Shown one piece after another: positions 1-64,000 of a DNA stretch of 64,000 bases. The DNA is from Candidatus Roizmanbacteria bacterium GW2011_GWC1_37_12 (GTDB taxonomy: Bacteria > Patescibacteriota > Microgenomatia > UBA1406 > GWC2-37-13): positions 46,663 to 110,662 of the forward strand of contig LBST01000006.1 of the NCBI GenBank assembly GCA_000991135.1, in the 5' to 3' direction. A program made the position numbers and the translations under genes. Under the pieces are notes generated by a model, which was not told the DNA's origin, did no database searches, and saw only the letters and a list, made by a program, of their open reading frames with translations. Positions within the stretch are counted from its first letter, which is position 1, and the number at the start of each line of letters is the position of its first letter.

Positions 1-741
1 CTTCCTTATTTAACGGAAATTTACCAGGAAAAAAAAGTAGAAGAATTTAAAAAAATCATTACCGATTCCATCCTCAATCTTTTTTTTCTGACCATTCCTA
101 TCGCTTTATTTTTTATTTTTGCCAGGACGCCCATCATCAGACTTTTCTTTGGCGGCCCAAAATTTGACTGGGAGGCGACAGTACAAACGGCCGTCACTCT
201 TTCCTATTTCTCAATCGCCCTGCCCTTTCATGCTGTTTATTACCTATTAACTCGCTGCTTTTACGCCATAATGGACAGCAAAACACCCTTCTATATTGGA
301 TTTGTTTCAATCTTGATCAATACTCTTTTGAGTTTACTTTTTGTCTTTTATTTTCATCTGCCTATTTGGGCATTGGCGATTTCTTTTTCTGCTTCAATGA
401 TTTTTAATTCAACATTACTTTTTGCCATTCTCTGGAAAAAAATTTCCGGCTTTAATTTTACTTTTATTGTCAGCGAGCTTCTCAAAATGGCTTTTTCAGG
501 AGTAATCGCCTCAATAATCTCTTATTCATTGATGAAGCTCTTCGACGGATTGATATTTGATACGTCATTTACCATCAACGTTTTCTTGCTTCTTGCCGTC
601 ACTTTTTTTATCTTTATTTTTCTCTATCTTTTTATATCGTGGGTGATCGAAATCAAGGAAATCTATCTGATCAGCCGCCTTATCCTCAAGGCCAAAGAAT
701 ACCAAAAAAGGATCACCGAACTCTATACCAGCTATGAGTAA
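1..741 (+). CDS. murJ: Lipid II flippase MurJ/MviN, C-terminal part (5' end outside window)
   Basis: Frame 1 is open from base 1 (LPYLTEIYQEKK...FFGGPKFDWEATVQTA...YYLLTRCFYAIMDSKTP...). It is multi-TM and hydrophobic, as in MurJ. The listed ORF 271..741 is only the last ATG-initiated part. Confidence 0.8.
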   Translation, partial: LPYLTEIYQEKKVEEFKKIITDSILNLFFLTIPIALFFIFARTPIIRLFFGGPKFDWEATVQTAVTLSYFSIALPFHAVYYLLTRCFYAIMDSKTPFYIGFVSILINTLLSLLFVFYFHLPIWALAISFSASMIFNSTLLFAILWKKISGFNFTFIVSELLKMAFSGVIASIISYSLMKLFDGLIFDTSFTINVFLLLAVTFFIFIFLYLFISWVIEIKEIYLISRLILKAKEYQKRITELYTSYE

Positions 742-2005
742 AAAACAAAAAGAAGACAAACAAAAAATAGTCGCGATCGCTGCCATCCAAAAAAAACTGT
801 TGGGAAAAAGGCTGTCGTACCGGGAAGTCTATGCCATTATGGATGAAATCGCCAAGGAAAAACTGACTGACATTTTGACGACTTATTTTGTCGCTTCATC
901 TTTTAAAGAAGGTTATAAGCCGATTGAACTCTTTCATTTCACCAAAGCAATGGTCGAAACCGGCAATAAACTTTCATTTAAAGGGATTGTCGCTGACAAA
1001 CATTCTGTCGGCGGTATTGCCGGAACCAGGACAACTATGATTATCGTCCCAATAATTGCCGCTGCTGGTTTTAAAATTCCCAAGATTTCCTCGCGTGCGA
1101 TTACGACACCTGCAGGGACCGCTGACGTCATGGAAGCAATTGCTAGTATAGAATTTAGCCCGACGGAAATTGAAAAAATTGTCAATAAGGTTGGAGGCTG
1201 TATTGCCTGGAACGGCCGCCTCGGTATCGCCCCTGCCGACGACGTCATCATCCGCGTCGAGGAACCTCTGTCTTTCGAATCATTTGACAAAATCATCATT
1301 TCGGTGATGGCAAAAAAAGTCGCCGCCGGGACGACTCATTTAGCTTTAGACTTACCCTATGGAAAAACTGCCAAAATTCATCATTTCAGCGATGCAGAAA
1401 AAGTCGCCAAAAAATTTCAAGATCTGGCAAAACATTTTGGGATAAAAACTGTCGTTGATATCAATGAAATGCTCGAGCCAGCGGGCCGAGGAATTGGACC
1501 GATCTTGGAAGCCCGCGATGTTTTATATGTCCTCGAACAAGAAACAGATAGACCGCTTCGTTTGGAAACGAAAGCCCTTAGATTGTCAGGGATGCTCCTT
1601 GACCTTTGTTTTCAAGAAAAAAAGATCAAAAAGAACGGCGATGAGGAAGCGAGAAAAATCCTCGAATCAGGAGCTGCTTTAAAAAAATTTAGGGAAATCG
1701 TTTCCGGCCAAAAAGGCGATGGAAACATTTCTTGCAAAAGCCTCAAGCTTTCTCCTCATAAAAAAGAGATACTTGCGGATGTTTCTGGTAGAATTAAGGG
1801 TATTAATAATTATAATCTAAACACAGTTGCCAAAGTCTTAGGGTCTCCCAAGGACCGCCAGGCCGGCATCTATCTTTTGAAAAAACTGGACCACAATGTT
1901 GATAGGAGGGAACCGATGATGATCCTTTACTCAAGCGATAAATATCGATTAAAAGAAGGCGAAGTGACGATTAAAAATTTGCCGATATTTACAATCGAAC
2001 ATTAG
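734..2005 (+). CDS. AMP phosphorylase-like enzyme (archaeal-type thymidine phosphorylase family)
   Basis: DKHSVGGIAGTRTT...PKISSRAITTPAGTADVMEA matches the glycosyltransferase family 3 / nucleoside phosphorylase core. It resembles the AMP phosphorylase variant (SSRAIT..AGTADV) more than DeoA (SGRGLGHTGGT). Overlaps murJ by 8 nt. Confidence 0.75.
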   Translation: MSKKQKEDKQKIVAIAAIQKKLLGKRLSYREVYAIMDEIAKEKLTDILTTYFVASSFKEGYKPIELFHFTKAMVETGNKLSFKGIVADKHSVGGIAGTRTTMIIVPIIAAAGFKIPKISSRAITTPAGTADVMEAIASIEFSPTEIEKIVNKVGGCIAWNGRLGIAPADDVIIRVEEPLSFESFDKIIISVMAKKVAAGTTHLALDLPYGKTAKIHHFSDAEKVAKKFQDLAKHFGIKTVVDINEMLEPAGRGIGPILEARDVLYVLEQETDRPLRLETKALRLSGMLLDLCFQEKKIKKNGDEEARKILESGAALKKFREIVSGQKGDGNISCKSLKLSPHKKEILADVSGRIKGINNYNLNTVAKVLGSPKDRQAGIYLLKKLDHNVDRREPMMILYSSDKYRLKEGEVTIKNLPIFTIEH

Positions 2006-2006
2006 T

Positions 2007-2969
2007 ATGAAAAAACGTTATATTATATTTTTTCTTCTTTCTATCTTTGTCTTGGGCTTTTATCTTTTTTATCGGGAAGGAACTCTGCCTTTTAACAAAA
2101 ACGACAAGACCTCTAAGATTTTTGTCATCGCTCGTGGGGAAGCACTGGAAAATATTGTCAACAATCTCGCCAAAGAGGATCTGATTCGCAGTAAATTAAT
2201 ATTTTATCTTGTTGTCAAGCAGTTGGGGATCGAAAGAAGTATCCAGGCAGGAGACTTTCGCCTCAATCCTTCGCTCAATGCCTTTGAAATAGCCAAGGCT
2301 CTTACCCACGGCACTCTTGACGTCTGGGTGACCTTGATTGAAGGAACAAGAAAGGAAGAAATGGCTCAAGTTATAGGCCGCGAACTAGACATTCCCGAGG
2401 TAGAATTTATTAAATTAGCGTCAGAGGGCTATCTTTTTCCAGATACTTATTTGGTTCCAAAAGACGCTACGGCCGGTTCTGTAATTTCTATTTTGCAAAA
2501 CAACTACGAACAAAAATTTTCTCCGGAGTTAAAAGCAAAAGCGGAAAAAAATGGTCTTTCCGAAAAAGACGTCATCATTCTGGCTTCAATCGTCGAAAAA
2601 GAAGCGAAACATAAAGAAGATAAAAGCGTTGTGGCCAGCATTTTGCTCAAACGTCTGGAGGCGGGCTGGCCTCTTCAGGTTGATGCTACCATCCAATATG
2701 CTCTAGGCTATCAACCCGAAGAAAAGAGCTGGTGGAAAAAAGTCTTGTCCTTTGACGATCTCAAAATTAATTCGCCCTATAACTCCTATAAGAATGAAGG
2801 CCTGCCGCCGACACCGATTTCTAACCCTGGATTAGTGTCTATTGAAGCTGTTATTGGTGCTGATGCTTCAACACCGTTCTGGTATTATATCTCTGACAAA
2901 CAAGGCAACATGCATTATGCCCGCTCTGACGAAGAACACAGTGCGAATATACAAAAGTACCTTCAATAA
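2007..2969 (+). CDS. mltG: Endolytic murein transglycosylase MltG (YceG family)
   Basis: N-terminal TM helix, then YceG-like motifs (GTRKEEMA, LASIVEKEA, INSPYNSYKNEGLPPTPISNPG). Confidence 0.85.
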   Translation: MKKRYIIFFLLSIFVLGFYLFYREGTLPFNKNDKTSKIFVIARGEALENIVNNLAKEDLIRSKLIFYLVVKQLGIERSIQAGDFRLNPSLNAFEIAKALTHGTLDVWVTLIEGTRKEEMAQVIGRELDIPEVEFIKLASEGYLFPDTYLVPKDATAGSVISILQNNYEQKFSPELKAKAEKNGLSEKDVIILASIVEKEAKHKEDKSVVASILLKRLEAGWPLQVDATIQYALGYQPEEKSWWKKVLSFDDLKINSPYNSYKNEGLPPTPISNPGLVSIEAVIGADASTPFWYYISDKQGNMHYARSDEEHSANIQKYLQ

Positions 2970-2974
2970 ATTTT

Positions 2975-3517
2975 TTATGGCTTTTTCGGGAAAGTCCCCT
3001 CCGGTGCGTACCAATCCCTGACTTCGACCCCCGACGTAGTCTGTCCAGCAGTGACATTAACTGGTATCAATGAATGATCAGTGCATTCGACTGAAAGCCC
3101 GCAGGGAACCATTTTTGAATAACCGCCGGCTAAACTTGAATTTGAACCAACAGGATAAGCAACCACATAATAAGTCCCTGGATCGACATCTTTTATGGTA
3201 AATGTTCCCTGGTTTTGTCCTGTTTTAATCAGAAAATATTTTGATTGATCAATCGAATTAAATGCATAGACTTCAAGCGCTGGAATACCTTCCGAAGGAT
3301 ATCCTAATTCGCCTTCAATTGTTCCTTTGGTTTCTATAGCCTTTGTCGGTGTCACTGTTGCCGTCGGTATCGCTTCTTCATCAGTTGAAGAAGGAATACT
3401 TTTTTCCAATTTTTTTAGTTCCTGATTTTCTTTTAAAACTGTTTGATATTGATTATATCCCCAATAAGCGCCAAACCCTAGCATGAAAGCAATCAAGGCA
3501 ACTATGACAATTTTCAT
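2975..3517 (-). CDS. Hypothetical membrane-anchored exported protein
   Basis: 180-aa ORF with an N-terminal TM helix and a Thr/Pro linker, then a beta-rich domain with 2 Cys. No family recognised. Confidence 0.5.
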   Translation of the reverse strand: MKIVIVALIAFMLGFGAYWGYNQYQTVLKENQELKKLEKSIPSSTDEEAIPTATVTPTKAIETKGTIEGELGYPSEGIPALEVYAFNSIDQSKYFLIKTGQNQGTFTIKDVDPGTYYVVAYPVGSNSSLAGGYSKMVPCGLSVECTDHSLIPVNVTAGQTTSGVEVRDWYAPEGTFPKKP

Positions 3518-3534
3518 TTTGAAATTTGAAATTT

Positions 3535-5721
3535 TTAATGAATATCGCTTGCTTGCATATCAACTGGTTCAGGATTTACCGGTCGTTTGACAACATCTCT
3601 CGGCTTCGAGCCTTCAGCCTGTCCCACGTACCCGGCTGCTTCCATCTGATCAAGAATCCTGGCTGCACGGGCATAACCAATAGATAATCTTCGTTGAAGA
3701 AGTGATGCTGACGCTTTATCTTGTTGCATGATGATTTCCAAAGCCTGATTAAATAGAGGATCGTTTTCTCCGCCGTTGACAACCATAGTTCCACCTGCCC
3801 CCGACCTGATGGTTACGGCCTGCTCTGTCACTTCCTCGGTATAATGGACTTGCGGAGCCTGGGATTTTAAGAATTTAACCAAGTTGACGACTTCTTTTTC
3901 GGTGACATACGGCCCTTGAATACGGACCGGCTTGGCTTTGTCAGGAGGCAGATAGAGCATATCTCCCCGACCCAATAGTTTCTCCGCTCCGGGCATATCG
4001 ATGATCACCCGCGAATCGATCATCGAGGAAACATTGAAAGCAACACGAGTCGGGATATTGGCTTTCATCAAACCAGTAATAACGTCGACAGATGGCCGCT
4101 GGGTCGCTAATATCAAATGAATTCCTGTTGCCCGAGACATCTGGGCGACTCTCGTAATTAATTCTTCAGCCTCGCCTGGAGCAAAAATCATTAGGTCGGC
4201 CAGCTCGTCGATGACAAAAAGGATGTAGGGTCTTTTTTCTATTCCTTCAATTGCATTATAGCTTTCGATATTTCTGGCGCCGGCTTTGGCAAAAATCTTG
4301 TATCTTGTCTCCATCTCGCCGACAGTCCACTTCAAAGCTGAAATAATCTTGTCAGCCTCGACAATCACTTCGGTTAAAAGGTGAGGAATGCCGTTATAGA
4401 TTGAAAGCTCGACTCGTTTCGGGTCGACCAAAATCATCCGCAAATCTTCCGGCCTGGTCCTAAAAAGAAATGAAGAAATCCAGGCGTTGAGAAGGACGGA
4501 TTTTCCGCTGCCTGTGGCTCCGGCAATCAAAACGTGAGGCATCTTAGAAAGGCTGGCCGCGATTGGCTGGCCGGAGACATCAAGCCCCAAAGGAACAAGA
4601 AGTGGATCGTTATTTGTAGTAAAGACAGAAGAGGACAACATGGCTTTTTCTGTAACGATTTCCGGTCTTTTATTGGGAATTTCTATGCCGACCAAGGACC
4701 GGCCAGGAATCGGAGCTTCAATTCTCACTTGTCCGGTCGAAGCCGCCAAAGAAAGGGCTAGATTATTGGATAAAGCTGTAATTCGCGACAGCTTTGTTCC
4801 CATAGCAATGGCAATCGCATACTGGGTAACTGCCGGTCCAAAATTTACCTCTTCTACCTTAGCTCTAATGCCAAAGCTGTCTAGAGTCTGTTCGATTACA
4901 GAAGCGTTGTGTTTGACATCGCCCCGGTCGGCTTCTTTTTGGGTGACGTCTGCCAAAAGCGACAACGGCGGATAGACCCAGGTTGTTTTTGAAAAGGCAG
5001 GTAGAGGTTTTATAGTGATTAAAGAATCTTTCTGTGACTGCGATACCTGCAGAGCGGGGGCCGGAGCCATTCTTGTCTTTTCCTCTAGTTTTTTATCTAG
5101 AATCAATTGTTTTTCTTCTTTTTTTCCAGTTAATAAAGGTTTTTCTGTTAGCCCTCTAAACAGATAATTTTTCAAAAAAAGCAATCCTGATTTCAAAAGA
5201 TTAAAAATAAAGATGAGAAAGACATCTATCGAAGTGTCTAAAAATAAAACCAACCCAATTATAAAAATCACCGCCATGATAATAATCGCGCCGATTAAGG
5301 AAAAATCAAGAGAGAGATTGTCAAATATTATCTTTCCAAAATCACCAGACTGAAAAATCCCCAACAAAGAAATAAAAACCATTATAATTCCGCCCGAAAC
5401 ATTTGGTTTGATAAATTTAAGCTTTTTGGTATTGAAGAAATGGGCCGAGACGAGAATTAAGATAAATGGAAGCATGATCGATAGCCAGCCAAAACTGCTG
5501 GTTAAGAATTTGTTTAGGCTAAAAAGAAGTCTTCCTGAATTCTCGTTCGACAAATTTTTCGCGAATGAGACTAACGAGACTAACGAAACCCCTATCAAAA
5601 TAAAACCCAAGATATTAAAAATTGTCTGTTTATTAATTTTGAACTTCAAAAACGGTAATCTTATTAAAGATCTTCTTCTTGCCATATTAATAATACTACT
5701 TATAGCCTCTTTGAAAATCAA
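3535..5721 (-). CDS. ftsK: DNA translocase FtsK/SpoIIIE
   Basis: N-terminal TM helices, Walker A GATGSGKS, the motor domain (LILATQRPSVDVITG) and a C-terminal gamma winged-helix (LLQRRLSIGYARAARILDQME). Confidence 0.9.
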   Translation of the reverse strand: MIFKEAISSIINMARRRSLIRLPFLKFKINKQTIFNILGFILIGVSLVSLVSFAKNLSNENSGRLLFSLNKFLTSSFGWLSIMLPFILILVSAHFFNTKKLKFIKPNVSGGIIMVFISLLGIFQSGDFGKIIFDNLSLDFSLIGAIIIMAVIFIIGLVLFLDTSIDVFLIFIFNLLKSGLLFLKNYLFRGLTEKPLLTGKKEEKQLILDKKLEEKTRMAPAPALQVSQSQKDSLITIKPLPAFSKTTWVYPPLSLLADVTQKEADRGDVKHNASVIEQTLDSFGIRAKVEEVNFGPAVTQYAIAIAMGTKLSRITALSNNLALSLAASTGQVRIEAPIPGRSLVGIEIPNKRPEIVTEKAMLSSSVFTTNNDPLLVPLGLDVSGQPIAASLSKMPHVLIAGATGSGKSVLLNAWISSFLFRTRPEDLRMILVDPKRVELSIYNGIPHLLTEVIVEADKIISALKWTVGEMETRYKIFAKAGARNIESYNAIEGIEKRPYILFVIDELADLMIFAPGEAEELITRVAQMSRATGIHLILATQRPSVDVITGLMKANIPTRVAFNVSSMIDSRVIIDMPGAEKLLGRGDMLYLPPDKAKPVRIQGPYVTEKEVVNLVKFLKSQAPQVHYTEEVTEQAVTIRSGAGGTMVVNGGENDPLFNQALEIIMQQDKASASLLQRRLSIGYARAARILDQMEAAGYVGQAEGSKPRDVVKRPVNPEPVDMQASDIH

Positions 5722-5743
5722 CCGATACCAACAGCTTTATCAT

Positions 5744-6570
5744 ACCTCGTCACCCGTAGGGTGACGAAAGCTGAAAAAGTGGCATATCAACTTTTTTAGA
5801 TTGTTAAATTAATCCAAAAACATTATTTTGTAGCGTATAGTCCGTTGACAAAATCTCCTGATACCCATAAGGTGAAATTATGACCCTAAAAAGACTACCT
5901 TTAGCAACCGGTGAGTTTTATCACGTCTATAACAGATCCATTGCTGATGAAAATATTTTTAATAACTTGAAATACTTAAGTAAAATTTTAGAAATCGTTG
6001 ATTATTATCGATTTAATCAAAGAATACGCTTATCAAGATTTTATGATTTATCTGACTCGATACAAGAAGTTTACTTGAAAGAAATTAGACAGAAAAACCC
6101 TTTAATAGATATTTACTCCTTTTCGTTTATGCCAAATCATTTACATTTTCTCTTAAAACAACGAGAAAATGATGGTATTAAAAAATTTCTCAGCAATGTT
6201 GAAAATAGTTATGCTAAATATTTCGATTTGAAATATAATAGAAAAGGATCACTTTTTTTAAATAGCTTTAAATATAAAAGAATAACTAACGAAGAACAAT
6301 TTATCCATGTCTGTAGATATATTCATCTTAATCACGTTACTTCGTATCTTATCGAGTTTGAACAATTAAAAATATATCCTTTTAGTTCATATTCATGGTA
6401 TTTGAACGATAATTTAAATAGATTTGTTAACACTGATTTAATAATGAATCACTTCAAAACTAAAGATAATTTTATTAAGTTTCATCAAAATCAAGTCGAA
6501 TATCAAAGAAAGCTAGAAGAGATTAAAGATTTATTACTCGAGTAGCCTTGTCACCCTATGGGTGACGTGC
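5744..6570 (+). mobile_element. IS200/IS605-like or REPtron-like unit: Y1 transposase-like gene bracketed by short GC hairpins
   Basis: Hairpin TCGTCACCC-GTA-GGGTGACGA (5747-5767), conserved motif TTTGTAGCGTATAGTCCGTTGACAAA (5828-5853), the gene itself, then hairpin GTCACCC-TAT-GGGTGAC (6550-6566). Confidence 0.55.
5880..6545 (+). CDS. Y1 (HUH) transposase-like protein, IS200/RayT family
   Basis: HUH motif MPNHLHFLL and a C-terminal Tyr helix (VCRYIHLNHV), about 220 aa, as in REP-associated tyrosine transposases. Confidence 0.75.
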   Translation: MTLKRLPLATGEFYHVYNRSIADENIFNNLKYLSKILEIVDYYRFNQRIRLSRFYDLSDSIQEVYLKEIRQKNPLIDIYSFSFMPNHLHFLLKQRENDGIKKFLSNVENSYAKYFDLKYNRKGSLFLNSFKYKRITNEEQFIHVCRYIHLNHVTSYLIEFEQLKIYPFSSYSWYLNDNLNRFVNTDLIMNHFKTKDNFIKFHQNQVEYQRKLEEIKDLLLE

Positions 6571-6576
6571 CTAATT

Positions 6577-8667
6577 TTATTGTATCATCTGGAGATTAAT
6601 CCTGCCCATGTTGTCGATTTGGTAGACTTTGACGCGGACTTTCTGGCCAATCTTGACGACGTCATACGGGTTTTTGACAAACCCTTTACCCATCTTGGAA
6701 ACGTGAATCATTCCTTCTTTGCCTGGTAATATCTCGACAAAGGCTCCAAACTGCAAGATCCTTTTTACCTCTCCTTCAAATTCCTCGCCAACCTGAATAA
6801 TCCGAGTGATATTATTGATTTGGGCGACTGCCTCGTCTACCTTCGCTCGATCCAAACCGCTAACAGTTACTCTACCATCATCTTCGACATTGATCTCTGT
6901 TTGAGTTCTGGCAATCAAAGCTCGGATGTTTTTTCCACCAGGTCCGATGATCTCGCCAATTTTATCAGGAGGAGGAGTCAAGACGACTACTTTCGGCGCA
7001 TAACGGGAAATTTCTTTGCGCGGCTTGTCAATTATTTTATTCATCGCCGCTAAAATTTCGAGGCGCGCTTTTTTTCCCTGACTAAAAATGTCTTTTATCA
7101 TCTTTGTTGTCAAACCTTTGTTTTTGACGTCAAGCTGAATTGCCGTCACACCGTCAACGGTACCAGCGATCTTGAAATCCATTTCTCCAGAAAAGTCTTC
7201 AAGACCAACAATATCGGTCAAAACTACGTATTCATCGTCAGACTTTGACATCAAACCCATGGCAACTCCGGCAACCGCAGCCTTTAAAGGAACGCCAGCA
7301 TCCATTAAAGACAAAGAAGATCCGGAAACGCTTCCCATCGAAGAAGAGCCGTTTTCCGCCAGGATTTCGGAAACTACCCTGATCGCATAAGGAAATTCAT
7401 CGCTCGATGGCAATACCGGCTCGATTGCTTTTTCAGCCAGGGCTCCGTGCCCGATCGCTCTTCGGGAAGGGCCAAAAAACCGACCGACCTGCCCATAAGA
7501 ATAAGGCCCGTCAGAATAGTGATGTATATATCTTTTTGCTTCTTTGCCTTCGGGGCCTTCAATGAGCTGCTCTAAAGTGGTCGAGCCCAAGGTGGTAATA
7601 GAGAGAACCTGGGTCTGACCTCTTTGAAAAAGGGCGCTTCCATGAGTGCGGGGAAGGACAGAAACTTCAACAAATAGATCTCTTACTTTATCAAATTTCC
7701 TAGCGTCTGGACGAATCTTTTTTTCTAAAATATTTTTTTTGATATTTTCATAATTATATTTTGTGATTGCTGCCAATATTTGTTTGCTGTCAAATTTCTT
7801 TTCCATGTCCTCATATATTGAAGAAACGATTTCTTGAAGCATCTTGTCCTCACTCCCTGCAGTTTCCGCCGCCTGCTTCACCGCTTCTTCGACTGGTTTT
7901 GCGTATTTTTCTTTGACCAATTTAACGATTTCTGAATAGTCGTTTTCTTCTGGAGTTGATTCTTTTTTCTTTCCGACTTTTTGACCGACTTTTTCAATAA
8001 ATTCAATGATTTTTTTGTTTTCTTTTTTGGCCATCTCGATACCTTCTTGAATAATTTCATCTTTGACAATGTTAGCTTTTGTCTCGATCATCAAAACTTT
8101 ATCTTTAGTTGAAGAAACTACTAAATCAAGGCTAGAAAATTCTTCTTCGTTTTCCGTCGGATTTAAAATAAATTCTGTTTCTTTATTTTCCGCCGATGTC
8201 ACATAACCTATCCTTACTGTTGATATCGGACCGGCCCAGGGGACTGAAGAAACAGTGAGGGCGGAGGAGGCTGCAATTGCCGAAAGAACCGCCGGGTCAT
8301 TGACTCCGTCAACTGAAAGTAAAGTAACGACTACTTGAACCTGTTTTTTATAGGTTTTGGGAAACAAAGGCCGGATGGAACGGTCGATCAACCTGCCGGT
8401 CAAAACTGCATAATCAGACGGCCGTCCCTCTCTTTTAATCCAACGCGATCCTTTGATAAGTCCTCCTGCGTAAAGTTTTTCCGCATATTCAACTGACAAA
8501 GGAAAATAATCAATATTGGGGTTTTCCGGACCAACCGCCACGGTCACTAAAACCGCAGTATCGCCGAGCGTTGCATACACTGAAGTGTCAACAGCTTGAG
8601 CCAATTTTCCAAACTGAAGAGTCAATTTTTGTCCGTCTATTTCGAAAGATTCTTCGATAATATTCAT
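6577..8667 (-). CDS. pnp: Polyribonucleotide nucleotidyltransferase (PNPase)
   Basis: Two RNase PH domains plus KH (GEIIGPGGKNIRAL) and S1 (GEVKRILQFGAFVEILPGKEGMIHVS) domains; 696 aa. Confidence 0.95.
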   Translation of the reverse strand: MNIIEESFEIDGQKLTLQFGKLAQAVDTSVYATLGDTAVLVTVAVGPENPNIDYFPLSVEYAEKLYAGGLIKGSRWIKREGRPSDYAVLTGRLIDRSIRPLFPKTYKKQVQVVVTLLSVDGVNDPAVLSAIAASSALTVSSVPWAGPISTVRIGYVTSAENKETEFILNPTENEEEFSSLDLVVSSTKDKVLMIETKANIVKDEIIQEGIEMAKKENKKIIEFIEKVGQKVGKKKESTPEENDYSEIVKLVKEKYAKPVEEAVKQAAETAGSEDKMLQEIVSSIYEDMEKKFDSKQILAAITKYNYENIKKNILEKKIRPDARKFDKVRDLFVEVSVLPRTHGSALFQRGQTQVLSITTLGSTTLEQLIEGPEGKEAKRYIHHYSDGPYSYGQVGRFFGPSRRAIGHGALAEKAIEPVLPSSDEFPYAIRVVSEILAENGSSSMGSVSGSSLSLMDAGVPLKAAVAGVAMGLMSKSDDEYVVLTDIVGLEDFSGEMDFKIAGTVDGVTAIQLDVKNKGLTTKMIKDIFSQGKKARLEILAAMNKIIDKPRKEISRYAPKVVVLTPPPDKIGEIIGPGGKNIRALIARTQTEINVEDDGRVTVSGLDRAKVDEAVAQINNITRIIQVGEEFEGEVKRILQFGAFVEILPGKEGMIHVSKMGKGFVKNPYDVVKIGQKVRVKVYQIDNMGRINLQMIQ

Positions 8668-8945
8668 TATTTTTTGAGGCCGAGGTCTTTGATTAATTTT
8701 TTATACCTTTTCTCGTCTAATTTCTGCAAATAATTAAGGATTCTTCTTCTTTTGGCAATTACTTTAAGTAAACCTCGGCGGGAATGATTGTCTTTTTTGT
8801 TAATGTCTAGATGTTCTGTTAATTTGTCAATTTTATGGCTAAGTAAGGCAGCTTGGACTTCTGGAGAACCGGTGTCGCCTTTGCCTTGAGCAAACTTTTC
8901 AATGATCTTTTGCTTATCATCTGGTAATTTTGCTAATTTTGTCAT
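8667..8945 (-). CDS. rpsO: 30S ribosomal protein S15
   Basis: 92 aa, GDTGSPEVQAALLSHKI..LTEHL...KDNHSRRGLL. The conserved rpsO-pnp order is present. Confidence 0.95.
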   Translation of the reverse strand: MTKLAKLPDDKQKIIEKFAQGKGDTGSPEVQAALLSHKIDKLTEHLDINKKDNHSRRGLLKVIAKRRRILNYLQKLDEKRYKKLIKDLGLKK

Positions 8946-8960
8946 AGTTTATCATTATAA

Positions 8961-9245
8961 TTGATACTAATGTTACTTGCAATACTTTTTTTTCTTTTAA
9001 TTATCGTCGCCATTATCCTTTTTGTCCCGCCTCTTCATTGGCTCATTGTCTTAGCCCTAATCGCCCTAATCTCCCTAACAGCTTTTTTTGGGCTAAGATT
9101 CTCCACTCACTCTAAAAAATATTCTTTCCTCGGTTCTACTTTGCTTTTTGTCATTCTTTCTCTTCTCGCCTTAGATCTTTTCGACCCAGTCAACGTCGTC
9201 TTAACCACCAGCTTGTTCGTCGGAATTCTCATTCTATTAAAATAA
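8961..9245 (+). CDS. Hypothetical small membrane protein
   Basis: 94-aa ORF with 3 predicted TM helices. The TTG start is uncertain (ATG at 8970). Confidence 0.4.
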   Translation: MILMLLAILFFLLIIVAIILFVPPLHWLIVLALIALISLTAFFGLRFSTHSKKYSFLGSTLLFVILSLLALDLFDPVNVVLTTSLFVGILILLK

Positions 9246-9293
9246 AAAGGTTCTGTCCTTTCACTTCGTTCGCTCGGAATGACAAAGATAAGA

Positions 9294-9302
9294 TGTTATA
9301 AT
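9294..9302 (+). promoter_or_regulatory. Extended -10 box TGTTATAAT, 7 nt upstream of the metG ATG (leaderless-type start)
   Basis: TG-T-TATAAT at 9294-9302; ATG at 9310; no Shine-Dalgarno. Confidence 0.5.
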
Positions 9303-9309
9303 TTAATCT

Positions 9310-10734
9310 ATGGCCAAAAAAACTTTTTATATTACTACCACCGCTCCTTATGTCAATGCTGATCCGCACATCGGTTTTGCTCTAGAAATCATCCAGGCCG
9401 ACGCCATCGCCAGATTTCATAGGCAATTCGGGGACGAGGTAGCTTTTGGTTTTGGAACTGACGAGCACGGCTTGAAAATTTATCGGAAAGCACTTGAGGC
9501 AAAAAAAGACCCGCTTAAATACTGTAGTGAATATGCTAAAAAATTTGACGATTTAAGAAAAGCTCTGAACCTAAGCACAACTCATTTTATTCGAACCACT
9601 GACAAACCACATATCAAAGCTGCTCAAGAATTTTGGAATCGTTGTTTTAAAAATGGAGATATTTACAAAAAAAATTATCGAATCAAGTACTGTGTTGGCT
9701 GCGAACTTGAAAAAACCGACTCTGAACTTTCTGATGGAAAATGCCCGGTTCACCCCAACCTAAAAATAGAAAACTATGAAGAAGAAAACTATTTTTTCCG
9801 ATTTTCCAAATACCAAAAAAAACTTCTAGAACTCTATGAAAAAAATCCTGATTTTGTCTTTCCTAAAAACAGACTTCTAGAGATAAAAACCTTTGTCGAA
9901 AAAGGACTTGAAGATTTTAGCGTTTCTCGATTAAAGAAAAAAATGCCTTGGGGTGTTGACGTCCCTAATGATCCAGAACACGTTATGTATGTCTGGTTCG
10001 ATGCTCTGGTTTTCTATATCTCAAATATTGGCTGGCCAGAAAATGAAAAAGAATTCGATTTATGGTGGCCAGTGATTCAAGTAGCAGGCAAAGACAATTT
10101 GAGACAACAATCAGCTATCTGGCAGGCGATGTTGATGTCAGCTGGATTACCAAATTCAAAACAAATATTTATCCATGGATTTATTACATCTAATGGACAA
10201 AAGATGAGTAAAAGCCTCGGCAATGTCATTAATCCATTCGACTTGGTAAAAAAATATGGGAGTGATACCGTCCGATATTACCTCTTAAAAGAAATTCCCT
10301 CTTTTGACGACGGCGATTTTTCATATCGAAGAATGGATGAGATCTACAACGCCGATCTCGCAAATGAACTAGGAAATTTAGTTTCTCGGTTAACAAATCT
10401 TGGAGAAACAGATAGTTTAACTGTCACCGATAAAACAATTGAACAATATAACAATAAAACGATAAAACAATATAACAATTTCCAATTCAACCTTATTCTC
10501 GAAAACATCTGGAAGCAAATAAAAACTCTTAATAAAACCATTGACGACTTTGCTCCATGGAAAAAAACACCTGAAGACAGAAAAGATTTTTTACTTCAAT
10601 GTTTCAAAACATTAAAATCCATTGCTTGGCAACTAGAACCATTTCTTCCGGAAACCGCCGAAAAAATAATTATAGCGGCAACATCAATAACAAAAATTAA
10701 AAAAATTCCTCCACTTTTTCCCAGATTGAAATGA
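9310..10734 (+). CDS. metG: Methionine--tRNA ligase (short form, no C-terminal tRNA-binding domain)
   Basis: Class I motifs PHIGFA (HIGH) and KMSKSLGN, and a Cys knuckle YCVGCE...CPVH. Contains an in-frame 24-nt tandem duplication. Confidence 0.9.
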   Translation: MAKKTFYITTTAPYVNADPHIGFALEIIQADAIARFHRQFGDEVAFGFGTDEHGLKIYRKALEAKKDPLKYCSEYAKKFDDLRKALNLSTTHFIRTTDKPHIKAAQEFWNRCFKNGDIYKKNYRIKYCVGCELEKTDSELSDGKCPVHPNLKIENYEEENYFFRFSKYQKKLLELYEKNPDFVFPKNRLLEIKTFVEKGLEDFSVSRLKKKMPWGVDVPNDPEHVMYVWFDALVFYISNIGWPENEKEFDLWWPVIQVAGKDNLRQQSAIWQAMLMSAGLPNSKQIFIHGFITSNGQKMSKSLGNVINPFDLVKKYGSDTVRYYLLKEIPSFDDGDFSYRRMDEIYNADLANELGNLVSRLTNLGETDSLTVTDKTIEQYNNKTIKQYNNFQFNLILENIWKQIKTLNKTIDDFAPWKKTPEDRKDFLLQCFKTLKSIAWQLEPFLPETAEKIIIAATSITKIKKIPPLFPRLK

Positions 10735-12941
10735 AAAACATCGATCAAATAAAAGAAATCATTAAAAAAAGAAAACGAAGGATTGCATCTTTAGGATTTT
10801 TGGCAGCTTTTTTCTTTGTCTTTTTTTATATTTTTTTTAATCTCCCTAATCCTTATAAACTAAAAGATTTCCAAGCAACTCCTCTATCGACACAGATATT
10901 TGACAGAAACGGAAAACTTCTCTATGACATTTATAAAGAGCAAAACCGCACTGCGGTAAAACTCAAAGACTTGCCCAAATATATTTCTCAAGCGACGATC
11001 GCCATCGAAGACAAAGATTTTTATAAACACCAAGGCGTTTCTTTGTTGGGCGGAATTTTAAGAGCGGTCAAAGATACCTTTCTAACAACAAAAGTCCAAG
11101 GAGGATCGACAATCACTCAACAACTAATCAAAACGTCTCTTCTTACTCCTGAAAGAACCATTAGGCGAAAAATCAGAGAAATCATTCTCGCTCTCTTTAC
11201 TGAAAAAATATACACCAAGGATGAAATATTGGAAATGTATCTCAATCAAGTTCCTTACGGAGGCGCTGCTTACGGCATCGAACAGGCAAGTATGTTGTAT
11301 TTTGACAAATCAGCCAAAAAGCTTTCGCTCGCAGAAGCAGCCTTTTTGGCCGGACTGCCCCAAGCTCCGTCTTTGTATTCGCCATATTTAAATCCCGAGC
11401 TTTCCCTAAATCGAAAAAATACTGTTTTGAAACAGTTGTATGAAGAAAAATATATTGACAAGAAAACTTATGAAAAGGCGCAAAAGGAAAAATTAGATAT
11501 TAAACCGCCAAAAAATATTATCAAAGCTCCCCACTTTGTTTTTTATGTGAAAAAAATTCTCGAAGAAAAATATGGAAAAGAAACTGTTGAAGAAGGGGGA
11601 CTCAAAGTCACGACCACCCTTGATCTCACTATCCAAGAAGAGGCAGAAAAAATTCTCAAAGAAGAACAAGAGAAAGTAAAGGATTTGGATGTTTCAAATG
11701 GAGCTGTCCTTGTCACCCGGCCGCCTACGGGCGAAATTCTGGCAATGATCGGATCGGTTGATTACTTTGCCGAGGGTAGCGGAGCCTTTAATGTGACAAC
11801 CGCCCTTCGCCAGCCGGGGAGCTCGATCAAGCCGATAAACTATGCTATCGGCCTGGATAGAAAATTGGTGACGCCGGCAACGGTATTCATCGACTCGCCT
11901 ACTTGCTTTACCGGAGGCGGACAACCGCAAGGATACTGTCCAGTCAACTATGACGGCAAGTTTCATGGACCCCAGGCTCTAAGATTTTCCCTCGGAAATT
12001 CCTACAATATTCCCGCGGTTAAGATGCTTGCCGTCAACGGCGTCAAAGAATTTGTTGCTTCTGCCTCAGCCTTTGGAATCACTACTTTTAAAGACTCTAA
12101 AAATTATGGCTTGTCACTGACTCTTGGCGGCGGAGAAGTAAGAATGACCGAGATGGCCCAGGCTTTTTCCGCCTTTGCCAACCGGGGAAAAGTGAAAAAG
12201 CTGATCGAAATTTTGAAAATTGAAGATAAATTGGGAAAAACTTTATATAAATTTGAAAACCCGAATTTTGTCGCTGATGTTAAAAAATCGATGACGGCTC
12301 CAAGTTCGCTTTCCATTACCGGGCAAAAAGCAATCACTCCTGAAACTGCTTTCTTGATTTCCCATATTCTTTTGGACAACAACGCCAGGTCATCTGCTTT
12401 TGGCGAATCGTCCTATCTAAATGTCCGCGGACACGCCGTCTCAGTCAAAACCGGAACCACCGACGACAAACGGGATAACTGGACGATCGGCTACACCCCC
12501 AACTTCCTAACCGCAGTCTGGGTCGGCAACAATGACAATACTCCGATGAATCCATATTTGACATCGGGGGTGACTGGAGCGGCACCGATTTGGAATCGAG
12601 TCATGAGCTATGTTTTAAAAAATCAGTCTGATCTTTGGCCTATCCGACCCGACACTGTTATCGGCCGCCAGGTCTGTTGGGATTCAGGAGATCTGGCAGG
12701 AAAGACAGAAGATGGCAAGGAAAATTGCTCTGCTCGTTTTGAATACTTTATCAAAGACAGCGAGCCTAAAGAATCCCATATTTCTAAACAAACAATCGCC
12801 GTGACGCGCGACGATAAGCTGGCGCCGATTAACTGGCCCGATGTTGAAATGAAAGAAAAAACCATTATCAAGGATATGTTTGGATTTTACTGCGTCGACT
12901 GTTCCCACGAAAACGAACCACCACAAACTATTAGACTATGA
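10731..12941 (+). CDS. Class A penicillin-binding protein (transglycosylase/transpeptidase)
   Basis: GT51 motifs EDKDFYKHQG, GGSTITQQL and RKIREI; transpeptidase motifs SSIK, SYN and KTGTT; N-terminal TM anchor. Confidence 0.9.
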   Translation: MKNIDQIKEIIKKRKRRIASLGFLAAFFFVFFYIFFNLPNPYKLKDFQATPLSTQIFDRNGKLLYDIYKEQNRTAVKLKDLPKYISQATIAIEDKDFYKHQGVSLLGGILRAVKDTFLTTKVQGGSTITQQLIKTSLLTPERTIRRKIREIILALFTEKIYTKDEILEMYLNQVPYGGAAYGIEQASMLYFDKSAKKLSLAEAAFLAGLPQAPSLYSPYLNPELSLNRKNTVLKQLYEEKYIDKKTYEKAQKEKLDIKPPKNIIKAPHFVFYVKKILEEKYGKETVEEGGLKVTTTLDLTIQEEAEKILKEEQEKVKDLDVSNGAVLVTRPPTGEILAMIGSVDYFAEGSGAFNVTTALRQPGSSIKPINYAIGLDRKLVTPATVFIDSPTCFTGGGQPQGYCPVNYDGKFHGPQALRFSLGNSYNIPAVKMLAVNGVKEFVASASAFGITTFKDSKNYGLSLTLGGGEVRMTEMAQAFSAFANRGKVKKLIEILKIEDKLGKTLYKFENPNFVADVKKSMTAPSSLSITGQKAITPETAFLISHILLDNNARSSAFGESSYLNVRGHAVSVKTGTTDDKRDNWTIGYTPNFLTAVWVGNNDNTPMNPYLTSGVTGAAPIWNRVMSYVLKNQSDLWPIRPDTVIGRQVCWDSGDLAGKTEDGKENCSARFEYFIKDSEPKESHISKQTIAVTRDDKLAPINWPDVEMKEKTIIKDMFGFYCVDCSHENEPPQTIRL

Positions 12942-13327
12942 ACTACCCTGATTTTTATAAAAATATTAAAACGATTGCCATCGTAGGTTTATCTGATAAA
13001 TCTGATCGGCCTTCATACAAAGTTTGTAAATATTTAATGGAACACGGCTTTAAGATTATTCCTGTCAATCCTAATATCGAATCAGTCTTTGGTTTAAAAA
13101 GTTTTCAGAATTTAAAAGATATAAAAGAACCTATCGATGTCGTTGATATTTTTCGAAAATCAGAATTTGTCGAACCTATCGTCGATGAAGCAATCAAAAT
13201 CGGTGCTAAGTCAATCTGGATGCAGGAAGGCGTTGTCAATGAAGTCGCCGCCGCCAAAGCCCGTTCTGCCGGATTAACTGTTGTCATGAACATGTGCATG
13301 ATGAAAGAATACAAAAAAATCATTTGA
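12938..13327 (+). CDS. CoA-binding domain protein (YccU/YneT-like)
   Basis: IAIVGLSDKSDRPSYKV...GFKIIPVNP...VDIFR...GAKSIWMQ, a typical CoA_binding_2 pattern. Confidence 0.8.
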   Translation: MNYPDFYKNIKTIAIVGLSDKSDRPSYKVCKYLMEHGFKIIPVNPNIESVFGLKSFQNLKDIKEPIDVVDIFRKSEFVEPIVDEAIKIGAKSIWMQEGVVNEVAAAKARSAGLTVVMNMCMMKEYKKII

Positions 13328-13360
13328 CAATTAAATAATATACTAGTATACTAGTATACA
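13324..13360 (+). promoter_or_regulatory. Promoter (TTGACA-17-TATACT) overlapped by a tandem CTAG palindromic operator
   Basis: TTGACA 13324-29; TATACT 13347-52; TATACTAGTATACTAGTATAC 13339-59 with CTAG centres 8 bp apart. Confidence 0.55.
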
Positions 13361-13363
13361 AAT

Positions 13364-13609
13364 ATGAACAAAGTAGGGGAGCTTATTGAGTCTTTTTTGA
13401 AAAATAAGACAAGCGCTGAAATGCTTGATTTTTTAAAAGGCATTTTAACACCACATGAGTTTGAAAAACTGGTAACAAGATTGCAAATAGTAAAACTATT
13501 AAAAAAAGGCCTCCCCCACCAAGAGATCGCCCGCCGATTAAAAGTTGGTGTGGCCACGGTGACAAGAGGGTCTAGGGAATTAAGAATGGGAAGATTTAAA
13601 AAAATATGA
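13364..13609 (+). CDS. Trp-repressor-fold regulator (YerC/YecD family)
   Basis: 81 aa; LTPHEFEKLVTRLQIVKLLKKGLPHQEIARRLKVGVATVTRGSREL matches the YerC/TrpR helix-turn-helix pattern. Confidence 0.85.
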   Translation: MNKVGELIESFLKNKTSAEMLDFLKGILTPHEFEKLVTRLQIVKLLKKGLPHQEIARRLKVGVATVTRGSRELRMGRFKKI

Positions 13610-13656
13610 AAAACAAAATATTTTCAAATAATTGGTGGATAGATTCCCTCTGGTGA
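13606..13656 (+). CDS. Candidate Trp leader peptide MKNKIFSNNWWIDSLW
   Basis: The ATG overlaps the upstream stop (ATATGA). 3 of 16 codons are TGG, two of them tandem. Alternative hairpins and a terminator follow immediately. Confidence 0.6.
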   Translation: MKNKIFSNNWWIDSLW

Positions 13657-13709
13657 AGCAGATGATTTTTTGGTGGTCAAACCTCTGCTTCAAGCGGAGG
13701 CTTTTTTTA
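13654..13709 (+). terminator. Attenuator: antiterminator (13654-62 with 13684-92) overlapping an intrinsic terminator (13682-88 / 13694-13700 plus T-run)
   Basis: TGAAGCAGA pairs with TCTGCTTCA. CCTCTGC-TTCAA-GCGGAGG is followed by CTTTTTTT. Confidence 0.6.
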
Positions 13710-13724
13710 TTAATAGTTCAAATT

Positions 13725-13800
13725 GTCATTGCGAGCGTCAGCGAAGCAATCTCAAAAATAGATCCCTCGCTTCCCTTCCAGGGTAAACGCTCGGGATGAC
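13725..13800. repeat. Composite palindromic repeat (GTCATTGCG...CGGGATGAC variant of the GTCAT/ATGAC family)
   Basis: Unit 1 is GTCATTGCGAGCGTCAGCGAAGCAATC. Unit 2 is GATCCCTCGCTTCCCTTCCAGGGTAAACGCTCGGGATGAC. It ends 1 nt before the trpB Shine-Dalgarno GGGAGGAG. Confidence 0.8.
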
Positions 13801-13812
13801 GGGAGGAGAAAT

Positions 13813-15120
13813 ATGAAAAACACAAAAATAACATTATCAGATTCGGAAATTCCGGAATATTACCTAAATATTTCTTATTATTTAAGCAAATATCTTAAGA
13901 AACTTCCGGAGCCGCCTTTAAATCCAGGGACCAAAAAGCCTGTCGGCCCAGCGGATTTGTCAGCGATTTTTCCAATGGAACTAATCAAGCAGGAAGTGTC
14001 ACTTGAAGAAAAAATCAGGATTCCCGAAGAAGTCAGGGAGCTATACAAACTTTACCGGCCGACTCCATTGATTCGCGCCTTTAGGCTGGAAAAATTCTTG
14101 GATACACCCGCTCATATCTATTATAAATACGAGGGAGCAGCGCCAACCGGTGCTCATAAACTAAATACCGCGATCGCCCAGGCTTATTACAACAAAAAGG
14201 AAGGCGTAAAAACCCTGGCGACGGAAACCGGAGCCGGCCAGTGGGGTTCGGCTCTTGCCCTGGCTGCCAATTTCTTTGAAATGAAGTTGGTCGTCTTTAT
14301 GGTAAGAGTCAGTTTGGACCAAAAACCTTTCCGAAAAACCGTTATGGAGACGTACGGCGCCGAAGTCTTTGCCAGTCCGTCGGAAAAGACAGAGTTTGGT
14401 AAGAAAATTTTAAAAACCAATCCCGATCATCCGGGCAGTCTAGGTATTGCCATCAGCGAGGCTCTGGAAACTGTCGTAAAAAATAAAGGCTATAAATATT
14501 CTCTCGGCAGCGTCCTGAATCACGTTTTGCTTCATCAAACAGTGGTCGGGCTTGAAGCAAAGAAACAGATGGAAAAAGACGGAGAATATCCGGATGTCAT
14601 CATCGGCTGCGTCGGCGGCGGCAGTAATTTTGCCGGCATTGCTTTTCCTTTTATGACAGATAAATTAAAAGCCAAAAAGAAAGTCCGTTTCATCGGCGTC
14701 GAACCGTCATCTTGTCCGTCTTTAACCAAAGGCAGGTATAAATACGACTTTGGCGATACCGCCCAGATGACGCCGCTTTTAAAAATGCATACTTTGGGAT
14801 CGGACTTTGTCCCTTCACCCATTCATGCCGGAGGATTGCGTTATCACGGCATGGCGCCATTGATTTCGTTTTTATACAACGAAAAACTAATGGAGGCAGT
14901 TGCCTATGAGCAAAATCCTGTTTTTCAAGCCGGAGTCGATTTTGCCCGTACTGAAGGGATCATTCCGGCGCCCGAGTCAAACCATGCTATAAAAGCGACC
15001 ATCGACGAAGCTCTAAAAGCTAAAAAAGAGGGAAAGAAAAAAATAATTCTTTTCAACCTTTCCGGTCACGGCCTTTTAGATCTCAACGGTTATGACAAAT
15101 TTTTACACAAAAAATTATAA
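13813..15120 (+). CDS. trpB: Tryptophan synthase beta chain, TrpB2 type
   Basis: 435 aa with a TrpB2-type N-terminal extension; PLP-lysine motif [10 protein letters not shown]; GGGSNFAG. Strong SD GGGAGGAG. No trpA nearby. Confidence 0.9.
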
Positions 15121-15135
15121 ATCTAAAGTAAAAAA

Positions 15136-16095
15136 ATGGCAGAGAAGAAAAGTGTTACAAAAATGTGGAGCGCTTTAAATCCTTCTATATTTGAAAGGGG
15201 TAGCTTTACTATGTTGTTTAAAAAACTAGAATTACTAAGTGTTGCTCATACAGTTGCTGACTTAGTTATGCCAAATAATGGGGCTATAGAAAATTTATAT
15301 CTAATAGGCTGCGCCACTGCCAATCGAGAAATAAGAGTAATAAAACAAGCTAATCAATCCTTAGTAAATAAAATTTGTATGAAGAATGTTCAAGCAATAG
15401 ACATTGCCCCTCAACTATTAGCTGTTGCTGATAAAAGATTAAGTTTGTTGAAATTATTTGGCTTAGTGAAAAATTACACAACCCAACAACTTTCTGCAGA
15501 ACAAATCAAATTTACAAAAAATAAAATGAATAGCTTAGCTATTTTAGGTATATACGATTTAAATGGTCTTCTAAAAGAAGGATCAGAAAAAAATGACGAG
15601 CCTTTAGGACTTGATGAATATTCAGGTCCAATGAGAGATGTGCTTGGAGAGTTAACTCAAATTTCATCCCTTCAATATTTAAATAGTGAGTTCAAAGAAA
15701 AAGAATTAATAGCAGATTATGATAGTTCTGCTCCTAATCATAATAATAATAAAATAAGAGAAAAACTTAGAAATTATCATAGTAGCAATACTGATATTTG
15801 CGCAATGAGAATAGCAATAAAGCATAAATCTAATCCTGATTCACCTGTTTTTGTCTCAACTTGGTTTAATTTAGTAATGATGAAATCCATCTTTCAAGAA
15901 TTAGGATTAGATTGTCAAATTAATTCATTAGATAGCGATAAAGGGGCTGTTCTTGTTGTCACTAAAAAAGGTTTTCGAAAGGATTATGGAGCATCAAATA
16001 TTGCACTTGCTCTCAATAATGTTTTTGGTAACTTGGCAAACGATCGAATCTTAACTAATTTTGCAAGAAAACTTGTTACATTTTGCAACAACTAA
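15136..16095 (+). CDS. Hypothetical protein, weak class I SAM-methyltransferase-like pattern
   Basis: 319-aa ORF 15 nt after trpB. LYLIGCATANRE and VQAIDIAPQLLAVA loosely resemble MTase motifs I and post-I. Very AT-rich by eye. Confidence 0.45.
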   Translation: MAEKKSVTKMWSALNPSIFERGSFTMLFKKLELLSVAHTVADLVMPNNGAIENLYLIGCATANREIRVIKQANQSLVNKICMKNVQAIDIAPQLLAVADKRLSLLKLFGLVKNYTTQQLSAEQIKFTKNKMNSLAILGIYDLNGLLKEGSEKNDEPLGLDEYSGPMRDVLGELTQISSLQYLNSEFKEKELIADYDSSAPNHNNNKIREKLRNYHSSNTDICAMRIAIKHKSNPDSPVFVSTWFNLVMMKSIFQELGLDCQINSLDSDKGAVLVVTKKGFRKDYGASNIALALNNVFGNLANDRILTNFARKLVTFCNN

Positions 16096-16099
16096 AAAT

Positions 16100-17275
16100 A
16101 TGAAAAAACAAAGAATAATTATTATCGGTGGAGGATCAACTGGATTATCTACAGCTATAAATTTAGCTAAATTTAATGAAAATGAAATAATAGTTTTAGA
16201 AAAATCTTTTGTTGGCTCTGGACAAACAGGTCAATGTTGTGGTTTTGTCAGAACATTTTACAATAAAAAAGAGATGGCTTTTTCCGCTTTTAAAAGTAAT
16301 CAGGAAATTAAAAGAATTTCAAAGCAAAATAATGATATTGAATATATTAAAAAGGGACTTTTAGTTATAAACAGTTTAAAAAATAAAAATCTGTTGATGG
16401 AAAACATCAAAATGTTAAGGTCATTAGGAATTAAGGCAGAATATCTAGAGAATAAACAACTTAATAAAATTAATCCATACATAAAAACTGAAAATAGTTA
16501 CGCCGGATTTGACCCAGAAGCCGGGTATGTGAATTCACGTCTCGTAGTAGATTACTTAAAAAATCAATGCGAAAATTTAGGAGTTAAAATAATTGAAAAT
16601 ACTAAAGTTTTAAATATTAGACTTAAAAAGAAAATTTTTTATATAAGGACTAATAAAGGCGAACTTAAGGCTGCTAAAGTATTTAACGCCACTGCAGCTT
16701 ACTCAAACAAGATCAATTCTTTTTTTGACTTTCAACTTCCTATAAAAATAGTAAAAACCAATAACTGTTTTTATAGACTACCAATGGGCCCACAAAGATT
16801 TACAACTGCGATCGCTGATTTTGTTAACCTTTTCTATATAATTCCCCATAAAGAGTTTATCGATGTAAGTTCACTCACTGTTGATTTAAAAAAACAAGTA
16901 AATCCTGAAGATAAAAACATCTACAGACTTGATGAAAACGCATCTAAGCAATATTTAAATATAATTTCAAAAAGAATAAAAAATGCTGAGAAATCAAGTC
17001 TCTTGGGAGGTTTTGGTTCATGTATAGATATTAGTCCTGATTATTATCCAATATTAGGCAAAATAGATGAAGTTCCAAATTTCTATTGCGCTACCGGCTT
17101 TAGCGGAACTGGCTTTAAACATTTTCCTATGATTGGAATTCTTATGGCAGAAACTATTCTTGAAAAAAAACCAACTTATCCAAACCTAGTATCATATTTT
17201 AATTATAAAAGATTTGAGAAAGAAAAGGAAAAAGAAAGGAAAAAGGTAACCGATAGTTATTTCGTAAAAAAATAA
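16100..17275 (+). CDS. FAD-dependent amine oxidoreductase (DAO family, sarcosine/N-methylamino-acid oxidase-like)
   Basis: Dinucleotide fold RIIIIGGGSTGLSTA...VLEK and a C-terminal ATGFSGTGFKHFPMIG like the GFSGHGFKF motif of MSOX/MTOX-type enzymes. The ATG at 16100 is preferred over the ORF-track start at 16061. Confidence 0.8.
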   Translation: MKKQRIIIIGGGSTGLSTAINLAKFNENEIIVLEKSFVGSGQTGQCCGFVRTFYNKKEMAFSAFKSNQEIKRISKQNNDIEYIKKGLLVINSLKNKNLLMENIKMLRSLGIKAEYLENKQLNKINPYIKTENSYAGFDPEAGYVNSRLVVDYLKNQCENLGVKIIENTKVLNIRLKKKIFYIRTNKGELKAAKVFNATAAYSNKINSFFDFQLPIKIVKTNNCFYRLPMGPQRFTTAIADFVNLFYIIPHKEFIDVSSLTVDLKKQVNPEDKNIYRLDENASKQYLNIISKRIKNAEKSSLLGGFGSCIDISPDYYPILGKIDEVPNFYCATGFSGTGFKHFPMIGILMAETILEKKPTYPNLVSYFNYKRFEKEKEKERKKVTDSYFVKK

Positions 17276-17276
17276 T

Positions 17277-18872
17277 ATGTTAAGCAAATATGAAATAAGT
17301 CGAGGCGGGAGAGTAAAGGCAGCAGGACTTTCTCTGGCAATGTTCACCGATCCTGCTGAGGCATATTTTGGCCATCCAAATGCAATTAATGCTGCAATGA
17401 TGATAGAGACCTTTACAAGGCTTCGCAAATCACCACCAGATGCAATTCGGAATCGTTTTTTTCCTCGCAATCATTCAACTCATGGTATGTTGAAAAATGG
17501 CGCTGCACTATCTCGAACATCAATTACTAATCATCAAGGGATAGGACAATTTTTAGCACATAGCGAAAAAGACGGAACACAAACGGAAACCCAACTGAGA
17601 ATTGATATTGCAGAACAAACTGGTTTTGTAATTCTTGAAGCACATTTAGAACATCAGATAAACAAACTTCAATATCCTTATGGTATGTACTCAAAAATAC
17701 AGGAAGTGAAAGAGTATTTTGCCAGCGGTAATATTCCTGAAGCCCAATTAGCATATGAAAGACTTTTGCTTGCCGGAGAAGAGCTTGGCATCCAAGTTCA
17801 AAGAACGGCAAAAGTGGGACGTGAAGGTTTATTTTTTATTCACCCAAGCATTTCTAGGTTCCCTATTGAGATTGACTCCGCAACTCATGAAAAAATGCAA
17901 CTTAAAGGTAATCAATTAGTTGAAATCATGGTGGAGATAGCTAATCAGAAACAAAAACAATTCGCGTTTGATCATCAATTACCTACACCATTAAATAAAA
18001 TAGATTATCCTCCACTTTATTTTCAAATTGATTTTTTAATCAATAAGGATCGAAGCTTTGCTGTTTCCGATGTTGGCTTGCCAGACGTTGGATTATTTCT
18101 TACCGCTATTGAGAGTGAGGGAAATCAAACGGTTGAGGAAGCAAAACAAACTGTAGCTGGAAGATTGAATAAAGTGTCATTGTCGATATTTAATAAGGCA
18201 ATAGAATACGGTTCAAAAACGATTAGTTTTATCACGAGAAAATCGGTAATAGAAAACCTTGAAGATACTCTAGAAATAAAGGAAATAGAAGTATTACGGG
18301 GTTTGCTTGAAAAAACAGGATTTCAAACAAACATTATCTCTGAAGAACAAGCTCTGGATATGACCCCTGACGATCTTGGCATACTTATGAATGTGGACAC
18401 GTCATCACCTGGTTTTCAAAACCTTCTAAAAAGAAGGCTTGTTGAAGAATCAGTACCCATTCACCCCGACCCTTTTTTATTACTTGCACAAAATGAACTT
18501 ACTGAACTTCCACAAGTTACTGTATCAAAAGAGAGTATTGATTTACTGAGAGGTGTTTTTTCCACAACAGAAAAAACAGATAATATAACAAAATCAGCAG
18601 TTCAACTAGCGGCTGTTGAACGGATTATTAGAAAGTTAGGAATGCCAGATGAATGCGACATTTTTCATATGTACATTCCTGGTCAACCAACTCCCATTCC
18701 ATTTTATCAATTTGACTTAAAAGGATTACAGGTTGCCCTAAACTACGCCGTTGATGCTCCCGAAGTATTACTTAGAGGAATACCTGTCAATCCTGATAAT
18801 GCTGTTCTTTTTGATACTAATGGTAAACCTGTTTATGCAACATTTCGTTATATGTTTAATCAAAAACTATGA
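17277..18872 (+). CDS. Hypothetical 531-aa protein (very tentative ATP-grasp-like ligase features)
   Basis: Long ORF 1 nt after the flavoenzyme gene. LYFQIDFLINKDRSFAVSDVGLPDVG vaguely recalls the ATP-grasp xDFxx..ExNxxPG strand-loop. No firm family. Confidence 0.55.
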   Translation: MLSKYEISRGGRVKAAGLSLAMFTDPAEAYFGHPNAINAAMMIETFTRLRKSPPDAIRNRFFPRNHSTHGMLKNGAALSRTSITNHQGIGQFLAHSEKDGTQTETQLRIDIAEQTGFVILEAHLEHQINKLQYPYGMYSKIQEVKEYFASGNIPEAQLAYERLLLAGEELGIQVQRTAKVGREGLFFIHPSISRFPIEIDSATHEKMQLKGNQLVEIMVEIANQKQKQFAFDHQLPTPLNKIDYPPLYFQIDFLINKDRSFAVSDVGLPDVGLFLTAIESEGNQTVEEAKQTVAGRLNKVSLSIFNKAIEYGSKTISFITRKSVIENLEDTLEIKEIEVLRGLLEKTGFQTNIISEEQALDMTPDDLGILMNVDTSSPGFQNLLKRRLVEESVPIHPDPFLLLAQNELTELPQVTVSKESIDLLRGVFSTTEKTDNITKSAVQLAAVERIIRKLGMPDECDIFHMYIPGQPTPIPFYQFDLKGLQVALNYAVDAPEVLLRGIPVNPDNAVLFDTNGKPVYATFRYMFNQKL

Positions 18873-19258
18873 AATTCTGCACACCAATTAATACGAATAA
18901 TGCGGTGAGGTTTGCCATGAAGTTATTGTTGTCTTCCAAGGAGTCGGTGGACATGACCATGGATATGCAGGGCGAAATAGACCATCCACTGCCGCAAAGG
19001 TATCATCATTTGATAGCACGACTTGTGAAATGTAAGATAACGGTAGCCCGATATATGTACGGAGAAAAAAAATTATTTGAGGAGATTAAGAATCGGTATG
19101 AAGGAGTTCGAGTATATTATGGCGGCAAAATGGACAGGTACCAGCGAATGCTCATTATTGATAAAAAAAAGGGCATGTTTGCGCTGAATGGGAATATATT
19201 TTTCACCACCTTTAAGCCACTTATTAACAGTTTATTTATTTATATTTCAGTTAATTAA
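18869..19258 (+). CDS. Hypothetical 129-aa protein, translationally coupled to the 531-aa ORF
   Basis: ATGA start/stop overlap at 18869-18872. No motif recognised. Confidence 0.45.
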   Translation: MKFCTPINTNNAVRFAMKLLLSSKESVDMTMDMQGEIDHPLPQRYHHLIARLVKCKITVARYMYGEKKLFEEIKNRYEGVRVYYGGKMDRYQRMLIIDKKKGMFALNGNIFFTTFKPLINSLFIYISVN

Positions 19259-19268
19259 TTAACTGAAA
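19245..19268. promoter_or_regulatory. Perfect 24-bp palindrome TTTCAGTTAATTAATTAACTGAAA upstream of trpS
   Basis: Spans the stop codon of the 129-aa ORF and lies 25 nt upstream of the trpS -10 TATAAT (19293-98). AGTTAA/TTAACT half sites resemble TrpR operator half sites. Confidence 0.4.
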
Positions 19269-19305
19269 CAAATAATTTACAAAATATTTAGGTATAATCA
19301 AAACT

Positions 19306-20775
19306 ATGATAGATCAAAAAGTAACAGACTATAGTGAACTGCTTACCAATCTTGGTATAGAAAATAAGGTATTAAGCCATCCTGAATCAAGAAATATTGA
19401 TCAAGTTATCGGTTCTCTTGGCAAAACAAGATCAGATAGTGCTGCAACACTGGTTATGAAAGCTGATGATACATATATCTCCATCATTAGAAGAGACGAC
19501 TGTAAGTTAAATACCAAAAAAGTAAAAAAACTTTTAGGAGTAGATAGTTTAAGGATCGCAACTGATGAAGAATTTATTGAAATCACAGGATTAATTCCTG
19601 GAGCAGCCACGTATTTTAATAAAAATATCACTAAGGTTTTAATTGATAAAAAAGTTTTAGAAAAGGAATTTATAGTTGGCGGCTCGGGAAGTTTTTTATT
19701 TAGTATAAGTCATAAAACATCGGATTTAACAAAAATCCCCGGAAGTCAATTAGTTGATGTTGCTGAAGAAAGTTTAGTAATAACTGATTCAAAATATTTG
19801 GGGAAAAAACGGGTTTTTTCAGGAATCAGGGCAACAGGTAGATTGCATTTAGGTAATTATCTGGGAGCAGTTAAAGGGTTTCTCGAACTTGAAAAAACCT
19901 GCAAATACGAAACTGTTTACTGTGTTGTTGATGTGCACTCAATAACAACCCCATATGATAAAGAAGCGCTTGCCAAAAATAAAAGAGAAATCATCATTGA
20001 TTATTTGGCAGCTGGACTTGATCCAAAAAAAAGTATCATTATCTATCAGTCGGATGTACCGGAACATATTGAGTTGGCATTCTATTTTTCAACAGTTGAA
20101 ACGATTGCGAGGATGATGCATCTGCCAACTTATAAAGAAAAAGTAAAACAGTATCCAAACGCCAATACAATGGCTCTTTTGAACTATCCGATTTTAATGG
20201 CGGCTGATATTTTAATCTATAAAGCTAGCCTTGTCCCAGTTGGCATTGATCAAGAACCACATTTGGAAATCACCCGGGAAATTGCCAGAAAGATGAATCA
20301 ACTTTACGGAACCGATTTTCCTGAGCCTGTCAGGTTTGCTACTAAAGGAGAATATATTCCATCTCTTACTGGCGAGGGAAAAATGAGCAAGACTGTTGCC
20401 GGAAGTTTTATCAATCTAACTGATTCTTTTGATGAAATTAGGAAAAAGATCCGATCAGCTCCGACGGCAACCACATCAGGAGGTGAAATGTCTTCTGGAG
20501 TAAAAACTCTTTTTACTTTTGCCCAATTATTTATCCCAAACGAAGTCGAAGGATTTAAAAAGTCATTTGAGGACAAATCTCTCCAATTTGTCCGACTAAA
20601 AGATGCTATTTCCGAGGCGATTTATAAAGAACTTAAACCATTCCAAGAAAGACGGGCAAAAATCGCCGCTGATCAAAAATATGTTGACGAAGTGATCAAA
20701 GATGGCGCCGAACGCGCCCGCAAAATCGCCAAGGAAACCGTCCGTGAAGTCAAACAAAAGATGGGTTTACTATAG
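19306..20775 (+). CDS. trpS: Tryptophan--tRNA ligase with N-terminal YbaK/ProX-like (aminoacyl-tRNA editing fold) domain
   Basis: Residues about 168-489 are TrpRS (GRLHLGNYLGA, KMSKT). Residues 1 to about 165 match the YbaK/EbsC pattern (LSHPESR...TLVMK...ISIIRRDDCKLNTKKVKKLLG...TGLIPGA...VGGSG). Confidence 0.85.
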   Translation: MIDQKVTDYSELLTNLGIENKVLSHPESRNIDQVIGSLGKTRSDSAATLVMKADDTYISIIRRDDCKLNTKKVKKLLGVDSLRIATDEEFIEITGLIPGAATYFNKNITKVLIDKKVLEKEFIVGGSGSFLFSISHKTSDLTKIPGSQLVDVAEESLVITDSKYLGKKRVFSGIRATGRLHLGNYLGAVKGFLELEKTCKYETVYCVVDVHSITTPYDKEALAKNKREIIIDYLAAGLDPKKSIIIYQSDVPEHIELAFYFSTVETIARMMHLPTYKEKVKQYPNANTMALLNYPILMAADILIYKASLVPVGIDQEPHLEITREIARKMNQLYGTDFPEPVRFATKGEYIPSLTGEGKMSKTVAGSFINLTDSFDEIRKKIRSAPTATTSGGEMSSGVKTLFTFAQLFIPNEVEGFKKSFEDKSLQFVRLKDAISEAIYKELKPFQERRAKIAADQKYVDEVIKDGAERARKIAKETVREVKQKMGLL

Positions 20776-20779
20776 GCGT

Positions 20780-20794
20780 ACACCCTTCGGGTGT
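20780..20794. terminator. GC hairpin ACACCC-TTC-GGGTGT between convergent trpS and HAD genes
   Basis: 6-bp GC-rich stem 5 nt after the trpS stop. Same CACCC-N3-GGGTG type as hairpins at 5747, 6550 and 28856. Confidence 0.4.
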
Positions 20795-20813
20795 CCAGGC
20801 ACGAAATTTTCAT

Positions 20814-21419
20814 TTACAGCAAGAGTTTGGAAAGCTTGAAAACTGATTCTTTTACATTTTTTTCACCAAACCAAAAAGTCTGCCAACCAGATTTCTTTGC
20901 ACCTTCAATAAAATCTTTTCTATCATCAATAAGTAAAATTTCCTCTTCTTTTACACCGACTAAATTTGTTGCTAATTTATATATTTCTCTTTCTGGTTTT
21001 CTGAAACCTACTTCGTAAGAAAGAACAACTACAGAATATTTAATATCTGTAACCATTCCTTTCTCTATAAGTCTTGGCATCATACCTTTATAAAGATTGG
21101 AAATTAACCCTATCTTGTACTTTTTTGAAAGTTGACGGGCAAGTTCATGAACTTCAAGCCGTGGTCGATAATCCCCCATCCAGCTTTCAACAAAGTTATA
21201 ATTATCTGCATTTTTCAAACCAAATTTTTTTATCGCCAATTTCCAAACATCTTGTGGAGAAATTTTTCCTCTTGTAATGTCATCCCATATTTTCCCGCTC
21301 CAAAGCTTATTGAATTCTTCGAAATTGATTTTGAATTTCGAAGTTACCGTCCTAAAAGAATCACTCCAATCATTCATCACTCCACCAATGTCAAAATAAA
21401 TAAATTTAATTTTTTTCAT
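20814..21419 (-). CDS. HAD-superfamily hydrolase
   Basis: Motif I-like YFDIGGV, KIGLISN and LLIDDRKDFIEGAKKSG; 201 aa. Confidence 0.75.
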   Translation of the reverse strand: MKKIKFIYFDIGGVMNDWSDSFRTVTSKFKINFEEFNKLWSGKIWDDITRGKISPQDVWKLAIKKFGLKNADNYNFVESWMGDYRPRLEVHELARQLSKKYKIGLISNLYKGMMPRLIEKGMVTDIKYSVVVLSYEVGFRKPEREIYKLATNLVGVKEEEILLIDDRKDFIEGAKKSGWQTFWFGEKNVKESVFKLSKLLL

Positions 21420-21488
21420 AATTTAAATTATACCTCTTGATTTTCAAAAACAACTATTCTAATATTAAGGTGAACTATTGTTCAATGT

Positions 21489-22088
21489 ATGAAAAAACCT
21501 GTCTTTGCTTTTATAGACGCTTCTAATCTTTTTTATGGCGGAGAGAAAAGCCTGGGATGGAAAATCGATTATCGAAAACTAATTAAATATATCAAAAGAA
21601 AATATCTTGTCAAAAAAGTATTTTATTATGGCGGAGTCGAACTTAACGGATTCCTTTATTCAATTTTAGACAAACAGCCAATTAATCTAAATAAACTAAT
21701 AAGTTACCTAAACGGAAAGAAACCTATTGATAAAAAATCTATTCAACGAATCAAATTCTATTTGAAACTAGCCGAATTCGGTTATTTGCTCAAACTTAAA
21801 CCGGTTAAGATCTTCCGTGAACCAGACGGAAGAATTTCCAAAAAGGCTAACTGTGACGTCGACATGACCTTTGATTTGATGAGATACATAAAAGATTATT
21901 CTGACGTTTTGATTTTATCGGGAGATGGAGATTTTGCCATTGTTTTAAAATATTTGATGCAACTTGGTAAAAAAGTTACAGTGTTAGCTCGAGGTGAAAG
22001 AACAGCAAGAGATATTCGTCAATTAGTCGGTGGAGATTTTCGAGATTTTAGCAGATTGCGAAAAGAAATTGAATTTATAAAAAAATAG
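21489..22088 (+). CDS. NYN/LabA-like domain protein (predicted RNase fold)
   Basis: FIDASNLFYG, CDVDMTFDLM and ILSGDGDF are characteristic acidic motifs of NYN (DUF88) domains. Confidence 0.8.
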   Translation: MKKPVFAFIDASNLFYGGEKSLGWKIDYRKLIKYIKRKYLVKKVFYYGGVELNGFLYSILDKQPINLNKLISYLNGKKPIDKKSIQRIKFYLKLAEFGYLLKLKPVKIFREPDGRISKKANCDVDMTFDLMRYIKDYSDVLILSGDGDFAIVLKYLMQLGKKVTVLARGERTARDIRQLVGGDFRDFSRLRKEIEFIKK

Positions 22089-22112
22089 AGAGGACATACG
22101 AAATATCCTCTC
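22088..22112 (+). terminator. Hairpin GAGAGGA-N11-TCCTCTC after the NYN gene
   Basis: 7-bp stem overlapping the stop codon; weak T tract. Confidence 0.3.
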
Positions 22113-22150
22113 CATGTTTAGTAACCAAATTATAAAAGTTTAAAATAGAT

Positions 22151-23371
22151 TTGTCAACACTTATGGATACACCACTTGCAGACAGAATGAGACCGAAAAT
22201 TCTCGACCAGTTCGTCGGGCAGGAGCATCTAGTTGGAAAAGGAAAGCCAATTAGGCGGATGATTGAAAATAAAAAAGTCATCTCAATGGTTTTTTGGGGT
22301 CCGCCGGGTACGGGAAAGACGACTCTTGCCCGGATTATTGCCAACTATATAGAAGCGAACTTCGTCTCCTTTTCAGCTGTTGCTGGAGGCGGAGTTTCCG
22401 AAGTCAGGAAAATAATTGCCAAAGCAAAAGAAGACTATGGTCTTTTTCAAAAAACAACCGTTTTATTTGTTGATGAAATTCATCGATTCAACAAAGCTCA
22501 ACAAGATGCTTTTTTACCTTATGTCGAAGACGGAACAATAACGTTAATCGGGGCCACGACTGAAAATCCTGGTTTTGAAGTAATTGCTCCTTTAGTCTCT
22601 CGTAGTCAAATCTATGTTCTCTACGCATTGACTGAAAAAGAAGTTGAAATAATTACAAAACGGGCGATTAAATTTTACCCGAAACATTCTTTTGATAAAG
22701 ACGCCGTTAAACATATCATTAAAACCGCCAACGGCGACGCCCGCACCGCCATTAATGCTATAGAACTCTCTTCGTCTATTTCCAGGCACGTCACCCTACG
22801 GGTGGCGGAAGAGGCGGTTCAGAGAAAAGCCATCTATTATGACAAAAAAGGCGACTGGCACTACGACACCATCTCTGCATTTATAAAATCGATGAGGGGT
22901 TCAGACCCGGATGCGACTTTGCACTATTTGGCAAGAATGGTCAAGGCGGGTGAGGATCCGATTTTTATTGCCAGACGAATGGTTATCTTTGCCTCTGAGG
23001 ATATTGGTAACGCCCAGCCAACTGCGCTTGTGTTGGCAACGAGCGCCATGCAAGCTTGCCATATGATTGGCTTGCCAGAAGCTTCGTTGATCCTGGCCCA
23101 AACTGCTACTTATCTTGCCACTGCCAAAAAATCAATTGCTTCAAGTCAAGGAATTTGGAGTGCTTTAGCTGACATTGACGAAGAAAATCTCGACCCGATC
23201 CCACTCCACTTGAGAAACGCGCCGAATAAAGTGATGAAAAACTTAGGTTATGGTCAAAATCATGTCCGCTATCCATGGAAAGTCGAAAAAGAAACCGGAA
23301 GGAAAATCAACCAGGAATATATGCCAAAGAATTTGAGAGGAAAAAAATATTATAAACCTGATTGGAAGTAA
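22151..23371 (+). CDS. rarA: Replication-associated recombination protein A (AAA+ ATPase RarA/MgsA)
   Basis: PLADRMRP, GPPGTGKTT, VLFVDEIHRFNK, GATTENP and the MgsA C-terminal domain. The ATG at 22163 is more likely than the TTG at 22151. Confidence 0.9.
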   Translation: MSTLMDTPLADRMRPKILDQFVGQEHLVGKGKPIRRMIENKKVISMVFWGPPGTGKTTLARIIANYIEANFVSFSAVAGGGVSEVRKIIAKAKEDYGLFQKTTVLFVDEIHRFNKAQQDAFLPYVEDGTITLIGATTENPGFEVIAPLVSRSQIYVLYALTEKEVEIITKRAIKFYPKHSFDKDAVKHIIKTANGDARTAINAIELSSSISRHVTLRVAEEAVQRKAIYYDKKGDWHYDTISAFIKSMRGSDPDATLHYLARMVKAGEDPIFIARRMVIFASEDIGNAQPTALVLATSAMQACHMIGLPEASLILAQTATYLATAKKSIASSQGIWSALADIDEENLDPIPLHLRNAPNKVMKNLGYGQNHVRYPWKVEKETGRKINQEYMPKNLRGKKYYKPDWK

Positions 23372-23375
23372 GCAA

Positions 23376-23493
23376 AAAATTTCTAATTTCTAATTTACCT
23401 AATTGACCTAAAAAATGTCCAAATCCCAATTGGTCATTTATATCATTGGGTATTATTTAGATCAATTAGAATAATTAGGTTAATTAGGTCAAT
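23376..23493. repeat. About 115-bp AT-rich palindromic repeat, TTTCTAATTTCTAATT...TTAGGTTAATTAGGTCAAT family (copy A)
   Basis: Near-identical copy at 55638-55741 and a short copy at 41284-41320. Confidence 0.85.
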
Positions 23494-23781
23494 TTATTTT
23501 AATACCTTCTCATATCCACCACATCCTCTAAATAACCAGTGAGCTGTTCGCGTAACCGTAGTTGTTGAGACTCCAAGTTTCTTAGCGATTGCCTTATAAG
23601 ACATTCCTTTTTTAAGGAGTCTCGCCATCTCTAGTCGATTTGCAAATTCTTCAATCTCTTTTATCGTTAAAAGATCTCTTAAAAAATTGGCTACATCCTG
23701 TTCTGTTTTCAATTTTAAGAAGGCACTAGACAGTGCCTTCTCTTTATCATTTTTTGGTTTATAGTTTTGAAAATTAGACAT
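23494..23781 (-). CDS. Trp-repressor-fold regulator (YerC/YecD family), second paralog
   Basis: 95 aa; LLTIKEIEEFANRLEMARLLKKGMSYKAIAKKLGVSTTTVTRTAHWL. TATAAT lies 6 nt upstream of the ATG. Confidence 0.85.
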   Translation of the reverse strand: MSNFQNYKPKNDKEKALSSAFLKLKTEQDVANFLRDLLTIKEIEEFANRLEMARLLKKGMSYKAIAKKLGVSTTTVTRTAHWLFRGCGGYEKVLK

Positions 23782-23801
23782 AAATAAATTATAAACTAAT
23801 C

Positions 23802-23829
23802 CACTACATTATATTAATATATTGTAGTG
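23802..23829. promoter_or_regulatory. Near-perfect 28-bp palindrome CACTACATTATATTAATATATTGTAGTG in the divergent control region
   Basis: One central mismatch. Lies over the -35 region expected for the minus-strand regulator gene. Confidence 0.4.
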
Positions 23830-23841
23830 AAATAAATACTC

Positions 23842-23870
23842 TTGACTTTTTAAAGTCTATATATTATCAT
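23842..23870 (+). promoter_or_regulatory. Putative promoter TTGACT-17-TATCAT for the leader/HAL operon
   Basis: TTGACT 23842-47, 17-nt spacer, TATCAT 23865-70. Confidence 0.45.
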
Positions 23871-23894
23871 ATTAATACGTTAATATAAACAACG

Positions 23895-23914
23895 CACTTT
23901 AATTAATTAAAGTG
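23895..23914. promoter_or_regulatory. Perfect 20-bp palindrome CACTTTAATTAATTAAAGTG in the 5' UTR
   Basis: Between the putative TSS and the leader ATG at 23926. Shares the TTAATTAATTAA core with the palindrome at 19245. Confidence 0.4.
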
Positions 23915-23925
23915 GATAAATAATC

Positions 23926-24006
23926 ATGGATCAATTTAACGACAAAAAAAATTATTTTAATGAAGTTCATCACGCCCTGCCTCTGGCGGGGTTGCCTAAT
24001 ATGTAG
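23926..24006 (+). CDS. Candidate leader ORF MDQFNDKKNYFNEVHHALPLAGLPNM
   Basis: 26 codons with adjacent His codons CAT CAC (23968-73), located 12 nt upstream of the antiterminator arm GGCGGGG (23985-91). The SD is weak. Confidence 0.35.
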   Translation: MDQFNDKKNYFNEVHHALPLAGLPNM

Positions 24007-24019
24007 TTAACTAGTTAAC
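24006..24019. promoter_or_regulatory. Perfect 14-bp palindrome GTTAACTAGTTAAC (TrpR-operator-like core)
   Basis: Centred on CTAG (24011-14), immediately after the leader stop codon. Confidence 0.4.
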
Positions 24020-24031
24020 TGAATTACTCTA

Positions 24032-24058
24032 CCCCGCCTACAAGGCGGGTTTTTGTTT
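24032..24058 (+). terminator. Intrinsic terminator CCCGCC-TACAA-GGCGGG plus TTTTTGTTT, with alternative pairing to 23985-23991
   Basis: 6-bp GC stem plus T tract, 32 nt upstream of the HAL-like ATG. CCCCGCC (24032-38) is perfectly complementary to GGCGGGG (23985-91). Confidence 0.6.
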
Positions 24059-24089
24059 GGATTAAAAATTATAAATTTTAAAAAATTTT

Positions 24090-25652
24090 ATGAAACAAAT
24101 AAATGAAGTCACTATCACGGGTCGCGATTTAACAATTGAACAAATTAAGGCAGTTGCCAGAGATTATGTCAAACTAGAAATTGGTAAAGAAGCTTTTTCT
24201 AAAAGTAAGCAAGGATACAATATTTTACAGGAAAAAATTAATAAAAAAGAAAAAATTTATGGCGTAACAACCGGGTTTGGTGAATTTTCTCAAGTATTTA
24301 TTGATCCTGAAAAAGCGGCTCAATTACAACTTAATCTTATCCTAAGCCACAGCACCGGAGTTGGCGATCCAGCTTCCGAAGATGTCGTTCGCGCCACCAT
24401 GTTGTGCCGAGCTAACTATCTGGCGTCAGGCATGTCAGGAGGAAGACCTATTCTTTTGCAAATTCTTATTGAAATGTTAAATAAAAGAGTTACTCCTTTA
24501 ATACTGGAACAAGGATCAGTAGGATCAAGCGGAGATCTGGCTCCATTGGCAATGATGGTCTTACCGATGATTGGCGTTGGCGAAGCGTTTTACCAAGGCA
24601 AGAGAATGTCTGGAAAATTAGCAATGGAAAAAGCTGGTATTCCTTTGATAAAACTCCAAGCTAAAGAAGGATTGGCCTTGATCAATGGCGATACTTTTAT
24701 GGCTGGATTAGGATCTCTTGAACTTTATGATGCTTTGCAATTAGCAAAAATTTCTGAGATTTCCTGTGCAATGACAATGGAAGCAATTGAGGTGGTCCTT
24801 CAAGCTATGGATGAAAAAATTGCTAGAGCAAGAAGGTTCAATGGTCAAATTACAGCAGCTAGAAATTTAAGAAAACTCATGAATAAGAGTGAAATTCTTG
24901 CCGGACCTCCACAGCGAGTTCAAGACGCTTATTCGATCCGTTGCGCACCAGTTATTCTCGGTGCTAGTCGAGAAGCTCTCCTTTGGGTAAAGCGCCAGTT
25001 TGAAACAGAGATTAACGCCGCTCAAGATAATCCATTAGTGTTTTTAGAAACAAAGGAAGTTTTATCAGGTGGCAATTTTCACGGTCAACCAATAGCCATG
25101 CCTTTGGAAACTATGGCTCAAGCAATTCAAGAATATGCCAATAGTTCAGAAATTCGTCAGGAACGAATGAATAATCCTTATTACAGTAAAATATTGCCGG
25201 CATTTCTTATCGAATCAGGCGGATTAAATTCAGGATTTATGATGCCCCAGTATGCATCAGCTGCGCTAGTCAATGAAAACAAAATCCTTTGCTACCCGGG
25301 AATCGTTGACTCAATTCCTGTTTCAGCCGGACAAGAAGATGACTGTTCAATGGGAACAAATGCTGCTTTAAAAATTCAAAGAATAATAAGGAACACCATG
25401 TATGTCTTGGCAATTGAACTTATGCTCGGTTGTCAAGCATTGGACTTTAAAAAAGGCAAAAAACCAGGTCTTGGAGTATTTGTTGCATACAAATTAATTA
25501 GAGAAACAGTTCCCTATATTAAAAAAGATTCAATCATGTATCCAATGGTTAAAGAAATTTTTGAACTAATAAAGTCAGAAAAAATAGTCCAAACAGTAGA
25601 AAATTCTATCGGCAAATTAGAAGAACCGAAAGATTTACTAAAACCACTATGA
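24090..25652 (+). CDS. Histidine ammonia-lyase-like MIO enzyme (aromatic amino acid lyase family)
   Basis: GVTTGFGEF, LILSHSTGVG (the Ser-His pair typical of HAL rather than PAL/TAL), MIO-forming GSVGSSGDLAPLA (SSG instead of ASG), NGDT and QDAYSIRC. Confidence 0.85.
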   Translation: MKQINEVTITGRDLTIEQIKAVARDYVKLEIGKEAFSKSKQGYNILQEKINKKEKIYGVTTGFGEFSQVFIDPEKAAQLQLNLILSHSTGVGDPASEDVVRATMLCRANYLASGMSGGRPILLQILIEMLNKRVTPLILEQGSVGSSGDLAPLAMMVLPMIGVGEAFYQGKRMSGKLAMEKAGIPLIKLQAKEGLALINGDTFMAGLGSLELYDALQLAKISEISCAMTMEAIEVVLQAMDEKIARARRFNGQITAARNLRKLMNKSEILAGPPQRVQDAYSIRCAPVILGASREALLWVKRQFETEINAAQDNPLVFLETKEVLSGGNFHGQPIAMPLETMAQAIQEYANSSEIRQERMNNPYYSKILPAFLIESGGLNSGFMMPQYASAALVNENKILCYPGIVDSIPVSAGQEDDCSMGTNAALKIQRIIRNTMYVLAIELMLGCQALDFKKGKKPGLGVFVAYKLIRETVPYIKKDSIMYPMVKEIFELIKSEKIVQTVENSIGKLEEPKDLLKPL

Positions 25653-26563
25653 ATAATTCGTTATCACTAGGCGAAGGCAATACACCACTAATCCGTCTCT
25701 TTAATTTAGAGACATTATTAAATTGGAAAGGTGAAATCTGGGTAAAAGCCGAATACCAGAATCCAACTGGTTCTTTTAAAGACCGAGGCAGTGTTACCGA
25801 AATAACCGATGCTTTGAATCAAAAAAAACAAGGTGTTATTTGCGCATCGACCGGAAATATGGCGGCTAGTTTATCAGCCTATGCTTCAAGAGTGAGTTTA
25901 AAATGTTTTGTTGTTGTACCGAAAAATACTCCCCTAGGAAAACTCAAGCAAGCGGCTGTTTGCGGAGCTAAGTTAATAGAAATTGACGGAAACTATGATC
26001 TATGTGTCAAAAAAGCCAAAGAAATTGCTTCAAGAGAAAATCTTCTCCTCTGTGGTGATTATGAGTTAAGGAGATTAGGACAAAGATCTCTAGGACGGGA
26101 ATTAGCCGAATCAGGAATTGATTTTGATGCGTTTGTCGTACCAGTAGGTAATGGAACTCTAGGCTGTGCCATTATTGAAGGATTTGTTGAAAAAGACAGG
26201 TGGCCTCAATTTATCGGAGTTCAAGGAGAAGGATCTGACCCAATAACATTAGCTTGGCAAAATCAAACTGAATCACTTCGATTAATCGAAGTGCCTCAAA
26301 CTGTTGCCTCGGCCATGAAAGTCGGCAACCCTCTTGACGGAAAATTGACTTTAAACTGGGTTTACGAAACTAACGGAATGATGTTGTCTGTTGATGATAA
26401 AGAAATCCTTCTTGCCCAAAAACTTCTTGCTCAAAAAGAAGGAATCTATGTCGAAACTTCTGCTGCCGCAACTTTAGCCGGCTTAATTATTATAAAAAAT
26501 AAAATAAATTCTTTAAAAATTGTTCTTATCCTTACCGGAAGCGGGTTAAAGGAAATAATTTAA
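25649..26563 (+). CDS. Threonine-synthase-like PLP enzyme (fold type II), short form
   Basis: GNTPLIRL, YQNPTGSFKDRG (PLP lysine) and CASTGNMAASLSAYA. 304 aa. ATGA overlap with the HAL-like gene. Confidence 0.8.
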   Translation: MNNSLSLGEGNTPLIRLFNLETLLNWKGEIWVKAEYQNPTGSFKDRGSVTEITDALNQKKQGVICASTGNMAASLSAYASRVSLKCFVVVPKNTPLGKLKQAAVCGAKLIEIDGNYDLCVKKAKEIASRENLLLCGDYELRRLGQRSLGRELAESGIDFDAFVVPVGNGTLGCAIIEGFVEKDRWPQFIGVQGEGSDPITLAWQNQTESLRLIEVPQTVASAMKVGNPLDGKLTLNWVYETNGMMLSVDDKEILLAQKLLAQKEGIYVETSAAATLAGLIIIKNKINSLKIVLILTGSGLKEII

Positions 26564-26564
26564 A

Positions 26565-26729
26565 ATGAAAATTGAAATTCCTGATTTAAATCCCTTTCAA
26601 ATAATAGGTTCATTTCCACGACTATCTGTCGTAGCGGCGAGAGAACCTAGTTTATTTCTTATCCCAACCCCTATTAAATATGAGGAATTACAACAAAGGT
26701 CTAGTGAATTATTTTCCAGATATATATAA
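26565..26729 (+). CDS. N-terminal fragment (motif 1 region) of the HisRS-like protein, in a different frame from the main ORF
   Basis: The ATG lies 1 nt after the upstream stop. MKIEIPDLNP...SLFLIPTPIKYEELQQRSSELFSRYI resembles the HisRS/HisZ N-terminus and the class II motif 1 proline region. It ends at TAA 26727-29 within GATATATATAATGG. Confidence 0.5.
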   Translation: MKIEIPDLNPFQIIGSFPRLSVVAAREPSLFLIPTPIKYEELQQRSSELFSRYI

Positions 26730-27771
26730 TGGCAGGCTTCCTTATAGATTTGTTTATCCTGCGGAAGCATTTAAAACTTATTTAGAAATTTATATTCTTC
26801 TTTTTGACCCGAAGGCTCAACCTGTTCCTGCAAAAGATGTCTTTACAGTAAAAACAGACGACGGCCAAATCGGTTATTTATCAAGAAGTAGTTTTTGGAG
26901 TGCTGTTTTTGACGGTGTGTCGGCAACGAAAAATAATTATTATTTATTGGAGCGGGGAAATGTCTTAAATGTTGGTGGAGTTCAGCCTTGTTTTAGAAAT
27001 GAAGTTAAAGAAATTGAGCCTGGCTGGAGGGAACTTGGTTTTCTTCAAGCTGACATAGAATTAGTTGGTTTAACAACCGAGACAAGAACTCCACAGTGGT
27101 TTGACAAGACGGCTGTCAAACAGTTAATTACTTCTTTAGAATCCATAAATATTCCTCGGCCTTTTATTCAAATCAGACTCAATAATTTTTTCCAAATTTT
27201 ATATGAAGTATTGGGAGACAAAATTGGTTTTTTGGAAAAAGAGATATTTGGGTTAGATTCTTTGGATAAAATGGCCACTGCAAGAGTAAACAAAAATCGA
27301 GAAGAATTTAGTCAATTACAAAAACTTGCTTTTTCCCAACTAGATCTTTGGCTATCCGAAAATAAACTATCAAAAGAGGCAGAAAGTTTTTTATCAACTC
27401 TTGTAACTTCGGGTGTTTATGATGAACAGATACTTAAAACAAGTTTTCCAAATTCGTATCAATCTCTTCAAAACTTAAAAGAAATTGTCGAAGAAATTCA
27501 AAAAGAATATCCTGAATTAACTGTTTTTATTGATCCTCTGTCTGTTAGAGCAGGTACTCCAGGATATGATGGTATGACTATGCAGGCTGATGTAAAAACA
27601 TTGACCAAAATTTTCACCGAACTCGCTGGTGGCGGTGCTTATCAAAGAGCTGCTCAACAAAGCTGGAAAGTCCAATTTCAAGAAAATCCTCCTGAAAATT
27701 TATATATGATCGGTTTCGCCCTTGGACTGACACGTCTCAACACAGCTTTAAATTATTTAAGCCAACAATGA
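26680..27771 (+). CDS. HisRS-like class II aminoacyl-tRNA-synthetase paralog (HisZ-like, no anticodon-binding domain); probably continuous with 26565-26729 through a +1 shift
   Basis: Motif 2-like GGVQPCFRNE...ELGFLQADIELVG, VRAGTPGYDGMTMQ (compare RGLDYYTG) and motif 3-like ELAGGGAYQRAA (compare GGGRYD). Confidence 0.65.
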   Translation: MRNYNKGLVNYFPDIYNGRLPYRFVYPAEAFKTYLEIYILLFDPKAQPVPAKDVFTVKTDDGQIGYLSRSSFWSAVFDGVSATKNNYYLLERGNVLNVGGVQPCFRNEVKEIEPGWRELGFLQADIELVGLTTETRTPQWFDKTAVKQLITSLESINIPRPFIQIRLNNFFQILYEVLGDKIGFLEKEIFGLDSLDKMATARVNKNREEFSQLQKLAFSQLDLWLSENKLSKEAESFLSTLVTSGVYDEQILKTSFPNSYQSLQNLKEIVEEIQKEYPELTVFIDPLSVRAGTPGYDGMTMQADVKTLTKIFTELAGGGAYQRAAQQSWKVQFQENPPENLYMIGFALGLTRLNTALNYLSQQ

Positions 27772-28841
27772 TAAAAAAAGAATTGATTGAACTTAATAAA
27801 AAACTAGTACGATTTAAAACAATCTCCTCAAATAAATCCGAACTAGAAAGATGTATTAGATTTATAGAGAATTATTTTAATATCAATAATTTATTTAAAA
27901 AAATATTTTATTCTAATGGTATTCCTTCGCTCCTCGTGTCCAACTCATTATCAAAAAACCCGGATTTATTATTGAACGGCCATATAGATGTAGTGGAAGG
28001 CAATAATAATCAATTTAAGCCTTTTGTCAAAAACGATAAACTTTATGGAAGAGGGACGATCGACATGAAATCTTCAATAGCTGTGATTATGCTTATTATG
28101 AAGAAGCTTAAATCCACTAATAAAAAAATCTCGGCGATGTTTGTAAGCGATGAAGAGATTTTTGGTAAAGACGGTACAAAATATATTCTCAATAAAGGTT
28201 ATAAGCCAAAATTCACAATAATCACGGAGGAATCAAACTTTGATATCGTTATTAAACAAAAAGGCCAGTTAACTTTAAAACTTGAGGCAAAAGGAAAATC
28301 CGGTCATGGATCACAACCATGGACTGGACTAAATGCTATTGAAGAATTAATTGAAATTTATCAAAAAATAAGAAATTTATTTCCAAAAGAACAAAAAAAC
28401 ACCTGGAATATAAATTCTATTAATTTAGGAATTATTAATGGTGGAGTAGCTCCTAACGTTATTCCCTCAAAGGCAGAATTGATATTAGATATTCGTTATC
28501 CAACAAATCTAAAACTTGATTCTTTCTTAGTTAGATTTTATGGAATTTTAAGAAAATCTAGCGTTACTTATTCTTTATTGACAAAAACAAATCCCATGGA
28601 TTCTGGCAATGCTATATTCTTTATTAATAAACTCAAACCTATTGTTGAAAAACAGATTAAAAGAAAAGCTAAATTAAAATGGACAAATTACTGTAGTGAT
28701 GGTCGTTATTTTTCCGATTCAAAATTACCAGTAATTGAATTTGGTCCGACTGGAGCTAATTATCATACTGATAATGAATATGTAGATATAAACAGTCTGG
28801 TTAATTATTACGAGATTCTAAAGAGATTTATTATTTCTTAG
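27768..28841 (+). CDS. M20 family metallohydrolase (ArgE/DapE/acylase-like)
   Basis: LNGHIDVV, GRGTIDMK, VSDEE, GKSGHGSQP and NGG..PNVIP. Paralog of 49348-50430. Confidence 0.85.
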   Translation: MIKKELIELNKKLVRFKTISSNKSELERCIRFIENYFNINNLFKKIFYSNGIPSLLVSNSLSKNPDLLLNGHIDVVEGNNNQFKPFVKNDKLYGRGTIDMKSSIAVIMLIMKKLKSTNKKISAMFVSDEEIFGKDGTKYILNKGYKPKFTIITEESNFDIVIKQKGQLTLKLEAKGKSGHGSQPWTGLNAIEELIEIYQKIRNLFPKEQKNTWNINSINLGIINGGVAPNVIPSKAELILDIRYPTNLKLDSFLVRFYGILRKSSVTYSLLTKTNPMDSGNAIFFINKLKPIVEKQIKRKAKLKWTNYCSDGRYFSDSKLPVIEFGPTGANYHTDNEYVDINSLVNYYEILKRFIIS

Positions 28842-28850
28842 TTATATTTT

Positions 28851-28955
28851 AGCCTCGTCACCCTACGGGTGCAACTGGGTTAGACTTCGTGAAAAATTGG
28901 CTGTTGTAATCTGCTAAAAGTACTCCTTTGTAGCGTATAGTCTATAGACAAAGGC
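28851..28955 (+). repeat. Conserved upstream module (hairpin CTCGTCACCC-TAC-GGGTG plus TTTGTAGCGTATAGTC) shared with the Y1 transposase-like gene at 5744-5855
   Basis: CCTCGTCACCC..GGGTG, GAAAAATTGG and TTTGTAGCGTATAGTCTATAGACAAA align with 5744-5853. Confidence 0.7.
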
Positions 28956-29009
28956 AAAATCAAGGAATATCCTATTTTTATTGTTAAATTGTCAAATTGC
29001 TAAATTGTT

Positions 29010-29381
29010 ATGAAATATTTGCAATTAAACGACATATCAAGTTATAAGAAAGCTTTTAATCTTAGTAACTATGTATGGAATATTATTACTAATTGGGATT
29101 ATTTTTCAAAGAAAACAATTGGCGAGCAATTTGTTACTGCAGTCGATTCTATTTCAGCTAATATTGCAGAAGGATTTGGCAGATTTAACAAGAAAGAAAA
29201 AATAAGATTCTACAGAATCAGTCAAGGATCTCTAAAAGAGTCTTTAGATTGGAATGAAAAAGCAAAAATTCGTAAATTATTAAATAAAGACCAATACGAT
29301 CATATTTTTGCAGAACTTCAAAGCCTACCTAAAGAAATTAACGAATTTATTAGATTTACTAACCAAAAACTTAATAACTAA
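29010..29381 (+). CDS. Four-helix-bundle protein (23S rRNA intervening-sequence protein family)
   Basis: YKKAFNLSNYVWNI...QFVTAVDSISANIAEGFGRF...FYRISQGSLKESLDW, the typical family pattern. Confidence 0.8.
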   Translation: MKYLQLNDISSYKKAFNLSNYVWNIITNWDYFSKKTIGEQFVTAVDSISANIAEGFGRFNKKEKIRFYRISQGSLKESLDWNEKAKIRKLLNKDQYDHIFAELQSLPKEINEFIRFTNQKLNN

Positions 29382-29438
29382 CCAACAATTTAACAGTTTA
29401 ATAATTTAGCAATTTATATAGAAAGGAGGTGATATAAC

Positions 29439-29666
29439 ATGGATTCCAAACCACAACCAAAACCTAAACTCGATTCCAAAATTCTAAAATGCAGCACGAT
29501 GACGGTTTTCTTGGATACCTATGAGGCAAAAAACGGCAATAAATATCTCAAGATTACCGAATCAAGATTCGACAAAACCACAAAACAGTCAAAAAGAAGT
29601 TCAATATTCTTTTTCAAAGAAGACCTGGAAAAATTTAAAGAAGCTTTAAGCGAAGTTACTTTATAA
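29439..29666 (+). CDS. PUR-alpha-like nucleic-acid-binding protein (DUF3276-type single PUR repeat)
   Basis: TVFLDTYEAKNGNKYLKITESRF...SSIFFFKEDLEKFKEAL matches the DUF3276 pattern. Strong SD GGAGGTG. Confidence 0.65.
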   Translation: MDSKPQPKPKLDSKILKCSTMTVFLDTYEAKNGNKYLKITESRFDKTTKQSKRSSIFFFKEDLEKFKEALSEVTL

Positions 29667-29674
29667 ATGCCTTG

Positions 29675-29746
29675 TGTCAGCAGCAGGATTCGAACCCGCG
29701 ACCACTCGCTTATGAAACGAGTGCTCTACCGCTGAGCTATGCTGAC
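29675..29746 (-). tRNA. tRNA with anticodon CAT (elongator Met or lysidine-dependent Ile2), no encoded CCA
   Basis: Reverse complement folds as a cloverleaf: GTCAGCA-TA-GCTC-AGCGGTA-GAGC-A-CTCGT-TTCATAA-GCGAG-TGGTC-GCGGG-TTCGAAT-CCTGC-TGCTGAC-A. Confidence 0.85.
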
Positions 29747-29785
29747 TTAATTTTTCTCTCCTATATTATATAATATACTATCTCT

Positions 29786-30676
29786 ATGGCAAAAATCGAT
29801 CTTTCTGTTGTGATAGTTTCTTTTAATACCAAGAAAATCACCAAAAACTCCCTCGAATCAATTGATAGATCATTGTGGGGAACAAAAATTAAATATGAGA
29901 TAATCGTCGTCGACAACGACTCCCATGACGGGTCAAAAGAGATGCTTGAAAAATATTCTCAAGAAAATAAGAATAAAACTGTTTATTTTCAAACAAATAC
30001 CAATCTCGGATTCGGCCGCGGCAATAACTTTGGCGTCAAAAAGGCTAAAGGAAAGTATATCTTGCTTCTAAACTCCGATACAATCATTTTAAACCGGTCG
30101 ATTGAAAAACTTTTTAACTTTTACGTAAAAAACGAAAAAACTGTTCATTTTCTGGGCACTAAACTCTTAAATAAAGACTTGACTCCCCAACCTTCAGCCT
30201 GTCGATTCTTTACCTTGCCTGTCGTTTTTGCTACCCTGCTTCTTAAGGGAGACTATTGGGGATTAACACGTTCTTCGCCAAACGAATTCAGACAAGTTGA
30301 CTGGATCTCTGGAGCATGTATCCTGACAAAAAAATCCCTCTATCAACGCCTCGGTGGTTTTGATAAAAATATCTTCATGTATATGGAAGAAGTTGATTTG
30401 CTTTACCGGGCCAAAAGATTAGGACTAAACACCTACTTTTATCCCGCTTCCCAAATCATTCATCTTGGAAGCGCTTCGTCAGGTGGAAAAACTTTTCCCA
30501 TTCTCCAAGTCTACAAAGGTTTTCTTTTCTTTTACAAAAAGCATTATTCTTTTCTTCATTTGTTTGTTCTTCATTTAATTTTGAAATTAAAAGCCGCAAT
30601 TGCTTATTTTATTGGTAAAATTAAAAATGACCGGTATCTCATTGAAACCTATGAAAAAGCTTTCAGGATTTTTTAA
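29786..30676 (+). CDS. Family 2 glycosyltransferase
   Basis: SVVIVSFN, VVDNDSHDGS, LLLNSDT and MEEVDL are GT2 motifs. Confidence 0.9.
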   Translation: MAKIDLSVVIVSFNTKKITKNSLESIDRSLWGTKIKYEIIVVDNDSHDGSKEMLEKYSQENKNKTVYFQTNTNLGFGRGNNFGVKKAKGKYILLLNSDTIILNRSIEKLFNFYVKNEKTVHFLGTKLLNKDLTPQPSACRFFTLPVVFATLLLKGDYWGLTRSSPNEFRQVDWISGACILTKKSLYQRLGGFDKNIFMYMEEVDLLYRAKRLGLNTYFYPASQIIHLGSASSGGKTFPILQVYKGFLFFYKKHYSFLHLFVLHLILKLKAAIAYFIGKIKNDRYLIETYEKAFRIF

Positions 30677-32204
30677 GTGGATCGATAATAATTTAGTGAA
30701 AATACTTCTTACCGGATTTATTTTTTTGGTGCCTTTGTGGCCAAAACTTCCCATCCGGATGATTAACTATACATATATCGCTATTCGCTTTGAAGACATC
30801 TACTTGGTATTCATGATCTTGGCTTTTTTTGTCCAGCTTATTCGAAAGAAAATCATTCTGAATAAGAGCTATCTTTGGCTCTTTATTCTTTTTTGGCTGT
30901 CACTTTTCGCCTCGGTAATCTGGGGTATCTATTTTGAAAAAACAATTATTTTTTATCATCTCGGATATCTCCACGCCTTGCGCCGAGTTGAATATATGAG
31001 CGCCTTCTTTATTGCCGCGTCAGTAATTAAGACCAAAGAAGACTTCTTTCAGTTAATAAAAGTCTTTTTTTTCTCGGTCTTTCTAGTCTCTCTGTACGGA
31101 CTGGGCCAAAAATATCTCGGTTTTCCGGCGGTGCAGACTATGAATCCGGAATATGCCAAAGGCTACATTCTCAATCTCACTCCTGAAGCAAGAATTTCCT
31201 CGACCTTTGCCGGCCATTATGACCTGGCTTCTTATTTAGCTTTTGCCATACCTCTTATAATCTCTTTTTCATTCTTCTTCAAAAAAAAACTGTATCTAAT
31301 TTATTACTTTTTTGCCCTGGTCGTACTTACTTATACTTCTTCTCGAATTTCTTTTGTTGCCTATGCTTTTACAATTTTTGGACTGCTTATTTTTATTAGA
31401 AAATATCTCTTTTTAATTTTTGCCATTATTTTGACTGCTTTAGTTATGGCCTCATCCGGCGATCTCATTAATAGGTTTTTAAAAACAATTCAGTTCAAAA
31501 GAATTCTCGTCAATCAAAAAACAGGTTCTGTCTATATTAACCAAAATATTACTACCAAAGAACTTCCCGCCGGATCCTTCTATGTACCGGTAAAAAAACC
31601 TCCTAAACAAGTTCTTCCTACCGAAGCCGTGGCAACCGAAGTGGCAAAAATAGAAACATTTAAGGAACAACTCATTGAACAAAAAGTAAAGGAAGCGACA
31701 AAAAATAAAAACTTATCCCAAAATGAAATAAACAAATTGATTGCTTCTCTATCGGCTGAATTAAAAGCCATCAATACGTATGTTTCCGATATTTCTTTTG
31801 CCACCCGGCTTCAGATAGAGTGGCCAAGGGCGATCGACGCTTTCAACAAAAGCAAAATTCTTGGAACCGGCCCTTCTTCAATTACTGAGGCGACCGACAA
31901 CGACTTCCTCCGCTGGCTTGGAGAAACAGGACTTTTGGGGACGACTCTTTTTCTGATGATTTTATTTCTGATAGTTAAGCGCGTCTGGGGCAGGGTCATA
32001 AAATTTTCACCAGAAAATAAATTGATCGCCCACGGATTCACTTTTGCATTAATAGCTCTTTTGATAAACGCCACCTATATCGACGTCTTTGAAGCTTCAA
32101 AAGTGGCTTATACTTTTTGGACAATCGCAGGATTATTCGTAGGATATTCTTCTCTAAATTCAAAAGTCAAGAGTCAAGAGTCAAAAATGAAAGTTAAAAG
32201 TTAA
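30651..32204 (+). CDS. O-antigen ligase/polymerase-like (Wzy_C) membrane protein
   Basis: More than 10 TM helices with a periplasmic-type loop. The ATG at 30651 (MKKLSGFF) is preferred to 30600. The C-terminal tail NSKVKSQESKMKVKS is encoded by a GTCAA repeat. Confidence 0.7.
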   Translation: MKKLSGFFKWIDNNLVKILLTGFIFLVPLWPKLPIRMINYTYIAIRFEDIYLVFMILAFFVQLIRKKIILNKSYLWLFILFWLSLFASVIWGIYFEKTIIFYHLGYLHALRRVEYMSAFFIAASVIKTKEDFFQLIKVFFFSVFLVSLYGLGQKYLGFPAVQTMNPEYAKGYILNLTPEARISSTFAGHYDLASYLAFAIPLIISFSFFFKKKLYLIYYFFALVVLTYTSSRISFVAYAFTIFGLLIFIRKYLFLIFAIILTALVMASSGDLINRFLKTIQFKRILVNQKTGSVYINQNITTKELPAGSFYVPVKKPPKQVLPTEAVATEVAKIETFKEQLIEQKVKEATKNKNLSQNEINKLIASLSAELKAINTYVSDISFATRLQIEWPRAIDAFNKSKILGTGPSSITEATDNDFLRWLGETGLLGTTLFLMILFLIVKRVWGRVIKFSPENKLIAHGFTFALIALLINATYIDVFEASKVAYTFWTIAGLFVGYSSLNSKVKSQESKMKVKS

Positions 32205-32270
32205 AAAATGACAAAATCACTTTTTAATTTTGACTTTAACTTTTAAATTCTAACTTTTGACTTTTAACTT
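32158..32270. repeat. About 110-bp palindromic GTCAAAAG/CTTTTGAC-family repeat
   Basis: Left arm AAAGTCAAGAGTCAAGAGTCAAAAATGAAAGTTAAAAGTTAAAA; right arm TTTTGACTTTAACTTTTAAATTCTAACTTTTGACTTTTAACTT. Related to 56774-56890. Confidence 0.85.
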
Positions 32271-33707
32271 ATGAAAAGAGTCGATTTTCTCATATTGGCT
32301 TTCATCCTAATTATTGCTTTTTTTTTCCGTCTCTATAAAATCAATACTCCGCTCGCCGATCTCCATTCCTGGCGTCAGGCTGATACGGCAGCTGTTGCGA
32401 GAAATTTTGTTACCCAAGGATTTGATCTTTTGCACCCCCGATACGACGATATGAGCAATGTTCAATCGGGTCTTGACAACCCTCAAGGCTACCGGATGGT
32501 TGAATTCCCCTTGTATAACGCCATTTTTGCCTGGCTTTTTAAACTCTTTCCCGCGATTCCACTTACCCAATGGGGTCGCCTAACCTCAATATTTTTTTCT
32601 CTAATAACGATTTCCGTTATCTATTACCTTTTAGCCAAAGAACAAAATAGATCGACTGCCTTTTGGGCTTCGGCTATTTATGCTATTTTTCCTTTTTTCG
32701 TTTTTTTTTCACGAGTAATCCTCCCAGAATCGACAGCTTTGGGTTTTACAATGTTATCGATATTCTTTCTTTATCTATTCTCAAAAAAACAATATAGCAA
32801 TATAACAATTTATCTATTTTATTTACTATCTCTTATTTCTTTTGCTGCAGCTCTTCTCATCAAACCAACCGTGATATTTTGCATGATTCCAATCGCTTAT
32901 CTCTTCTTCCAATCTTACAAATGGAAATTCCTTAAAAAACCTTCTTTCTATCTTTATTTCTTAATCGCTCTAACCCCCCTAATCTTGTGGAGAAACTATA
33001 TCGGCAGATTCCCTGAAGGCATCCCCGTCAACGAATGGCTGCTGACAAGCGTTAATACAGGAGGTAGTTTACAAAAGATTTTCTTTAGGCCGGCTTTTTT
33101 TCGCTGGATATTCTTTGAAAGAATAAACAATCTAATTCTTGGCGGTTACCTGACTGTATTTTTCATTTTAGGTATCATTGCCAAAAGGAAAAATTTTTTT
33201 CTCTACTCTTATCTCCTATCTTCTATCTCCTATCTTCTAGTTTTCCAGGGTGGTAATGTCCAACACGAATATTATCAAACATTAATACTACCATTTTTGG
33301 CAATTTTCTCCGCTCTTGGAATAAATTTTCTTTTTGAAAAAAAATCTAACATCTATCATCTAGCATCTATCATCTTAGTTTTTGTTCTGCTCTTATTCTC
33401 TTGGTATTTTTCTTATTATAAAGTCAAAGACTACTATCAATATAGTCAAGAATTAATTCAGGAGGCAAAGATATTGAATGATTTAACCAGTAAAGAAGAT
33501 AAAATCGTCACCGATAGAATGGGAGACACGACCCTTTTGTATCTTGCCGAAAGGCGTGGCGCGCCGTCAATTTACAAAGAACCAGAAGACCTGAAGAAAC
33601 TTGGGTATAGCTTTTTAGTTACTTCGAGCCAATATCAAATCGAAAAGATGGAAAAAAACTTTGAAATAATTTTTGAAAATGACAAATTCACGCTATTTTC
33701 TTTATGA
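32271..33707 (+). CDS. ArnT/PMT-type (GT39/GT83-like) membrane glycosyltransferase
   Basis: Polytopic membrane protein with N-terminal SWRQADTAAVARNF and RMVEFPLYN loop motifs. Confidence 0.75.
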   Translation: MKRVDFLILAFILIIAFFFRLYKINTPLADLHSWRQADTAAVARNFVTQGFDLLHPRYDDMSNVQSGLDNPQGYRMVEFPLYNAIFAWLFKLFPAIPLTQWGRLTSIFFSLITISVIYYLLAKEQNRSTAFWASAIYAIFPFFVFFSRVILPESTALGFTMLSIFFLYLFSKKQYSNITIYLFYLLSLISFAAALLIKPTVIFCMIPIAYLFFQSYKWKFLKKPSFYLYFLIALTPLILWRNYIGRFPEGIPVNEWLLTSVNTGGSLQKIFFRPAFFRWIFFERINNLILGGYLTVFFILGIIAKRKNFFLYSYLLSSISYLLVFQGGNVQHEYYQTLILPFLAIFSALGINFLFEKKSNIYHLASIILVFVLLLFSWYFSYYKVKDYYQYSQELIQEAKILNDLTSKEDKIVTDRMGDTTLLYLAERRGAPSIYKEPEDLKKLGYSFLVTSSQYQIEKMEKNFEIIFENDKFTLFSL

Positions 33708-34900
33708 AGATTCTCATGTTGACTCCTTATGTTCCTTATCCGCCTTCATCAGGTGGCCAGGTCAGAACCTACAACTTACTAAAATATCTTTCCAAAAATA
33801 ACAAAATCACTCTCGTCTGTCTTTACAAAAGCCCCGAAGAAAAACAATATCTCGATAAGCTAAAACCCTACTGCCGTTCTGTATATTTCTGCCAGCGTTC
33901 TCCTAATCCTTGGAGTTTAGAAAATATTTTCAAGTCAATTTTTACCTTAAAGCCTTTTTTAATTGTCAGAAACTATTCTCAAGAAGCCGAGTCAATTCTA
34001 AAAAATCTTCTTGAAAAAGAAAAATTCGACATCATTCATGCCGAGACTTTTTATATTATGCCTCATCTTCCAAAAACCGATATCCCCATATTTCTTCTTG
34101 AACAAACCATTGAATATCAAGTCTATCAGCATTTCGTCAACTCACTTCCTTTTTTTGTTAAACCTTTTTTTTCCCTTGACATTTTAAAACTCAAAATTTG
34201 GGAAAAAGATTACTGGAAAAAAGCCTATTTGGTCGGAGCCGTCTCCAATACTGACAAACAGATTATTAATAACCTGGAGAAAGGAATAAAACCGGTCATC
34301 ATCCCAAACGGCGCAGGCGAAGATATGATCGTCGATTCCCTTAAACCAAAAAACCTAGACGAGCCAATCGTCCTCTTTCAAGGAAATTTCTACTGGCTGC
34401 AAAATACCGAGGCTGTTAATTATCTAATAAAAAGAATAATTCCTCTGGCCAAAAAAATTCTTCCCAATGTCAAATTTGTCATTGCCGGTCAAAACGCCGC
34501 CAAAAAGATCGGCCAGATCAAAGAAACAAATCTGGAAATCATCGATATCGCTCCCGACCAAAACCAGGAAGTAAGGAAAATCTACCAACAAGCCACGCTT
34601 TTTATTGCGCCGATCTTCGGCCCTGGAGGAACAAGGTTAAAAATCCTCGCCGCCATGGCCGCCGGTATTCCTGTTATATCAACTAAAACTGGAGTCACCG
34701 GCTTAACAGTCAAAAATAACCATAATGTAATCATCGCCAACAATCCTAAAAAATTTATTAAATCCATAGAAATGGTGATTAAAAACAAGAGACTTTACGA
34801 AAAAATAAGAACCAATGCTCATGAATTAATCAAAAAGCAGTACAACTGGGAGATTATTGCCAAAAAACTGGAGGCAATTTATAAGACTCTCGCTCCCTAG
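33704..34900 (+). CDS. Family 4 (GT-B) glycosyltransferase
   Basis: N-terminal PPSSGGQVR and C-terminal GPGGTRLKILAAMAAGIPVI (EX7E region). Confidence 0.85.
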   Translation: MKILMLTPYVPYPPSSGGQVRTYNLLKYLSKNNKITLVCLYKSPEEKQYLDKLKPYCRSVYFCQRSPNPWSLENIFKSIFTLKPFLIVRNYSQEAESILKNLLEKEKFDIIHAETFYIMPHLPKTDIPIFLLEQTIEYQVYQHFVNSLPFFVKPFFSLDILKLKIWEKDYWKKAYLVGAVSNTDKQIINNLEKGIKPVIIPNGAGEDMIVDSLKPKNLDEPIVLFQGNFYWLQNTEAVNYLIKRIIPLAKKILPNVKFVIAGQNAAKKIGQIKETNLEIIDIAPDQNQEVRKIYQQATLFIAPIFGPGGTRLKILAAMAAGIPVISTKTGVTGLTVKNNHNVIIANNPKKFIKSIEMVIKNKRLYEKIRTNAHELIKKQYNWEIIAKKLEAIYKTLAP

Positions 34901-34924
34901 CATCCGTGTTATAATATAAAAAGT

Positions 34925-36016
34925 ATGATCATCGGAATCGACGGCAACGAAGCCAATGTAAGAGAGAGGGTCGGCGTCTCGGTCTACGCATATAATCTCC
35001 TGAAGTTCTTTAGACGGAAAGCCGACCGGCAAACCCAATTCAGAGTATATTTGAGAAACGCTCCTTACGATCTACCGGAGGAGACAGATTATTTCAAATA
35101 CAGAGTCGTCCCAGGAAACCTACTTTGGTCGCAAATTTTTCTCCCCCTTAGGCTCTATCAAGATAGGGATATTGACGTTTTCTTTTCTCCGGCCCACTAT
35201 CTTCCCCGTTTCTGCCCAGCACCGGGAGTCGTAACAATTCATGATCTCTCCTATCTCTATTTTCCCGAAGATTTTTTGAAAAAAGACCTATTTCAGCTCA
35301 AGAATTGGACCGCCTATTCTTTAAAAAAAGCCGTCAAGGTAATCGCAGTTTCAAAAACAACTAAAAAAGATATTGTTAAATCATACGGTCTCCCCCAGGA
35401 AAAAATTAGCGTCGTCTATAACGGTTATGAAAAAAAGCTCGACGAAAAAAGTAAAAAATTTAAGTTCGATCTTGAAGAAAAACCATACATACTTTATGTC
35501 GGCACTATCCAACCAAGAAAAAATATCACCACTCTGATCCAGGCTTTTTTCAAATTTAAACAGCTCTATCCTGAATTTCAATTAATAATCGCGGGAAAAA
35601 AGGGCTGGCTCTACGATGATATCTTTCAAAAAGTCACTGACCTGGGGTTAGAGAGAGACGTATTTTTTACCGATTATATTACTGATAATCAACTTATATT
35701 CCTTTACAAAAACGCTTTTTGCTTGGTACTGCCCTCTTTTTATGAAGGTTTTGGCATTCCCGTACTTGAAGCGATGAATCTTGATTGTCCTGTCATTGCT
35801 TCTTATGCCTCGTCTCTTCCTGAAATCGGCGGCGACGCTTGCCTTTATTTTGACCCGAAAAACAGTTATGACTTAGTGGAAAAACTTAAACTCATGAAAG
35901 AAGACAAACAATTGGTCAAAGATTTAGTTAATAAAGGCAAGAAAAGGATTAAAGAATTCTCTTGGGAAAAATGCGGCGAGGAAACCCTACAAGTTATTAA
36001 AGGTTCTGTCCTTTAA
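34925..36016 (+). CDS. Family 4 (GT-B) glycosyltransferase
   Basis: YVGTIQPRKN and PSFYEGFGIPVLEAMNLDCPVI. The C-terminal KGSVL is encoded by a 28-bp palindrome. Confidence 0.85.
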   Translation: MIIGIDGNEANVRERVGVSVYAYNLLKFFRRKADRQTQFRVYLRNAPYDLPEETDYFKYRVVPGNLLWSQIFLPLRLYQDRDIDVFFSPAHYLPRFCPAPGVVTIHDLSYLYFPEDFLKKDLFQLKNWTAYSLKKAVKVIAVSKTTKKDIVKSYGLPQEKISVVYNGYEKKLDEKSKKFKFDLEEKPYILYVGTIQPRKNITTLIQAFFKFKQLYPEFQLIIAGKKGWLYDDIFQKVTDLGLERDVFFTDYITDNQLIFLYKNAFCLVLPSFYEGFGIPVLEAMNLDCPVIASYASSLPEIGGDACLYFDPKNSYDLVEKLKLMKEDKQLVKDLVNKGKKRIKEFSWEKCGEETLQVIKGSVL

Positions 36017-36028
36017 AGGACAGAACCT
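36001..36028. repeat. Perfect 28-bp palindrome AGGTTCTGTCCTTTAAAGGACAGAACCT spanning the GT4 stop codon
   Basis: Seen directly. The half-site AGGTTCTGTCCTTT recurs at 9248-9261. A second palindrome AAGGACCGTCCTT lies at 36031-43. Confidence 0.85.
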
Positions 36029-36048
36029 AAAAGGACCGTCCTTCGAAT

Positions 36049-36978
36049 ATGCATCCCTTACAATCAAACGAATGGGAAAACGCCAGAAAAGAAGTGGGGA
36101 TAAAAACTCTTCGTTTAGATGATTTTTTATTAACTATTCATAAAATTCCATTCACAAACTTTAAAATAGGTTATCTACCAAGATCAACTATGCCGTCTAA
36201 TAGAGTTTTAAATAAACTTTATGAGTACGGAAAAAAGAACAAAGTTGTTTTTATAAAAATAGAGCCATACGAAGAAAAGTCAAAAGTCAAAAGTCAAAAG
36301 TCAAAATTACAACTTAAAAGTAAAAATTTGATAGAATCAAAACATCCTTTATTTCCTACTTGGACACAGATTTTAGATTTAAACAAAACTGAAGACGAAC
36401 TTCTTAAAAGTTTTCACTCCAAAACCCGTTATAACATTCGTCTGGCAGAAAAAAAAGGCGTAGTTGTAAAAGAAGAATCAAATGAAAAAGGATTCAAAGT
36501 CTTTGCCAAACTCTATTTCGAAACCACCAAAAGACAAAAATACTTCGGCCACGACGAAAAATATCACAAAATCGTTTGGGACAATCTAAAAAACAGCCTT
36601 TCCCATATCTTAATTGCTTATTACAACAATATTACTCTTGCTGCTTATGAACTTTGGTATCTGGACGGAATAATCTATTATGTTTATGGAGGAACATCAG
36701 AGCTCCATCGAAATTTAATGGCTTCAAACTTGCTGATGTGGGAAGCCATTAAACTAGGTAAACGTCTTGGCGCTAAAAAATTCGATATGTGGGGTTCTTT
36801 GCCTCCTGATTACGACCCAAAGCACTCATGGTCCGGCTTCACCCGCTTCAAACAGGGCTACGGAACGAAATTTGTGGAAATGGTGGGAAGTTATGACTTG
36901 GTAATCAATCCTGTTTTATATAGAATCTATAATATTATTTATGCCCTTCGTGAAATTTATTTGATGTTTAAAAGATAG
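36049..36978 (+). CDS. FemAB-family (tRNA-dependent) peptidoglycan aminoacyltransferase-like protein
   Basis: HSKTRYNIRLAEKKG, YGGTSELHRNLMASNLLMWEAIK, FDMWG and GFTRFKQGYG. Confidence 0.8.
   Translation: MHPLQSNEWENARKEVGIKTLRLDDFLLTIHKIPFTNFKIGYLPRSTMPSNRVLNKLYEYGKKNKVVFIKIEPYEEKSKVKSQKSKLQLKSKNLIESKHPLFPTWTQILDLNKTEDELLKSFHSKTRYNIRLAEKKGVVVKEESNEKGFKVFAKLYFETTKRQKYFGHDEKYHKIVWDNLKNSLSHILIAYYNNITLAAYELWYLDGIIYYVYGGTSELHRNLMASNLLMWEAIKLGKRLGAKKFDMWGSLPPDYDPKHSWSGFTRFKQGYGTKFVEMVGSYDLVINPVLYRIYNIIYALREIYLMFKR
36276..36330. repeat. In-frame GTCAAAAG-repeat insertion (KSKVKSQKSKLQLKSKN) in the femAB-like gene
   Basis: AAAGTCAAAAGTCAAAAGTCAAAAGTCAAAATT. Same repeat as 55949-55979. Confidence 0.8.
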
Positions 36979-37506
36979 ATTATTTATATCCTTATCCCAA
37001 TTTTTCGGATTGTCTTGAATATATTTACGGATTTCTGCCAATGATTCTTCATTGCGGATGACGTGGTCGTAGAATGACCGTTGCCATTTAAAGATATTTT
37101 GTCCTAATTGATGGATTAATTTTGATGAATTCATTTTGAAAAACCCAATAATTTTTGACAACAACATATTGCGTCGTTGCAACCAATCATTAAAATACGA
37201 TTTATCCTGTAGGGACAATTCATGAATTGTCCCTACAATTGGTTCATCCTGTTTAATTACAATAATTCCATGAACGTGATTAGGCATAATAATATATTCA
37301 TCAATAAATACATTTTGATAATATTTTGGTATTTCTATCCAATATTTTTCAACAATCTTTCCGTATTCACTCAATATCATTTCTCCATTAATAATCTCTC
37401 CAAACAAACATTCTCTATTTTTCGTACAGATTGTGACAAAATAATAACCAGATGAAGAATAATCGAAATGCTTTAATCTATTTGTTTTTCGGTAACGGTA
37501 AATCAT
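36916..37506 (-). CDS. Y1 (HUH) transposase-like protein, IS200/RayT family, second copy
   Basis: MPNHVHGIIV (HUH) and IRKYIQDNPKNW (Tyr helix). The 3' end overlaps the femAB-like gene by 63 nt. Confidence 0.75.
   Translation of the reverse strand: MIYRYRKTNRLKHFDYSSSGYYFVTICTKNRECLFGEIINGEMILSEYGKIVEKYWIEIPKYYQNVFIDEYIIMPNHVHGIIVIKQDEPIVGTIHELSLQDKSYFNDWLQRRNMLLSKIIGFFKMNSSKLIHQLGQNIFKWQRSFYDHVIRNEESLAEIRKYIQDNPKNWDKDINNLSFKHQINFTKGINNIIDSI
37209..37236. repeat. Perfect 28-bp palindrome GTAGGGACAATTCATGAATTGTCCCTAC (copy 1, inside the Y1 transposase-like gene)
   Basis: Identical copy at 56563-56590. Both are translated as VGTIHELSL. Confidence 0.9.
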
Positions 37507-37511
37507 TGTGT

Positions 37512-37564
37512 AGTGACAGAATATTATTCTGTCACTCGATTGTCTACGGACTATAACCTACAAA
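37512..37564 (-). promoter_or_regulatory. Upstream module of the second Y1 gene: 25-nt hairpin abutting the start codon plus the TTTGTAGGTTATAGTCCGTAGACA motif
   Basis: AGTGACAGAATA-T-TATTCTGTCACT (37512-36), 5 nt from the ATG. The motif at 37541-64 (reverse complement) matches 5828-5851 and 28927-28950. Confidence 0.5.
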
Positions 37565-37642
37565 AACATATTTTTAGGTTGTTATATCAACTCATTTTAT
37601 GTCTTATCTATATTAATTAGAATTCTTGCTTTTTGTTTTCGC

Positions 37643-37671
37643 TTGCAAAGAAGAAGAAGAAGAAGTAAAAT
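37643..37671 (+). promoter_or_regulatory. Putative promoter TTGCAA-17-TAAAAT whose spacer is an (AGA/GAA)n trinucleotide repeat
   Basis: TTGCAA 37643-48; AGAAGAAGAAGAAGAAG 37649-65; TAAAAT 37666-71. An SD GAGGTG and the ATG at 37693 follow. Confidence 0.4.
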
Positions 37672-37692
37672 AATTTTCAGAGGTGATAATGT

Positions 37693-37962
37693 ATGAGCGA
37701 AACTAAAGTATTTAAAGAAGGATGGCGCGCTGATATTTTTGACTTTGCTTTAACTGGGGTCGCTGCAGTATCATTACTCGCTAGCCCAGCTGTTGCACTC
37801 ACTATTTCATCCGCCGAATTATTAATGCTTGCGGTCAGAGCTCATGCTGCAAGAAAGAACCGAGAAACAAATTCTATGCTTGAAATAATAAAAGCATCTT
37901 ATGAACTGGGTCAATCATCAACTAATGCATCAAACGCGACACCAAGACGGAGAAAAAAATAA
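37693..37962 (+). CDS. Hypothetical 89-aa protein with one or two TM helices
   Basis: ORF with a good SD. No family recognised. Confidence 0.4.
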   Translation: MSETKVFKEGWRADIFDFALTGVAAVSLLASPAVALTISSAELLMLAVRAHAARKNRETNSMLEIIKASYELGQSSTNASNATPRRRKK

Positions 37963-37965
37963 ATT

Positions 37966-40311
37966 TTATTTTTCCTTTAGAGCCACCCTCAACACCTGAT
38001 CCATGTGTTCGACGTAGACAAAATCGAGAGCTTTTAAGACATAGCCAGGAATGTCTTCCAGGTCTTTTTTGTTATCTTTTGGCATGATAACGGTCTTGAT
38101 GCCGGCCCGGTGGGCAGCAATCACTTTTTCCTTGACGCCGCCTATTTCCAGAGCCCGACCCCTTAGAGTAATCTCCCCAGTCATGGCGACCGATCTATCC
38201 GTTGGAGTCTTAGTCAGCGCAGAAATCATCGCCGTCGAAATCGCCAGACCAGCTGACGGACCATCCTTTGGTACTGCTCCTTCAGGGACGTGAACGTGAA
38301 TATCTATTTTATTAAAAAAGTCATCTTTGAGTCCAAACTTTTTATAACGGGCACGGATATAGGACAAAGCCGCCTGACACGATTCTTTCATTACCTCGCC
38401 CAAATGCCCGGTTAATGTCAATCCGCCCTTACCCGGCATAATAGCGACTTCAATAAACAAGATGTCTCCTCCAGCCTGGGTCCAGGCCAGCCCGGTCGAA
38501 ATCCCGATCGTATCTTTTTCCTCAATCATTTGCGAAGAATATTTAAAAGGTCCAAGCAACTTCGACAGATCAGAGAGTCCGACTGTTTTTGAGGCGTATT
38601 TTTTCTCAACGATGTTTCTCGTCACCTTTCTCATAATTGTTCCAATCTGTCTTTCCAGTTCACGAACTCCAGCCTCACGAGTATAACGCCTGATTATGGT
38701 TTTCAAAGATGATTCTGTGATATTGATTTCCTTGTCTGTCAAGCTGTGAACTTCCAACTGCTTTTTTATCAAATGACTCTTGGCAATGTTATATTTTTCA
38801 TCCTCGGTATATCCGGGAAAATGAATTATCTCTAATCGGTCAAGAAGGGCATCAGGGATAGTGTCGAGAATGTTTGCAGTAGTAATAAAAAAGACATCTG
38901 ACAGATTAAAATCGACTTCAAGATAGTGGTCGGAAAAAGCGTGGTTTTGTTCGGGGTCGAGCGCTTCCAAAAGAGCCGAGGATGGATCGCCGCGGTAGTC
39001 TCGCCCGATCTTGTCAATTTCGTCGAGCATAAAAACCGGATTTTTCGTCGCTGCCTGCTTAACTCCCTGAATAATCCTTCCGGGCAGGGCGCCGACATAA
39101 GTCCGTCGATGACCTCTAATTTCTGCTTCGTCCCTAATGCCGCCCAAAGACATTTTGACAAATTTTCTGCCTAAAGCGTGGGCGATCGATCGGCCAAGCG
39201 ACGTTTTACCCACACCAGGCGGACCAACAAAACAAAGAATCGTCGGCTGTTTGCTTTTTTCGTTTTTCTTGATTTTCCTTAATTCAAGTACTGCTAAATA
39301 TTCAAGAATTCTTTCTTTAATTTTTTTCAGGCCAAAATGTTCATCGTTAAGAATTTTTTCCGCCTCTTTGATATTGATATTATTAGGAGAGCTGACCGAC
39401 CAGGGTAATTCAATCAACCAATCAAGATAAGTCCTAACATAGGAAGATTCGGGGTTAAATTGAGACATCTGGCGCAATCTCTTTAACTCCTTATTTGCCT
39501 TTTCCTCGACTTCTTTTGGCATTTTTGCCTTTTTGATTTTTTCCTGATAGCCGGTTAAGTCTTTATCTTCTCCTTTTTCTCCCAACTCTTCTTCGATGGT
39601 TTTCATTTTCTCCCTCAAGATGTTTTCCCTCATTCCCTGTTCAAATTTCTTTTGGGTTTTGGAAGTCAGGCTATGTTCTATCTCCAGGATTTTTATCTCG
39701 CGATTGACAAATTCTACTTCTTTTCTTAGCCTTTCTTTAAGTTTAATCTCTTGAAGAAGCGCCTGTCTTTCTTCTGGCTTCAAATCAAGGACAACGGCGA
39801 TTTGATTGGAAAAGCTTTGAAAATCAGTTGTATTGAGAATGTTCATTAGAAAAACAAAGTCGACTGTCTTTCCCAGATTGATCGCCCGCTTTATTTGGGT
39901 TGAGATGTGCTTTACCATCGCTTCGGTCTCTTCGTCAATAGTTTTATCGTCTTTTGCCGCCTGTACTTTTGCTTGAAACCAATTTTTTTCATCGGTAAAA
40001 GCGATTACTTTCACTTTTTCAAGACCTCGGACCAAGGCGTTGATCTCGCCGCGCTCGCCAGCAGCAGTTTTTTCGATGCTGGCTAGAACTCCCACCTGAT
40101 ACAAATCTTCGACTGCCGGATCGTCGATTATTGGATTTTTTTGCATGAGAAGAACTATTTTTTTATCTTTTTTTAAAGCTTCTTGGATGGCGCCAACGCT
40201 CTTTGGTCTTCCAAAAACAAGAACATTCTCTGTCCCTGGAAAAACGATTCCGTCGCGTACTGGCGCGATAGGATAAATAGATTGTTCTGACGCTCCGATT
40301 AAAAATGCCAT
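37966..40311 (-). CDS. lon: ATP-dependent Lon protease (LonA)
   Basis: LON N-domain, Walker A GPPGVGKTS and protease Ser motif PKDGPSAG; 781 aa. Confidence 0.95.
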   Translation of the reverse strand: MAFLIGASEQSIYPIAPVRDGIVFPGTENVLVFGRPKSVGAIQEALKKDKKIVLLMQKNPIIDDPAVEDLYQVGVLASIEKTAAGERGEINALVRGLEKVKVIAFTDEKNWFQAKVQAAKDDKTIDEETEAMVKHISTQIKRAINLGKTVDFVFLMNILNTTDFQSFSNQIAVVLDLKPEERQALLQEIKLKERLRKEVEFVNREIKILEIEHSLTSKTQKKFEQGMRENILREKMKTIEEELGEKGEDKDLTGYQEKIKKAKMPKEVEEKANKELKRLRQMSQFNPESSYVRTYLDWLIELPWSVSSPNNINIKEAEKILNDEHFGLKKIKERILEYLAVLELRKIKKNEKSKQPTILCFVGPPGVGKTSLGRSIAHALGRKFVKMSLGGIRDEAEIRGHRRTYVGALPGRIIQGVKQAATKNPVFMLDEIDKIGRDYRGDPSSALLEALDPEQNHAFSDHYLEVDFNLSDVFFITTANILDTIPDALLDRLEIIHFPGYTEDEKYNIAKSHLIKKQLEVHSLTDKEINITESSLKTIIRRYTREAGVRELERQIGTIMRKVTRNIVEKKYASKTVGLSDLSKLLGPFKYSSQMIEEKDTIGISTGLAWTQAGGDILFIEVAIMPGKGGLTLTGHLGEVMKESCQAALSYIRARYKKFGLKDDFFNKIDIHVHVPEGAVPKDGPSAGLAISTAMISALTKTPTDRSVAMTGEITLRGRALEIGGVKEKVIAAHRAGIKTVIMPKDNKKDLEDIPGYVLKALDFVYVEHMDQVLRVALKEK

Positions 40312-40316
40312 AGTAA

Positions 40317-40350
40317 TTAGCAGTCTAACAGATTAATTGCTAACTGTCAA
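40317..40350 (-). promoter_or_regulatory. lon promoter (TTGACA-17-TAGACT) overlapped by a CIRCE-like inverted repeat
   Basis: Minus-strand TTGACA = 40345-50 and TAGACT = 40322-27. TTAGCAGTC-N9-AATTGCTAA (40317-43) matches 15 of 18 positions of TTAGCACTC-N9-GAGTGCTAA. Confidence 0.45.
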
Positions 40351-40428
40351 GACCCATTTTTATAGGCTAAACCTATAGTATTGCTAGATTGCTAGCACTT
40401 CCTAAATACTCTTATTCGTTCAAATAGT

Positions 40429-41280
40429 TTATATAAAATCTTTTATCAGACTATCAAAGTCTACGAATCTTTCTTTGTTAACCAAAGTTTCTTTCTCCAG
40501 TTGAGGCAGTTGATCTGTAAAGGTAGGTCTTTTGATTTGGTAGATCACTCCTAACGGAAATTTTTCTTCGTTAATCTCAAGACTTTTTTCAACCGCTAGC
40601 TTGAAATTGTCTTTTTCAAAGTCAGCTGGGAGTTTATAGGTTTTTTGTAAATAATATTGGTATGTATTGATTTTATTAAATGTAACGCATGGCTGAAGGA
40701 TATTAATCAAAGAAAATCCTTTATGATTGACGCCCTCCTTTATCAAAGCGATTGTGCCATTAGCGTCGCCGGCAAATGCTTGAGCAACAAAAGTCGCGCC
40801 GCTCGTTATTGCCAAAGATAAAGGATTAATCGGTATTTCTATTATGCCTGAAGGCGTCGATTTTGATTTAAAACCCTTGGAAGCAGTCGGCGCGACTTGG
40901 CCTGTCGTCAAACCGTAAACGCCGTTATCATGGACAATAACAGTGATGTCATGATTGCCTCGGCAAGCGTGGATCAAATGATTTCCTCCTTCTCCATAAC
41001 AGTCGCCGTCTCCAACAATCGCAACTACCGGTAAATTATGATTGGCCAGTTTGATACCGATCGCGTTTGGAATGGCTCTGCCGTGGAGCGAATGAATGGC
41101 ATAGGCGTTTAAAAAATCATTCATGTTTCCGGAGCAGCCGATGCCAAAAACCACCGCCACGCCGGACGGGTCAAAACCAAGTTGAACAAATGCCTGCTTG
41201 ATGGCAATTCCTATCCCCCAGTCGCCGCAACCCGGACACCAAGTCGGGTTATAACCGGAGAAATCCTGAATAGTTGACAT
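40429..41280 (-). CDS. korB: 2-oxoacid:ferredoxin oxidoreductase, beta (TPP-binding) subunit
   Basis: WCPGCGD and the TPP motif GDGDCYGEGGNH. Confidence 0.9.
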   Translation of the reverse strand: MSTIQDFSGYNPTWCPGCGDWGIGIAIKQAFVQLGFDPSGVAVVFGIGCSGNMNDFLNAYAIHSLHGRAIPNAIGIKLANHNLPVVAIVGDGDCYGEGGNHLIHACRGNHDITVIVHDNGVYGLTTGQVAPTASKGFKSKSTPSGIIEIPINPLSLAITSGATFVAQAFAGDANGTIALIKEGVNHKGFSLINILQPCVTFNKINTYQYYLQKTYKLPADFEKDNFKLAVEKSLEINEEKFPLGVIYQIKRPTFTDQLPQLEKETLVNKERFVDFDSLIKDFI

Positions 41281-41308
41281 AAAAATTTCTAATTTCTAAT
41301 TGATTTAA

Positions 41309-43063
41309 TTAGGTTAATTTTCTAATAATCTCTTCAGTCCATATCGGCCTTCCGTCATATTTTAATATTTTCTCTTCAATTTCCACCCCTGTCTCCATTG
41401 CCAAAAGCTTGCCCATTTGCCCCCACGAATTATTTTCTAAAAGAATGTATCGTTTTTTTGCACTAAATAACTTTCTGATTTTGTCTTTATCTAGAGGATA
41501 GACATGGTTAAAATGAATAAAGGCAGTGTTTTCCAATGTTTTTTGGGCCTCAATAATCGACCCCTTGACAGATCCCCAGCTGACAAGGACAGTTTCTGCC
41601 TTTTCCAGATCGCCGTAGACTTTCGGCAGGGAAAAATCTTTTTCTAAATATGTTTGCCACTTTTTGTTTCTTTTATCTACCTGATCTATCCTCGGCTTCG
41701 CTTCTTCAGTCGTATGACCATCCTCGAGGTGTTCGTAGGAATTTGCCTGAAAATAGTATCCGGGAATACCGGGAATAAGTCTTTCCGATATTCCGTCTTC
41801 TGTGATTTTGTATCTTAAAAAATTTTTACTTTTAACATTTGAATTTTGAACTTGATTTGTCATTTGTAATTTGTCATTTGTAATTTCTTTAAGAAGCTTT
41901 CCTCTATTAACTTTATAGTTGGCTATAAAATCATCTACAAATTTCTTACTTACGCTCTTATGTCCTTCCGATAAAAACATGTCGCTCATAACAACCACTG
42001 GCAGCTGATAAACATCCGCCAGATTAAACGCTTTAGCGGTCAGTTCGATCATCTCTTCAACATCCCCAGGCGCTAAAACGATTTTCGGAAATTCGCCGTG
42101 GCCTGCATGAACCGTAAATAAAAGATCACTCTGTTCGGTCCAGGTCGGCATTCCGGTTGCCGGACCTGGCCTTTGTGACAAAAAAATGACAATCGGCGTT
42201 TCCGTAACTCCCGCTAAAGAAACCGCTTCAACCATCAAGGCAAAACCGCCTCCTGATGTCCCAACTGCTGACCGAACTCCGGCAAAAGACGAACCCAAGG
42301 CCGTATTAATTACCGAGATTTCATCTTCGCCATGACGGACAATCATGTTGTTTTTCTTCTGCCATGATGCCAAAGTCGTCAACACTGAACTTGACGGAGT
42401 CATCGGATAAGCGCAGTAAAACCGGCAATCGGCAACAACTGATCCTAATGAAAAAGCATCATTACCTGTCAAAACTAATTTTGTTTCTGATGTTTTTTTT
42501 GTCAACAACGGTTTAATTAATTGGAAATAGTTTTTTTTGACATAATCATATCCCTTTCTGACAAACTGCTTATTAAAATTAATTACTTCTTCTCCTTTTC
42601 TTCCGAACTGCTCTTCGATAATATGCTCTAATTCGTCAATCTCTCCTCCCAAAATCGCGAGCGTTGCTCCCAAAGCAATTGTGTTTTTCATCACCACCTG
42701 CCCTTTTTGCTCTTCCAGGATTTTCTTAAAAGGGATGTCTAATGTTTTATAGCTGCCTTTTTCCGGCACAAAATCACTTGAGTCGTAAACAACAATACTG
42801 TCGACGAGGAGGAATTTTTTATTTTGATCAAATGTTTCTTTATTTAAGCATATTAATAAGTCGACGTTATACTTCAACTGCCTTACAACTTGATCAGATA
42901 CACGGGTTTCAAAACTATTGTGTCCGCCACGAATGAGCGAAGGATATTTAATATAATCAAAGATATGATATCCTAATCTGCTGGCAATTTTGGAAAAAAC
43001 AAGGCCGGTCGTCATAATCCCAAAGCCTGCTTCTCCGCCGATTTTCCAAGTAAAATCAATCAT
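41309..43063 (-). CDS. korA: 2-oxoacid:ferredoxin oxidoreductase, fused gamma-alpha subunit
   Basis: N-terminal gamma-type GGEAGFGI, then the alpha domain (CAYPMTPSS, GGGFALM). An ATGA overlap with the sufU stop makes 43063 the likely start. Confidence 0.9.
   Translation of the reverse strand: MIDFTWKIGGEAGFGIMTTGLVFSKIASRLGYHIFDYIKYPSLIRGGHNSFETRVSDQVVRQLKYNVDLLICLNKETFDQNKKFLLVDSIVVYDSSDFVPEKGSYKTLDIPFKKILEEQKGQVVMKNTIALGATLAILGGEIDELEHIIEEQFGRKGEEVINFNKQFVRKGYDYVKKNYFQLIKPLLTKKTSETKLVLTGNDAFSLGSVVADCRFYCAYPMTPSSSVLTTLASWQKKNNMIVRHGEDEISVINTALGSSFAGVRSAVGTSGGGFALMVEAVSLAGVTETPIVIFLSQRPGPATGMPTWTEQSDLLFTVHAGHGEFPKIVLAPGDVEEMIELTAKAFNLADVYQLPVVVMSDMFLSEGHKSVSKKFVDDFIANYKVNRGKLLKEITNDKLQMTNQVQNSNVKSKNFLRYKITEDGISERLIPGIPGYYFQANSYEHLEDGHTTEEAKPRIDQVDKRNKKWQTYLEKDFSLPKVYGDLEKAETVLVSWGSVKGSIIEAQKTLENTAFIHFNHVYPLDKDKIRKLFSAKKRYILLENNSWGQMGKLLAMETGVEIEEKILKYDGRPIWTEEIIRKLT
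41818..41888. repeat. In-frame AT-rich repeat (TTGTCATTTGTAATTTGTCATTTGTAATTT) in the korA gamma-alpha linker
   Basis: Encodes ITNDKLQMTNQVQNSNVKSKN. Related intergenic copies at 46765-46795 and 3517-3540. Confidence 0.7.
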
Positions 43064-43410
43064 AATTTTTTTAGAGCTTCTAGAGGCAATAAAGCGCACT
43101 TAATTCTATTAACGCCAAGCTCAATTCCCAACATCTTAATCATAAATTCTTTGTCGAGGTTTTTCAATTCAAGTTCTGACTTATTCTTAATATATTGTGT
43201 CAGCATCGACGAGGACGCTATTGAGATGGCGCAACCTTTACCCTTGAATTTTGCCTCAACCACTTTGCCCTTGGCAATTTTTACGCAAAGCTCGACTTCG
43301 TCTCCACACAAGGGATTGGAGACTTTGGCTGTTTTAGTAGGTCGGTCAATTTTTCCAAAGTTTCGCGGGTGCTGGTAATGGTCGAGGATTAATTCGCTAT
43401 AGATACTCAT
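43060..43410 (-). CDS. sufU: SufU/IscU-type Fe-S cluster scaffold
   Basis: NPLCGDEVEL, GKGCAIS and a C-terminal conserved Cys. Confidence 0.85.
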   Translation of the reverse strand: MSIYSELILDHYQHPRNFGKIDRPTKTAKVSNPLCGDEVELCVKIAKGKVVEAKFKGKGCAISIASSSMLTQYIKNKSELELKNLDKEFMIKMLGIELGVNRIKCALLPLEALKKL

Positions 43411-43513
43411 AAGAAAACAGTTAAACCTTAAACATTAAACATTAAACAGTTAAAAAAACTATTAAACTATTAAGTATTAAAAATGTTTAAAAGTTTAATA
43501 TTTAATAGTTTGT

Positions 43514-44779
43514 TTAAGCTAATATCTTCTCCACCTTCTTTAACCCCTTAATTAACCTTTCAATATCATTTTCATCATTGTAAATATAAAAACTCGCCCT
43601 TACCGTAGCATTGACTCCCAATCTATTATGCAAAGGCATGGCGCAGTGGTGCCCAGCACGAACCGCTATTTTTTCTTCATCCAAGATAGAAGCAATATCG
43701 TGAGGATGATATTTTCCAAAACTAAAAGCGATTGCCCCTCCTCTGTCGTTCTCGTCAATGGGCCCAAATATTTTTAACCGATTGCCAAACTCGCGTCTTA
43801 ATATTTTAAGACAAAAAAGCGCTAACTTTTTTTCGTGTTCGCGAACTTTATCCATCCCAATAGTTTTTAAATACTTTATTGCTTCTTTAAACGCAATTAC
43901 CTCTCCGATTGCCGGCGTTCCCGCTTCAAACTTATGGGGCGGGTCTTTAAAAATAGTCCTGTCAATATACACCTCGTTGATCATTTCTCCGCCGTACATA
44001 AAAGGAAACATTTCTTTTAATAAATTTTCTTTTCCCCATAAGACCCCGACTCCGGTTGGCCCGAGCATCTTGTGAGAAGAAAAAACCAGGAAATCACAAC
44101 CGAGGTCTTGAACATCAACCTTAAGGTGCGGGACAGCCTGCGCTGCGTCAATAATGGTAATTATCTTAGGATTAATCTTTTTTGCCGCTGCAATAATTTC
44201 TTTGACCGGATTTATCGTCCCCAAAACATTCGAAATATAAGTCAGAGTTAAGATTTTAGTTTTTTCTGTTACTATTTTTTTTAATATTTGATATGTATTT
44301 TTAATATTTGATTTTTTATATTTGATATCGTCCAATTCTAAATCTAAATATCCTTTATCATTGATGTCAATTACCTTGAAACTAGCGCCTACTTCCAAAC
44401 ACAATACCTGCCAAGGAACAAAATTCGAATGATGTTCCATAATCGTTGTTACTATCTCATCATCCTTATCAACTATCTCCCGACCCAAAGAATAAGCAAT
44501 CAAATTTAATGATTCAGTCGTATTTCTCGTAAAAACTATTTCTGCGTCTTTGCGCGCGTTTATAAAATCCGCGACTATCTTTCGGGTTTCTTCATACTCT
44601 TCTGTTGCTTTCTCGGAAATCTTATAGACGCCGCGAAAGATATTGGCCGAATATTGTGAATAATATTCAACCAATTTGTCAATGACTGACTTTGGTTTCA
44701 AAGAAGTGGCGGTCGAATCAAGATATGTCAGTTTTGGGTTGTTATTGAAAATCGGAAAATCCTTCTTTAATTTGTTCAT
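43514..44779 (-). CDS. sufS: Cysteine desulfurase SufS (class V aminotransferase)
   Basis: SSHKMLGPTG (PLP lysine) and RAGHHCAMP (active Cys loop). The start at 44779 (MNKLKKDFPIF) is preferred; the upstream extension is repeat-derived. Confidence 0.9.
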   Translation of the reverse strand: MNKLKKDFPIFNNNPKLTYLDSTATSLKPKSVIDKLVEYYSQYSANIFRGVYKISEKATEEYEETRKIVADFINARKDAEIVFTRNTTESLNLIAYSLGREIVDKDDEIVTTIMEHHSNFVPWQVLCLEVGASFKVIDINDKGYLDLELDDIKYKKSNIKNTYQILKKIVTEKTKILTLTYISNVLGTINPVKEIIAAAKKINPKIITIIDAAQAVPHLKVDVQDLGCDFLVFSSHKMLGPTGVGVLWGKENLLKEMFPFMYGGEMINEVYIDRTIFKDPPHKFEAGTPAIGEVIAFKEAIKYLKTIGMDKVREHEKKLALFCLKILRREFGNRLKIFGPIDENDRGGAIAFSFGKYHPHDIASILDEEKIAVRAGHHCAMPLHNRLGVNATVRASFYIYNDENDIERLIKGLKKVEKILA

Positions 44780-44792
44780 TTTGTAACACGAC

Positions 44793-44834
44793 GTCATTCT
44801 GGCAAGGCCGCCTTAGGCGGCCGCGTCCAGAATC
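44793..44834. repeat. GTCATTCTGG...CCAGAATC palindromic unit (type 1)
   Basis: GTCATTCTGGCAAGGCCGCCTTAGGCGGCCGCGTCCAGAATC with an inner GGCCGCC/GGCGGCC hairpin. Confidence 0.9.
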
Positions 44835-44841
44835 TTTATGA

Positions 44842-45723
44842 TTATTTAAAAACTTTTAATGTGCTATTTTTTATTTGAATGTTTGAAAGAAAAACAGAAA
44901 TACCTATAAAAAATGCACCTAAAACTTCTAACAATGTTGGAATTTCTTTAAAAACGAATATTGCAATTAATAAGACAAAGATTAACTGTGAAGCTAAAAC
45001 GATAGATCCAAGATTCAGTCTAAAATTGGAGAGTCCAACAAACAGAAGAATTTGAATTAATACCAAACCTAAACCAAAAATTGTTATTAATAATATTGAA
45101 GGAAATATCCAATTATTTGTTCCAAATTCATTTAAAAAATATGCAATCGGTAGTATCAATAAAGCTCCTATAATCATTTGATAGAAAATTATTACCCACT
45201 TATTGATTTTATCTACATAATATTTCCTAGTAGTGTTACTTATACCGTAAAGAAATCCTCCGATAATGCCGGTAACAGGCCCAATCAAACCACTATCAAT
45301 AGAGGGGATCATAAATAATAAAAGTCCAGTGATTGATAAAATAGCGACTAATATCTTTTGAAAATCCATCTTTTCCTTAAAGTAAAAATAACCTAAAACG
45401 TAAGAAGTTAGCATAGTAGACGTAAATAAATAAAAAAATGAATTAGCAATCTTTGTAGCGTTAATACTGACTGTAAAGAAAAGAATATATAAAGGAAACG
45501 AGATGACCAAAATAGAAAAAAGTCGAGGTTTTTGTTTATCAATTTTTAAAGGAATTTTTTTGATAAATAAGTAAGGTAAAACTATCAAGCCGGCAAGAAG
45601 CATTCTCATCCCTACTTGGGTAAAATTGCCAATAAAATTATGCAAAAGTCTTACGAGTAAACCGAATAAAGCTAAAATTAAACCACATGACAAAAGAGAG
45701 AGAAATCCCTTATTTGTATTCAT
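44842..45723 (-). CDS. EamA/DMT-family transporter
   Basis: 10-TM profile as two EamA halves. Confidence 0.75.
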   Translation of the reverse strand: MNTNKGFLSLLSCGLILALFGLLVRLLHNFIGNFTQVGMRMLLAGLIVLPYLFIKKIPLKIDKQKPRLFSILVISFPLYILFFTVSINATKIANSFFYLFTSTMLTSYVLGYFYFKEKMDFQKILVAILSITGLLLFMIPSIDSGLIGPVTGIIGGFLYGISNTTRKYYVDKINKWVIIFYQMIIGALLILPIAYFLNEFGTNNWIFPSILLITIFGLGLVLIQILLFVGLSNFRLNLGSIVLASQLIFVLLIAIFVFKEIPTLLEVLGAFFIGISVFLSNIQIKNSTLKVFK

Positions 45724-45746
45724 AAGTTTTAAACCTTATCTAAAAT

Positions 45747-46034
45747 CTATTTAATAACTTTTATATAAAGATCCTTAAAATCTGGATTAAACTTTTCAAT
45801 CATATCAATTTTATCTTTTCTATTCATGTTTTTTATCTGTTTTTCTCTTATGATTGCTTGTTTTATCGAGTCGAAAACTTCAAAATAAACCAACTTATGA
45901 AGATTATATTTCGAAGTAAATCCTTCGACTAAATTATTTTTATGTTCGTAGACTCTTTTTATAAGATTGTTTGTTACTCCCGCATATAAAGTTGGTCTGT
46001 TATTTGCCATAATGTAAATGTAACCGTTTTTCAT
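45747..46034 (-). CDS. GIY-YIG nuclease-domain protein
   Basis: [29 protein letters not shown]...REKQIK. Confidence 0.85.
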
Positions 46035-46045
46035 ATTCCTGATAA

Positions 46046-46233
46046 GATTCTGGAGTCGTCCCGATTAATCGGGACTCCCCAGAATGACATAAACATCTGA
46101 TTCTGGAGTCAGCGCCTATCGGCGCTTCCCCAGAATGACAAAAAAACTTAGGTCATTCTGGCAAGTGAACGAAGTGAACGCGTCCAGAATCGTTGTTGGC
46201 AGATTCTGGAGTCGTTTTACTCCCCAAAATGAC
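46046..46233. repeat. Array of four palindromic units of the GTCATTCTGG/CCAGAATGAC family
   Basis: U1 46046-88, U2 46099-139, U3 46152-91, U4 46202-33. The outer arms are conserved and the inner segments differ. In U1 and U2 the inner segment is itself a hairpin. Confidence 0.9.
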
Positions 46234-46770
46234 GAGATTTCTAACTTCATTAATGAATCCTTCAACTAATAACTCTTCAGCTTGTTTTTCATTTAATCCC
46301 CTAGTCTTAGTATAAAACATCTGCTCTTGATCAAGTCTCCCAGTTGTTGAACCATGAGTACAGAAAACATCGTTGGCCAGAATTTCCAAATATGGTTTTG
46401 AATCGATAAAACAGTCCTTTGACATCATCAAGTTTTGATTTTTTTGATAAGCGTGTGATTTTTGAGCGTTTTTCTCAATTCTGATTAAACCCCGATAGTA
46501 TAACTTTGACTCATCATAAAAAACACCTTTAATCAGCAGGTTTGACATCGACAAAGGAGCCTTATGATTTTGAAAAGTATTGATTTTGAATTCGCAATTC
46601 TTCTTTCCTATATAAAGACCGTAAATATTCAACTGCACTCCCGGAGTGATGATGTCGAAAATTAAATCTCCAGATAAATTCTCAAAATAAACCGAATAGT
46701 TTCCAGGTTTATCGTATATTAATCTTTTTTCTTTTGTTTCTAATTTTATAATTTGGAATTTATTTGACAT
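46153..46770 (-). CDS. sufD: SufD-like Fe-S assembly protein (short), with a repeat-encoded C-terminal tail
   Basis: AYQKNQNLMMS..PYLEILANDVFCTHGSTTGRLDQEQMFYTKTRG. The last roughly 25 aa (ILGSKTTPESANNDSGRVHFVHLPE) are read from units U4-U3. Confidence 0.7.
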   Translation of the reverse strand: MSNKFQIIKLETKEKRLIYDKPGNYSVYFENLSGDLIFDIITPGVQLNIYGLYIGKKNCEFKINTFQNHKAPLSMSNLLIKGVFYDESKLYYRGLIRIEKNAQKSHAYQKNQNLMMSKDCFIDSKPYLEILANDVFCTHGSTTGRLDQEQMFYTKTRGLNEKQAEELLVEGFINEVRNLVILGSKTTPESANNDSGRVHFVHLPE

Positions 46771-46793
46771 TTGTTATTTGTAATTTGAAATTT

Positions 46794-48203
46794 TTAGCCC
46801 ACGCTTCCTTCCATCTCCAAATTAATTAATCTATTTAACTCTATTGAGTATTCCAATGGTATCTCCTTTGTCACTGGATCGATGAAACCATTGACCAGGA
46901 GTCCCTCTGCTTCTGTTTTATTAATTCCGCGGGACGCCAAATAAAAAAGCTTTTCTTCGCCCAATTTTTCTACAGTGGCTTCGTGTTGGATATCAACTTC
47001 TTTTTCCTTTATCCTCATGTCAGGATAAGTATCGCTTCGTGATTTTTCATCGATGATGAGAGCGTCACAAGTTACATAAACTTTGGCATTTTTAGCTCCG
47101 GGCGAGACCTGAACCAGACCGCGGTATGACGTCCTCCCGCCCTTAGACGATATTGATTTGGAAATAATCCTGGAAGTCGTGTTTGGGGCCAGATGAATCA
47201 TCTTGGCGCCGGCGTCCTGGTGCTGGGAGTCTCCAGCATAGGCAATCGATAGGACTTCGCCTCGAGCTCCATCCCCCACTAAATAACAAGAAGGATATTT
47301 CATGGTTACACCAGATCCAATATTACAATCCACCCATTCCATCACTCCGTTTTCATAAACTTTTGATCTTTTCGTGACTAGATTATAAACATTCTTGCTC
47401 CAGTTTTGAACTGTCGTGTACCTGACTCGGGCATTTTTTTTTACGATAATCTCGACAACTGCCGCGTGAAGCGAAGAAGTCGTATAGATCGGCGCCGTGC
47501 AACCTTCAACATAATGGACAAAACTATCTTCTTCAGCTATGATTAAGGTTCTTTCAAACTGGCCGAAATTCTGGGCATTAATCCGGAAATAAGCTTGTAG
47601 GGGTAAAGTTACTTTTACTCCATTTGGCACATAAACAAAAGAGCCACCGGACCAAACAGATGAATTTAAAGAAGCAAATTTATTGTCATAAAGAGAAATT
47701 ACTGTTCCAAAATATTTTTTGACAATTTCCGGATACTTTCTTAAACCCGTATCCATATCACAAAAAATCACTCCTTGGCGCGTCAGTTCTTTCTGGATAC
47801 TCTCATATACTACCTCTGATTCATACTGGGCAGAAACTCCTGCCAAGAATTTCTTTTCTGCTTCTGGCACGCCAATTTTATCATAAGTATCTTTTATCTC
47901 TTTTGGCAAATCCTCCCAAGAATTAACCTGTTTTTCTGTTGGTTTAATATAATAGTAAATATCATTAAAGTCTATTTTGGAAAGATCAGCTCCCCAAACA
48001 GGCATTTGTTTGTTCCTAAAAACTTTGTAAGCTTTTAGTCTAAACGCTGTCATCCAAGAAGGTTCTTTTTTAAGAGAAGAAATCTGTCTGACTACATCCT
48101 CATCTATGCCCTTACGAGATTTAAAAACGTGCTTTTCCGGCATGGAAAAGCCGTATTTATATTCAAAATTAAGATCGGTATTTTTCATAACCATTTTTTT
48201 CAA
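46794..48203 (-). CDS. sufB: Fe-S cluster assembly protein SufB
   Basis: Highly conserved SufB sequence ([24 protein letters not shown]..., LFYLASRGI). The start may be at 48188. Confidence 0.95.
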
Positions 48204-48885
48204 TAAATTCTGCCAATCTATAATCTCCTTCTTTCACAATCCTCCCTCCCAACATTACCAATACTCTATCCGGCTTGATATATTTGAGAATTCTATTGTA
48301 ATGAGTAATCAAAACTATCGTTCTTTCCTTTTTGAATCCATCTAAAAATTTGGCGATCGCTTTTAAGGCATCGATGTCAACTCCGGTATCGATCTCATCA
48401 AAGATTAAAAATTTGGGATCCAGCAAAACTGCTTGAATTAACTCTAATTTTTTCTTTTCGCCTCCCGAGGCATTGTCGTTTAAAGACCTTGACAATAGTT
48501 CTTCTTTTATGTGCAATTTTTTTGCCAACCTATCTATTTCTTGCTTGACTATTAGAGGGTCTTTAATTCCTGACAAAGCCAGACGCAACAGTTGAAAAAC
48601 AGTCACTCCTGATAGTGATAGTGGCGTTTGAAAAGATAGGAAGACTCCTTGTTTGGCTCGTTTGTCTGGCGGCAGCGCGCTTATGTCATTCTTGTTAAAA
48701 ATGATTTTGGCGTCTTTGTCCAATCGATAGGCTGGATGCCCCGAAATGGCATAGGCCAAAGTAGATTTTCCGCTTCCATTGGGACCCATTATCGCATAGA
48801 CTTTGTTTTTTTTAAATTCAAAGTTAAGATTTTTGAGGATTACTTTATTAGAGGCGGAAACGGTTAGATTTTTTAAAACTAACAT
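48169..48885 (-). CDS. sufC: Fe-S cluster assembly ATPase SufC
   Basis: Walker [13 protein letters not shown] signature, FDEIDTGVD. Confidence 0.95.
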
Positions 48886-48888
48886 ATT

Positions 48889-49284
48889 TTAAACAATCTC
48901 AAGAAGTTTGTATTTTTTTAGATCGCGGCTAAGAATGGTGCTTAGACTATGTTTTAAGAAAGTTTTGTGTATGCAGTATTCGTCTCGCGGACATTTATAC
49001 CCTTCCCGCATACATTTGGTGATTTCCAGGTCACCCTCAAAAACCTTAAGATAATCATAAAGATTTAAATTTTTGGCTTTTTTACTCAAACGGTAGCCGC
49101 CGATTTTACCCTCGCGGCTCTCCAAAATTTTTGCCTGAACCAATCCGGCAGCAATCCTAGCTAAAAATCTTTTCGGTAGGTCTACTCGTTTTAAAATATT
49201 AGACAAAGGAATATAGTCTTTTTTGTCTTTAAGTTGAGAAATCAAAAGCATGCCATAATCTGACTGTTTAGTTATATTTAACAT
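48889..49284 (-). CDS. Rrf2-family transcriptional regulator heading the suf genes
   Basis: MLNITKQSDYGMLLIS...wHTH, plus C-terminal Cys residues (CMREGYKCPRDEYC). The internal ATG at 49284 is preferred. Confidence 0.8.
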   Translation of the reverse strand: MLNITKQSDYGMLLISQLKDKKDYIPLSNILKRVDLPKRFLARIAAGLVQAKILESREGKIGGYRLSKKAKNLNLYDYLKVFEGDLEITKCMREGYKCPRDEYCIHKTFLKHSLSTILSRDLKKYKLLEIV

Positions 49285-49347
49285 ACACTTAGATAGTAAT
49301 AGTTTAATACTAGTTAACTCAAAAATCAAGTCAGCAGATTTCGATTT

Positions 49348-50430
49348 CTATGTTATTATGAATTCTTCAAGTATTTTATAGTAAAGAGAGAGACTTTTGA
49401 TATCTATCCACTCATTTTTCTGATGCATGCCGCCGCCTTCTAAACCAAAGTGAACTGCGGGGATTTTTTTTATGCTGTAAAAACGGCCATCCGTTGCGTA
49501 ATGATCTTTTGTGAATAAGTCTTTTTCTTTATTATATCTTTTCAGTATCTGTGCTAACTTTTTTACTTCCGGAACAGTTCTGTCAGTTTCAAGCCCGGGC
49601 TCGTTCATTTTTACTTTGATCTCTGCTTGGGGAAAATATTTTTTTATTTTACTGATAATTTTTTCTGGCTGATCTTGGTATATTCTCCGTATGTCAAAAG
49701 TAGCTTCGGCATGATCGGAAATGACATTAAAGGCTGTGCCGCCATTGATAAGATTAAGACTATATGTTGTTGCCCAAATTTCCCTTTTAGGGAGCGGGTT
49801 CTCTGTATAAAATCGACTGATATCGCTTGCCATTTTGACATTTGCATTTTTACCATCCCAGGGACGAGAACCGTGAGCAGACTTTCCTCTATGCGTAACC
49901 GTTATTTTAAGAATACCCTTATGAGCCATTAATATCTTTAAGTTGGTTGGTTCTCCACCCAGAAAAAGACGTGTTTTGGCCTCTTTTTTTTCAGAAAAAA
50001 TTTTCGTTCCGGAAAAACCACCGATTTCTTCATCAGTGACTAACGTGAGCCCCACATCATCAGGTAGTTTGTTTTTTTCGCTAAGATTTCTGAATAACTC
50101 TATTATTGCAGCAGCTGCTCCTTTCATATCATAGACTCCTCGACCAAACGCTTTATCTCCCTTTATTTTTAGTTTAAACGCTTCTCGCAAAGCGGGGACG
50201 ACATCAAGATGCGCATTCAAGAGAATCCGAAAGGGCTTGTTAACTAAATGATTTTTTCCGTAAATCAGTAGACTCGAGAAACCATTATTAATATATCTTT
50301 TAATGAGCAAGTTTTTATTATTCAGATAGCCGGCAACGTAATTGATGATCTTACCGCCTTCTTTTTTATCGCTGGATACAGACTTAAATTCAACCAATTT
50401 TTCTAAAAGTGCTAAAATATTTTTTTCCAT
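49348..50430 (-). CDS. M20 family metallohydrolase (ArgE/DapE/N-acyl-amino-acid deacylase-like)
   Basis: LNAHLDVV, GRGVYDMK, VTDEE, GKSAHGSRP and NGG..FNVI. The ATG at 50430 is preferred to the TTG at 50442. Confidence 0.85.
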   Translation of the reverse strand: MEKNILALLEKLVEFKSVSSDKKEGGKIINYVAGYLNNKNLLIKRYINNGFSSLLIYGKNHLVNKPFRILLNAHLDVVPALREAFKLKIKGDKAFGRGVYDMKGAAAAIIELFRNLSEKNKLPDDVGLTLVTDEEIGGFSGTKIFSEKKEAKTRLFLGGEPTNLKILMAHKGILKITVTHRGKSAHGSRPWDGKNANVKMASDISRFYTENPLPKREIWATTYSLNLINGGTAFNVISDHAEATFDIRRIYQDQPEKIISKIKKYFPQAEIKVKMNEPGLETDRTVPEVKKLAQILKRYNKEKDLFTKDHYATDGRFYSIKKIPAVHFGLEGGGMHQKNEWIDIKSLSLYYKILEEFIIT

Positions 50431-50458
50431 AGTTATTAACAAAAGTTACGCAGTAAAC

Positions 50459-50541
50459 GTCATTCTGGCAAGGCCGGAGGCCGCGTCCAGAATCTGCACA
50501 ACGATTCTGGAGTCGCTCGTTACCTCGCTCCCCAGAATGAC
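50459..50541. repeat. Composite GTCATTCTGG...CCAGAATGAC repeat (type 1 plus type 2 units)
   Basis: GTCATTCTGGCAAGGCCGGAGGCCGCGTCCAGAATC-TGCACAAC-GATTCTGGAGTCGCTCGTTACCTCGCTCCCCAGAATGAC. Confidence 0.9.
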
Positions 50542-50561
50542 AAAGTGCGTAAGTCCTGTTA

Positions 50562-51668
50562 TTAAGCAACCGTAATTTTAAAAACGGTATATTTATTTAG
50601 TTTTGCCTCGTCTATTTTGAATAGACTATCAGTTTTAGCTACATCAATTGTGCCATTTTTTTCCGGAATTTCTTTTTGTAAAATGTCATCGGCAAAGTAC
50701 CATTTAGTTAGACAGATGTCATTTGCATACTTAAAATTAGAGAGAGTAGAAATATGACAATTTAAAAGTTGACCCCAACCGGATTCAATCATGCCGCCGC
50801 ACCACACAGGAATATTGTTTTGAGCGGCCAACTCTGATATAAGTTTTGCTTGCCAATAGCCGCCGACTCGCTGGGGCTTGATATTTATTATTTTGCACGC
50901 GCCAATTTTGATCGCCTGCTCGGCGATATGATAATTACCGATGCTTTCGTCCAGGCAGATCGGTGTTTTTATCTGTTTTTGTAAAATTGAATGGTCAACA
51001 ATGTCATTATAGGTTAACGGTTGTTCAATCATTAAAAGATTCATTTTATCTAATTCTTTGAAAACTTTTATATCTTTTAATCTATAGGCAGAATTAGCAT
51101 CGACAAAAAGCGGTAGATCTGGGTAATCCTTTCTTATTGCGGCGATGAGTTTTAGGTCTATTCCCGGCTTTATCTTAACCTTAGCTCTTTCAGGCGAATA
51201 CGTTTTAAGATAGCGCAAAACTCTGCTTATTGAATCTTTAAGATCAACCCCAAGTCCTATACTGATAGCCGCCGCTATCTTCGTTTTAGTTCCGCCCCAA
51301 AGTTTTCTTAATGGCTTACCTGTTTGTTGTGATTTTAAATGCCAAAAAGCCGATTCAATCACGGTTTTGCTAAAATTATTTCCCCGCATCAATTTATAAA
51401 TGGCTTCTAACTCTTCAATCGTGTTTATTTTTTTATTCAAAATTGCCGGAACAAGATAGGTCTTTAAGAGATGAATGGTGCCATCGTTAAAATCTGGTTC
51501 GTAAAATGGAAAATCAAAATTTGCAGACTCTCCTATCCCGATTAAGCCGTTTTTATCAAAAAGCTTGATTAAAATGATTTCGCGGTTGGTCATTGAAGTG
51601 AAACTGACACGAAAGGGTTCTTTAAGAGGAAGGTATATCTTGTAAATCTCGGCTTTTGTAATGTGCAT
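50562..51668 (-). CDS. Enolase-superfamily enzyme of the o-succinylbenzoate synthase / N-acylamino-acid racemase group
   Basis: KxK AKVKIKPG; metal ligands VDANSAY, MIEQPL and LDES; second base NIKPQRVGG. Confidence 0.85.
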   Translation of the reverse strand: MHITKAEIYKIYLPLKEPFRVSFTSMTNREIILIKLFDKNGLIGIGESANFDFPFYEPDFNDGTIHLLKTYLVPAILNKKINTIEELEAIYKLMRGNNFSKTVIESAFWHLKSQQTGKPLRKLWGGTKTKIAAAISIGLGVDLKDSISRVLRYLKTYSPERAKVKIKPGIDLKLIAAIRKDYPDLPLFVDANSAYRLKDIKVFKELDKMNLLMIEQPLTYNDIVDHSILQKQIKTPICLDESIGNYHIAEQAIKIGACKIINIKPQRVGGYWQAKLISELAAQNNIPVWCGGMIESGWGQLLNCHISTLSNFKYANDICLTKWYFADDILQKEIPEKNGTIDVAKTDSLFKIDEAKLNKYTVFKITVA

Positions 51669-51676
51669 ACAATTAA

Positions 51677-52609
51677 TTATAGCGCTTCCTTTAAACAATC
51701 AGTGTTATTTTCACTAAAATTTTTTACAGTAACTATATAATGACGCATTTCACCTTTTTCATCAGGCAAGGCAACATAATCAACTGCGGTATGACTCTGA
51801 TTCTCAAATAACTCCGTAAAAACTATTCTGTGCTGTTCTGACCAAAGTAGAGCTTCGTCACCCCATAGATCCTTAACAACCGACGGGTTTACCGAGGTTT
51901 CGACAAAAGCGAGTTGGGACGGTGGATTTACATGAGTTAGACATCTGCCTTCTCTGACTTCTTCTGGGTCAAAAAGGAAAACGTCATCAGGATGATTCTC
52001 CATATATTTAGTATAATCTTGTTGTCCAGGATAAACTGCTCCTTTAACCCAGGCACTACCAGGTTTAGCCTTGTAATAAAATCGGTCTGACGGCATATCT
52101 CTATGTTCATTTCCCCCTTCCTTTTCTATTCCTTCAAAAAAATCCCGTTTATATTCATTTGAGTGCATCCTGCTTTTGTGGAGATATAAATTGACATTTC
52201 TTGCAACAAAAGGGTCTGAAGTAAGTGCGAGAGTCTCAATAAACGGAGAGAGCTTATTTTCTATTAGACCGTAGTTTACCTTCATTAATTCGTATCCAAG
52301 ACCAAGTCTCTGATACTCTTCGTCCACGCCAAGTTGGTGAAGGAACAAATAAAGAGCACCTTCTGGAGGTATTTTGATAATACCGATCGAGGCGCCCATC
52401 ATTCTGTCTCCGTCAAAAATACCGTGACATGTCCCTATATTATCCTCTGTTAATGCGGCATAGTCCCAAAGTTTGTTTATTTCTGGTAAACCCCAAGCGC
52501 TTTGAGCGACTCTTGTCCAGCTGTCACGATCCCCAGAAGTTAGGGGACGCTTGATAGCTCTTGCTAAAATTTCAGCTCTCTGTGTTTCTATTCTTGCTGC
52601 GATTGCCAT
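51677..52609 (-). CDS. GNAT-family N-acyltransferase with an unassigned C-terminal domain
   Basis: LHQLGVDEEYQRLGLGYELM is a classic GNAT motif A (Q/R-x-x-G-x-G/A). The C-terminal half (about 150 aa) has no recognised family. Confidence 0.65.
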   Translation of the reverse strand: MAIAARIETQRAEILARAIKRPLTSGDRDSWTRVAQSAWGLPEINKLWDYAALTEDNIGTCHGIFDGDRMMGASIGIIKIPPEGALYLFLHQLGVDEEYQRLGLGYELMKVNYGLIENKLSPFIETLALTSDPFVARNVNLYLHKSRMHSNEYKRDFFEGIEKEGGNEHRDMPSDRFYYKAKPGSAWVKGAVYPGQQDYTKYMENHPDDVFLFDPEEVREGRCLTHVNPPSQLAFVETSVNPSVVKDLWGDEALLWSEQHRIVFTELFENQSHTAVDYVALPDEKGEMRHYIVTVKNFSENNTDCLKEAL

Positions 52610-52630
52610 AATATAATTTTAATTAATAAT

Positions 52631-54385
52631 TTATAACCCGCCTTCTCCTGCCAACCTCATCTTTTGCAATACTTCTTCCGTCTCTTGATCAAGATTACCT
52701 TCTTCAAGCCTTTTGAGTCCTTGACAGATTATCCTCGTTAAAAATTCATGCGTCTCGCTGAATTCTGTTAGAGAACGCTGATCTCTCAATATCCCCGAGG
52801 CTTTTCCAAGCAATATTCCATATTGCAGGTACAGAAAGTTTTGAGCCCTAACCGTATCTTCAACAATCCAAGCGCGATTCATACCTTTTCCCCGTAATCT
52901 ATCTGCCATACCATATTCTTCTGCAATTTCTCTTATTCTTTGACCATCGCGCTCTACTTTGGCTTGAAATTCTTCATTCTGTACCATATGGGCAATAACC
53001 AAAGCTTGTAAATGCGGCCCGTAATTAGTCGGCGTTGACAGATGACTCATACCAGTTGTTGAATCGTCTATATGAGCAGGAATCAATGCAAAGGCATAAG
53101 GATCTATTGCTGCGGCTTTCGCATTCGTAATGATAAGATGCTGATAGTCGGCAAGTGTTCTCGTGGGTCCTTCACCAAAATAACTTCCGCCAACGCTTCC
53201 GGTTGTTTGCATACAATCGGCAATGATCGGCAATTCATGAGGTTCAAAAAGATTTCGGACTTCTGTAAGTAATGCTTGATCTACTGGGTACATACCCCCA
53301 TCCACGTCGACATCAGGCTCTATGATAAGACCCGCACATTCGCCTCTTTTAATCGCCTCTGAAAGAGTTGTAAGGATTTTTTCCCTATTTTCAGCCGTAA
53401 ATATCGGAAGGACGCGTTTTACCCAAGCTTCACCGCCCGTATGTAAATTGCTGTGTCCATCAACACCCCAAGCGGATCCTTCTGTTGCCGCTCCACCATA
53501 ACCTCCGGCCCATGTACCGTCAACCGCAAAAACCTTAGGAACGGTAATAAGACCTCGTAATTCCAACTGTTTAATTCCATTTGCCCCTTTTAAATTATAT
53601 TTTTTTAGCAGTCTGGAAACTTCCGGACTTTCATATGTATGTTGTCTCTCGGCTGCATGAGCACAGACGATCTCAATTGCTGTCGAGTTGATTTCTGACC
53701 CAGAGTGACGCGTATGTATCCTTATTTCTTGGTTTTCAACCTGTTTGGTATTTGGATGGAGTTTTGCCAACTCATCCATAGCATATCCTTGGACTTCGGC
53801 TGGGTGGTAGTGATGCATTGGATGACCGCTTGTCTGCATCAAACTGTCTGCTGTTTTCATGATGAGCGGATAAGGATTGCCGAATCCGAGTCTGCCTGTT
53901 GCGGCCGACGTAGCTAAATCATGGATGATATCATCACCAAAATTACCATTACCAGCCATTGCTACTTTTTTCAACCCTCCGCTTTGCGTGCTGTTTAAAA
54001 TATTACCCGCCATCCAAAGGACAGAAGTTTTGTGAGATAGTTTTTTTATTTCATCAAGTCGTCTTTTCATTGGTCCATTGACTGCAGATACACGCATTAA
54101 ATTTGGGCGACCATTATTCCGAAGTGTTCTTTTTGCTAAAACATTGGATAGCAAAAGGTCGGTAAGAAATGCACTTTCCATCTGTTCAAGTTCTGCCGAA
54201 ATGATTTGCTGTTGACCTTCGCCAAAAGTTAGACGGCCTCCTGTATAGCATCTAAGACCATCCATTACCGATATTATGGCGTCAAGACCGACTCTTTGAA
54301 GCATATCCCATTCAGGTTTCCTGGGATCTCCTTCAGGAAGACTTCTGACATCAATGTTTATTTTATGAATTTTTTTTTCATGCAT
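52631..54385 (-). CDS. Divergent class-III aminotransferase-like PLP enzyme
   Basis: RHSGSEINSTAIEI (compare SGSEANE.AIK), GLIIEPDVDVDGGM (compare IIEPVQGEGG), IIADCMQTTGSVGG (compare DEVQTGFGRTG) and a candidate Schiff-base Lys in ITNAKAAA. Confidence 0.6.
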   Translation of the reverse strand: MHEKKIHKINIDVRSLPEGDPRKPEWDMLQRVGLDAIISVMDGLRCYTGGRLTFGEGQQQIISAELEQMESAFLTDLLLSNVLAKRTLRNNGRPNLMRVSAVNGPMKRRLDEIKKLSHKTSVLWMAGNILNSTQSGGLKKVAMAGNGNFGDDIIHDLATSAATGRLGFGNPYPLIMKTADSLMQTSGHPMHHYHPAEVQGYAMDELAKLHPNTKQVENQEIRIHTRHSGSEINSTAIEIVCAHAAERQHTYESPEVSRLLKKYNLKGANGIKQLELRGLITVPKVFAVDGTWAGGYGGAATEGSAWGVDGHSNLHTGGEAWVKRVLPIFTAENREKILTTLSEAIKRGECAGLIIEPDVDVDGGMYPVDQALLTEVRNLFEPHELPIIADCMQTTGSVGGSYFGEGPTRTLADYQHLIITNAKAAAIDPYAFALIPAHIDDSTTGMSHLSTPTNYGPHLQALVIAHMVQNEEFQAKVERDGQRIREIAEEYGMADRLRGKGMNRAWIVEDTVRAQNFLYLQYGILLGKASGILRDQRSLTEFSETHEFLTRIICQGLKRLEEGNLDQETEEVLQKMRLAGEGGL

Positions 54386-54418
54386 AGTAATACCATCATT
54401 TTTTTAATATCAAGTGAG

Positions 54419-54447
54419 ATTGTAACAAATTTTTTTTGGCCTGTCAA
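54419..54447 (-). promoter_or_regulatory. Near-consensus promoter TTGACA-17-TACAAT for the aminotransferase-GNAT-racemase-M20 operon
   Basis: On the minus strand, TTGACA = 54442-47 and TACAAT = 54419-24, with a 17-nt spacer. It lies about 33 nt upstream of the ATG at 54385. Confidence 0.6.
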
Positions 54448-54478
54448 ATCAATGTATATCAAATCTCAAAGTTCATTT

Positions 54479-55633
54479 TCACAAATTTAGCCTTGGAATT
54501 CGGTCTAATTCATCAATGTCTTTGACAAATAATTCTTTTTCAGCCTTATATGAGGCAGCGGCACCGATCATGGCAGCGTTATCGCCTGTCAGATATTTGT
54601 AAGTTGGAAATAAAACTTCTCCACGATGTCTATCAACTAATTTTCTGAATAATTGGCGAAGCCGAAGATTGGCGATCACTCCACCGCCGATGACCAATCG
54701 ATTAATTCCAGTCTGCCTCATCGCTTTCTCTGTCTTTTTTATAATCGTGTCAAAGACCGCTTCCTGAAACGATGAACACAGTCTTCGTAAATCATCGGTC
54801 ATTCTGGGGAGCGTAGCCGAGTCAGACTCGGCGAATGCGACTCCAGAATCGTTGTGCAGATTCTGGACGCGGCCTTCGGCCTTGCCAGAATGACGTCGGG
54901 TCACAAAATAATAAAATGACGTTTTCAAGCCGGAAAAAGAAAAATTCAGGTCGTTGCTTTTTAACATCGGTCTAGGAAAAATATAAAAATCCTTGTTATG
55001 AACATCTCTTGCCAATCTTTCAATCACCGGACCACCCGGATAACCTAGTCCGAGAAGTTTGGCGACTTTATCCAAGGCTTCGCCGGCAGCATCATCAAGA
55101 GTTGAACCAATAACATTGTATTTCAAATGGTCGTTGAATTTGACAAACTCTGTATGTCCTCCAGAAATAATAAGAGCCAAATAAGGAAATTTGAAATTTA
55201 TTTTCGGATTACCTTGGCTGTTTTGCACAAACGCCGAATAGATGTGGCCTTCAAGGTGATTAACAGCAATCAATCTTTTGTTATATTTTTTTGCCAATTC
55301 TTTGGCTTTTTTAATGCCGACCTCAAGAGCTACTGCTAAACCCGGACCCTGGGTGATAGCGATTGCTTGAATCGTTGTCATTCTGGCTTGTCCAGAATCT
55401 AACAACGATTCTGGGTGCGCGAACTTCGTTCGCTTACCAGAATGACGCAGCGCTTCATCAACAACAAAATCTATTCTCTCCTCATGCGCCCGCTTGGCCA
55501 GCGATGGTACCACCCCTCCCCATTTTTTATGAATCAAAACCTGCGAATAGATGACATTGGATAAAACCCGGCGACCGTCAACAACTGCCGCAGCGGTTTC
55601 ATCGCAGGAAGTATCTATGGCAAGAATTTTCAT
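54479..55633 (-). CDS. tsaD: tRNA N6-adenosine threonylcarbamoyltransferase TsaD, carrying two in-frame repeat insertions
   Basis: ILAIDTSCDETAAAV, NHLEGH, SGGHTE, DDAAGEALDKVAKLLGLGYPGGP, GGGVIAN. The start at 55633 (MKIL) is preferred. Confidence 0.9.
   Translation of the reverse strand: MKILAIDTSCDETAAAVVDGRRVLSNVIYSQVLIHKKWGGVVPSLAKRAHEERIDFVVDEALRHSGKRTKFAHPESLLDSGQARMTTIQAIAITQGPGLAVALEVGIKKAKELAKKYNKRLIAVNHLEGHIYSAFVQNSQGNPKINFKFPYLALIISGGHTEFVKFNDHLKYNVIGSTLDDAAGEALDKVAKLLGLGYPGGPVIERLARDVHNKDFYIFPRPMLKSNDLNFSFSGLKTSFYYFVTRRHSGKAEGRVQNLHNDSGVAFAESDSATLPRMTDDLRRLCSSFQEAVFDTIIKKTEKAMRQTGINRLVIGGGVIANLRLRQLFRKLVDRHRGEVLFPTYKYLTGDNAAMIGAAASYKAEKELFVKDIDELDRIPRLNL
54798..54894. repeat. 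Composite GTCATTCTGG...CCAGAATGAC repeat inserted in frame in tsaD
   Basis: 97 bp with the same architecture as 50459-50541 in the opposite orientation. Translated as RHSGKAEGRVQNLHNDSGVAFAESDSATLPRMT. Confidence 0.9.
55377..55446. repeat. Second, shorter composite repeat of the same family in frame in tsaD
   Basis: GTCATTCTGGCTTGTCCAGAATC-TAACAAC-GATTCTGGGTGCGCGAACTTCGTTCGCTTACCAGAATGAC. Translated as RHSGKRTKFAHPESLLDSGQARMT. Confidence 0.9.
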
Positions 55634-55637
55634 GAAA

Positions 55638-55741
55638 CAATTTCTAATTTCTAATTGACCTAAAGAATATCCAAATCCCAATTGGGAAACAATTGGTCAT
55701 TATTTAGATTAATTAGAATAATTAGGTTAATTAGGTCAATT
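55638..55741. repeat. AT-rich palindromic repeat, TTTCTAATTTCTAATT family (copy B)
   Basis: Aligns with 23376-23493. Its right end contains the stop codon of tsaC-tsaE. Confidence 0.85.
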
Positions 55742-56773
55742 TTTGATAATTACCTCTCTTTTCTTTTCGCTTAAGTATCTCATCTTCACGTATACTATTT
55801 TCCCTTTACTTTTAAGCAGTTCTATTATCTCTCTTGCCTTTTCTCCCCACTCAAAACACAAAATATTTCCCGGCTTTAATAATCTCTCTATTCCTAAATC
55901 TTTAAACTCCTCTCTCTCTTCAATGTTATAAAGATCAAGATGAATAAATTTTGACTTTTGACTTTTGACTTTTGACTTTCCTATTCCGTATTCATAATAG
56001 ATTACAAAAGTCGGGGAAATGATGTTTTTTATTCCGAGGGTTTCTCCAAGTCCTTTAACAAAAATTGTTTTGCCAACTCCTAATTCACCTTCGATTATGA
56101 AAATCAATGGCTTTATTACGGACAGGTCGCGACCTGTCCCTACATTTTTTAAAATATCTTTTGCAATCTTTTTCGTTTCTTCGGGTGATTTGGAAATAAA
56201 TTTTTCTTTTCTTAAAAAATTAAAACTTCCTTTCCTCAAAATTTTTACTTCAGATTGTGTCAGATCAATAACTGTTGACGGTTTATTTCTCGGAAGTTTT
56301 CCGGCATCAACAATCAGATCAATTAATTTCTTTTTGCTCCCCGAAAGTTTTGATAATAGAGTTTTTACAGAATAATGCGGCGGATTGTTTGAAAGATTCG
56401 CAGAAGTAGCCGTCACTGGCTTCCCAAATCTTTTTACCAATACTTTGATGTGTCGATACATCGGAATTCTTACTCCCAATGTTCCTTTTTCTGATTCTAA
56501 TAAACGATCTGTCCTATGTTTAGAATTCAAAACAACGGTAAAAGGTCCTGGTAAAAGACTGCGTAGGGACAATTCATGAATTGTCCCTACAAGTACAATG
56601 TCTTTCATCATTTCAAAATCGGAAACAAAGACAGAGATTGCCTCATTGGTCGCATCAACCAACAATCCGTAAACAGTATCAGACGGAAAAACCACCAACC
56701 CTCCTAGTTTAAGAGTTTTTAAAGTAGAATTTATTACTTTATTGTGATTATGTGATATTTTTAGTATCTTCAT
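55736..56773 (-). CDS. Fusion of TsaC/YrdC (threonylcarbamoyl-AMP synthase) and TsaE (P-loop ATPase), with two in-frame repeat insertions
   Basis: The N-terminal part has GGLVVFPSDTVYGL, LLPGPFTVVL, SANLS and STVIDLT. The C-terminal part has EGELGVGKTIFVKGL, SPTFVI, HLDLY and FEWGE. Confidence 0.8.
   Translation of the reverse strand: MKILKISHNHNKVINSTLKTLKLGGLVVFPSDTVYGLLVDATNEAISVFVSDFEMMKDIVLVGTIHELSLRSLLPGPFTVVLNSKHRTDRLLESEKGTLGVRIPMYRHIKVLVKRFGKPVTATSANLSNNPPHYSVKTLLSKLSGSKKKLIDLIVDAGKLPRNKPSTVIDLTQSEVKILRKGSFNFLRKEKFISKSPEETKKIAKDILKNVGTGRDLSVIKPLIFIIEGELGVGKTIFVKGLGETLGIKNIISPTFVIYYEYGIGKSKVKSQKSKFIHLDLYNIEEREEFKDLGIERLLKPGNILCFEWGEKAREIIELLKSKGKIVYVKMRYLSEKKREVIIKN
55949..55979. repeat. 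In-frame GTCAAAAG-repeat insertion (KSKVKSQKSK) in the TsaE part
   Basis: TTTTGACTTTTGACTTTTGACTTTTGACTTT on the plus strand. Confidence 0.85.
56563..56590. repeat. Perfect 28-bp palindrome GTAGGGACAATTCATGAATTGTCCCTAC (copy 2, inside the TsaC part)
   Basis: Identical to 37209-37236. Translated as VGTIHELSL. Confidence 0.9.
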
Positions 56774-56890
56774 AAGTCAAAATTCAAAAGGTAAAAATCA
56801 AAAATACAAGTTAAAATTAAAAAGTTTTATCAAATACTTTTGACTTTTGACTTTAACTTTTGAATCTTGACTCTTGATTTTTAACTTAAT
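56774..56890. repeat. About 115-bp palindromic GTCAAAA/TTTTGAC-family repeat filling the tsaCE-ftsH divergent spacer
   Basis: AAGTCAAAATTCAAAAGGTAAAAATCAAAAA...CTTTTGACTTTTGACTTTAACTTTTGAATCTTGACTCTTGATTTTTAACTT. Confidence 0.85.
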
Positions 56891-56909
56891 GCAAATTGTA
56901 TCAAATTTC

Positions 56910-56918
56910 TGCTAAAAT
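56910..56918 (+). promoter_or_regulatory. Extended -10 box TGCTAAAAT, 7 nt upstream of the ftsH ATG at 56926
   Basis: TG-C-TAAAAT at 56910-18; no SD. Confidence 0.5.
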
Positions 56919-56925
56919 AAGCTCT

Positions 56926-58776
56926 ATGGCCAATAATAAAAACCAAAAAATAAAAATAAAAGAGTTCAAATTTAACTTCAATCTAAGAAATGTTTTTTTT
57001 GTCATCTTTGTTTTCCTTTTTCTTGCTTATATCTATCGATCAGTCGGCTCTCAAATAAAACAAGTCCTTCCGGAAAAACCATTGACAACTATCGTTCAAG
57101 AAGTCAAACAAGGCAGGATTAAAAAAGTCGACGTCATCGACAACAGAATAATTGCCTATTATAAAGATGACAAATTGGCCGTCACTTTTAAAGAAAACAG
57201 CGAAAGCTTTACCAAAATCCTTCAAGACAATAAAATAAATCTTAATTCGATCGAGGTGAACGTCAAAGACACCCAGTCCTCAACGGGTTTAGCCAATATA
57301 TTGAGTAATCTACTGCCAACGATATTGATGGTTGCTTTTTTCATCTTTCTCTTTCGCCAAGCCAAAGGAGCTCAAGACTCTGTCTTTTCTTTTGGGCAAT
57401 CGAGGGCGAAAAGATTTGTTAAGTCGCTGACAAAGACAAAATTTACCGATGTTGCCGGTGTTGATGAAGCCAAAAAAGAACTCGAAGAAATCGTTGATTT
57501 TTTAAAGAACCCGGAAAAATATAAAAAATTGGGGGCCCGTACTCCAAAGGGCGTGCTTTTGGTTGGCCCTTCTGGTTGTGGAAAAACTCTTTTGGCCAAA
57601 GCCGTCGCCGGCGAAGCCAATGTACCTTTTTTCTCGATTGCCGGAAGTGAATTTATGGAGATGTTGGTCGGAATTGGCGCAGCGAGAGTCCGCGATCTTT
57701 TTGACAATGCCAAAAAAAACTCTCCGGCAATTATTTTTATTGACGAAATCGACGCCATCGGTCGAGCCCGATCAGCCGGCGTCATGCCCGCCCACGACGA
57801 AAGAGAACAAACCCTAAATCAGATTCTTGTTGAGATGGATGGTTTTACTCCGACTGAACAAGTAGTCGTCATTGCCGCCACCAACCGCGGTGACCTTCTT
57901 GACTCTGCTTTGCTTCGACCCGGTCGTTTTGACCGAAGAATTATTGTTGATTTCCCCGACCTTGAAGGCAGGAAAGCAATTGCTAAAATTCACTCCCGTG
58001 GAAAACCGTTTGATGAATCGGTTAATTGGGATAAAGTCGCCAAACGAACCGTCGGATATTCTGGAGCTGATTTGGAAAATATGTTAAATGAAGCAGCTAT
58101 TTCGGCCGCTAGAGCAACTCGACTAAAAATCAATATGGAAGATATTGAAGATGCCGCTACTAAAGTAAAATTGGGTCCGGAGAAAAAACGGCTTCAGTCT
58201 GATTTGGATAAAAAACTGACTGCCTATCATGAGGCCGGCCACGCCGTTGTTTCTCATTTTCTTCCTCACACCGACCCGGTCCACCGGATTTCCATAGTTT
58301 CCCGAGGAATGGCTTTGGGTTATACCTTGATTCCTCCTGCGAAAGACAAGCTTCACGAAACAAAAACCCATCTATTGGAAAGAATTTCTGTCATGATGGG
58401 AGGAAGAGCTGCCGAACAAGTTATCTTTGACGAGGTGACAACTGGAGCTGCCAATGATTTTGATCAAGCAACTATGATCGCCAAGGCTATGGTTGTTGAA
58501 TATGGAATGAGTGATTTGGGACCGATAAACTATGGTCCGACCATGGATATCACCGAGTGGGGAAAGAGTTATTTTGAACAATCTTCTATTTCCCAGGAAA
58601 TGATGGCAAAAATCGACGCCGAAGTAAAAAAAATTATTACCCTTTGTTTTGAAAAGGCCGCCAACATTATAAAAACAAATAAAGAAATTTTAGATAAAGT
58701 TGCCGAACAGTTGCTCAAGAAAGAAAGTTTGGATCAAGATGAGTTTGAGAAAATCGTTGGCAAAAAGGAAAAATGA
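56926..58776 (+). CDS. ftsH: ATP-dependent zinc metalloprotease FtsH
   Basis: Two TM helices, Walker [12 protein letters not shown] and the zinc motif HEAGHA. The ATG at 56926 is preferred to the TTG at 56896. Confidence 0.95.
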
Positions 58777-59687
58777 ACACTCTCTTACTTATAGATGGTA
58801 ACGCCATAATGCATCGCGCCTATCATGCTCTGCCTCCATTTAAAGCTGCGGATGGAACGCCAACCAATGTTGTTTATGGTTATCTTTCAATGCTCAATAA
58901 AGTCGTCGACGATTTTAAACCTGATTACTTAATTTCTTGTTTTGACACACCCAAACCTACCTTTCGAAATAAAGTTTTTAAAGACTATCAAATCCAAAGA
59001 CCAAAAATCGATGACGAATTTATTGTCCAGATCCCCTTGGTTAAACAAGCGCTTGATGAGGCCGGAATTATCAGGCTGGAAAAGGACGGATTTGAGGCCG
59101 ATGATTTAATCGGAACCATTAGCCAAATATTCGACGGAAATAAGTTTAGAGTTATTATCGTCTCCGGGGACAAAGATATTTTTCAACTGATTAACGATAA
59201 CATTTACGTCGCTGCCCCCCAGCTCGGACTTGCCAATATAAAAATTTTTGATAAGACCGAAGTCGAACAGAAACTTGACGTTTCCCCTGCTCAAATCGTC
59301 GATTACAAAGCTTTAGCCGGTGATCCTTCTGATAATTACCCTGGAGCCAAAGGAATCGGTCCAAAAACTGCTGCCAAGTTGATTCATCAATATGGGACAA
59401 TAGACAATATATATAAAAAACTTGATAAAATCGATTCGGAAAAAATTAAAACCATTCTTGAAAACGAAAAAGACAATGTTTTTGTTTCCAAAAAACTGGC
59501 GACGATACTAACGGATGTAGAAATAAGCCTCGATATAGAAAAATCGAAATTTAAAGGGTTTAACGAAAATCTCAAGCAGTTTTTGGAAAAATATCAAATG
59601 AATTCTTTGGTTAAGAGAATTTTTAATGAAAACGAAATAAAAGAAAAGGCAGAAAAACCAAAAAACAATCAAATTGGATTATTTTAA
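58773..59687 (+). CDS. Stand-alone 5'-3' exonuclease (Pol I N-terminal/FEN-like domain)
   Basis: LLLIDGNAIMHRAYHA, FEADDLIGT, SGDKDIFQL and the H3TH motif GIGPKTAAKL. Confidence 0.85.
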   Translation: MNTLLLIDGNAIMHRAYHALPPFKAADGTPTNVVYGYLSMLNKVVDDFKPDYLISCFDTPKPTFRNKVFKDYQIQRPKIDDEFIVQIPLVKQALDEAGIIRLEKDGFEADDLIGTISQIFDGNKFRVIIVSGDKDIFQLINDNIYVAAPQLGLANIKIFDKTEVEQKLDVSPAQIVDYKALAGDPSDNYPGAKGIGPKTAAKLIHQYGTIDNIYKKLDKIDSEKIKTILENEKDNVFVSKKLATILTDVEISLDIEKSKFKGFNENLKQFLEKYQMNSLVKRIFNENEIKEKAEKPKNNQIGLF

Positions 59688-59698
59688 CGGCCCCGCCT

Positions 59699-59739
59699 GT
59701 CATCCTGAGGAGTCCCGCTTAGCGGGACGACGAAGGATC
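59699..59739. repeat. Palindromic unit GTCATCCTGAGGAGTCCCGCTTAGCGGGACGACGAAGGATC
   Basis: A variant of the GTCAT...GATC unit type with an inner TCCCGC/GCGGGA hairpin. It abuts the glmS extended -10. Confidence 0.8.
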
Positions 59740-59748
59740 TGCTATAAT
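59740..59748 (+). promoter_or_regulatory. Extended -10 box TGCTATAAT, 6 nt upstream of the glmS ATG
   Basis: TG-C-TATAAT 59740-48; ATG at 59755. Confidence 0.5.
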
Positions 59749-59754
59749 TTTTGA

Positions 59755-61551
59755 ATGTGTGGAATTTTTGCTGTTGTTAATGATAAAACTAATAACGCTG
59801 CCCAAACCGTTCTGACCGGATTAAAAAAATTAGAATACCGCGGCTATGATTCCTGGGGAATCGCCATCAAATCTGCCCCTTCCACCTCCGAGGTGGATGG
59901 AGGCCAAAAATTAGTAATTGAGAAACATATTGGCAAAATCGGTGATGCTAAAACTAATCTACCAGCTGGTAACACCGCCATCGGCCACACTCGTTGGGCG
60001 ACACACGGCGGAGTCAGCGACGCCAATGCCCATCCTCACCTCGACTGCACTGGTAAGCTCGCCGTCATCCACAACGGGATTGTCGAAAATTATCTTGAAT
60101 TTAAGGAAGAATTAATTAAAAAGGGCCACCAGTTTTCTTCGGAAACCGATACCGAAATCATCGCCCATTTGGTTGAAGAAAAAATAAAAAGTCAACCGAT
60201 TACCCAAGCCGTATTTACAACTTTCAACTCGCTTATTGGTTCAAACGCTATAGGCGTTATCGACTTTGATTCGGAGACAATCATTGCCTGTCGAAACGGC
60301 TCTCCCCTAGTCGTCGGCGTCGACGAAAAAAACCAACAATACTTTTTGGGGAGCGATGTCCCCGCTTTTCTTAAATACACCAACAAGGTTCACTTCCTTG
60401 ATGATAGCGAAGCTGTTGTTATCACCAAAAAAGGAATAAGACTTTTTGATCTAAAAACAGGAAAAGAGAAAAAGCTTAGCATACAAAACCTTGATTGGAA
60501 GCTTGAAGACGCCGAAAAAGGCGGCTATCCCCATTTTTTGCTGAAAGAAATCATGGAGCAAAAAGAAACCATTGGTAAAACTGCCTCGATCAACGAAAAA
60601 GAAATCAAAGAACTAGCAAAACTTATCAAAGAAGGATATAAAACAATTCTGATCGGTTGCGGCACTGCTTCTTACTGTGCTTTGGCAGGAAAATATTTTT
60701 TAGCTAATGAGGGAATTATTTCACAAAATTATGGAGCTTATGAATATTTACCTTTTTCTAAATTTGCTGATAAAAAAACTTTGGTTATTGCCATTTCCCA
60801 GTCTGGGGAAACCGCCGATACTTTGATTGCAGTACGGGCCGCTAAAAAAAACAGGGCGAAAATCGTCGCTGTTGTCAATGCCCGCGGATCAACCCTCGAG
60901 CGAATGGCAGATATTGTTTTAGCAGTTTCCGCCGGTCCTGAAATAGCCGTTGTTTCCACTAAAGCATTTACTGCTCAATTGGCAACTTTATATTTACTAT
61001 CTAAAGCAGTTGAAAATAAATATGATGAAGGGAAAAAATTAATCAAAAATTTAAGCGAATCCCTAGATCAAATATTTACTGTTCAATCGATTAATCGATT
61101 GATAGATCTTGCAAAAAGCCTAATTGATAAGGAGCACATTTTTGTCATCGGAAAACATCTGAATTTTCCAGCTGCCATGGAATTTGCTCTGAAGATAAAA
61201 GAAACCTCATATCTTCACGCCGAAGCATTTGCCGCCGGCGAACTCAAACACGGAGTCATTACTCTTATCCAGAAAGAGACGCCTTGTTTTGTCTTGGCAT
61301 CGAAAGATGATGTTAAGGGAGAAATTCTTTCGTCAGCTGCTGAACTCAAGGCCCGCGGAGGAAGGATCATCGGCGTTGCTCCTTTTGAAAGCGCCGAATT
61401 TGACGAAGTCATAAAGACGCCTGACCTTGGCAACCTGACAATTTTTGCCAACGTCATCGTTGGTCAATTACTTGGTTATTACCTTGGTATCGGCCGCGGC
61501 GCCGACCCAGATAAACCTCGAAACCTCGCCAAAAGCGTCACAGTAAAATAG
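59755..61551 (+). CDS. glmS: Glutamine--fructose-6-phosphate aminotransferase
   Basis: N-terminal MCGIF nucleophile, two SIS domains and C-terminal NLAKSVTVK. Confidence 0.95.
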   Translation: MCGIFAVVNDKTNNAAQTVLTGLKKLEYRGYDSWGIAIKSAPSTSEVDGGQKLVIEKHIGKIGDAKTNLPAGNTAIGHTRWATHGGVSDANAHPHLDCTGKLAVIHNGIVENYLEFKEELIKKGHQFSSETDTEIIAHLVEEKIKSQPITQAVFTTFNSLIGSNAIGVIDFDSETIIACRNGSPLVVGVDEKNQQYFLGSDVPAFLKYTNKVHFLDDSEAVVITKKGIRLFDLKTGKEKKLSIQNLDWKLEDAEKGGYPHFLLKEIMEQKETIGKTASINEKEIKELAKLIKEGYKTILIGCGTASYCALAGKYFLANEGIISQNYGAYEYLPFSKFADKKTLVIAISQSGETADTLIAVRAAKKNRAKIVAVVNARGSTLERMADIVLAVSAGPEIAVVSTKAFTAQLATLYLLSKAVENKYDEGKKLIKNLSESLDQIFTVQSINRLIDLAKSLIDKEHIFVIGKHLNFPAAMEFALKIKETSYLHAEAFAAGELKHGVITLIQKETPCFVLASKDDVKGEILSSAAELKARGGRIIGVAPFESAEFDEVIKTPDLGNLTIFANVIVGQLLGYYLGIGRGADPDKPRNLAKSVTVK

Positions 61552-61565
61552 TAAAATAAAAGAAA

Positions 61566-62153
61566 GTGAAACTCTACGCAAATCTTTCCCGGAAAAAAAT
61601 AATCAGCATTTTGGCGATTCTTTTTATTTTGTTTCAATTGATATTAAACCGTAAATCTATCGATTTTAAATCTTTCTTTGTATCGCCAACTCCTTCACCA
61701 ACATGTACGGGTCAGGCATGCCTGACCCCTACAATTACGCTTTCCACAAAACAACTTATTAGGGTCGTTCGCGTCATTGACGGAGATACAATTGAGATTG
61801 AAGACGGGCAAAAAGTCCGTTACATCGGCATCAACTCTCCAGAACTTCATGACCCCAGGCGGCCGGTCGGGTGCTTTGCTAAACAATCTTATGAAGAAAA
61901 CAAAAAATTAGTGGAAGGCAAGACTATCACAATGGAAAGGGATATTTCCGAGACAGATAAATACAAAAGGCTCCTTCGCTACGTTTGGATAGGCGATGTA
62001 TTAGTCAACGATTATCTCGTTCGTCAAGGCTTTGCTTTAACTTCAACTTTTCCTCCGGATGTCAAATACGAAACGCAATTCCTTGAAGCCGAAACCGAAG
62101 CAAGAGAAAACAATCGCGGTCTTTGGTTTAGTTGCCCATCAAAGCAAAAATAG
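61566..62153 (+). CDS. Secreted thermonuclease (SNase) family protein
   Basis: N-terminal TM/signal segment, VIDGDTIE, RYIGINSPE and RYVW...VN..LV..G. GTG start. Confidence 0.8.
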   Translation: MKLYANLSRKKIISILAILFILFQLILNRKSIDFKSFFVSPTPSPTCTGQACLTPTITLSTKQLIRVVRVIDGDTIEIEDGQKVRYIGINSPELHDPRRPVGCFAKQSYEENKKLVEGKTITMERDISETDKYKRLLRYVWIGDVLVNDYLVRQGFALTSTFPPDVKYETQFLEAETEARENNRGLWFSCPSKQK

Positions 62154-62226
62154 GCGCGAAGATAAGAAGGAAGATAGAATCAAAGATCCATTCTGTTTCC
62201 AATCCGTCAACTAGAGCTTCTGCCAT

Positions 62227-62247
62227 GTTAGTATTAAAACTACTAAC
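62227..62247. terminator. Hairpin GTTAGTA-TTAAAAC-TACTAAC between convergent genes
   Basis: 7-bp stem. A second palindrome TTACTATATAGTAA lies at 62260-73. Confidence 0.3.
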
Positions 62248-62279
62248 ACCTGTATTATATTACTATATAGTAAGAAGAG

Positions 62280-63170
62280 TCAACTTTCCTTCGTCACCAA
62301 CCAAGCGCCTGACAAAATCAGGACCAGGCCAATAGCAAGATATATATTCAAGCGCTCTCCAAGAATAAAATAAGACCAAACCAAAGTCGAGGCTGGAAAA
62401 AGATACTGCATCAAAGAGGCGATAAGCGGTGTCCCTCTGTCGATAGCATATTGTTGTAAAAGATAGGCCATTACTGTTCCAATAGTGATTACATAAATCA
62501 CTGGCCACAGAACTGACGTATTCAAATAAAACATTAAGGGTCTAAGCGAAGAAAATTCATAAGGAATAAATATCAAACTTACTAAAGCTGTAGTCAAAAT
62601 AAAATAAATCGTCAACCAAATAGGAGAATAAGTTTTTAAAAATTTTTTAGACAAAACCGTATAGTAAGAATAGCCGATACAACCAACAAAAATTAATATG
62701 TTTCCAAATAGTGCGCCAGGTTCATCGCTAATCTTAATCGCTTTGGAAAAAAGCGGCATCATGATTATTAGATTGACTCCGAGAAAACCGATCATTATCC
62801 CCAATATTTTCTTAAAACTTATTTTTTCTTTTAAACTATAAAAAGACATTAATGCCACTAATATCGGGGTAAAAGAATAGATAATCTGACCAACTGAAGC
62901 CATTGTCAACCTTACACCAAATGCAAAAAGGATAATGTTTCCTGTTTGTAACAAAGATAAGGTGATTAACTTGAAATCATTTTTCTTAAATCTTGGTTTA
63001 ACTCGATATAAAAACAGTGGCAGAATTATTAAAAAAGAAAGAAAGAATCTGACAAAAGTAAAAGTAAAAGAGGGAATTTTCGTCAATGCCAGTTTGACAT
63101 AAGGCGACGTCCCACCGGAAAAAATAACAATAGCCAAAACCGCCAATAAAGCCTTAGTCTTATTATTCAT
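62280..63170 (-). CDS. EamA/DMT-family transporter
   Basis: 10-TM profile with the EamA repeat pattern. Confidence 0.75.
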   Translation of the reverse strand: MNNKTKALLAVLAIVIFSGGTSPYVKLALTKIPSFTFTFVRFFLSFLIILPLFLYRVKPRFKKNDFKLITLSLLQTGNIILFAFGVRLTMASVGQIIYSFTPILVALMSFYSLKEKISFKKILGIMIGFLGVNLIIMMPLFSKAIKISDEPGALFGNILIFVGCIGYSYYTVLSKKFLKTYSPIWLTIYFILTTALVSLIFIPYEFSSLRPLMFYLNTSVLWPVIYVITIGTVMAYLLQQYAIDRGTPLIASLMQYLFPASTLVWSYFILGERLNIYLAIGLVLILSGAWLVTKES

Positions 63171-63171
63171 A

Positions 63172-64000
63172 TCAGTTAGGATAGTGACAGCGTTTGTATT
63201 TCCTTCCGCTTCCGCACCAGCAGGGATCGTTACGTCCGATTTTATGGTGACTGGTTACTAGTGACTGGCTACTGGTTATTGGTTTGCCCGACGACTTGTC
63301 CTCCGTAGGCTTGCCGAAGGAGGAAGCCTTGGCGGAGTCGGGTGATTGGTTATTCTGGCTTTTAAACGGATCAACCTTAGATGCAGAATGCAAAACCATT
63401 TTTGGCTGCTCTTGTTTTTCGGGCGCAATAAATTGCGCCCCTACATCAACCTCAACCTTCAACAACCTTCGCGACACTTCAAAATTAATATCACCAATCA
63501 ATTTTTCAAACATCGAATAAGCCTCGTTTTTGTAAGCCACTAGCGGGTCTATCTGTGCATAACCGCGAAGATTTATCCCCTCCCTTAAATCCTCAATTGC
63601 CGTCAGATGATCCATCCAATACTTGTCAATCGTCGACAAAAAAACAGCCTTGATTATCTCTATCCATAGCTGTTTTCCTAGTTTTTTTTCTCTTGCTTTA
63701 AATTCTTCTCGGACTTTATCTTGAATCAACGTAATTGATTTAGGAGATCGAATCTCCTTTTCCGAAATCGGTAATATTAAATTCACTTCCTGGGCCAGCT
63801 TTTTAATATCTTCCTCTGTTAATCCTGCTTCGGATAATGAATAAGCATTAATTAGACTGCTTATTTCCTCATCAAATACTTCATAAACTGTATCATAAAA
63901 ATTTTTGTCTTCAGATCCGAAAAGGATTTTTTTCCTTAGAGAATAAACGATTTCTCTCTGCTTGTTTAGAACGTCATCGTAGTCAACTAAATGTTTTCTT
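63172..64000 (-). CDS. secA: Preprotein translocase SecA, C-terminal part (5' end outside window)
   Basis: The frame stays open to base 64000. Motifs: WMDHLTAIEDLREGINLRGYAQIDPL and the C-terminal zinc motif CWCGSGRKYKRCH. Confidence 0.85.
   Translation of the reverse strand, partial: RKHLVDYDDVLNKQREIVYSLRKKILFGSEDKNFYDTVYEVFDEEISSLINAYSLSEAGLTEEDIKKLAQEVNLILPISEKEIRSPKSITLIQDKVREEFKAREKKLGKQLWIEIIKAVFLSTIDKYWMDHLTAIEDLREGINLRGYAQIDPLVAYKNEAYSMFEKLIGDINFEVSRRLLKVEVDVGAQFIAPEKQEQPKMVLHSASKVDPFKSQNNQSPDSAKASSFGKPTEDKSSGKPITSSQSLVTSHHKIGRNDPCWCGSGRKYKRCHYPN

Follow-up and report, generated by a model that had tools for sequence, protein, structure and literature searches.

The locus described here raises the question of whether a short, Trp-rich open reading frame (ORF) between a TrpR-like gene and trpB2 belongs to a switch in which the position of a translating ribosome decides between termination and continued transcription. 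A preliminary description of the locus had proposed such an attenuator, with the leader stop codon lying inside the 5' arm of an antiterminator. Our analysis of the 64-kb stretch of DNA (the window) and of related loci upholds this proposal through conservation among loci sharing the window's design (class A), matching changes between sequence classes, and a kinetic folding model compared with Escherichia coli trpL. Judged from its sequence features, the element is very probably a transcription attenuator of the leader-peptide type, ribosome-mediated and responsive to charged tRNA-Trp, inside a TrpR-repressed operon. The predicted operon order is the trpR-like gene, leader, terminator, trpB2, four extra genes, and trpS (Table 1).

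Table 1. Window coordinates of the proposed attenuator and of the putative operon around it
Feature	Position	Strand	Evidence
Sigma-70-type promoter, TTGACA (13324-13329), 17 nt, TATACT (13347-13352)	13324-13352	+	Promoter scan, 11/12 match
TrpR-operator-like palindrome, ATACTAGTATACTAGTATAC (CTAG-N4-CTAG), overlapping the -10 hexamer	13340-13359	.	Direct reading, comparison
TrpR-like repressor gene, 81 aa, 0 Trp	13364-13609	+	Pfam Trp_repressor
Leader ORF, MKNKIFSNNWWIDSLW plus stop codon	13606-13656	+	Direct reading; conserved ORF in related loci
Tandem Trp codons W10/W11, proposed sensing site	13633-13638	+	TGGTGG in 10/11 class-A loci and most class-B loci
Segment 1, CCUCUG, copy of the terminator 5' arm; can pair with 13695-13700	13647-13652	+	Minimum free energy (MFE) and constraint folds
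Segment 2, UGAAGCAGA, antiterminator 5' arm, opening with the leader stop codon	13654-13662	+	Invariant in class A; cognate complementarity across classes
Segment 3, CCUCUGCUUCA, terminator 5' arm (13682-13689) and antiterminator 3' arm (13684-13692)	13682-13692	+	Terminator scan, folding, class-A alignment
Segment 4, AGCGGAGG, terminator 3' arm	13693-13700	+	Terminator scan, folding
T-run (7 T) of the intrinsic terminator	13702-13708	+	Direct reading, terminator scan
trpB2, TrpB-like PLP enzyme, 435 aa, 1 Trp; putative first regulated gene	13813-15120	+	NF009057, TIGR01415
orf319, DAO-family FAD oxidase, orf531, orf129	15136-19258	+	Four tightly packed genes in the trpB2-trpS interval
trpS, tryptophanyl-tRNA synthetase with N-terminal YbaK-like editing domain, 489 aa, 0 Trp	19306-20775	+	TIGR00233, PF04073

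Leader ORF and repressor gene

The leader ORF comprises 16 codons, three of which are TGG: a tandem pair (13633-13635 and 13636-13638) and a third codon, W16, at 13651-13653, followed by the TGA stop (13654-13656). Its ATG (13606-13608) overlaps the TGA (13607-13609) of the 81-aa TrpR-like gene in the sequence ATATGA, and direct reading reproduced every one of these coordinates as first described. No clear Shine-Dalgarno sequence was found before the leader. The two strands of the 64-kb window together hold 654 ATG-initiated ORFs 8-30 codons long, of which four contained WW and one contained at least three Trp codons; only the leader at 13606 was both Trp-rich and followed by a terminator. Because of this uniqueness, and because Trp takes up 3/16 of the leader codons against a background of 0.85% in the long ORFs of the window, the leader lies beyond chance expectation. 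A second mini-ORF containing WW (13662-13799; MIFWWS...) was taken as a chance occurrence, its ATG and WW not being kept in relatives, which carry GATGG, AGTGG, or GTTGG at these positions and an early TGA.

The gene overlapping the leader had been labelled YerC/TrpR-like. Its product matched Pfam Trp_repressor (PF01371) with 67.3 bits (cutoff 27), and it scored higher against TIGR01321 TrpR (48.9 bits, cutoff 67.25) than against YerC/YecD (35.5 bits), both scores lying below the curated cutoffs. The best PDB matches were E. coli TrpR, and the motifs LTP..E...TR and G[IV]AT[IV]TRGS were conserved. Alignment to E. coli TrpR retained T-R (R54 equivalent) and ATxTRGS (R84 equivalent), which we take to be the Trp-binding and DNA-reading residues of TrpR. 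By these comparisons the gene is nearer to true TrpR than to YerC, and binding of its product to the operator is predicted.

Transcription is predicted to start at approximately 13359, which would make the repressor mRNA nearly leaderless. Almost every related locus has TTGACA and the operator conserved 5' of its TrpR-like gene; CTAG-N4-CTAG occurs in 18/40 loci, and most of the others have one or more ACTAGT half-sites. We take the palindrome in the window to resemble E. coli trpO (ACTAGTTAACTAGT). The only other CTAG-N4-CTAG in the window (TGCTAGATTGCTAGCA, at 40384) sits between lon and an oxidoreductase gene; its flanks differ, and it was not taken as a TrpR site.

Terminator, antiterminator, and RNA folding

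Segment 2 is the perfect complement of UCUGCUUCA (13684-13692), giving a 9-bp antiterminator, and the terminator scan identified CCTCTGCTTCAAGCGGAGG (13682-13700) followed by CTTTTTTT. The terminator hairpin has 8 bp, a 3-nt loop, and a folding energy of -10.9 kcal/mol (RNAfold). Direct reading, the scan, and RNAfold placed the antiterminator, the terminator, and the T-run exactly where they had been reported. The 116-nt region folded at -31.5 kcal/mol (z = -3.6 against 200 dinucleotide shuffles), and attenuated transcripts would be expected to end near 13706-13710.

Both helices of the two-helix logic put forward earlier are present, but the scheme is incomplete, having overlooked an additional pairing between 13647-13652 and 13695-13700. 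CGGAGG at 13695-13700 has a second partner in CCUCUG at 13647-13652, which lies inside the leader at codons S-L-W. The unconstrained MFE structure is one long hairpin spanning 13647-13700 (-24.3 kcal/mol) that still abuts the U-run; segment 1, as a second copy of the terminator 5' arm, takes segment 4 as its partner. Anti-antiterminator pairing between segments 1 and 2 is limited to 4 bp (UCUG/CAGA); segment 1 pairs with segment 4 instead.

The segment 1 helix is well kept in class A, with 99% of cells paired. Its bottom pair is formed by C13647, a third codon position at which C is found in 10/11 class-A loci despite codon 14 encoding S, N, F, D, or Q; C occupies 19% of third codon positions in the genome. 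The constancy of C13647 points to selection at the RNA level for the 13647-13652:13695-13700 helix.

Conservation across related loci

Related loci (120 in total) were gathered by two scans, one with TrpB2 against genomes and one with a TrpR-like alignment against metagenomes. The closest genome locus belonged to a Roizmanbacteria metagenome-assembled genome, whose TrpB2 was 89% identical, and one protein of the window has an identical counterpart in Candidatus Roizmanbacteria bacterium GW2011_GWC2_37. Approximately 29 distinct loci of Microgenomates-type Candidate Phyla Radiation (CPR) bacteria showed the order TrpR-like gene, short Trp-containing ORF, and terminator, in at least seven sequence classes. 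The TrpR-like gene was followed by trpB2 in 17 loci, and a short Trp-containing ORF with a terminator lay between the two in 17/17; class A accounted for 11 of the 17.

Class-A leaders consist of an ATG, five to eight variable codons, (N/S)-W-W, exactly three variable codons, and CUC-UGG-UGA-AGCAGA, followed by a variable loop, CCUCUGCUUCA..GC(G/A)GAGG, and a U-run. The N-terminal codons are variable, and the three indels observed (-3, -3, and -6 nt) are all multiples of 3. The codons flanking TGGTGG vary in class-A and class-B loci, while TGGTGG itself is kept in most. The early proposal implied that the leader ORF and its tandem TGG codons would be retained in relatives, and this was found in class A (WW in 10/11 loci) and most of class B, with indels in frame. 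Exceptions to WW among the relatives included a single W (L002, class D), W-R in L087, and C-W in L001.

Class B consists of orthologous loci with the same flanks as class A (PBP1, CoA-binding, trpR, and trpB2 genes). Its terminator is replaced by unrelated sequence (e.g., GCCGCUCGC/GCGAGCGGC), and its leader ends with ..NNWWQxxYPRSGWxx before the stop codon; GCGGGUGGC of this leader pairs with the new terminator 5' arm. Further classes are represented by L085, by L098 and L100, by L111, and by L002, together with a group having leaders of the form MY..SWGKPLM before the stop (L104, L106, L107, L108, and L114) and L118, in which a WWW leader stands in front of trpE. Complementarity between the leader 3' end and the terminator 5' arm is repeated with other sequences in all of these further classes but L118, whose duplex (-4.6 kcal/mol, z = -0.12) is no better than shuffled sequence.

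For nine class representatives, cognate leader/terminator duplexes summed to -118 kcal/mol against a permuted mean of -78 kcal/mol, and 0/20,000 permutations were as good. A combined Fisher p for this complementarity was discarded, being invalid for related sequences. The distance from the leader stop to the terminator was 21-35 nt in 23/23 loci with a terminator (25 leaders scanned). No base-pair covariation was observed within class A, where the helices are invariant and the counts uninformative. Whole-helix replacement between classes, in loci that are phylogenetically related, is what argues for the helices; of the covariation looked for since the first proposal, the joint exchange of helices between classes was found and compensatory changes within class A were not.

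Overlap between the leader ATG and the repressor stop (ATGA or ATGTATAA) was present in 14 distinct loci, about half of the total (the window, L001, L092, L093, L098, L100/L101, L111, L002, L104, L106, L107, L108, L112, and L114), and approximately 15 other loci have repeat elements inserted between the repressor and leader ORFs. Translational coupling of the leader to the repressor gene had been suggested for the window; the overlap is real and recurrent, but it extends to only about half of the distinct loci. Thus, termination followed by re-initiation is a plausible means of coupling that recurs among loci without being obligatory.

Folding models of ribosome position

To approximate the kinetics, the transcript was ended before the terminator 3' arm, and the probability that the terminator 5' arm was already sequestered was taken as the score. 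An E. coli trpL sequence 100% identical to the annotated trpL served as the control and scored 0.29 without a ribosome, 0.70 with a ribosome stalled at WW, and 0.01 with a ribosome at the stop codon. The corresponding values for the window were 0.83, 0.83, and 0.43. Trp-repressor-linked loci in classes A-D scored 0.74-1.0 in the stalled state and 0-0.59 at the stop, whereas L118 was nearly without contrast (0.58 stalled vs. 0.44 at the stop). The expected contrast between stalled and terminating ribosomes is therefore supported by this model as checked on trpL, L118 excepted. An equilibrium model, which scored pairing of the terminator 3' arm in the presence of a ribosome block, gave no separation between the states and was dropped; it is not a valid test because the positive control, E. 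coli trpL, fails as well.

A ribosome reaches approximately +13 to +16 nt from the first P-site nucleotide, as known from toeprint and frameshift-spacer data. With W11 in the A site, ribosome cover would reach 13645-13648 and disable at most two bottom C-G pairs of the 13647-13652:13695-13700 helix; with W10 in the A site, no pair of this helix would be covered, and in class B the WW pair is even farther from segment 1. The modelled stall geometry is tight and forms the weak point of the attenuator model. The exact three-codon spacer, together with the conserved C13647, suggests that the distance between WW and segment 1 is under selection.

Downstream genes and the putative operon

The element had been thought to control TrpB2 rather than a trp operon. 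The first gene is indeed trpB2: its product scored 705 bits against NF009057 (cutoff 366) and 655 bits against TIGR01415 (cutoff 519), family models that assign it to TrpB2. The earlier account was incomplete in that trpS follows, immediately 3' of trpB2 in L001, L002, L082, and L084 and four genes downstream (5.6 kb away) in the window, where the terminator scan found no + strand terminator in 15000-21000. The trpS product scored 274 bits against TIGR00233 (cutoff 177) and matched PF04073. The genes from trpB2 to trpS are separated by short gaps or overlap. The orf319, DAO-family oxidase, orf531, and orf129 genes are probably co-transcribed, and the regulated unit probably runs from trpB2 to trpS as its last gene. 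The gene trpB2 had also been called an orphan, a label that goes beyond what 64 kb can show; homologs of TrpE, TrpG, and TrpB1 were absent from the window when queried with proteins from related loci.

The seven proteins from the TrpR-like protein through TrpRS contain 3 Trp in 2,388 residues, with approximately 20 expected at 0.85%; those of orf319, the DAO oxidase, orf531, and orf129 together contain 2 Trp in 1,383 residues. Such depletion is a pattern typical of proteins made during Trp starvation, which may be the case here. Homologs of orf531 and orf129 lie directly behind a class-A attenuator in L097. Sequence searches with orf531 and orf319 against PDB, Pfam, and NCBIfam returned nothing significant. 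A structured palindromic element of 80 nt is located between the terminator and trpB2.

Proposed mechanism

Taking together the features of the sequence, the way they are conserved, and the alternative helices, we infer the following course of leader translation, re-initiation, stalling, and termination. Transcription would begin at the operator-covered promoter. A ribosome ending the Trp-free repressor ORF could then start again at the overlapping AUG (AUGA) and read the 16 leader codons. With ample Trp-tRNA, the ribosome at the UGA (13654-13656) would cover segment 2, allowing segments 3 and 4 to pair (13682-13689 with 13693-13700), and RNA polymerase would terminate in the U-run. With scarce Trp-tRNA, the ribosome would stall at W10/W11 and leave segment 2 free to pair with segment 3 over 9 bp ahead of the synthesis of segment 4; formation of the terminator would be blocked, and trpB2 and the downstream genes would be transcribed. 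For read-through, the C-G pairs at the base of the 13647-13652:13695-13700 helix would also have to be disabled by the stalled ribosome. Untranslated RNA would fold into one long hairpin ending at the U-run, making termination the default.

Alternative explanations

The hairpin and T-run might simply be the terminator of the repressor gene, with trpB2 served by its own promoter and the Trp-rich mini-ORF being fortuitous. Any gene may end in a terminator, and the 80-nt palindromic element does separate this one from trpB2. However, approximately 29 loci in several unrelated classes keep the leader ORF with its WW pair, its constant spacing, and its stop codon within the antiterminator, and the downstream genes are strongly depleted of Trp. 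No promoter-like site was detected in the gap between the terminator and trpB2 (13712-13812), although the scan covered the sigma-70 consensus only, which leaves some room for a separate promoter. We regard this explanation as extremely unlikely. A very unlikely alternative is that UGGUGG and the helices constitute an RNA element read by a trans-acting factor (uncharged tRNA-Trp, a TRAP-like protein, or the TrpR-like protein) and not by the ribosome. The leader lacks a clear Shine-Dalgarno sequence, a bona fide T-box precedes trpB2 in Thermoanaerobacterium (L034, Rfam search), and in L121 the orf531-trpS triad has a weak T-box-like match upstream of it. Against such a factor, Rfam gave no match in 13000-14100 even at E<=10 and none at the gathering threshold for the element in the window or in 12 related loci; covariance models for the T-box (RF00230) and Trp_leader (RF00513) did not match the element, which is only approximately 95 nt long. 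A TRAP-binding leader has 9-11 (G/U)AG triplets spaced by 2-3 nt, whereas direct reading of 13610-13700 found no such run, with one TAG and one GAG. Moreover, relatives retain the ATG, the frame (with indels that preserve it), and the place of the stop codon even though the codons next to WW differ, and the other classes have Trp codons in common rather than an RNA motif.

The conserved leader C-terminus allows a further reading, in which the nascent peptide itself senses free tryptophan in the manner of TnaC and stalling at Trp codons is secondary. High Trp would then block release at W-UGA and hold the ribosome on segment 2, enforcing termination, and regulation would run in the same direction. 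In favour of this reading, every class-A leader has L-W-UGA as its end, and the antiterminator arm contains the stop codon. Nevertheless, direct reading shows a peptide unlike TnaC, lacking both the W12/D16/P24 pattern and a Pro ahead of the stop, and leaders of other classes end differently (..GWRF or ..KPLM before the stop). The C-terminal LW codons are accounted for by RNA pairing, CUCUGG being part of segment 1. Sensing by the nascent peptide is most unlikely on this evidence.

Comparison with known systems

The proposed attenuator shares several properties with E. coli trpL (14 codons, WW; RF00513), including a short leader with tandem Trp codons approximately 4-5 codons before the stop, an antiterminator that would be masked by a ribosome at the stop, and a GC hairpin with a U-run as terminator. 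The kinetic folding behaviour is also the same in the model, and the predicted CTAG-N4-CTAG operator overlapping the promoter corresponds to that of TrpR repression in the E. coli trp operon. There is, however, no sequence or covariance-model similarity between the two. The E. coli leader lies at the mRNA 5' end, whereas that in the window follows the repressor gene and overlaps its stop. The window lacks a strong 1:2 pause hairpin, its segment 1 duplicating the terminator 5' arm and pairing with segment 4. Finally, the E. coli attenuator controls trpEDCBA and that of the window would control trpB2...trpS.

The nearest architectural precedent is, by analogy, the Chlamydia trachomatis trpR-IGR-trpBA locus. 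There, too, the repressor gene comes first in the operon (trpRBA) of a reduced-genome host, and a leader/attenuator has been proposed between trpR and an indole-using Trp-salvage synthase. The annotated chlamydial TrpL is atypical, having 59 codons with non-adjacent Trp codons, and is a predicted poor attenuator that is unvalidated, with YtgR taking over control (PMC7755916). In contrast, the leader in the window is short and conserved, contains WW, and is accompanied by a clean terminator/antiterminator pair; the enzyme is TrpB2 alone rather than TrpBA.

Control of a synthetase gene by its own charged tRNA is known from E. coli pheST/pheM, and leader-peptide attenuators have been predicted before trpS and leuS in Streptomyces (PMC1262725). 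The present system differs in that the synthetase would be regulated together with a repressor gene and a salvage enzyme and lies 5.6 kb downstream in the window, its co-transcription being predicted. Trp-specifier T-boxes of Firmicutes (trp, trpS) likewise respond to tRNA-Trp charging through a terminator-versus-antiterminator output, but they read uncharged tRNA directly, span approximately 200-300 nt, and need no translation; the element in the window has no T-box features.

The early proposal had set TrpB2 as the target against the full operon of the textbook case; in our sampling, a Trp leader before trpB2 proved not to be unusual. A WW, WWW, or WWWW leader with a terminator was found in 11/15 non-CPR trpB2 loci having a Trp-rich short ORF upstream, and these 11 loci came from Bacteroidota, Ignavibacteria, Deferribacteres, Caldithrix, Syntrophales, and Actinomycetota. 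Candidate Trp leaders before trpB2 are not peculiar to this genome. The proposed mechanism is a familiar one; the novelty lies in the clade of the host and in a leader placed behind trpR and overlapping it. As read from the sequence, two details are unusual: the leader overlapping the repressor gene, and the terminator 3' arm with two possible partners.

Implications

A full-text literature search found no paper linking leader-peptide attenuation to the CPR. If the proposed mechanism is true, classical leader-peptide attenuation would be extended to this radiation, and transcription-translation coupling would be implied in these ultra-small, largely uncultured bacteria, because the mechanism requires the two processes to be closely coupled. 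CPR bacteria would track the charging of tRNA-Trp and, like E. coli, use repression and attenuation together, and this dual control would sit around an indole-salvage enzyme and Trp-tRNA synthetase. The overlap with the repressor stop suggests a simple way of loading the sensing ribosome without a ribosome-binding site.

The cassette could also serve as an inexpensive marker in comparative genomics, flagging Trp-codon-depleted genes behind it as Trp-related; here it points to several protein families of unknown function. We tentatively entertain the idea, while holding it to be somewhat doubtful, that trpR, the overlapping leader, and the attenuator form a portable Trp-starvation switch of Microgenomates-type CPR bacteria, whose regulon would include uncharacterised Trp-free proteins and new Trp-salvage or Trp-tRNA-dependent enzymes. 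If so, new enzymes would be found in organisms thought to be without amino-acid biosynthesis. The orf531 family shows a glutathione-synthetase/LanB-glutamylation-like fold, and in every case a small ORF and TrpRS come next. This family is the clearest candidate for such a regulon, others being Asp/Glu-type racemases and the DAO-family oxidase.

Tryptophan usage and gene content of the locus

Summed over the seven proteins encoded from the TrpR-like gene to the tryptophanyl-tRNA synthetase (TrpRS), 3 Trp were found in 2,388 residues, the background being 0.85% Trp as calculated from 42 long ORFs of the window. The TrpR-like protein, the DAO-family oxidase, orf531, orf129, and TrpRS contained none. 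This scarcity suggests that the entire stretch is expressed during Trp starvation. Coordinates are summarized in the table, in which L-numbers denote related loci gathered by a TrpB2 genome search or a TrpR-like metagenome search.

Features of the tryptophan locus and of related loci
Feature	Window position	Related loci	Remarks
Promoter TTGACA-17-TATACT with overlapping palindrome ATACTAGTATACTAGTATAC (CTAG-N4-CTAG)	13324-13366
TrpR-like gene to TrpRS	13364-20775
Second WW-containing ORF (MIFWWSNLCF...)	13662-13799		starts right past the leader stop
80-nt palindromic element, arms GTCATTGCGAGCG / CGCTCGGGATGAC	13723-13802		between attenuator and trpB2 ribosome-binding site
Partial copy of the 80-nt element	near 9271-9283
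orf319, then DAO-family FAD oxidase	15136-17275		between trpB2 and orf531
orf531 and small ORF	17277-19258	L097 (355-2205), L121, L123, L124
PF04073-TrpRS fusion	19306-20775	L001 (4317-5780), L098, L099, L123
T-box-like match		L121 (5717-5945)	contains AAGGUGGCAACGCC, then terminator
TrpR-like gene, W-leader, and terminator before other genes		L094 (2492-3825), L104 (2347-3051), L102, L109, L114, L106, L118, L105, L107, L108
W-rich leader before trpB2		L013, L016, L023, L025, L028, L035, L036, L040, L044, L064, L073	~100-250 nt 5' of trpB2
trpS near trpB2		L005-L007, L010, L022, L024, L030, L049, L053, L062, L071	~0.1-2.5 kb apart

The orf531 family comprised ~40 homologs, every one annotated as hypothetical, and had no sequence match in Pfam or PDB. 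Homologs down to 35% identity were always followed by an ORF of 129-156 aa and a gene for a class Ib tRNA synthetase. A Trp attenuator with the same leader and terminator design as that of the window (class A) lay directly 5' of the orf531 homolog in L097. The AlphaFold2 model of orf531 was confident (pLDDT 91.5), and its Foldseek matches were glutathione synthetases of the eukaryotic type together with the glutamylation domains found in tRNA-dependent lantibiotic dehydratases (NisB, MadB, MibB, and TbtB), with E-values of ~1e-6 to 3e-3 but low TM-scores (0.3-0.47). Upstream of the orf531-orf135-synthetase triad of L121, a T-box match was full-length but weak (23.8 bits, E 0.002), far under the gathering score.

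TrpRS carried an N-terminal YbaK/ProX-like aminoacyl-tRNA editing domain; the more distant relatives L121 and L124 had a C-terminal tRNA_bind domain instead. We know of no description of a TrpRS with an editing domain. No family was detectable for orf319, and the best matches of the DAO-family oxidase, sarcosine oxidase beta and N-methyl-L-tryptophan oxidase, were both below cutoff. Genes for orf319 and the oxidase were not detected in the other loci examined.

Gene contexts in related loci

The unit of TrpR-like gene, W-leader, and terminator also preceded genes other than trpB2: a YggS-like PLP protein and an Asp/Glu racemase in L094, an Asp/Glu racemase followed by trpS in four loci, trpG in L106, trpE in L118 (leader MNHHKNNQTWWWTVHI), and a small Cys-rich protein of unassigned function in L105, L107, and L108.

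In the listed Bacteroidota, Ignavibacteria, Deferribacteres, Caldithrix, Syntrophales, and Actinomycetota MAGs, trpB2 was preceded by a short ORF encoding WW, WWW, or WWWW, with a terminator behind it; in Thermoanaerobacterium (L034), a T-box (110 bits) lay 5' of the gene. The trpB2-trpS gene pair is widespread, its hosts including many non-Microgenomates genomes (Dehalococcoidia, Anaerolineae, Gottesmanbacteria, and others); trpS was 3' of trpB2 in all of the listed loci except L030, where it lay just upstream.

Regulatory and repeat elements

The repressor ATG lies only ~11 nt past the -10 hexamer, so the repressor mRNA would be nearly leaderless. Most of 40 related loci kept this promoter and operator layout 5' of their TrpR-like gene. 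In the second WW-containing ORF, neither the ATG nor the WW was conserved in relatives. The 80-nt palindromic element folded at -33.7 kcal/mol (z = -3.1). Related loci had different palindromic repeats at the same position or between trpR and the leader; these resemble small mobile or REP-like elements.

Follow-up and report, generated by a model that had tools for sequence, protein, structure and literature searches.

In Escherichia coli the trpEDCBA operon is controlled by TrpR, with its ATxTRGS reading head, at a CTAG-N4-CTAG operator over the -10 element, and by an attenuator in which a short ORF, the leader, carries tandem Trp codons and is followed by mutually exclusive antiterminator and terminator hairpins (segments 1-2-3-4) and a U-run. 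Chlamydia trachomatis, a host-dependent bacterium with an incomplete Trp pathway, has a trpRBA operon in which trpR is followed by an intergenic regulatory region and an indole-salvage trpB and which is autoregulated by TrpR (PMC7755916, PMC6504234). In the stretch of DNA that we analyzed, 64 kb from a Roizmanbacteria (CPR) genome (the window), an operon shares these elements of E. coli trp control; the organism, like C. trachomatis, is host-dependent with an incomplete Trp pathway, its trpR is likewise followed by an intergenic regulatory region and an indole-salvage trpB (trpB2), and autoregulation by TrpR is predicted. The features are, in window coordinates:

13324-13359, + strand: operon promoter and overlapping TrpR operator (promoter-like site and palindrome taCTAGtataCTAGta)
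13364-13609, + strand: trpR-like gene, 81 aa, PF01371
13606-13656, + strand: trpL-like leader peptide MKNKIFSNNWWIDSLW, 16 codons with tandem Trp codons
13646-13708, + strand: attenuator RNA, from terminator scan, folding and conservation
13813-15120, + strand: trpB2, NF009057
15136-16095, + strand: g3, 319 aa
16100-17275, + strand: g4, ATG start, DAO family (PF01266)
17277-18872, + strand: g5, 531 aa
18869-19258, + strand: g6, 129 aa, ATGA overlap with g5
19306-20775, + strand: YbaK::TrpRS fusion (trpS), tRNA_edit and TIGR00233

Unlike the E. coli operon, this one controls trpS, trpB2 and g3-g6, has trpR as its first gene, with the stop codon overlapped by the leader ATG (ATGA), and uses three RNA segments with the terminator arm duplicated in the leader ORF. 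Unlike chlamydial trpRBA, it lacks trpA, contains trpS and four further genes, and has a ribosome-mediated attenuator as its intergenic region where Chlamydia has a YtgR site. Because a TrpR operator, a WW leader and a terminator/antiterminator switch occur together, we consider it probable that this is a Trp-starvation operon that raises the supply of Trp-tRNA(Trp), with the controls and modules proposed below; the initial annotation's idea of a tryptophan-limitation operon is thus borne out by the operator and the tandem-Trp leader attenuator, in place of which relatives use T-box(UGG) leaders. At the level of the operon this reading has good support; what g5-g6 and g3 do chemically we infer only.

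The promoter of trpR is the best promoter-like site of the region (11/12 matches), with a -35 TTGACA at 13324-13329 and a -10 TATACT at 13347-13352. The palindrome taCTAGtataCTAGta contains CTAG-N4-CTAG at 13343-13354, one of only two such sites in the window, where CTAG itself is depleted (79 seen vs about 219 expected); the layout TTGACA...CTAGnnnnCTAG also precedes trpR in five relatives (L001, L010, L013, L014, L017). The first gene had been called a repressor, and its product indeed matches Trp_repressor (PF01371, E 1.3e-18) and aligns to E. coli TrpR over the LTP..TR..GvATvTRGS block. By homology, Trp-bound TrpR would occupy CTAG-N4-CTAG over the -10 element and repress transcription.

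A second layer of control is predicted in the 203-nt gap between trpR and trpB2. The tandem Trp codons of the leader are at 13633-13638, and homologous leaders are found in two relatives (MQNKLNLNNWWTNFLW in L011, MNKSNNNNWWDDLLW in L013). The antiterminator, in which UGAAGCAGA (13654-13662) pairs with UCUGCUUCA (13684-13692), and the terminator, CCUCUGC/GCGGAGG (13682-13700) followed by a U7 run (13702-13708), are mutually exclusive; a second copy of the terminator 5' arm, CCUCUG (13647-13652), is within the last leader codons. The folds have energies of -26.4 and -14.5 kcal/mol with a modest z of about -2.35; the block has no Rfam match, Trp_leader included, is near-invariant across L011, L012 and L013, and in L012/P0023 lies directly 5' of g5. 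Judging from the sequence, when charged tRNA(Trp) is scarce the ribosome would stall at the two Trp codons, leaving UGAAGCAGA free to pair with UCUGCUUCA, so that the terminator is blocked and transcription goes on; with ample charged tRNA, the ribosome would reach the leader stop codon and mask the UGAAGCAGA segment, and the terminator would form.

This GC hairpin and U7 run (13682-13708) contradict the earlier statement that no terminator precedes a hairpin at 20780, and the latter lacks a T-run and received no call in the terminator scan. The ORF check agrees with the claim of seven co-oriented genes from the repressor to trpS, all on the + strand at the coordinates first given; the tight spacing claimed for all seven holds from trpB2 on (15, 4 and 1 nt, a 4-nt ATGA overlap, 47 nt) and fails at the trpR-trpB2 gap. 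A single promoter would drive trpR, the 16-codon leader peptide and then trpB2-g3-g4-g5-g6-trpS. As the initial annotation reported, trpA, trpC, trpD and trpE are not found (9-34 kb of the window examined).

Stand-alone TrpB2, a TrpB-like PLP enzyme, converts indole to Trp. Its identity here is upheld by a score on NF009057 far above the cut-off (705.5 vs 366 bits); in L001 and L013 the same slot holds a canonical trpB (TIGR00263, 573-578 bits). The proposed YbaK::TrpRS fusion is also confirmed: a YbaK-type editing domain (tRNA_edit, PF04073, E 1.5e-16; residues 25-143) is fused to a tryptophanyl-tRNA synthetase core (PF00579, E 1.8e-54; TIGR00233, 274 bits). In relatives, two types of TrpRS, 32-39% identical, fill the trpS slot irrespective of the g5 tree. 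TrpB2 would supply Trp from indole and the TrpRS with its cis editing domain would charge the tRNA; the other products are expected to increase Trp-tRNA(Trp) supply too, with g5-g6 as the conserved core partner.

The g5-g6 pair occurs at 64 loci in all, 25 of which have enough flanking sequence (the full-flank subset); g6 adjoins g5 in 50/64 (22/25 with full flanks). Within the full-flank subset, trpS adjoins the pair in 16 loci, in varying gene order, and neither trpS nor trpR is nearby in seven. At least 32 of the 46 non-redundant g5 groups have an upstream Trp-sensing device, be it a UGG-specifier T-box, a WW leader or a TrpR gene (the last in at least 17), and a recognized sensor is absent from 14. 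WW/WWW leaders are found 5' of g5 in 14/55 loci vs 6.6% of control windows (p 1e-5); in other lineages the leaders are unrelated, with a GC hairpin and a U-run after each, and L009 gives a sub-threshold match to Rfam Trp_leader. A distant g5 subgroup has T-box leaders (e.g., L040, RF00230, 42.8 bits, E 2.7e-8) with a conserved GUUGGGG specifier region and UGGC bulge. As in the T-box(Trp) regulons of Firmicutes, UGG-specifier, UGGC-bulge T-boxes are located directly before g5-g6 or g3-g4-NYN-trpS in relatives; unlike in Firmicutes, the leaders are short and all matches score under the Rfam gathering threshold. In the literature, g5-g6 was found in no described T-box regulon. Elsewhere the slot beside the pair holds trpB, trpB2 or an AstE/AspA-like hydrolase (Trp-yielding or deacylating).

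The g3-g4 pair is absent from 62/64 g5 loci, and g3-g4-NYN-trpS is present without g5-g6 in L018 and L019, the latter with a weak T-box match upstream. Thus, synteny with trpS holds for both pairs in relatives, as the initial annotation anticipated, and they are two independently occurring modules, not the single pathway that it proposed for the four genes. Because each keeps its link to Trp control in distant relatives, g3-g6 are probably new players in how small-genome CPR bacteria cope with Trp shortage.

As first reported, the 531-aa and 129-aa proteins lack a family assignment: neither g5 nor g6 has a Pfam, NCBIfam or PDB sequence match. The family of g5 has only 87 representatives in 1.84e9 proteins and the invariants R12, K14, R80, Q87, E121, Q250, D252, D270, D330, E333, N372 and R524; g5 is an enzyme of an undescribed family. 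PEARL and LanB enzymes are of ATP-grasp descent and bind aminoacyl-tRNA (PMC11117183, PMC11962472). The AF2 model of g5 (pLDDT 91, pTM 0.90) has a fold similar to those of ATP-grasp ligases and of the LanB/PEARL glutamylation domain, its best Foldseek matches among PEARLs and LanB domains (TglB, BhaB, NisB, TbtB, MadB) being NisB, MadB, TbtB, MibB and GodF (E 1e-6 to 5e-3, TM 0.39-0.53), together with glutathione synthetases (E 1e-6 to 7e-5); overall, TM-scores reach only 0.3-0.5, with large rmsd. An ATP-grasp ancestry shared with these enzymes is suggested by the modeled fold, and g5 shares a conserved Arg near the N-terminus. Unlike them, g5 is shorter (531 vs 700-900 aa), has neither a Lant_dehydr_N match nor significant sequence similarity to LanB or ATP-grasp enzymes (hhalign to NisB and a 13-sequence LanB profile, P about 0.24-0.34), lacks a substrate-peptide gene and an elimination domain, is partnered by the PLD-fold protein g6, and would be under Trp-starvation control in a setting of primary metabolism. 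The sole local hhalign match places YFQxD252 of g5 on YIQID299 of NisB, in which D299 is essential (PMC7296275). Homologues with all family invariants are embedded in a BGC: in a PKS-NRPS cluster they come after the terminal C-A-T-TE module, as fits a carboxylate-activating ligase; with its ATP-grasp-derived, LanB/PEARL-like fold, g5 would activate a carboxylate. The initial annotation had placed the four genes in a scheme that salvages a modified Trp or indole derivative; g5-g6 do not fit it, as the fold is ligase-like and no salvage-hydrolase type is seen. We know of no chemistry by which an ATP-grasp ligase raises Trp supply, and a canonical TrpRS is already encoded alongside g5-g6.

The AF2 model of g6 (pLDDT 93) matches, in Foldseek, the C-terminal domain of TrmB/TrmBL2, NucT, Zucchini and PLD3/4 (E 1e-5, TM 0.62-0.70), with Y91-Q-R93...D98 (Y-x-R) where the PLD-like fold would have HxK...D; in L067, g6 is fused to an AstE-like hydrolase. 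It is a candidate PLD-fold subunit that probably binds phosphate or a phosphodiester. Tentatively, g5-g6 may act at the tRNA(Trp) 3' end or on Trp itself, supporting charging.

The product of g3 matches nothing in Pfam, NCBIfam, PDB or PADLOC, profile search included; the methyltransferase likeness first proposed for it is an impression by eye from the order of its motifs (Rossmann/methyltransferase-like). It has only six homologues among 5.8e9 protein clusters; in the contexts found (L017, L018, L019) a DAO-family oxidase is always next downstream. The earlier assignment of g4 to the sarcosine-oxidase family stands (PF01266, E 1.9e-45; soxB, E 4e-29); its best PDB match is 1y56_B. Like SolA/MTOX and monomeric sarcosine oxidases, g4 is a DAO-family flavoenzyme; it differs from them in its closer similarity to heterotetrameric SoxB and P. 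horikoshii 1y56_B and in its constant pairing with g3, SolA being unpaired. Its sequence is closer to an FAD-dependent amine oxidase/dehydrogenase of the sarcosine-oxidase beta/proline-dehydrogenase type. The suggested likeness to SolA (N-methyl-L-tryptophan oxidase) is divided: g4 scores only 94 bits vs a cut-off of 257, whereas the SolA-like partner of g3 by trpS in L018 reaches 255.3 bits. Were g3 a methyltransferase, a demethylating g4 oxidase would create a futile cycle; the most likely role of g4 with g3 is a flavin-dependent oxidation that yields Trp from an N-alkylated derivative.

Could g5-g6, with g3-g4 as tailoring enzymes, instead belong to a natural-product ('pearlin'-type) pathway that trpS and trpB2 only feed? 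A PEARL-like ligase would take Trp off Trp-tRNA(Trp) and join it to a carboxylate scaffold, which would then be tailored by flavin and methyl chemistry and released by a hydrolase. The fold of g5, the recurrent AstE-like hydrolase and the PKS-NRPS cluster agree with this, as does PEARL BhaB(C-Trp), which takes Trp from Trp-tRNA and the clusters of which also carry a DAO-family glycine oxidase. However, the predicted controls turn expression on when Trp or its charged tRNA runs low, opposite to what a Trp-consuming pathway would need; the upstream search found no conserved scaffold-peptide gene, the hydrolase and g3-g4 are never together in one locus, the neighbors are housekeeping genes (PBP1A, cysS, ftsH, rarA), and, since the slot accepts either type of TrpRS, the trpS in it looks like the copy that the genome relies on. 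We regard this pathway as improbable and do not think that g5-g6 consume Trp-tRNA. A theme of tRNA(Trp) itself, not free Trp, is also unlikely: g3-g4 would be split MnmC-like modifiers and the 3' end would be the target of g5-g6, for repair, modification or an alternative aminoacylation, all tuning decoding when charging limits. The order methyltransferase-like then DAO is that of MnmC, to which g4 has weak matches (MnmC1, TIGR03197, E 1.6e-9); in L018 and L019, g4 and trpS are separated by an NYN RNase-domain gene, and the window has such a gene close to trpS; L015 has a tRNA-Trp gene 107 nt 5' of g5; the g5 fold occurs in tRNA-dependent enzymes, and that of g6, which has a conserved Y-x-R...D site, is of a nuclease type. 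That aaRS genes are the commonest T-box targets (PMC2494555) points the same way. Nevertheless, sarcosine-oxidase and SolA models give g4 much higher scores than MnmC does, g3 has no match among methyltransferase models, the MnmC methyltransferase domain included, the L018 partner is near-equivalog to an enzyme of the free amino acid, and the trpB, trpB2 and AstE-like neighbors indicate free Trp. In addition, the CCA anticodon of tRNA(Trp) offers no xm5U34 as a substrate.

It is very improbable that g3-g6 are passengers near trpS in an inherited gene order without shared function. The loci are mostly from one radiation (CPR), and the seven full-flank loci without trpS or trpR nearby would also be expected; yet the linkage persists at 20-35% g5 identity, despite changes in gene order that put trpS on either side and despite exchange of the TrpRS type, and across three different Trp-sensing mechanisms, and both the start/stop codon overlaps and the g6-hydrolase fusion argue for a shared function. 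The Trp-starvation operon thus is the preferred reading, and in it the g3-g4 pair fits a laterally acquired add-on. The AT-richness noted by eye is real (GC 29.3% for g3+g4 vs 37.6% for the window, rank 2/619 among 2.1-kb windows; GC3 0.19-0.20 vs 0.45 in trpB2), and this composition and the absence from most g5 loci agree with the initial suggestion of acquired genes. For g4, a longer alternative TTG ORF begins at 16061. A TATAAT at 19293-19298, 7 nt 5' of the trpS ATG, could be an internal promoter.

The seven genes at 13364–20775 constitute a tryptophan-limitation operon, which in type is a variant of the known Trp regulons. The initial annotation had proposed this function, which is now backed by explicit regulatory elements; the seven open reading frames and the gaps that it listed agree with the junctions as we read them. 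The genes of the operon are probably co-transcribed. By an exact protein match, the window belongs to a Candidatus Roizmanbacteria genome from the GW2011 set.

Genes of the tryptophan-limitation operon
13364–13609, plus strand: trpR homologue, 81 aa (PF01371, E 1.3e-18)
13813–15120, plus strand: trpB2 (NF009057, 705.5 bits, above the equivalog cut-off of 366)
15136–16095, plus strand: g3, 319 aa
16100–17275, plus strand: g4, DAO-family flavoenzyme (PF01266, E 2e-45)
17277–18872, plus strand: g5, 531 aa
18869–19258, plus strand: g6, 129 aa
19306–20775, plus strand: trpS, a YbaK-type editing domain fused to TrpRS

The g3, g5, and g6 proteins have no match in Pfam, NCBIfam, PDB sequences, or PADLOC, profile searches included. 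The AT-rich block that had been noticed by eye is real: g3 and g4 together contain 29.3% GC vs 37.6% for the 64-kb window (rank 2 of 619 stretches of 2.1 kb).

What had been overlooked is the control region, which comprises an operator, a leader peptide, and an RNA switch. The best promoter-like site of the region, TTGACA-17-TATACT (13324–13352), is overlapped by the palindrome taCTAGtataCTAGta, with CTAG-N4-CTAG at 13343–13354; the window contains just two CTAG-N4-CTAG sites, and CTAG is three-fold depleted in it. The same promoter/operator layout is found upstream of trpR in L001, L010, L013, L014, and L017 (L and P numbers designate loci in relatives that carry homologues of g5 or g3). When aligned to E. 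coli TrpR, the window TrpR retains LTP, TR, and G-x-A-T-x-T-R-G-S; the roles of these residues in corepressor binding and DNA reading are established from TrpR structures. Expression of the operon is predicted to be Trp-responsive.

The leader ORF, MKNKIFSNNWWIDSLW (13606–13656; 16 codons), contains tandem Trp codons, and its ATG overlaps the trpR stop codon; homologous leader peptides follow trpR in L011 and L013. Directly 3′ of the leader stop codon, UGAAGCAGA (13654–13662) can pair with UCUGCUUCA (13684–13692) over 9 bp to form an antiterminator; this pairing overlaps the 5′ arm (13682–13688) of a terminator, CCUCUGC/GCGGAGG followed by U7 (13682–13708). The switch block is almost invariant in three relatives, and in L012/P0023 it is located directly upstream of g5. 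Given this arrangement, ribosome position would decide between the alternative structures: a ribosome stalled at the tandem Trp codons would leave the antiterminator free, and transcription would read through; a ribosome at the leader stop codon would mask the antiterminator, and the terminator would form; without any translation, a long hairpin and the U-run would form. Judged from its sequence, the switch shares its logic with the E. coli trp attenuator. The Rfam Trp_leader model (RF00513) has no match in the window at E values up to 1, and its match to L009 is sub-threshold (28.4 bits; gathering score 41); at the gathering score, Rfam missed every regulatory RNA in the window and 23 loci. 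Between the attenuator and trpB2 we also observed an imperfect palindrome, GTCATTGCGAGCGTCAGCGAAGCAATC (13725–13751), that occurs once in the window (0 expected by chance), resembles a repeat or a MITE-type insert, and makes up part of the 203-nt trpR–trpB2 spacer.

The window also encodes a second TrpR-family protein (23494–23781, minus strand; PF01371, E 2e-19), the gene for which is syntenic in L012 and L013 and is divergent from a four-gene operon (23494–28841 with the regulator gene). No CTAG-N4-CTAG operator is visible upstream of this operon.

Genes of the operon divergent from the second TrpR-family gene
24090–25652: aromatic amino-acid lyase, the first gene
25649–26563: PALP enzyme
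26680–27771: HisRS-like class II protein
27768–28841: M20 peptidase

To our knowledge, CPR bacteria do not synthesize Trp, a costly amino acid. The locus provides textbook Trp control in a CPR genome, a TrpR operator with a tandem-Trp leader attenuator, that would govern a synthetase gene together with salvage genes; it also exposes the uncharacterized pairs g3–g4 and g5–g6 as members of a Trp regulon.

The initial annotation had treated the four genes between trpB2 and trpS as one pathway that might salvage a modified Trp. We surveyed the contexts of g5 homologues sharing 34–78% identity and of seven species genomes. The g5 contexts have the order (TrpR)–(trpB or AstE-like gene)–g5–g6–trpS, and none of them contains g3–g4 apart from L017, where the arrangement copies that of the window. 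Homologues of g3 are few (six only); in L018 and L019 they are found in g3–DAO–NYN–trpS operons that lack g5–g6. Because g3–g4 and g5–g6 are seen apart, each with trpS, both are tied to trpS independently of each other. The neighborhood check across relatives places both gene pairs beside trpS, and this part of the pathway proposal stands; the single four-gene block does not, and is replaced by two independent modules. The two modules are independently linked to trpS, trpR, short leader peptides with tandem Trp codons (WW or WWW leaders), and candidate T-box leaders. The gene for the NYN (RNase-type) domain is located between g4 and trpS in L018 (3515–4057) and L019 (2485–3015); the window NYN gene (21489–22088) is just past trpS, from which a convergent HAD hydrolase gene (20814–21419) separates it.

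The g4 protein belongs to the sarcosine-oxidase/proline-dehydrogenase branch of the DAO family and scores 94.1 bits on the SolA/MTOX model (NF008425), below the cut-off of 257. The DAO enzyme paired with g3 in L018 comes from a different branch and is borderline on the N-methyl-L-tryptophan oxidase model (255.3 bits vs the cut-off of 257). That two non-orthologous amine oxidases are paired with g3 beside trpS supports a step that converts N-alkyl-Trp to Trp, and N-alkyl-Trp derivatives are the putative substrates of g4. For g3, which had been described as methyltransferase-like, no methyltransferase model was matched in Pfam, NCBIfam, or PDB with either the protein or a 7-member profile; the motif order G-S/C-A-T-A ... 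D-I-A-P ... G-x-Y-D was recognized by eye only. The chemistry of g3, like that of g5 and g6, is putative.

A metagenome scan with the distant g5 subgroup (a divergent g5 branch) added 46 loci. Of all 64 loci, 50 have the g6 gene after g5, as do 22 of the 25 that have at least 2.5 kb of flanking sequence on both sides; in these 25 loci, trpS is within 3.5 kb in 16 and trpR in 11. No other g5 neighbor recurs in more than 7 of the 64 loci. The position of trpS varies, either upstream or downstream of g5–g6, and its slot is occupied by two TrpRS types (32–39% identical to each other) with a distribution that conflicts with the g5 tree; e.g., the g5 of L006 is 75% identical to that of the window, yet the TrpRS of L006, which is also fused to YbaK, is of the other type. 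When L006, L002, L014, and L016 are compared with the window, the two types are seen to replace one another at the same locus. With either type, YbaK can be present at the N-terminus or tRNA_bind at the C-terminus, or both domains can be lacking; in L002, a separate downstream gene encodes tRNA_bind. Linkage to a tRNA-Trp gene was also considered and, being found in 2 loci only, is too rare for much weight.

The strongest evidence tying g5–g6 to tryptophan is the regulation upstream. WW/WWW leaders upstream of g5 have at least eight unrelated sequences, in each case with a GC hairpin and a U-run downstream; they are present in 14 of 55 loci (25%) vs 6.6% of the controls (p 1e-5; not all loci are independent of one another). 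In the distant subgroup, candidate T-box leaders replace the WW leaders: that of L040 matches RF00230 with 42.8 bits (E 2.7e-8), below the gathering score of 93, and eight such leaders, when aligned, have a terminator, AAGGUGGCACCGCG, and, in the specifier position, GUUGGGG in common. In L019, g3–g4–NYN–trpS follows a T-box-like leader with a weaker match (RF00230, 20.5 bits, E 0.012; gathering score 93). Of 46 non-redundant groups, at least 32 have one of three Trp-sensing devices; because the window, L017, and L042 fell outside the distance limits of this count, the actual number is greater. This evidence is independent of any annotation, in that the same genes, in different lineages, come under three sensing mechanisms that are unrelated to one another. 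Genes under such control usually encode synthetases, biosynthetic enzymes, or transporters of the same amino acid (PMC2494555). With wiring that would be on at low Trp or low charged tRNA, g5–g6 would help to raise Trp-tRNA(Trp) and not spend it. In L043, L044, and L062, the candidate T-box leader and g5 are 0.9–1.2 kb apart, with no convincing ORF in between; L044 also has a prephenate-dehydratase-like ORF, recognized by eye, after g6 (3462–4121).

The predicted structure of g5 (pLDDT 91, pTM 0.90) has as its best PDB matches the tRNA-dependent glutamylation domains of NisB, MadB, TbtB, MibB, and GodF (E 1e-6 to 5e-3, TM 0.39–0.53); for NisB, MadB, and TbtB, with which g5 shares its fold, the Foldseek probability is 1.00 (E 1e-6 to 7e-4, TM 0.41–0.53), and the large rmsd indicates that the relation is distant. 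The next-best folds are the eukaryotic-type glutathione synthetases (Foldseek E 1e-6 to 7e-5); Ddl ranks lower (probability 0.87). The invariant Q250-x-D252 and D265/P269-D270 are located on a β-hairpin of the model and may be the counterpart of the Mg-ATP-binding acidic pair found on neighboring strands of ATP-grasp ligases. PEARLs and LanBs are derived from ATP-grasp ligases, and half-size relatives have been described (PMC11117183). In sequence comparisons, g5 has no Pfam match to Lant_dehydr_N, and hhalign gives no significant link to NisB or to a LanB profile (P about 0.24–0.34), the latter assembled from NisB (100% identical to 4wd9) and 12 plasmid LanB genes. The sole local match in this non-significant comparison, a hint only, places the invariant Y-F-Q-x-D252 of g5 on Y-I-Q-I-D299 of NisB; D299 is essential in NisB (PMC7296275). 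A profile search of 1.84e9 proteins recovered the g5 family itself, with no bridge to LanB or ATP-grasp proteins. The family is small (87 representatives in the 1.84e9 proteins; 7 of 185,579 species genomes), and its invariant residues are charged (R12, K14, R80, E121, D252, D270, D330, E333, and R524). We found no description of g5–g6 in the literature; it is an undescribed family.

The predicted g6 structure has the PLD fold and is closest to NucT, Zucchini, and the C-terminal domains of TrmB/TrmBL2 (Foldseek E 1e-5, TM 0.62–0.70). The HxK(x)4D motif is absent from g6; in its place, Y91-Q92-R93-x4-D98 is invariant. In L067 (7604–8830), g6 forms a fusion with an AstE/AspA-like zinc amidohydrolase (409 aa), encoded between g5 and YbaK::TrpRS, and such a hydrolase adjoins g5–g6 in six further loci. 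L067 also contains a tRNA-Trp gene (33–107) and, near position 5716, a T-box-like leader. The possibility that g6 is a C-terminal carrier protein was dropped because g6 shows no conservation at its C-terminus, the end at which it is fused in L067.

Several functions can be considered for g5–g6. One PEARL appends Trp from Trp-tRNA (PMC11962472), and the adjacency of trpS is suggestive of aminoacyl-tRNA use by g5; however, an otherwise appealing PEARL-type role in natural-product biosynthesis is weakened by wiring that would be on when Trp is low, and no conserved small ORF or scaffold-peptide gene is found upstream of g5, so the scaffold peptide was dropped. A defence system composed of a PLD nuclease and an ATPase was also dropped, as PADLOC gives no match and the context is a Trp regulon. 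We tentatively suggest that g5–g6 might be a carboxylate-activating ligase that acts on Trp or at the 3′ end of tRNA(Trp); a cycle for trapping and salvage of free Trp, with participation of the AstE-like hydrolase, is about equally likely. Two GC-rich soil contigs, in which a g5 homologue with all of the invariant residues overlaps the end of a terminal NRPS C-A-T-TE module by 4 nt, fit an enzyme that activates a free carboxylate.

A more specific proposal, which we regard as improbable, is that g5–g6 is a new primary-metabolism enzyme acting on tRNA(Trp), with g5, as an ATP-grasp/LanB-type protein, forming an acyl-phosphate and coupling the carboxylate to the tRNA 3′ end and g6 serving as its PLD-fold partner; this would provide either a second route to Trp-tRNA(Trp) that is not adenylate-based or a conversion or correction step that takes place on the tRNA. 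If true, it would explain why three different sensors, responding to uncharged tRNA(Trp) or to low Trp, are all placed over one gene pair and why g5–g6 remains beside trpS whichever TrpRS type fills the slot. Independently of this proposal, the predicted g5 structure carries the tRNA-dependent LanB/PEARL architecture beyond peptide natural products and offers a compact, 531-aa model for how ATP-grasp ligases gained tRNA substrates. As an undescribed family whose fold relationship is unusual and whose regulatory signature is well defined, g5–g6 is a good experimental target.

In the soil contigs, g5-family genes end a PKS (ER-KR-ACP) and NRPS (C-A-T-TE) cluster (L069, 19–4697; L070, 12–7449), with a GNAT gene after the g5-family gene in L070; g6, trpR, and trpS are all absent from both contigs. 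These contexts indicate that the g5 family is not confined to CPR bacteria or to the Trp regulon.

Upstream of trpS in the window (19247–19305), the g6 stop codon is within an AT-only palindrome, TTCAGTTAATTAATTAACTGAA, and a perfect TATAAT (19293–19298) ends 7 nt ahead of the trpS ATG; the latter may be an internal promoter that yields a leaderless trpS mRNA. As the −35 is poor, the palindrome and TATAAT were not taken to prove such a promoter; in the relatives, there is no gap at the position that matches the g6–trpS spacer.

The contigs of L011, L013, and L016, which have the CPR-type locus, are labeled ‘uncultured Gammaproteobacteria’; their Roizmanbacteria-like synteny and g5 identities of 50–52% suggest that these labels are wrong. 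In the distant subgroup, 16S rRNA genes that could serve for its taxonomic placement are less than 5 kb from g5 (L040, 1429–2889; L037, 10917–11287), and L037 also contains a group II intron fragment.

Follow-up and report, generated by a model that had tools for sequence, protein, structure and literature searches.

A tryptophanyl-tRNA synthetase of Microgenomates carries an N-terminal YbaK-fold domain without the canonical lysine and may edit tRNA-Trp

Tryptophanyl-tRNA synthetase (TrpRS) is a textbook case of a synthetase that can do without editing. To our knowledge, it is absent from the lists of synthetases with editing domains, and we know of no misactivated substrate of TrpRS. The cytosolic TrpRS of Plasmodium falciparum, with its AlaX-like domain, is the only described TrpRS with an appendage from an editing family; the domain is said to be restricted to alveolates and has been judged an aid to tRNA binding (PMC3240968, PMC3680381). 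Reviews describe the members of the INS superfamily, apart from the INS domain in prolyl-tRNA synthetase (ProRS), as single-domain proteins (PMC11295145), and 'all' characterised members are reported to use the canonical lysine (PMC11286415). No publication describing a YbaK-TrpRS fusion was found in the searchable literature. A preliminary description of the DNA studied here held that no editing domain is known for TrpRS; this stands for the YbaK type, but not for editing-family domains in general, given the AlaX-like domain of Plasmodium.

In this study, we analysed a YbaK-TrpRS fusion encoded in the window, i.e. the whole stretch of 64,000 nucleotides under investigation. We document the identity and fold of the additional domain, its fusion to TrpRS, its conservation, the control signals of its operon and its genomic linkage to tryptophan (Trp) genes. 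The gene (19306-20775, forward strand) is a single ORF of 489 aa running from ATG to stop codon (20773-20775). Around position 19800, where the preliminary description considered a frameshift or an assembly join, there is neither a stop nor a change of frame. Residues 167-489 (19804-20775) form the catalytic and anticodon-binding body of a bacterial-type TrpRS. The NCBIfam trpS model TIGR00233 scores 274.4 bits (cut-off 176.75) and is matched by residues 167-488 from its profile position 2 to position 328 of 328, and PF00579 matches residues 168-416 (E 1.8e-54). Foldseek superposes this body on the TrpRS of Escherichia coli and Bacillus stearothermophilus with TM scores of 0.87-0.91, normalised to the target. 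The class I motifs HLGN (residues 181-184, 19846-19857) and KMSKT (residues 359-363, 20380-20394) were read from the sequence and are invariant in 35 fusions. The proposed in-frame fusion to a complete class I TrpRS is thereby borne out. The residues which we take to form the Trp pocket of the B. stearothermophilus enzyme (F5, H43, M129, D132, I133, V141, V143) presumably correspond to F171, H211, M298, D301, I302, V310 and V312, all present in the window TrpRS and, except for F171, invariant among the fusions. Since the body is canonical and pocket residues are invariant, the gene product is evidently a charging enzyme rather than a relic, i.e. to all appearances a working bacterial-type TrpRS.

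The two parts are joined by a flexible linker of about 10 residues (157-166, 19774-19803), with pLDDT below 50 in both models. Linker length is variable, and mean pairwise identity is 0.20 in the linker versus 0.52 in the N-terminal domain and 0.76 in TrpRS. No PDB chain spanning both a YbaK-fold domain and TrpRS was found with Foldseek.

Residues 1-156 (19306-19773) constitute an INS/YbaK-fold domain according to Pfam, AlphaFold2, Foldseek and alignment. PF04073 (tRNA_edit) matches residues 25-143 over profile positions 1-122 of 123 (E 1.5e-16; 61.0 bits for the full protein, gathering score 25.5), and residues 1-170 alone reach 64.6 bits (E 1.2e-17). The hmmscan-type check proposed earlier thus returned both families, PF04073 and PF00579. 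An AlphaFold2 model of residues 1-165 (mean pLDDT 93.2) superposes on APE2540, ProX and YbaK with TM scores of 0.8-0.88 (1wdv 0.80/0.88, 2cx5 0.82/0.86, 1dbu 0.79/0.85). The best PDB matches (1wdv, 2cx5/2z0k, 1dbu) have E values of 1e-11 to 1e-10, and the top 37 Foldseek matches are all INS-fold proteins or designs based on them. The YbaK/ProX fold recognised in the preliminary description is therefore correct. The more specific YbaK/EbsC pattern claimed there holds at the level of fold and superfamily, and orthology to YbaK/EbsC is ruled out by NCBIfam scores far below the equivalog cut-offs (TIGR00011, 28.6-31.9 bits against 153.25; NF007951, 13.2 against 243). The domain is a member of a distinct, Trp-operon-linked clade of the INS superfamily.

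As noted in the preliminary description (ATL in place of KTL), the usual lysine is replaced. The column of the canonical lysine (1wdv, 5znj, 3op6, K46 of Haemophilus influenzae YbaK) is occupied by Ala47 (19444-19446) in the window. Of 121 close fusions, 94 have A, 23 have S and 2 have V at position 47 and none has lysine, and the stand-alone homologues and distant fusions examined have P, S or G. The absence of the lysine from every fused, stand-alone and distant member examined was counted against editing. The GXXXP loop is degenerate in the window (G99-A-A-T-Y103, with the proline replaced); Gly99 is kept in 120 of the 121 fusions, and the family has V, F or I at position 103. Loss of this proline in the window type was likewise counted against editing, and its retention in the distant YbaK-TrpRS fusions (GXXXP, e.g. 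G-M-V-S-P) in favour. Near-invariant in the 121 fusions are Y9, H25, T48, K52, R62, R63, K71, K72, K75, E89, F90, G99, A101, D114, G126, G128, S129 and D140; many of these are polar (H25, K52, R63, K71, K72, D114, G126-x-G128-S129, D140). With about 18 near-invariant residues, many of them polar, next to a drifting linker, the domain is by all indications under purifying selection. A migration of the role of the lysine at position 47 to the cross-strand Arg62 (hairpin of strands 45-53 and 56-63) is kept as speculation alone: Arg62 is conserved only in the subgroup with the RRDD signature of the window-type domain (residues 62-65), and most stand-alone members have a hydrophobic residue in this column.

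The survey of TrpRS sequences suggested earlier showed the fusion to be common. Its intact architecture is seen at 62 loci, the window among them, and in at least 120 clusters of proteins that are 60-96% identical, whereby the patterns of the GTDB scan were specific to the window type of TrpRS. Close fusions are found in Roizmanbacteria and other Microgenomates, and YbaK-TrpRS fusions as a whole in Roizmanbacteria, Amesbacteria, Woesebacteria and Dojkabacteria. They involve at least three TrpRS lineages, the window type and two others carrying more distant fusions, and recruitment of a YbaK-fold domain to TrpRS is recurrent. Uniqueness to the window genome, as an N-domain-only, word-indexed search returning stand-alone proteins had implied, was dismissed once a search with the full-length protein had brought up at least 120 fused clusters. 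One protein bears two tRNA_edit domains (P0255). Two sister TrpRSs carry a B3_4 domain (P0149, P0152) and a third both B3_4 and tRNA_edit (P0198); the B3_4 part resembles the editing domain of the phenylalanyl-tRNA synthetase (PheRS) beta subunit and the CtdA deacylase. The closest unfused relative (P0147) has a plain C-terminal tRNA_bind domain instead of the YbaK fold. In sister genomes (L030, L031, L041, L061, L083), an unfused TrpRS of 324 aa occupies the operon slot of the fused gene, and second TrpRS genes adjoin fused ones in others (L026, L055, L110, L124, L128 with the archaeal type, L136). Stand-alone homologues of 150 aa adjoin TrpR, TrpB2 or archaeal-type TrpRS in 6 of 15 loci (L001, L004, L096, L101, L111, L133), so that the linkage is specific to Trp and not to one protein. 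Among the proteins examined, no fusion of the clade to a synthetase other than TrpRS was found. At one locus (L029), the N-domain is decaying next to an intact TrpRS part and the two lie in different frames; this decay was counted against editing. The architecture is common in Microgenomates and the protein has been public since 2015, annotated as 'tryptophan--tRNA ligase', so it is unreported rather than unseen.

The fusion gene is the last of an operon on the forward strand behind a Trp attenuator, in agreement with the preliminary description. A promoter-like site TTGACA-17-TATACT (13324-13358; 11 of 12 positions, the best match within 13250-21500) overlaps a TrpR-type operator, TATACTAGTATACTAGTATA (13339-13358), with two CTAG cores 8 bp apart. 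In 26 of 47 related loci, CTAG-N4-CTAG lies at most 40 nt ahead of the trpR-like gene, with 0.0023 occurrences expected per 120 nt. The trpR-like gene (13364-13609, 81 aa) belongs to the Trp repressor/YerC family; homologues in related loci carry PF01371 (Trp_repressor), and tblastn places such a gene upstream of the operon in most fused loci. It is followed by a short ORF for the putative leader peptide MKNKIFSNNWWIDSLW (13606-13656), with tandem Trp codons and a third Trp read from the sequence; about 20 related loci have a similar peptide (M..NNWW..LW) after trpR. In the attenuator RNA (13655-13710), two structures compete: the antiterminator GAAGCAGA/UCUGCUUC (13655-13691), into which 13655-13712 folds at minimum free energy, and the terminator hairpin CCUCUGCUUCAAGCGGAGG (13682-13700) with its U-run, the top terminator-like site. 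The two folds have -17.1 and -13.8 kcal/mol (z -2.5 to -3.7). The operon is thus predicted to be led by a trp-type leader-peptide attenuator together with a TrpR-type repressor and operator. A RiPP/PEARL-type precursor was rejected as identity of the WW peptide, given the lack of a LanB-like enzyme, the terminator and antiterminator directly downstream and the context of TrpR and TrpB2.

The structural genes begin with TrpB2, a TrpB-like PLP enzyme of 435 aa (13813-15120; NF009057, 705.5 bits, cut-off 366; TIGR01415, 655 bits), which is found near 25 of the 43 fused loci having at least 2.5 kb of upstream sequence. Next come an ORF of 319 aa (15136-16095) and a 404-aa FAD amine oxidase of the sarcosine/N-methyl-Trp oxidase type (16061-17275; PF01266 DAO, 2.1e-45), matched by the soxB, soxA_mon and N-methyl-L-tryptophan oxidase models, all below cut-off. 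A 531-aa protein (17277-18872) of a CPR-only family with 40 homologues, all hypothetical, and its 129-aa partner (18869-19258) precede TrpRS. They co-occur in L014, L018, L023 and L068, where the 531-aa protein is encoded directly upstream of TrpRS, and in L136 it precedes a B3_4-TrpRS. The 319-aa ORF has no Pfam or NCBIfam match and the 531-aa protein none in Pfam, NCBIfam or PDB sequence searches; Pfam, NCBIfam, PDB and homologue searches gave no identity for either or for the 129-aa protein.

We propose, at about even chances, that the N-domain is a tethered post-transfer editing module for tRNA-Trp working by a non-canonical mechanism; hydrolytic activity, action in cis and the substrate are inferred. 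After TrpRS has esterified A76 of tRNA-Trp, the 3' end would swing from the synthetic site, which starts only about 15 residues past the linker, into the pocket of the appended domain, where the ester would be hydrolysed if the amino acid is not L-Trp. Such editing may proceed in cis or across the TrpRS dimer. Candidate substrates are, in order of preference, Trp analogues formed from substituted indoles by a promiscuous TrpB2, Tyr or Phe, and D-Trp. With an operon predicted to be repressed by TrpR and attenuated through the WW leader, an editing-equipped TrpRS would appear alongside the indole-salvage enzyme TrpB2 just at those times when Trp runs short and its competitors are relatively abundant. 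As the clade lacks the canonical lysine throughout, either the anchoring of the substrate or the catalysis must be unlike that of the characterised INS enzymes. Apparent use of a second, unrelated editing fold (B3_4) in the same manner on TrpRS suggests editing as well, and its place at the N-terminus, like that of the YbaK-fold domain, points to a shared functional need. Further points for editing are the strong assignment of domain and fold, the purifying selection on the domain, the Trp-specific linkage, the recurrent recruitment to TrpRS, the canonical TrpRS body and the operon slot that fused and unfused TrpRS genes share. Against editing, no misactivated TrpRS substrate is known, nothing in the Trp pocket of the fused TrpRS looks relaxed, and the tRNA_bind domain of P0147 hints that selection may act on additional tRNA affinity.

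In the main alternative, the YbaK-fold domain has lost hydrolysis and binds the acceptor end of tRNA-Trp or Trp-tRNA-Trp. It would then raise tRNA affinity, or else protect the product or pass it on, a role like the one put forward for the AlaX-like appendage of the Plasmodium enzyme. We consider such a non-catalytic module unlikely, yet a serious contender, and the caution in the preliminary description that the domain may bind a ligand or tRNA rather than hydrolyse is live in this form. It would fit the clade without canonical lysine, the degenerate GXXXP of the window type, the conserved basic residues K52, R62, R63, K71, K72 and K75, the tRNA_bind domain at the C-terminus within the same TrpRS clade, which brings the appended tRNA-contacting folds to three, and the precedent of the P. 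falciparum enzyme, whose appendage, judged tRNA-binding (PMC3680381), was counted against editing. However, the conserved His, Asp, Ser and Gly-x-Gly-Ser loop resemble an active site, two hydrolase folds, sometimes jointly, have been recruited rather than generic RNA-binding folds, and stand-alone homologues persist unattached in Trp operons, which suits an autonomous enzyme better than an affinity tag. Chiral proofreading, a special case of editing in which the domain specifically clears D-Trp from tRNA-Trp, appears improbable to us. An amino-acid racemase (TIGR00035, 146 bits) is encoded in the operon of many relatives (L002, L011, L012, L029, L120, L121, L125, L134), the window operon has the FAD amine oxidase, and several Microgenomates have dtd as the gene immediately before an unfused trpS; in E. 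coli, D-Trp-tRNA-Trp is a substrate of DTD, and dtd mutations make the cells sensitive to D-Trp (PMC1807948). Yet DTD (PF02580) shares the neighbourhood of the fusion in L002, L016 and L023, so that this job is already covered, and no INS-superfamily member is known to discriminate chirality. With DTD adjoining fused operons, the N-domain as a stand-in for a missing DTD was ruled out.

The remaining readings detach the domain from tRNA-Trp editing altogether. All characterised relatives act on tRNA-Pro or Ser/Thr-tRNAs, and the best PDB and NCBIfam similarities include the INS region of ProRS; TrpRS might accordingly be a mere carrier of a ProXp-ala/YbaK-like domain clearing Ala- or Cys-tRNA-Pro or similar. 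We regard this as highly improbable for a clade that, fused and free, is consistently linked to Trp-regulated operons, has joined three TrpRS lineages and no other synthetase among the proteins examined, and remains well short of the family cut-offs for YbaK and ProRS. Similarly improbable is allosteric control of TrpRS through a pocket whose ligand is free Trp, a Trp analogue or a nucleotide. YbaK-like folds of the signalling proteins SadB (9qzk) and Maqu_0641 (3mem) are among the Foldseek matches and the catalytic lysine is lost, but synthetases offer no precedent, tight allosteric coupling is hard to reconcile with a linker that is flexible and unconserved and with a low confidence between the domains (pTM 0.63), and B3_4 takes the place of the domain in sister proteins. 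That a ybaK-like gene and trpS were joined in this genome alone, through an error in sequencing or assembly or the loss of a stop codon, is next to impossible. The search with the N-domain alone had yielded only stand-alone proteins, but was limited by its word index, and the different frames in L029 result from a deletion of about 113 nt within the domain and not from an ancestral two-gene state. Repetition of the same intact ORF in the clusters and loci counted above, from independent samples and assemblers, refutes this explanation.

Taken together, a conserved editing-fold domain is found on several TrpRS lineages, B3/4 in parallel, and free homologues in Trp-regulated operons. The fusion suggests that Trp charging in these organisms is proofread though the key lysine is missing; fidelity may be an issue in the decoding of Trp, at least for some organisms, and a branch of the INS superfamily would work, if at all, without the lysine considered universal. 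It is possible, though on balance doubtful, that these Microgenomates (CPR) hold the first proofreading system dedicated to tRNA-Trp, in which a Lys-less INS-fold clade, fused repeatedly to TrpRS alone or with B3/4, would clear Trp analogues or further near-cognates that arise as these auxotrophs, starved of Trp, make it anew from scavenged indoles. The protein is also a natural TrpRS scaffold of interest for genetic-code expansion with Trp analogues.

Compared with known systems, the window domain shares with INS (YbaK/ProX) proteins the fold, PF04073 and a length of about 150 aa, and with YbaK a Gly-rich active-site loop (GGSGS aligned with SGGKRG) and the Gly of GXXXP. Unlike YbaK, it has Ala47 in the column of H. 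influenzae YbaK K46 (E. coli ProRS K279), no Pro in GXXXP and its own RRDD signature, falls far short of the YbaK equivalog cut-offs, is tied to Trp genes instead of ProRS and is fused to a class I synthetase. The uncharacterised cluster ProXp-7 (MCP3), which is eukaryotic, has kept the lysine, unlike the window clade. The ProXp-ala domain of protist ProRS (Plasmodium, Trypanosoma) is likewise an INS appendage on a synthetase N-terminus with a disordered linker, and acts on the tRNA of its own synthetase, as proposed here. There, however, the synthetase is of class II, and the domain has both the canonical lysine and GXXXP and has been shown to deacylate Ala-tRNA-Pro (PMC11286415), whereas the partner in the window is TrpRS and deacylation is putative. 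The AlaX-like domain of P. falciparum cytosolic TrpRS is similarly N-terminal, linker-joined and of doubtful catalytic competence, but has the AlaX and not the YbaK fold and sits on a eukaryotic-type TrpRS. B3/4 of PheRS beta and the canavanyl-tRNA-Arg deacylase CtdA have their counterpart in the sister proteins P0149, P0152 and P0198, where Gly replaces E. coli beta-His265 as in CtdA-like proteins; the window protein has no B3/4 fold. Finally, trp control in E. coli is matched in that a CTAG-N4-CTAG operator covers the promoter, a short leader has Trp codons in tandem, and the antiterminator and terminator hairpins exclude each other. Here, unlike in E. coli, trpR is the first gene, the leader starts at the trpR stop codon, and a salvage and charging operon (trpB2 ... 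trpS) is governed, so that E. coli-style control by TrpR and attenuation is documented, from sequence, in the Candidate Phyla Radiation.

The open reading frame at 19306-20775 on the forward strand starts with ATG and encodes 489 amino acids without interruption. Residues 25-143 match nearly the entire Pfam profile PF04073 (tRNA_edit; E 1.5e-16, 61 bits, gathering score 25.5 bits), and residues 167-488 cover the whole length of the trpS equivalog TIGR00233 (274 bits, cut-off 176.75), with the TrpRS signature motifs HLGN at residues 181-184 and KMSKT at residues 359-363. An AlphaFold2 model of residues 1-165 (pLDDT 93.2) has only YbaK/ProX-fold proteins as best PDB matches, at TM-scores of 0.8-0.88, among them APE2540 (1wdv), Thermus thermophilus ProX (2cx5/2z0k), Haemophilus influenzae YbaK (1dbu) and other ProX and ProRS-INS entries. 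The modelled TrpRS body matches the Escherichia coli and B. stearothermophilus enzymes at TM 0.87-0.91. The full-length model (pLDDT 87.6) consists of two well-folded bodies separated by residues 157-165 with pLDDT <50; its pTM of 0.63 leaves the orientation of the N-domain relative to TrpRS undefined in the model. No PDB chain was found that covers both parts. Since domain matches and structure models agree, the preliminary description of a YbaK/ProX-type N-terminus joined in frame to a complete TrpRS is correct for this reading frame. The protein has been public for years without comment; a public call for it, P0027, has 470 aa and starts 19 codons downstream. Despite this shorter call, ATG 19306 is the likely start codon by sequence conservation, as residues 1-19 are conserved among the fusions (Y9 is kept in 120 of 121).

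A query with the N-domain only, in a word-indexed search, returned solely stand-alone proteins of 103-159 aa ending at about window residue 156, which hinted at a lost stop codon. This was ruled out: the result reflects a limitation of the word-indexed search, and the full-length query does find fusions. It yielded more than 7000 TrpRS relatives, and the best 120 clusters all combine PF00579 with PF04073 (466-512 aa, 60-96% identity); their named members are 'tryptophan--tRNA ligase' of Candidatus Roizmanbacteria or Patescibacteria. Scans of GTDB species genomes and of JGI metagenomes, one each, revealed the intact fusion at 62 loci, window included, an unfused 324-330-aa orthologue at 52 loci and a stand-alone domain gene at 15. 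With a continuous ORF across the suspected frameshift or assembly join near 19800, and the same architecture at 62 loci, an artefactual fusion is hardly credible. Mean pairwise identity among 121 fused sequences is 0.52 for the N-domain, 0.20 for the linker and 0.76 for TrpRS, and linker length varies, the signature of two selected domains on a free tether. One damaged copy was seen at L029 (10001-11357), a second locus of Roizmanbacteria GW2011_GWA2_35_19, where a deletion or frameshift of about 113 nt cuts the N-domain after GGTG and leaves TrpRS intact; the same MAG carries an intact fusion (L011), and L029 represents either strain heterogeneity or domain decay. Many GTDB TPA MAG records (those of L008, L015-L017, L019, L023 and others) are titled 'uncultured Gammaproteobacteria/Pseudomonadales'. 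Their contigs are clearly of Patescibacteria, with a Roizmanbacteria-type operon and proteins 60-78% identical, and the titles appear mislabelled.

By fold and profile the N-domain is filed as a member of the INS superfamily; YbaK itself was rejected, as the score lies far under the YbaK equivalog cut-offs. All characterised INS-superfamily members rely on a lysine and a GXXXP loop (PMC11286415), and neither of these mechanistic hallmarks was found in the N-domain. In a profile alignment to solved structures, the lysine column of 1wdv, 5znj, 3op6 and H. influenzae YbaK (K46 by alignment numbering) corresponds to Ala47 in the window, confirming the replacement noticed earlier in the motif ATL. 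Position 47 of the 121 fusions holds Ala (94), Ser (23) or Val (2), never Lys, and stand-alone and distant fused relatives have Pro, Ser or Gly in this column. The loop reads G99-A-A-T-Y103 in the window type, with the glycine retained and the proline gone; distant YbaK-TrpRS fusions keep GXXXP. Near-invariant in the 121 fusions are Y9, H25, T48, K52, R62, R63, K71, K72, K75, E89, F90, D114, G126, G128, S129 and D140. The glycine-rich loop in the active site of YbaK and APE2540 has its aligned counterpart in G-G-S-G-S, and RRDD (residues 62-65) is the clade's own signature.

HMMER, run exhaustively over 1.84 billion cluster representatives and followed by Pfam scans, uncovered further TrpRS architectures. 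Distant YbaK-TrpRS fusions share 30-38% identity (P0156, P0162, P0184, P0185, P0191, P0196 from Dojkabacteria, P0197, P0222), and P0255 carries two tRNA_edit domains. In P0149, P0151 and P0152 the place of the YbaK-like domain is taken by B3_4 (PF03483, above its gathering threshold in P0149 and P0152), the editing domain of the PheRS beta subunit. P0198 (744 aa) combines B3_4, tRNA_edit and TrpRS; among PDB structures, PheRS-beta (residues 242-335) and the canavanyl-tRNA deacylase CtdA match the first of these domains, and the ProRS INS region the second. The closest unfused relative of the window TrpRS body, P0147 (62% identical), has a C-terminal tRNA_bind domain. The B3_4-, B3_4 plus tRNA_edit-, double tRNA_edit- and tRNA_bind-bearing TrpRSs all come from Patescibacteria. 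By TrpRS body alone the YbaK-fused proteins form at least three groups, each closer to some unfused TrpRSs than to the other fused groups, so that the fusion either arose repeatedly or is ancient and was lost many times.

The fusion is the final gene of a co-directional block, and the placement of this operon behind a Trp attenuator is borne out by the signals upstream. The best promoter-like sequence match of the region (13324-13352, forward strand) is overlapped at its -10 element by a putative TrpR operator, TATACTAGTATACTAGTATA (13339-13358), whose two CTAG cores 8 bp apart (CTAG-N4-CTAG) are spaced like those of E. coli trp operators. Of 47 related CPR loci, 26 have this motif no more than 40 nt upstream of the trpR-like gene (expected occurrence 0.0023 per 120 nt). 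At the stop codon of the trpR-like gene (13364-13609, forward) begins a leader ORF, MKNKIFSNNWWIDSLW (13606-13656, forward), with WW and a further W; a comparable peptide of the pattern M..NNWW..LW comes after trpR at about 20 loci. The antiterminator pairing GAAGCAGA/UCUGCUUC competes with the region's strongest terminator-like hairpin and U-run, and 13606-13712 has the look of a classical Trp leader-peptide attenuator in a CPR bacterium. Downstream lie TrpB2 (NF009057, 705 bits), a 319-aa protein without assigned family, a sarcosine/N-methyl-Trp-oxidase-like flavoenzyme, and 531-aa and 129-aa proteins of CPR-only families (17277-19258), followed by the fusion. For the last two proteins no family or solved relative was detectable; the 531-aa protein is 100% identical to US40_C0002G0055 of Candidatus Roizmanbacteria bacterium GW2011_GWC2_37_*. 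Both also lie directly upstream of fused, unfused and B3_4-fused TrpRS (L014, L018, L023, L068, L136), and they make up an uncharacterised CPR module linked to TrpRS. A perfect 24-nt palindrome, TTTCAGTTAATTAATTAACTGAAA (19245-19268), runs across the stop of the 129-aa ORF and lies 38 nt ahead of the ATG of the fusion; it may be an operator or hairpin. Another TrpR-like gene, a divergent paralogue with 40% identity to the first (about 23524-23748, reverse strand), is kept downstream of the operon in L002, L010, L011, L013, L015, L016, L020 and L023. Elsewhere, an ORF with an IS200-like Y1 transposase domain (5880-6545; PF01797, 3.9e-07) adjoins a PNPase gene, with a MetRS gene about 2.7 kb downstream.

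In the 43 fused loci whose upstream sequence extends to 2.5 kb or more, TrpB2 lies close to the fusion 25 times and TrpR 24 times; an amino-acid racemase is a neighbour at 8 of these loci, an EamA transporter at 5, an archaeal-type TrpRS at 4 and DTD at 3. The fused gene looks orthologous to the housekeeping TrpRS, because in sister genomes (L030, L031, L041, L061, L083) the arrangement TrpR-leader-TrpB2-TrpRS has an ordinary TrpRS of 324 aa in the corresponding position. Stand-alone domain genes are tied to Trp genes at 6 of 15 loci. Of these, L001 contains TrpR, 73-aa and 332-aa ORFs, archaeal-type TrpRS, EamA, the YbaK-like gene and a PLP enzyme; in L101 TrpR lies immediately upstream; L111 has TrpR, the 332-aa ORF and archaeal-type TrpRS, and L004 racemase and TrpR. 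The domain thus goes with tryptophan and tRNA-Trp biology rather than with any single polypeptide. A second TrpRS adjoins the fused one in several relatives, archaeal-type in L026, L055, L110, L124 and L128, and divergent bacterial-type beside the B3_4-TrpRS in L136. With a second TrpRS next door, the fused form may be a starvation-induced isoform in some lineages. The archaeal-type enzyme (about 386 aa, TIGR00233 227 bits) is preceded by a 332-aa protein without known family and neighbours the stand-alone YbaK-like gene in L001 and L111. The organisms with this enzyme therefore have genes for two types of TrpRS next to each other. In several Microgenomates (L052, L053, L072, L076, L077, L086) unfused trpS is immediately preceded by dtd, the gene for D-aminoacyl-tRNA deacylase, which in fused operons (L002, L016, L023) lies upstream of trpR. 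Between racemase and fusion, with TrpB2 adjacent, a 131-aa ORF (L002 9584-9979, also L019) matches the N-terminal part of the O-phospho-L-serine-forming enzymes SerK/SbnI, which hints at an O-phosphoserine-dependent TrpB2 reaction.

Hydrolytic editing of tRNA-Trp is the best-supported reading of the N-domain, with about an even chance of being right. The domain would be a tethered post-transfer editing module, expressed together with TrpRS and an indole-salvage enzyme under Trp limitation. This is favoured by the polar pocket-type residues under selection, the recruitment of two distinct deacylase folds independently of each other, in some cases within one protein, the persistence of free homologues in Trp operons, and the attachment about 15 residues upstream of HLGN, beside the synthetic site. 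It is weakened by the missing canonical lysine, by the tRNA_bind domain of the relative P0147, by the decayed N-domain next to an intact TrpRS at L029, and because we know of no TrpRS misacylation problem. Also against it is a precedent, the AlaX-like appendage of Plasmodium TrpRS, judged a tRNA-binding aid (PMC3680381). Non-catalytic binding of the tRNA end is in our estimate the less likely rival explanation, and the probability of any remaining function is small.

If the N-domain edits, candidate substrates are Trp analogues that TrpB2 would make from substituted indoles; Tyr or Phe, on the model of B3/4 in PheRS; and D-Trp. The latter is suggested by the racemase in the operons, the dtd-trpS adjacency in Microgenomates and the action of E. 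coli DTD on D-Trp-tRNA-Trp (PMC1807948), but DTD and the fusion occur together, which weakens the case. The editing claim is directly testable by standard deacylation assays and for this reason relevant to aaRS specialists. Full-text searches of the literature found no paper on an INS-type or B3/4-type domain in a bacterial TrpRS. Each kind of part is already known; what is new, as a variant, is how they are combined, their tie to Trp and the clade lacking the lysine.
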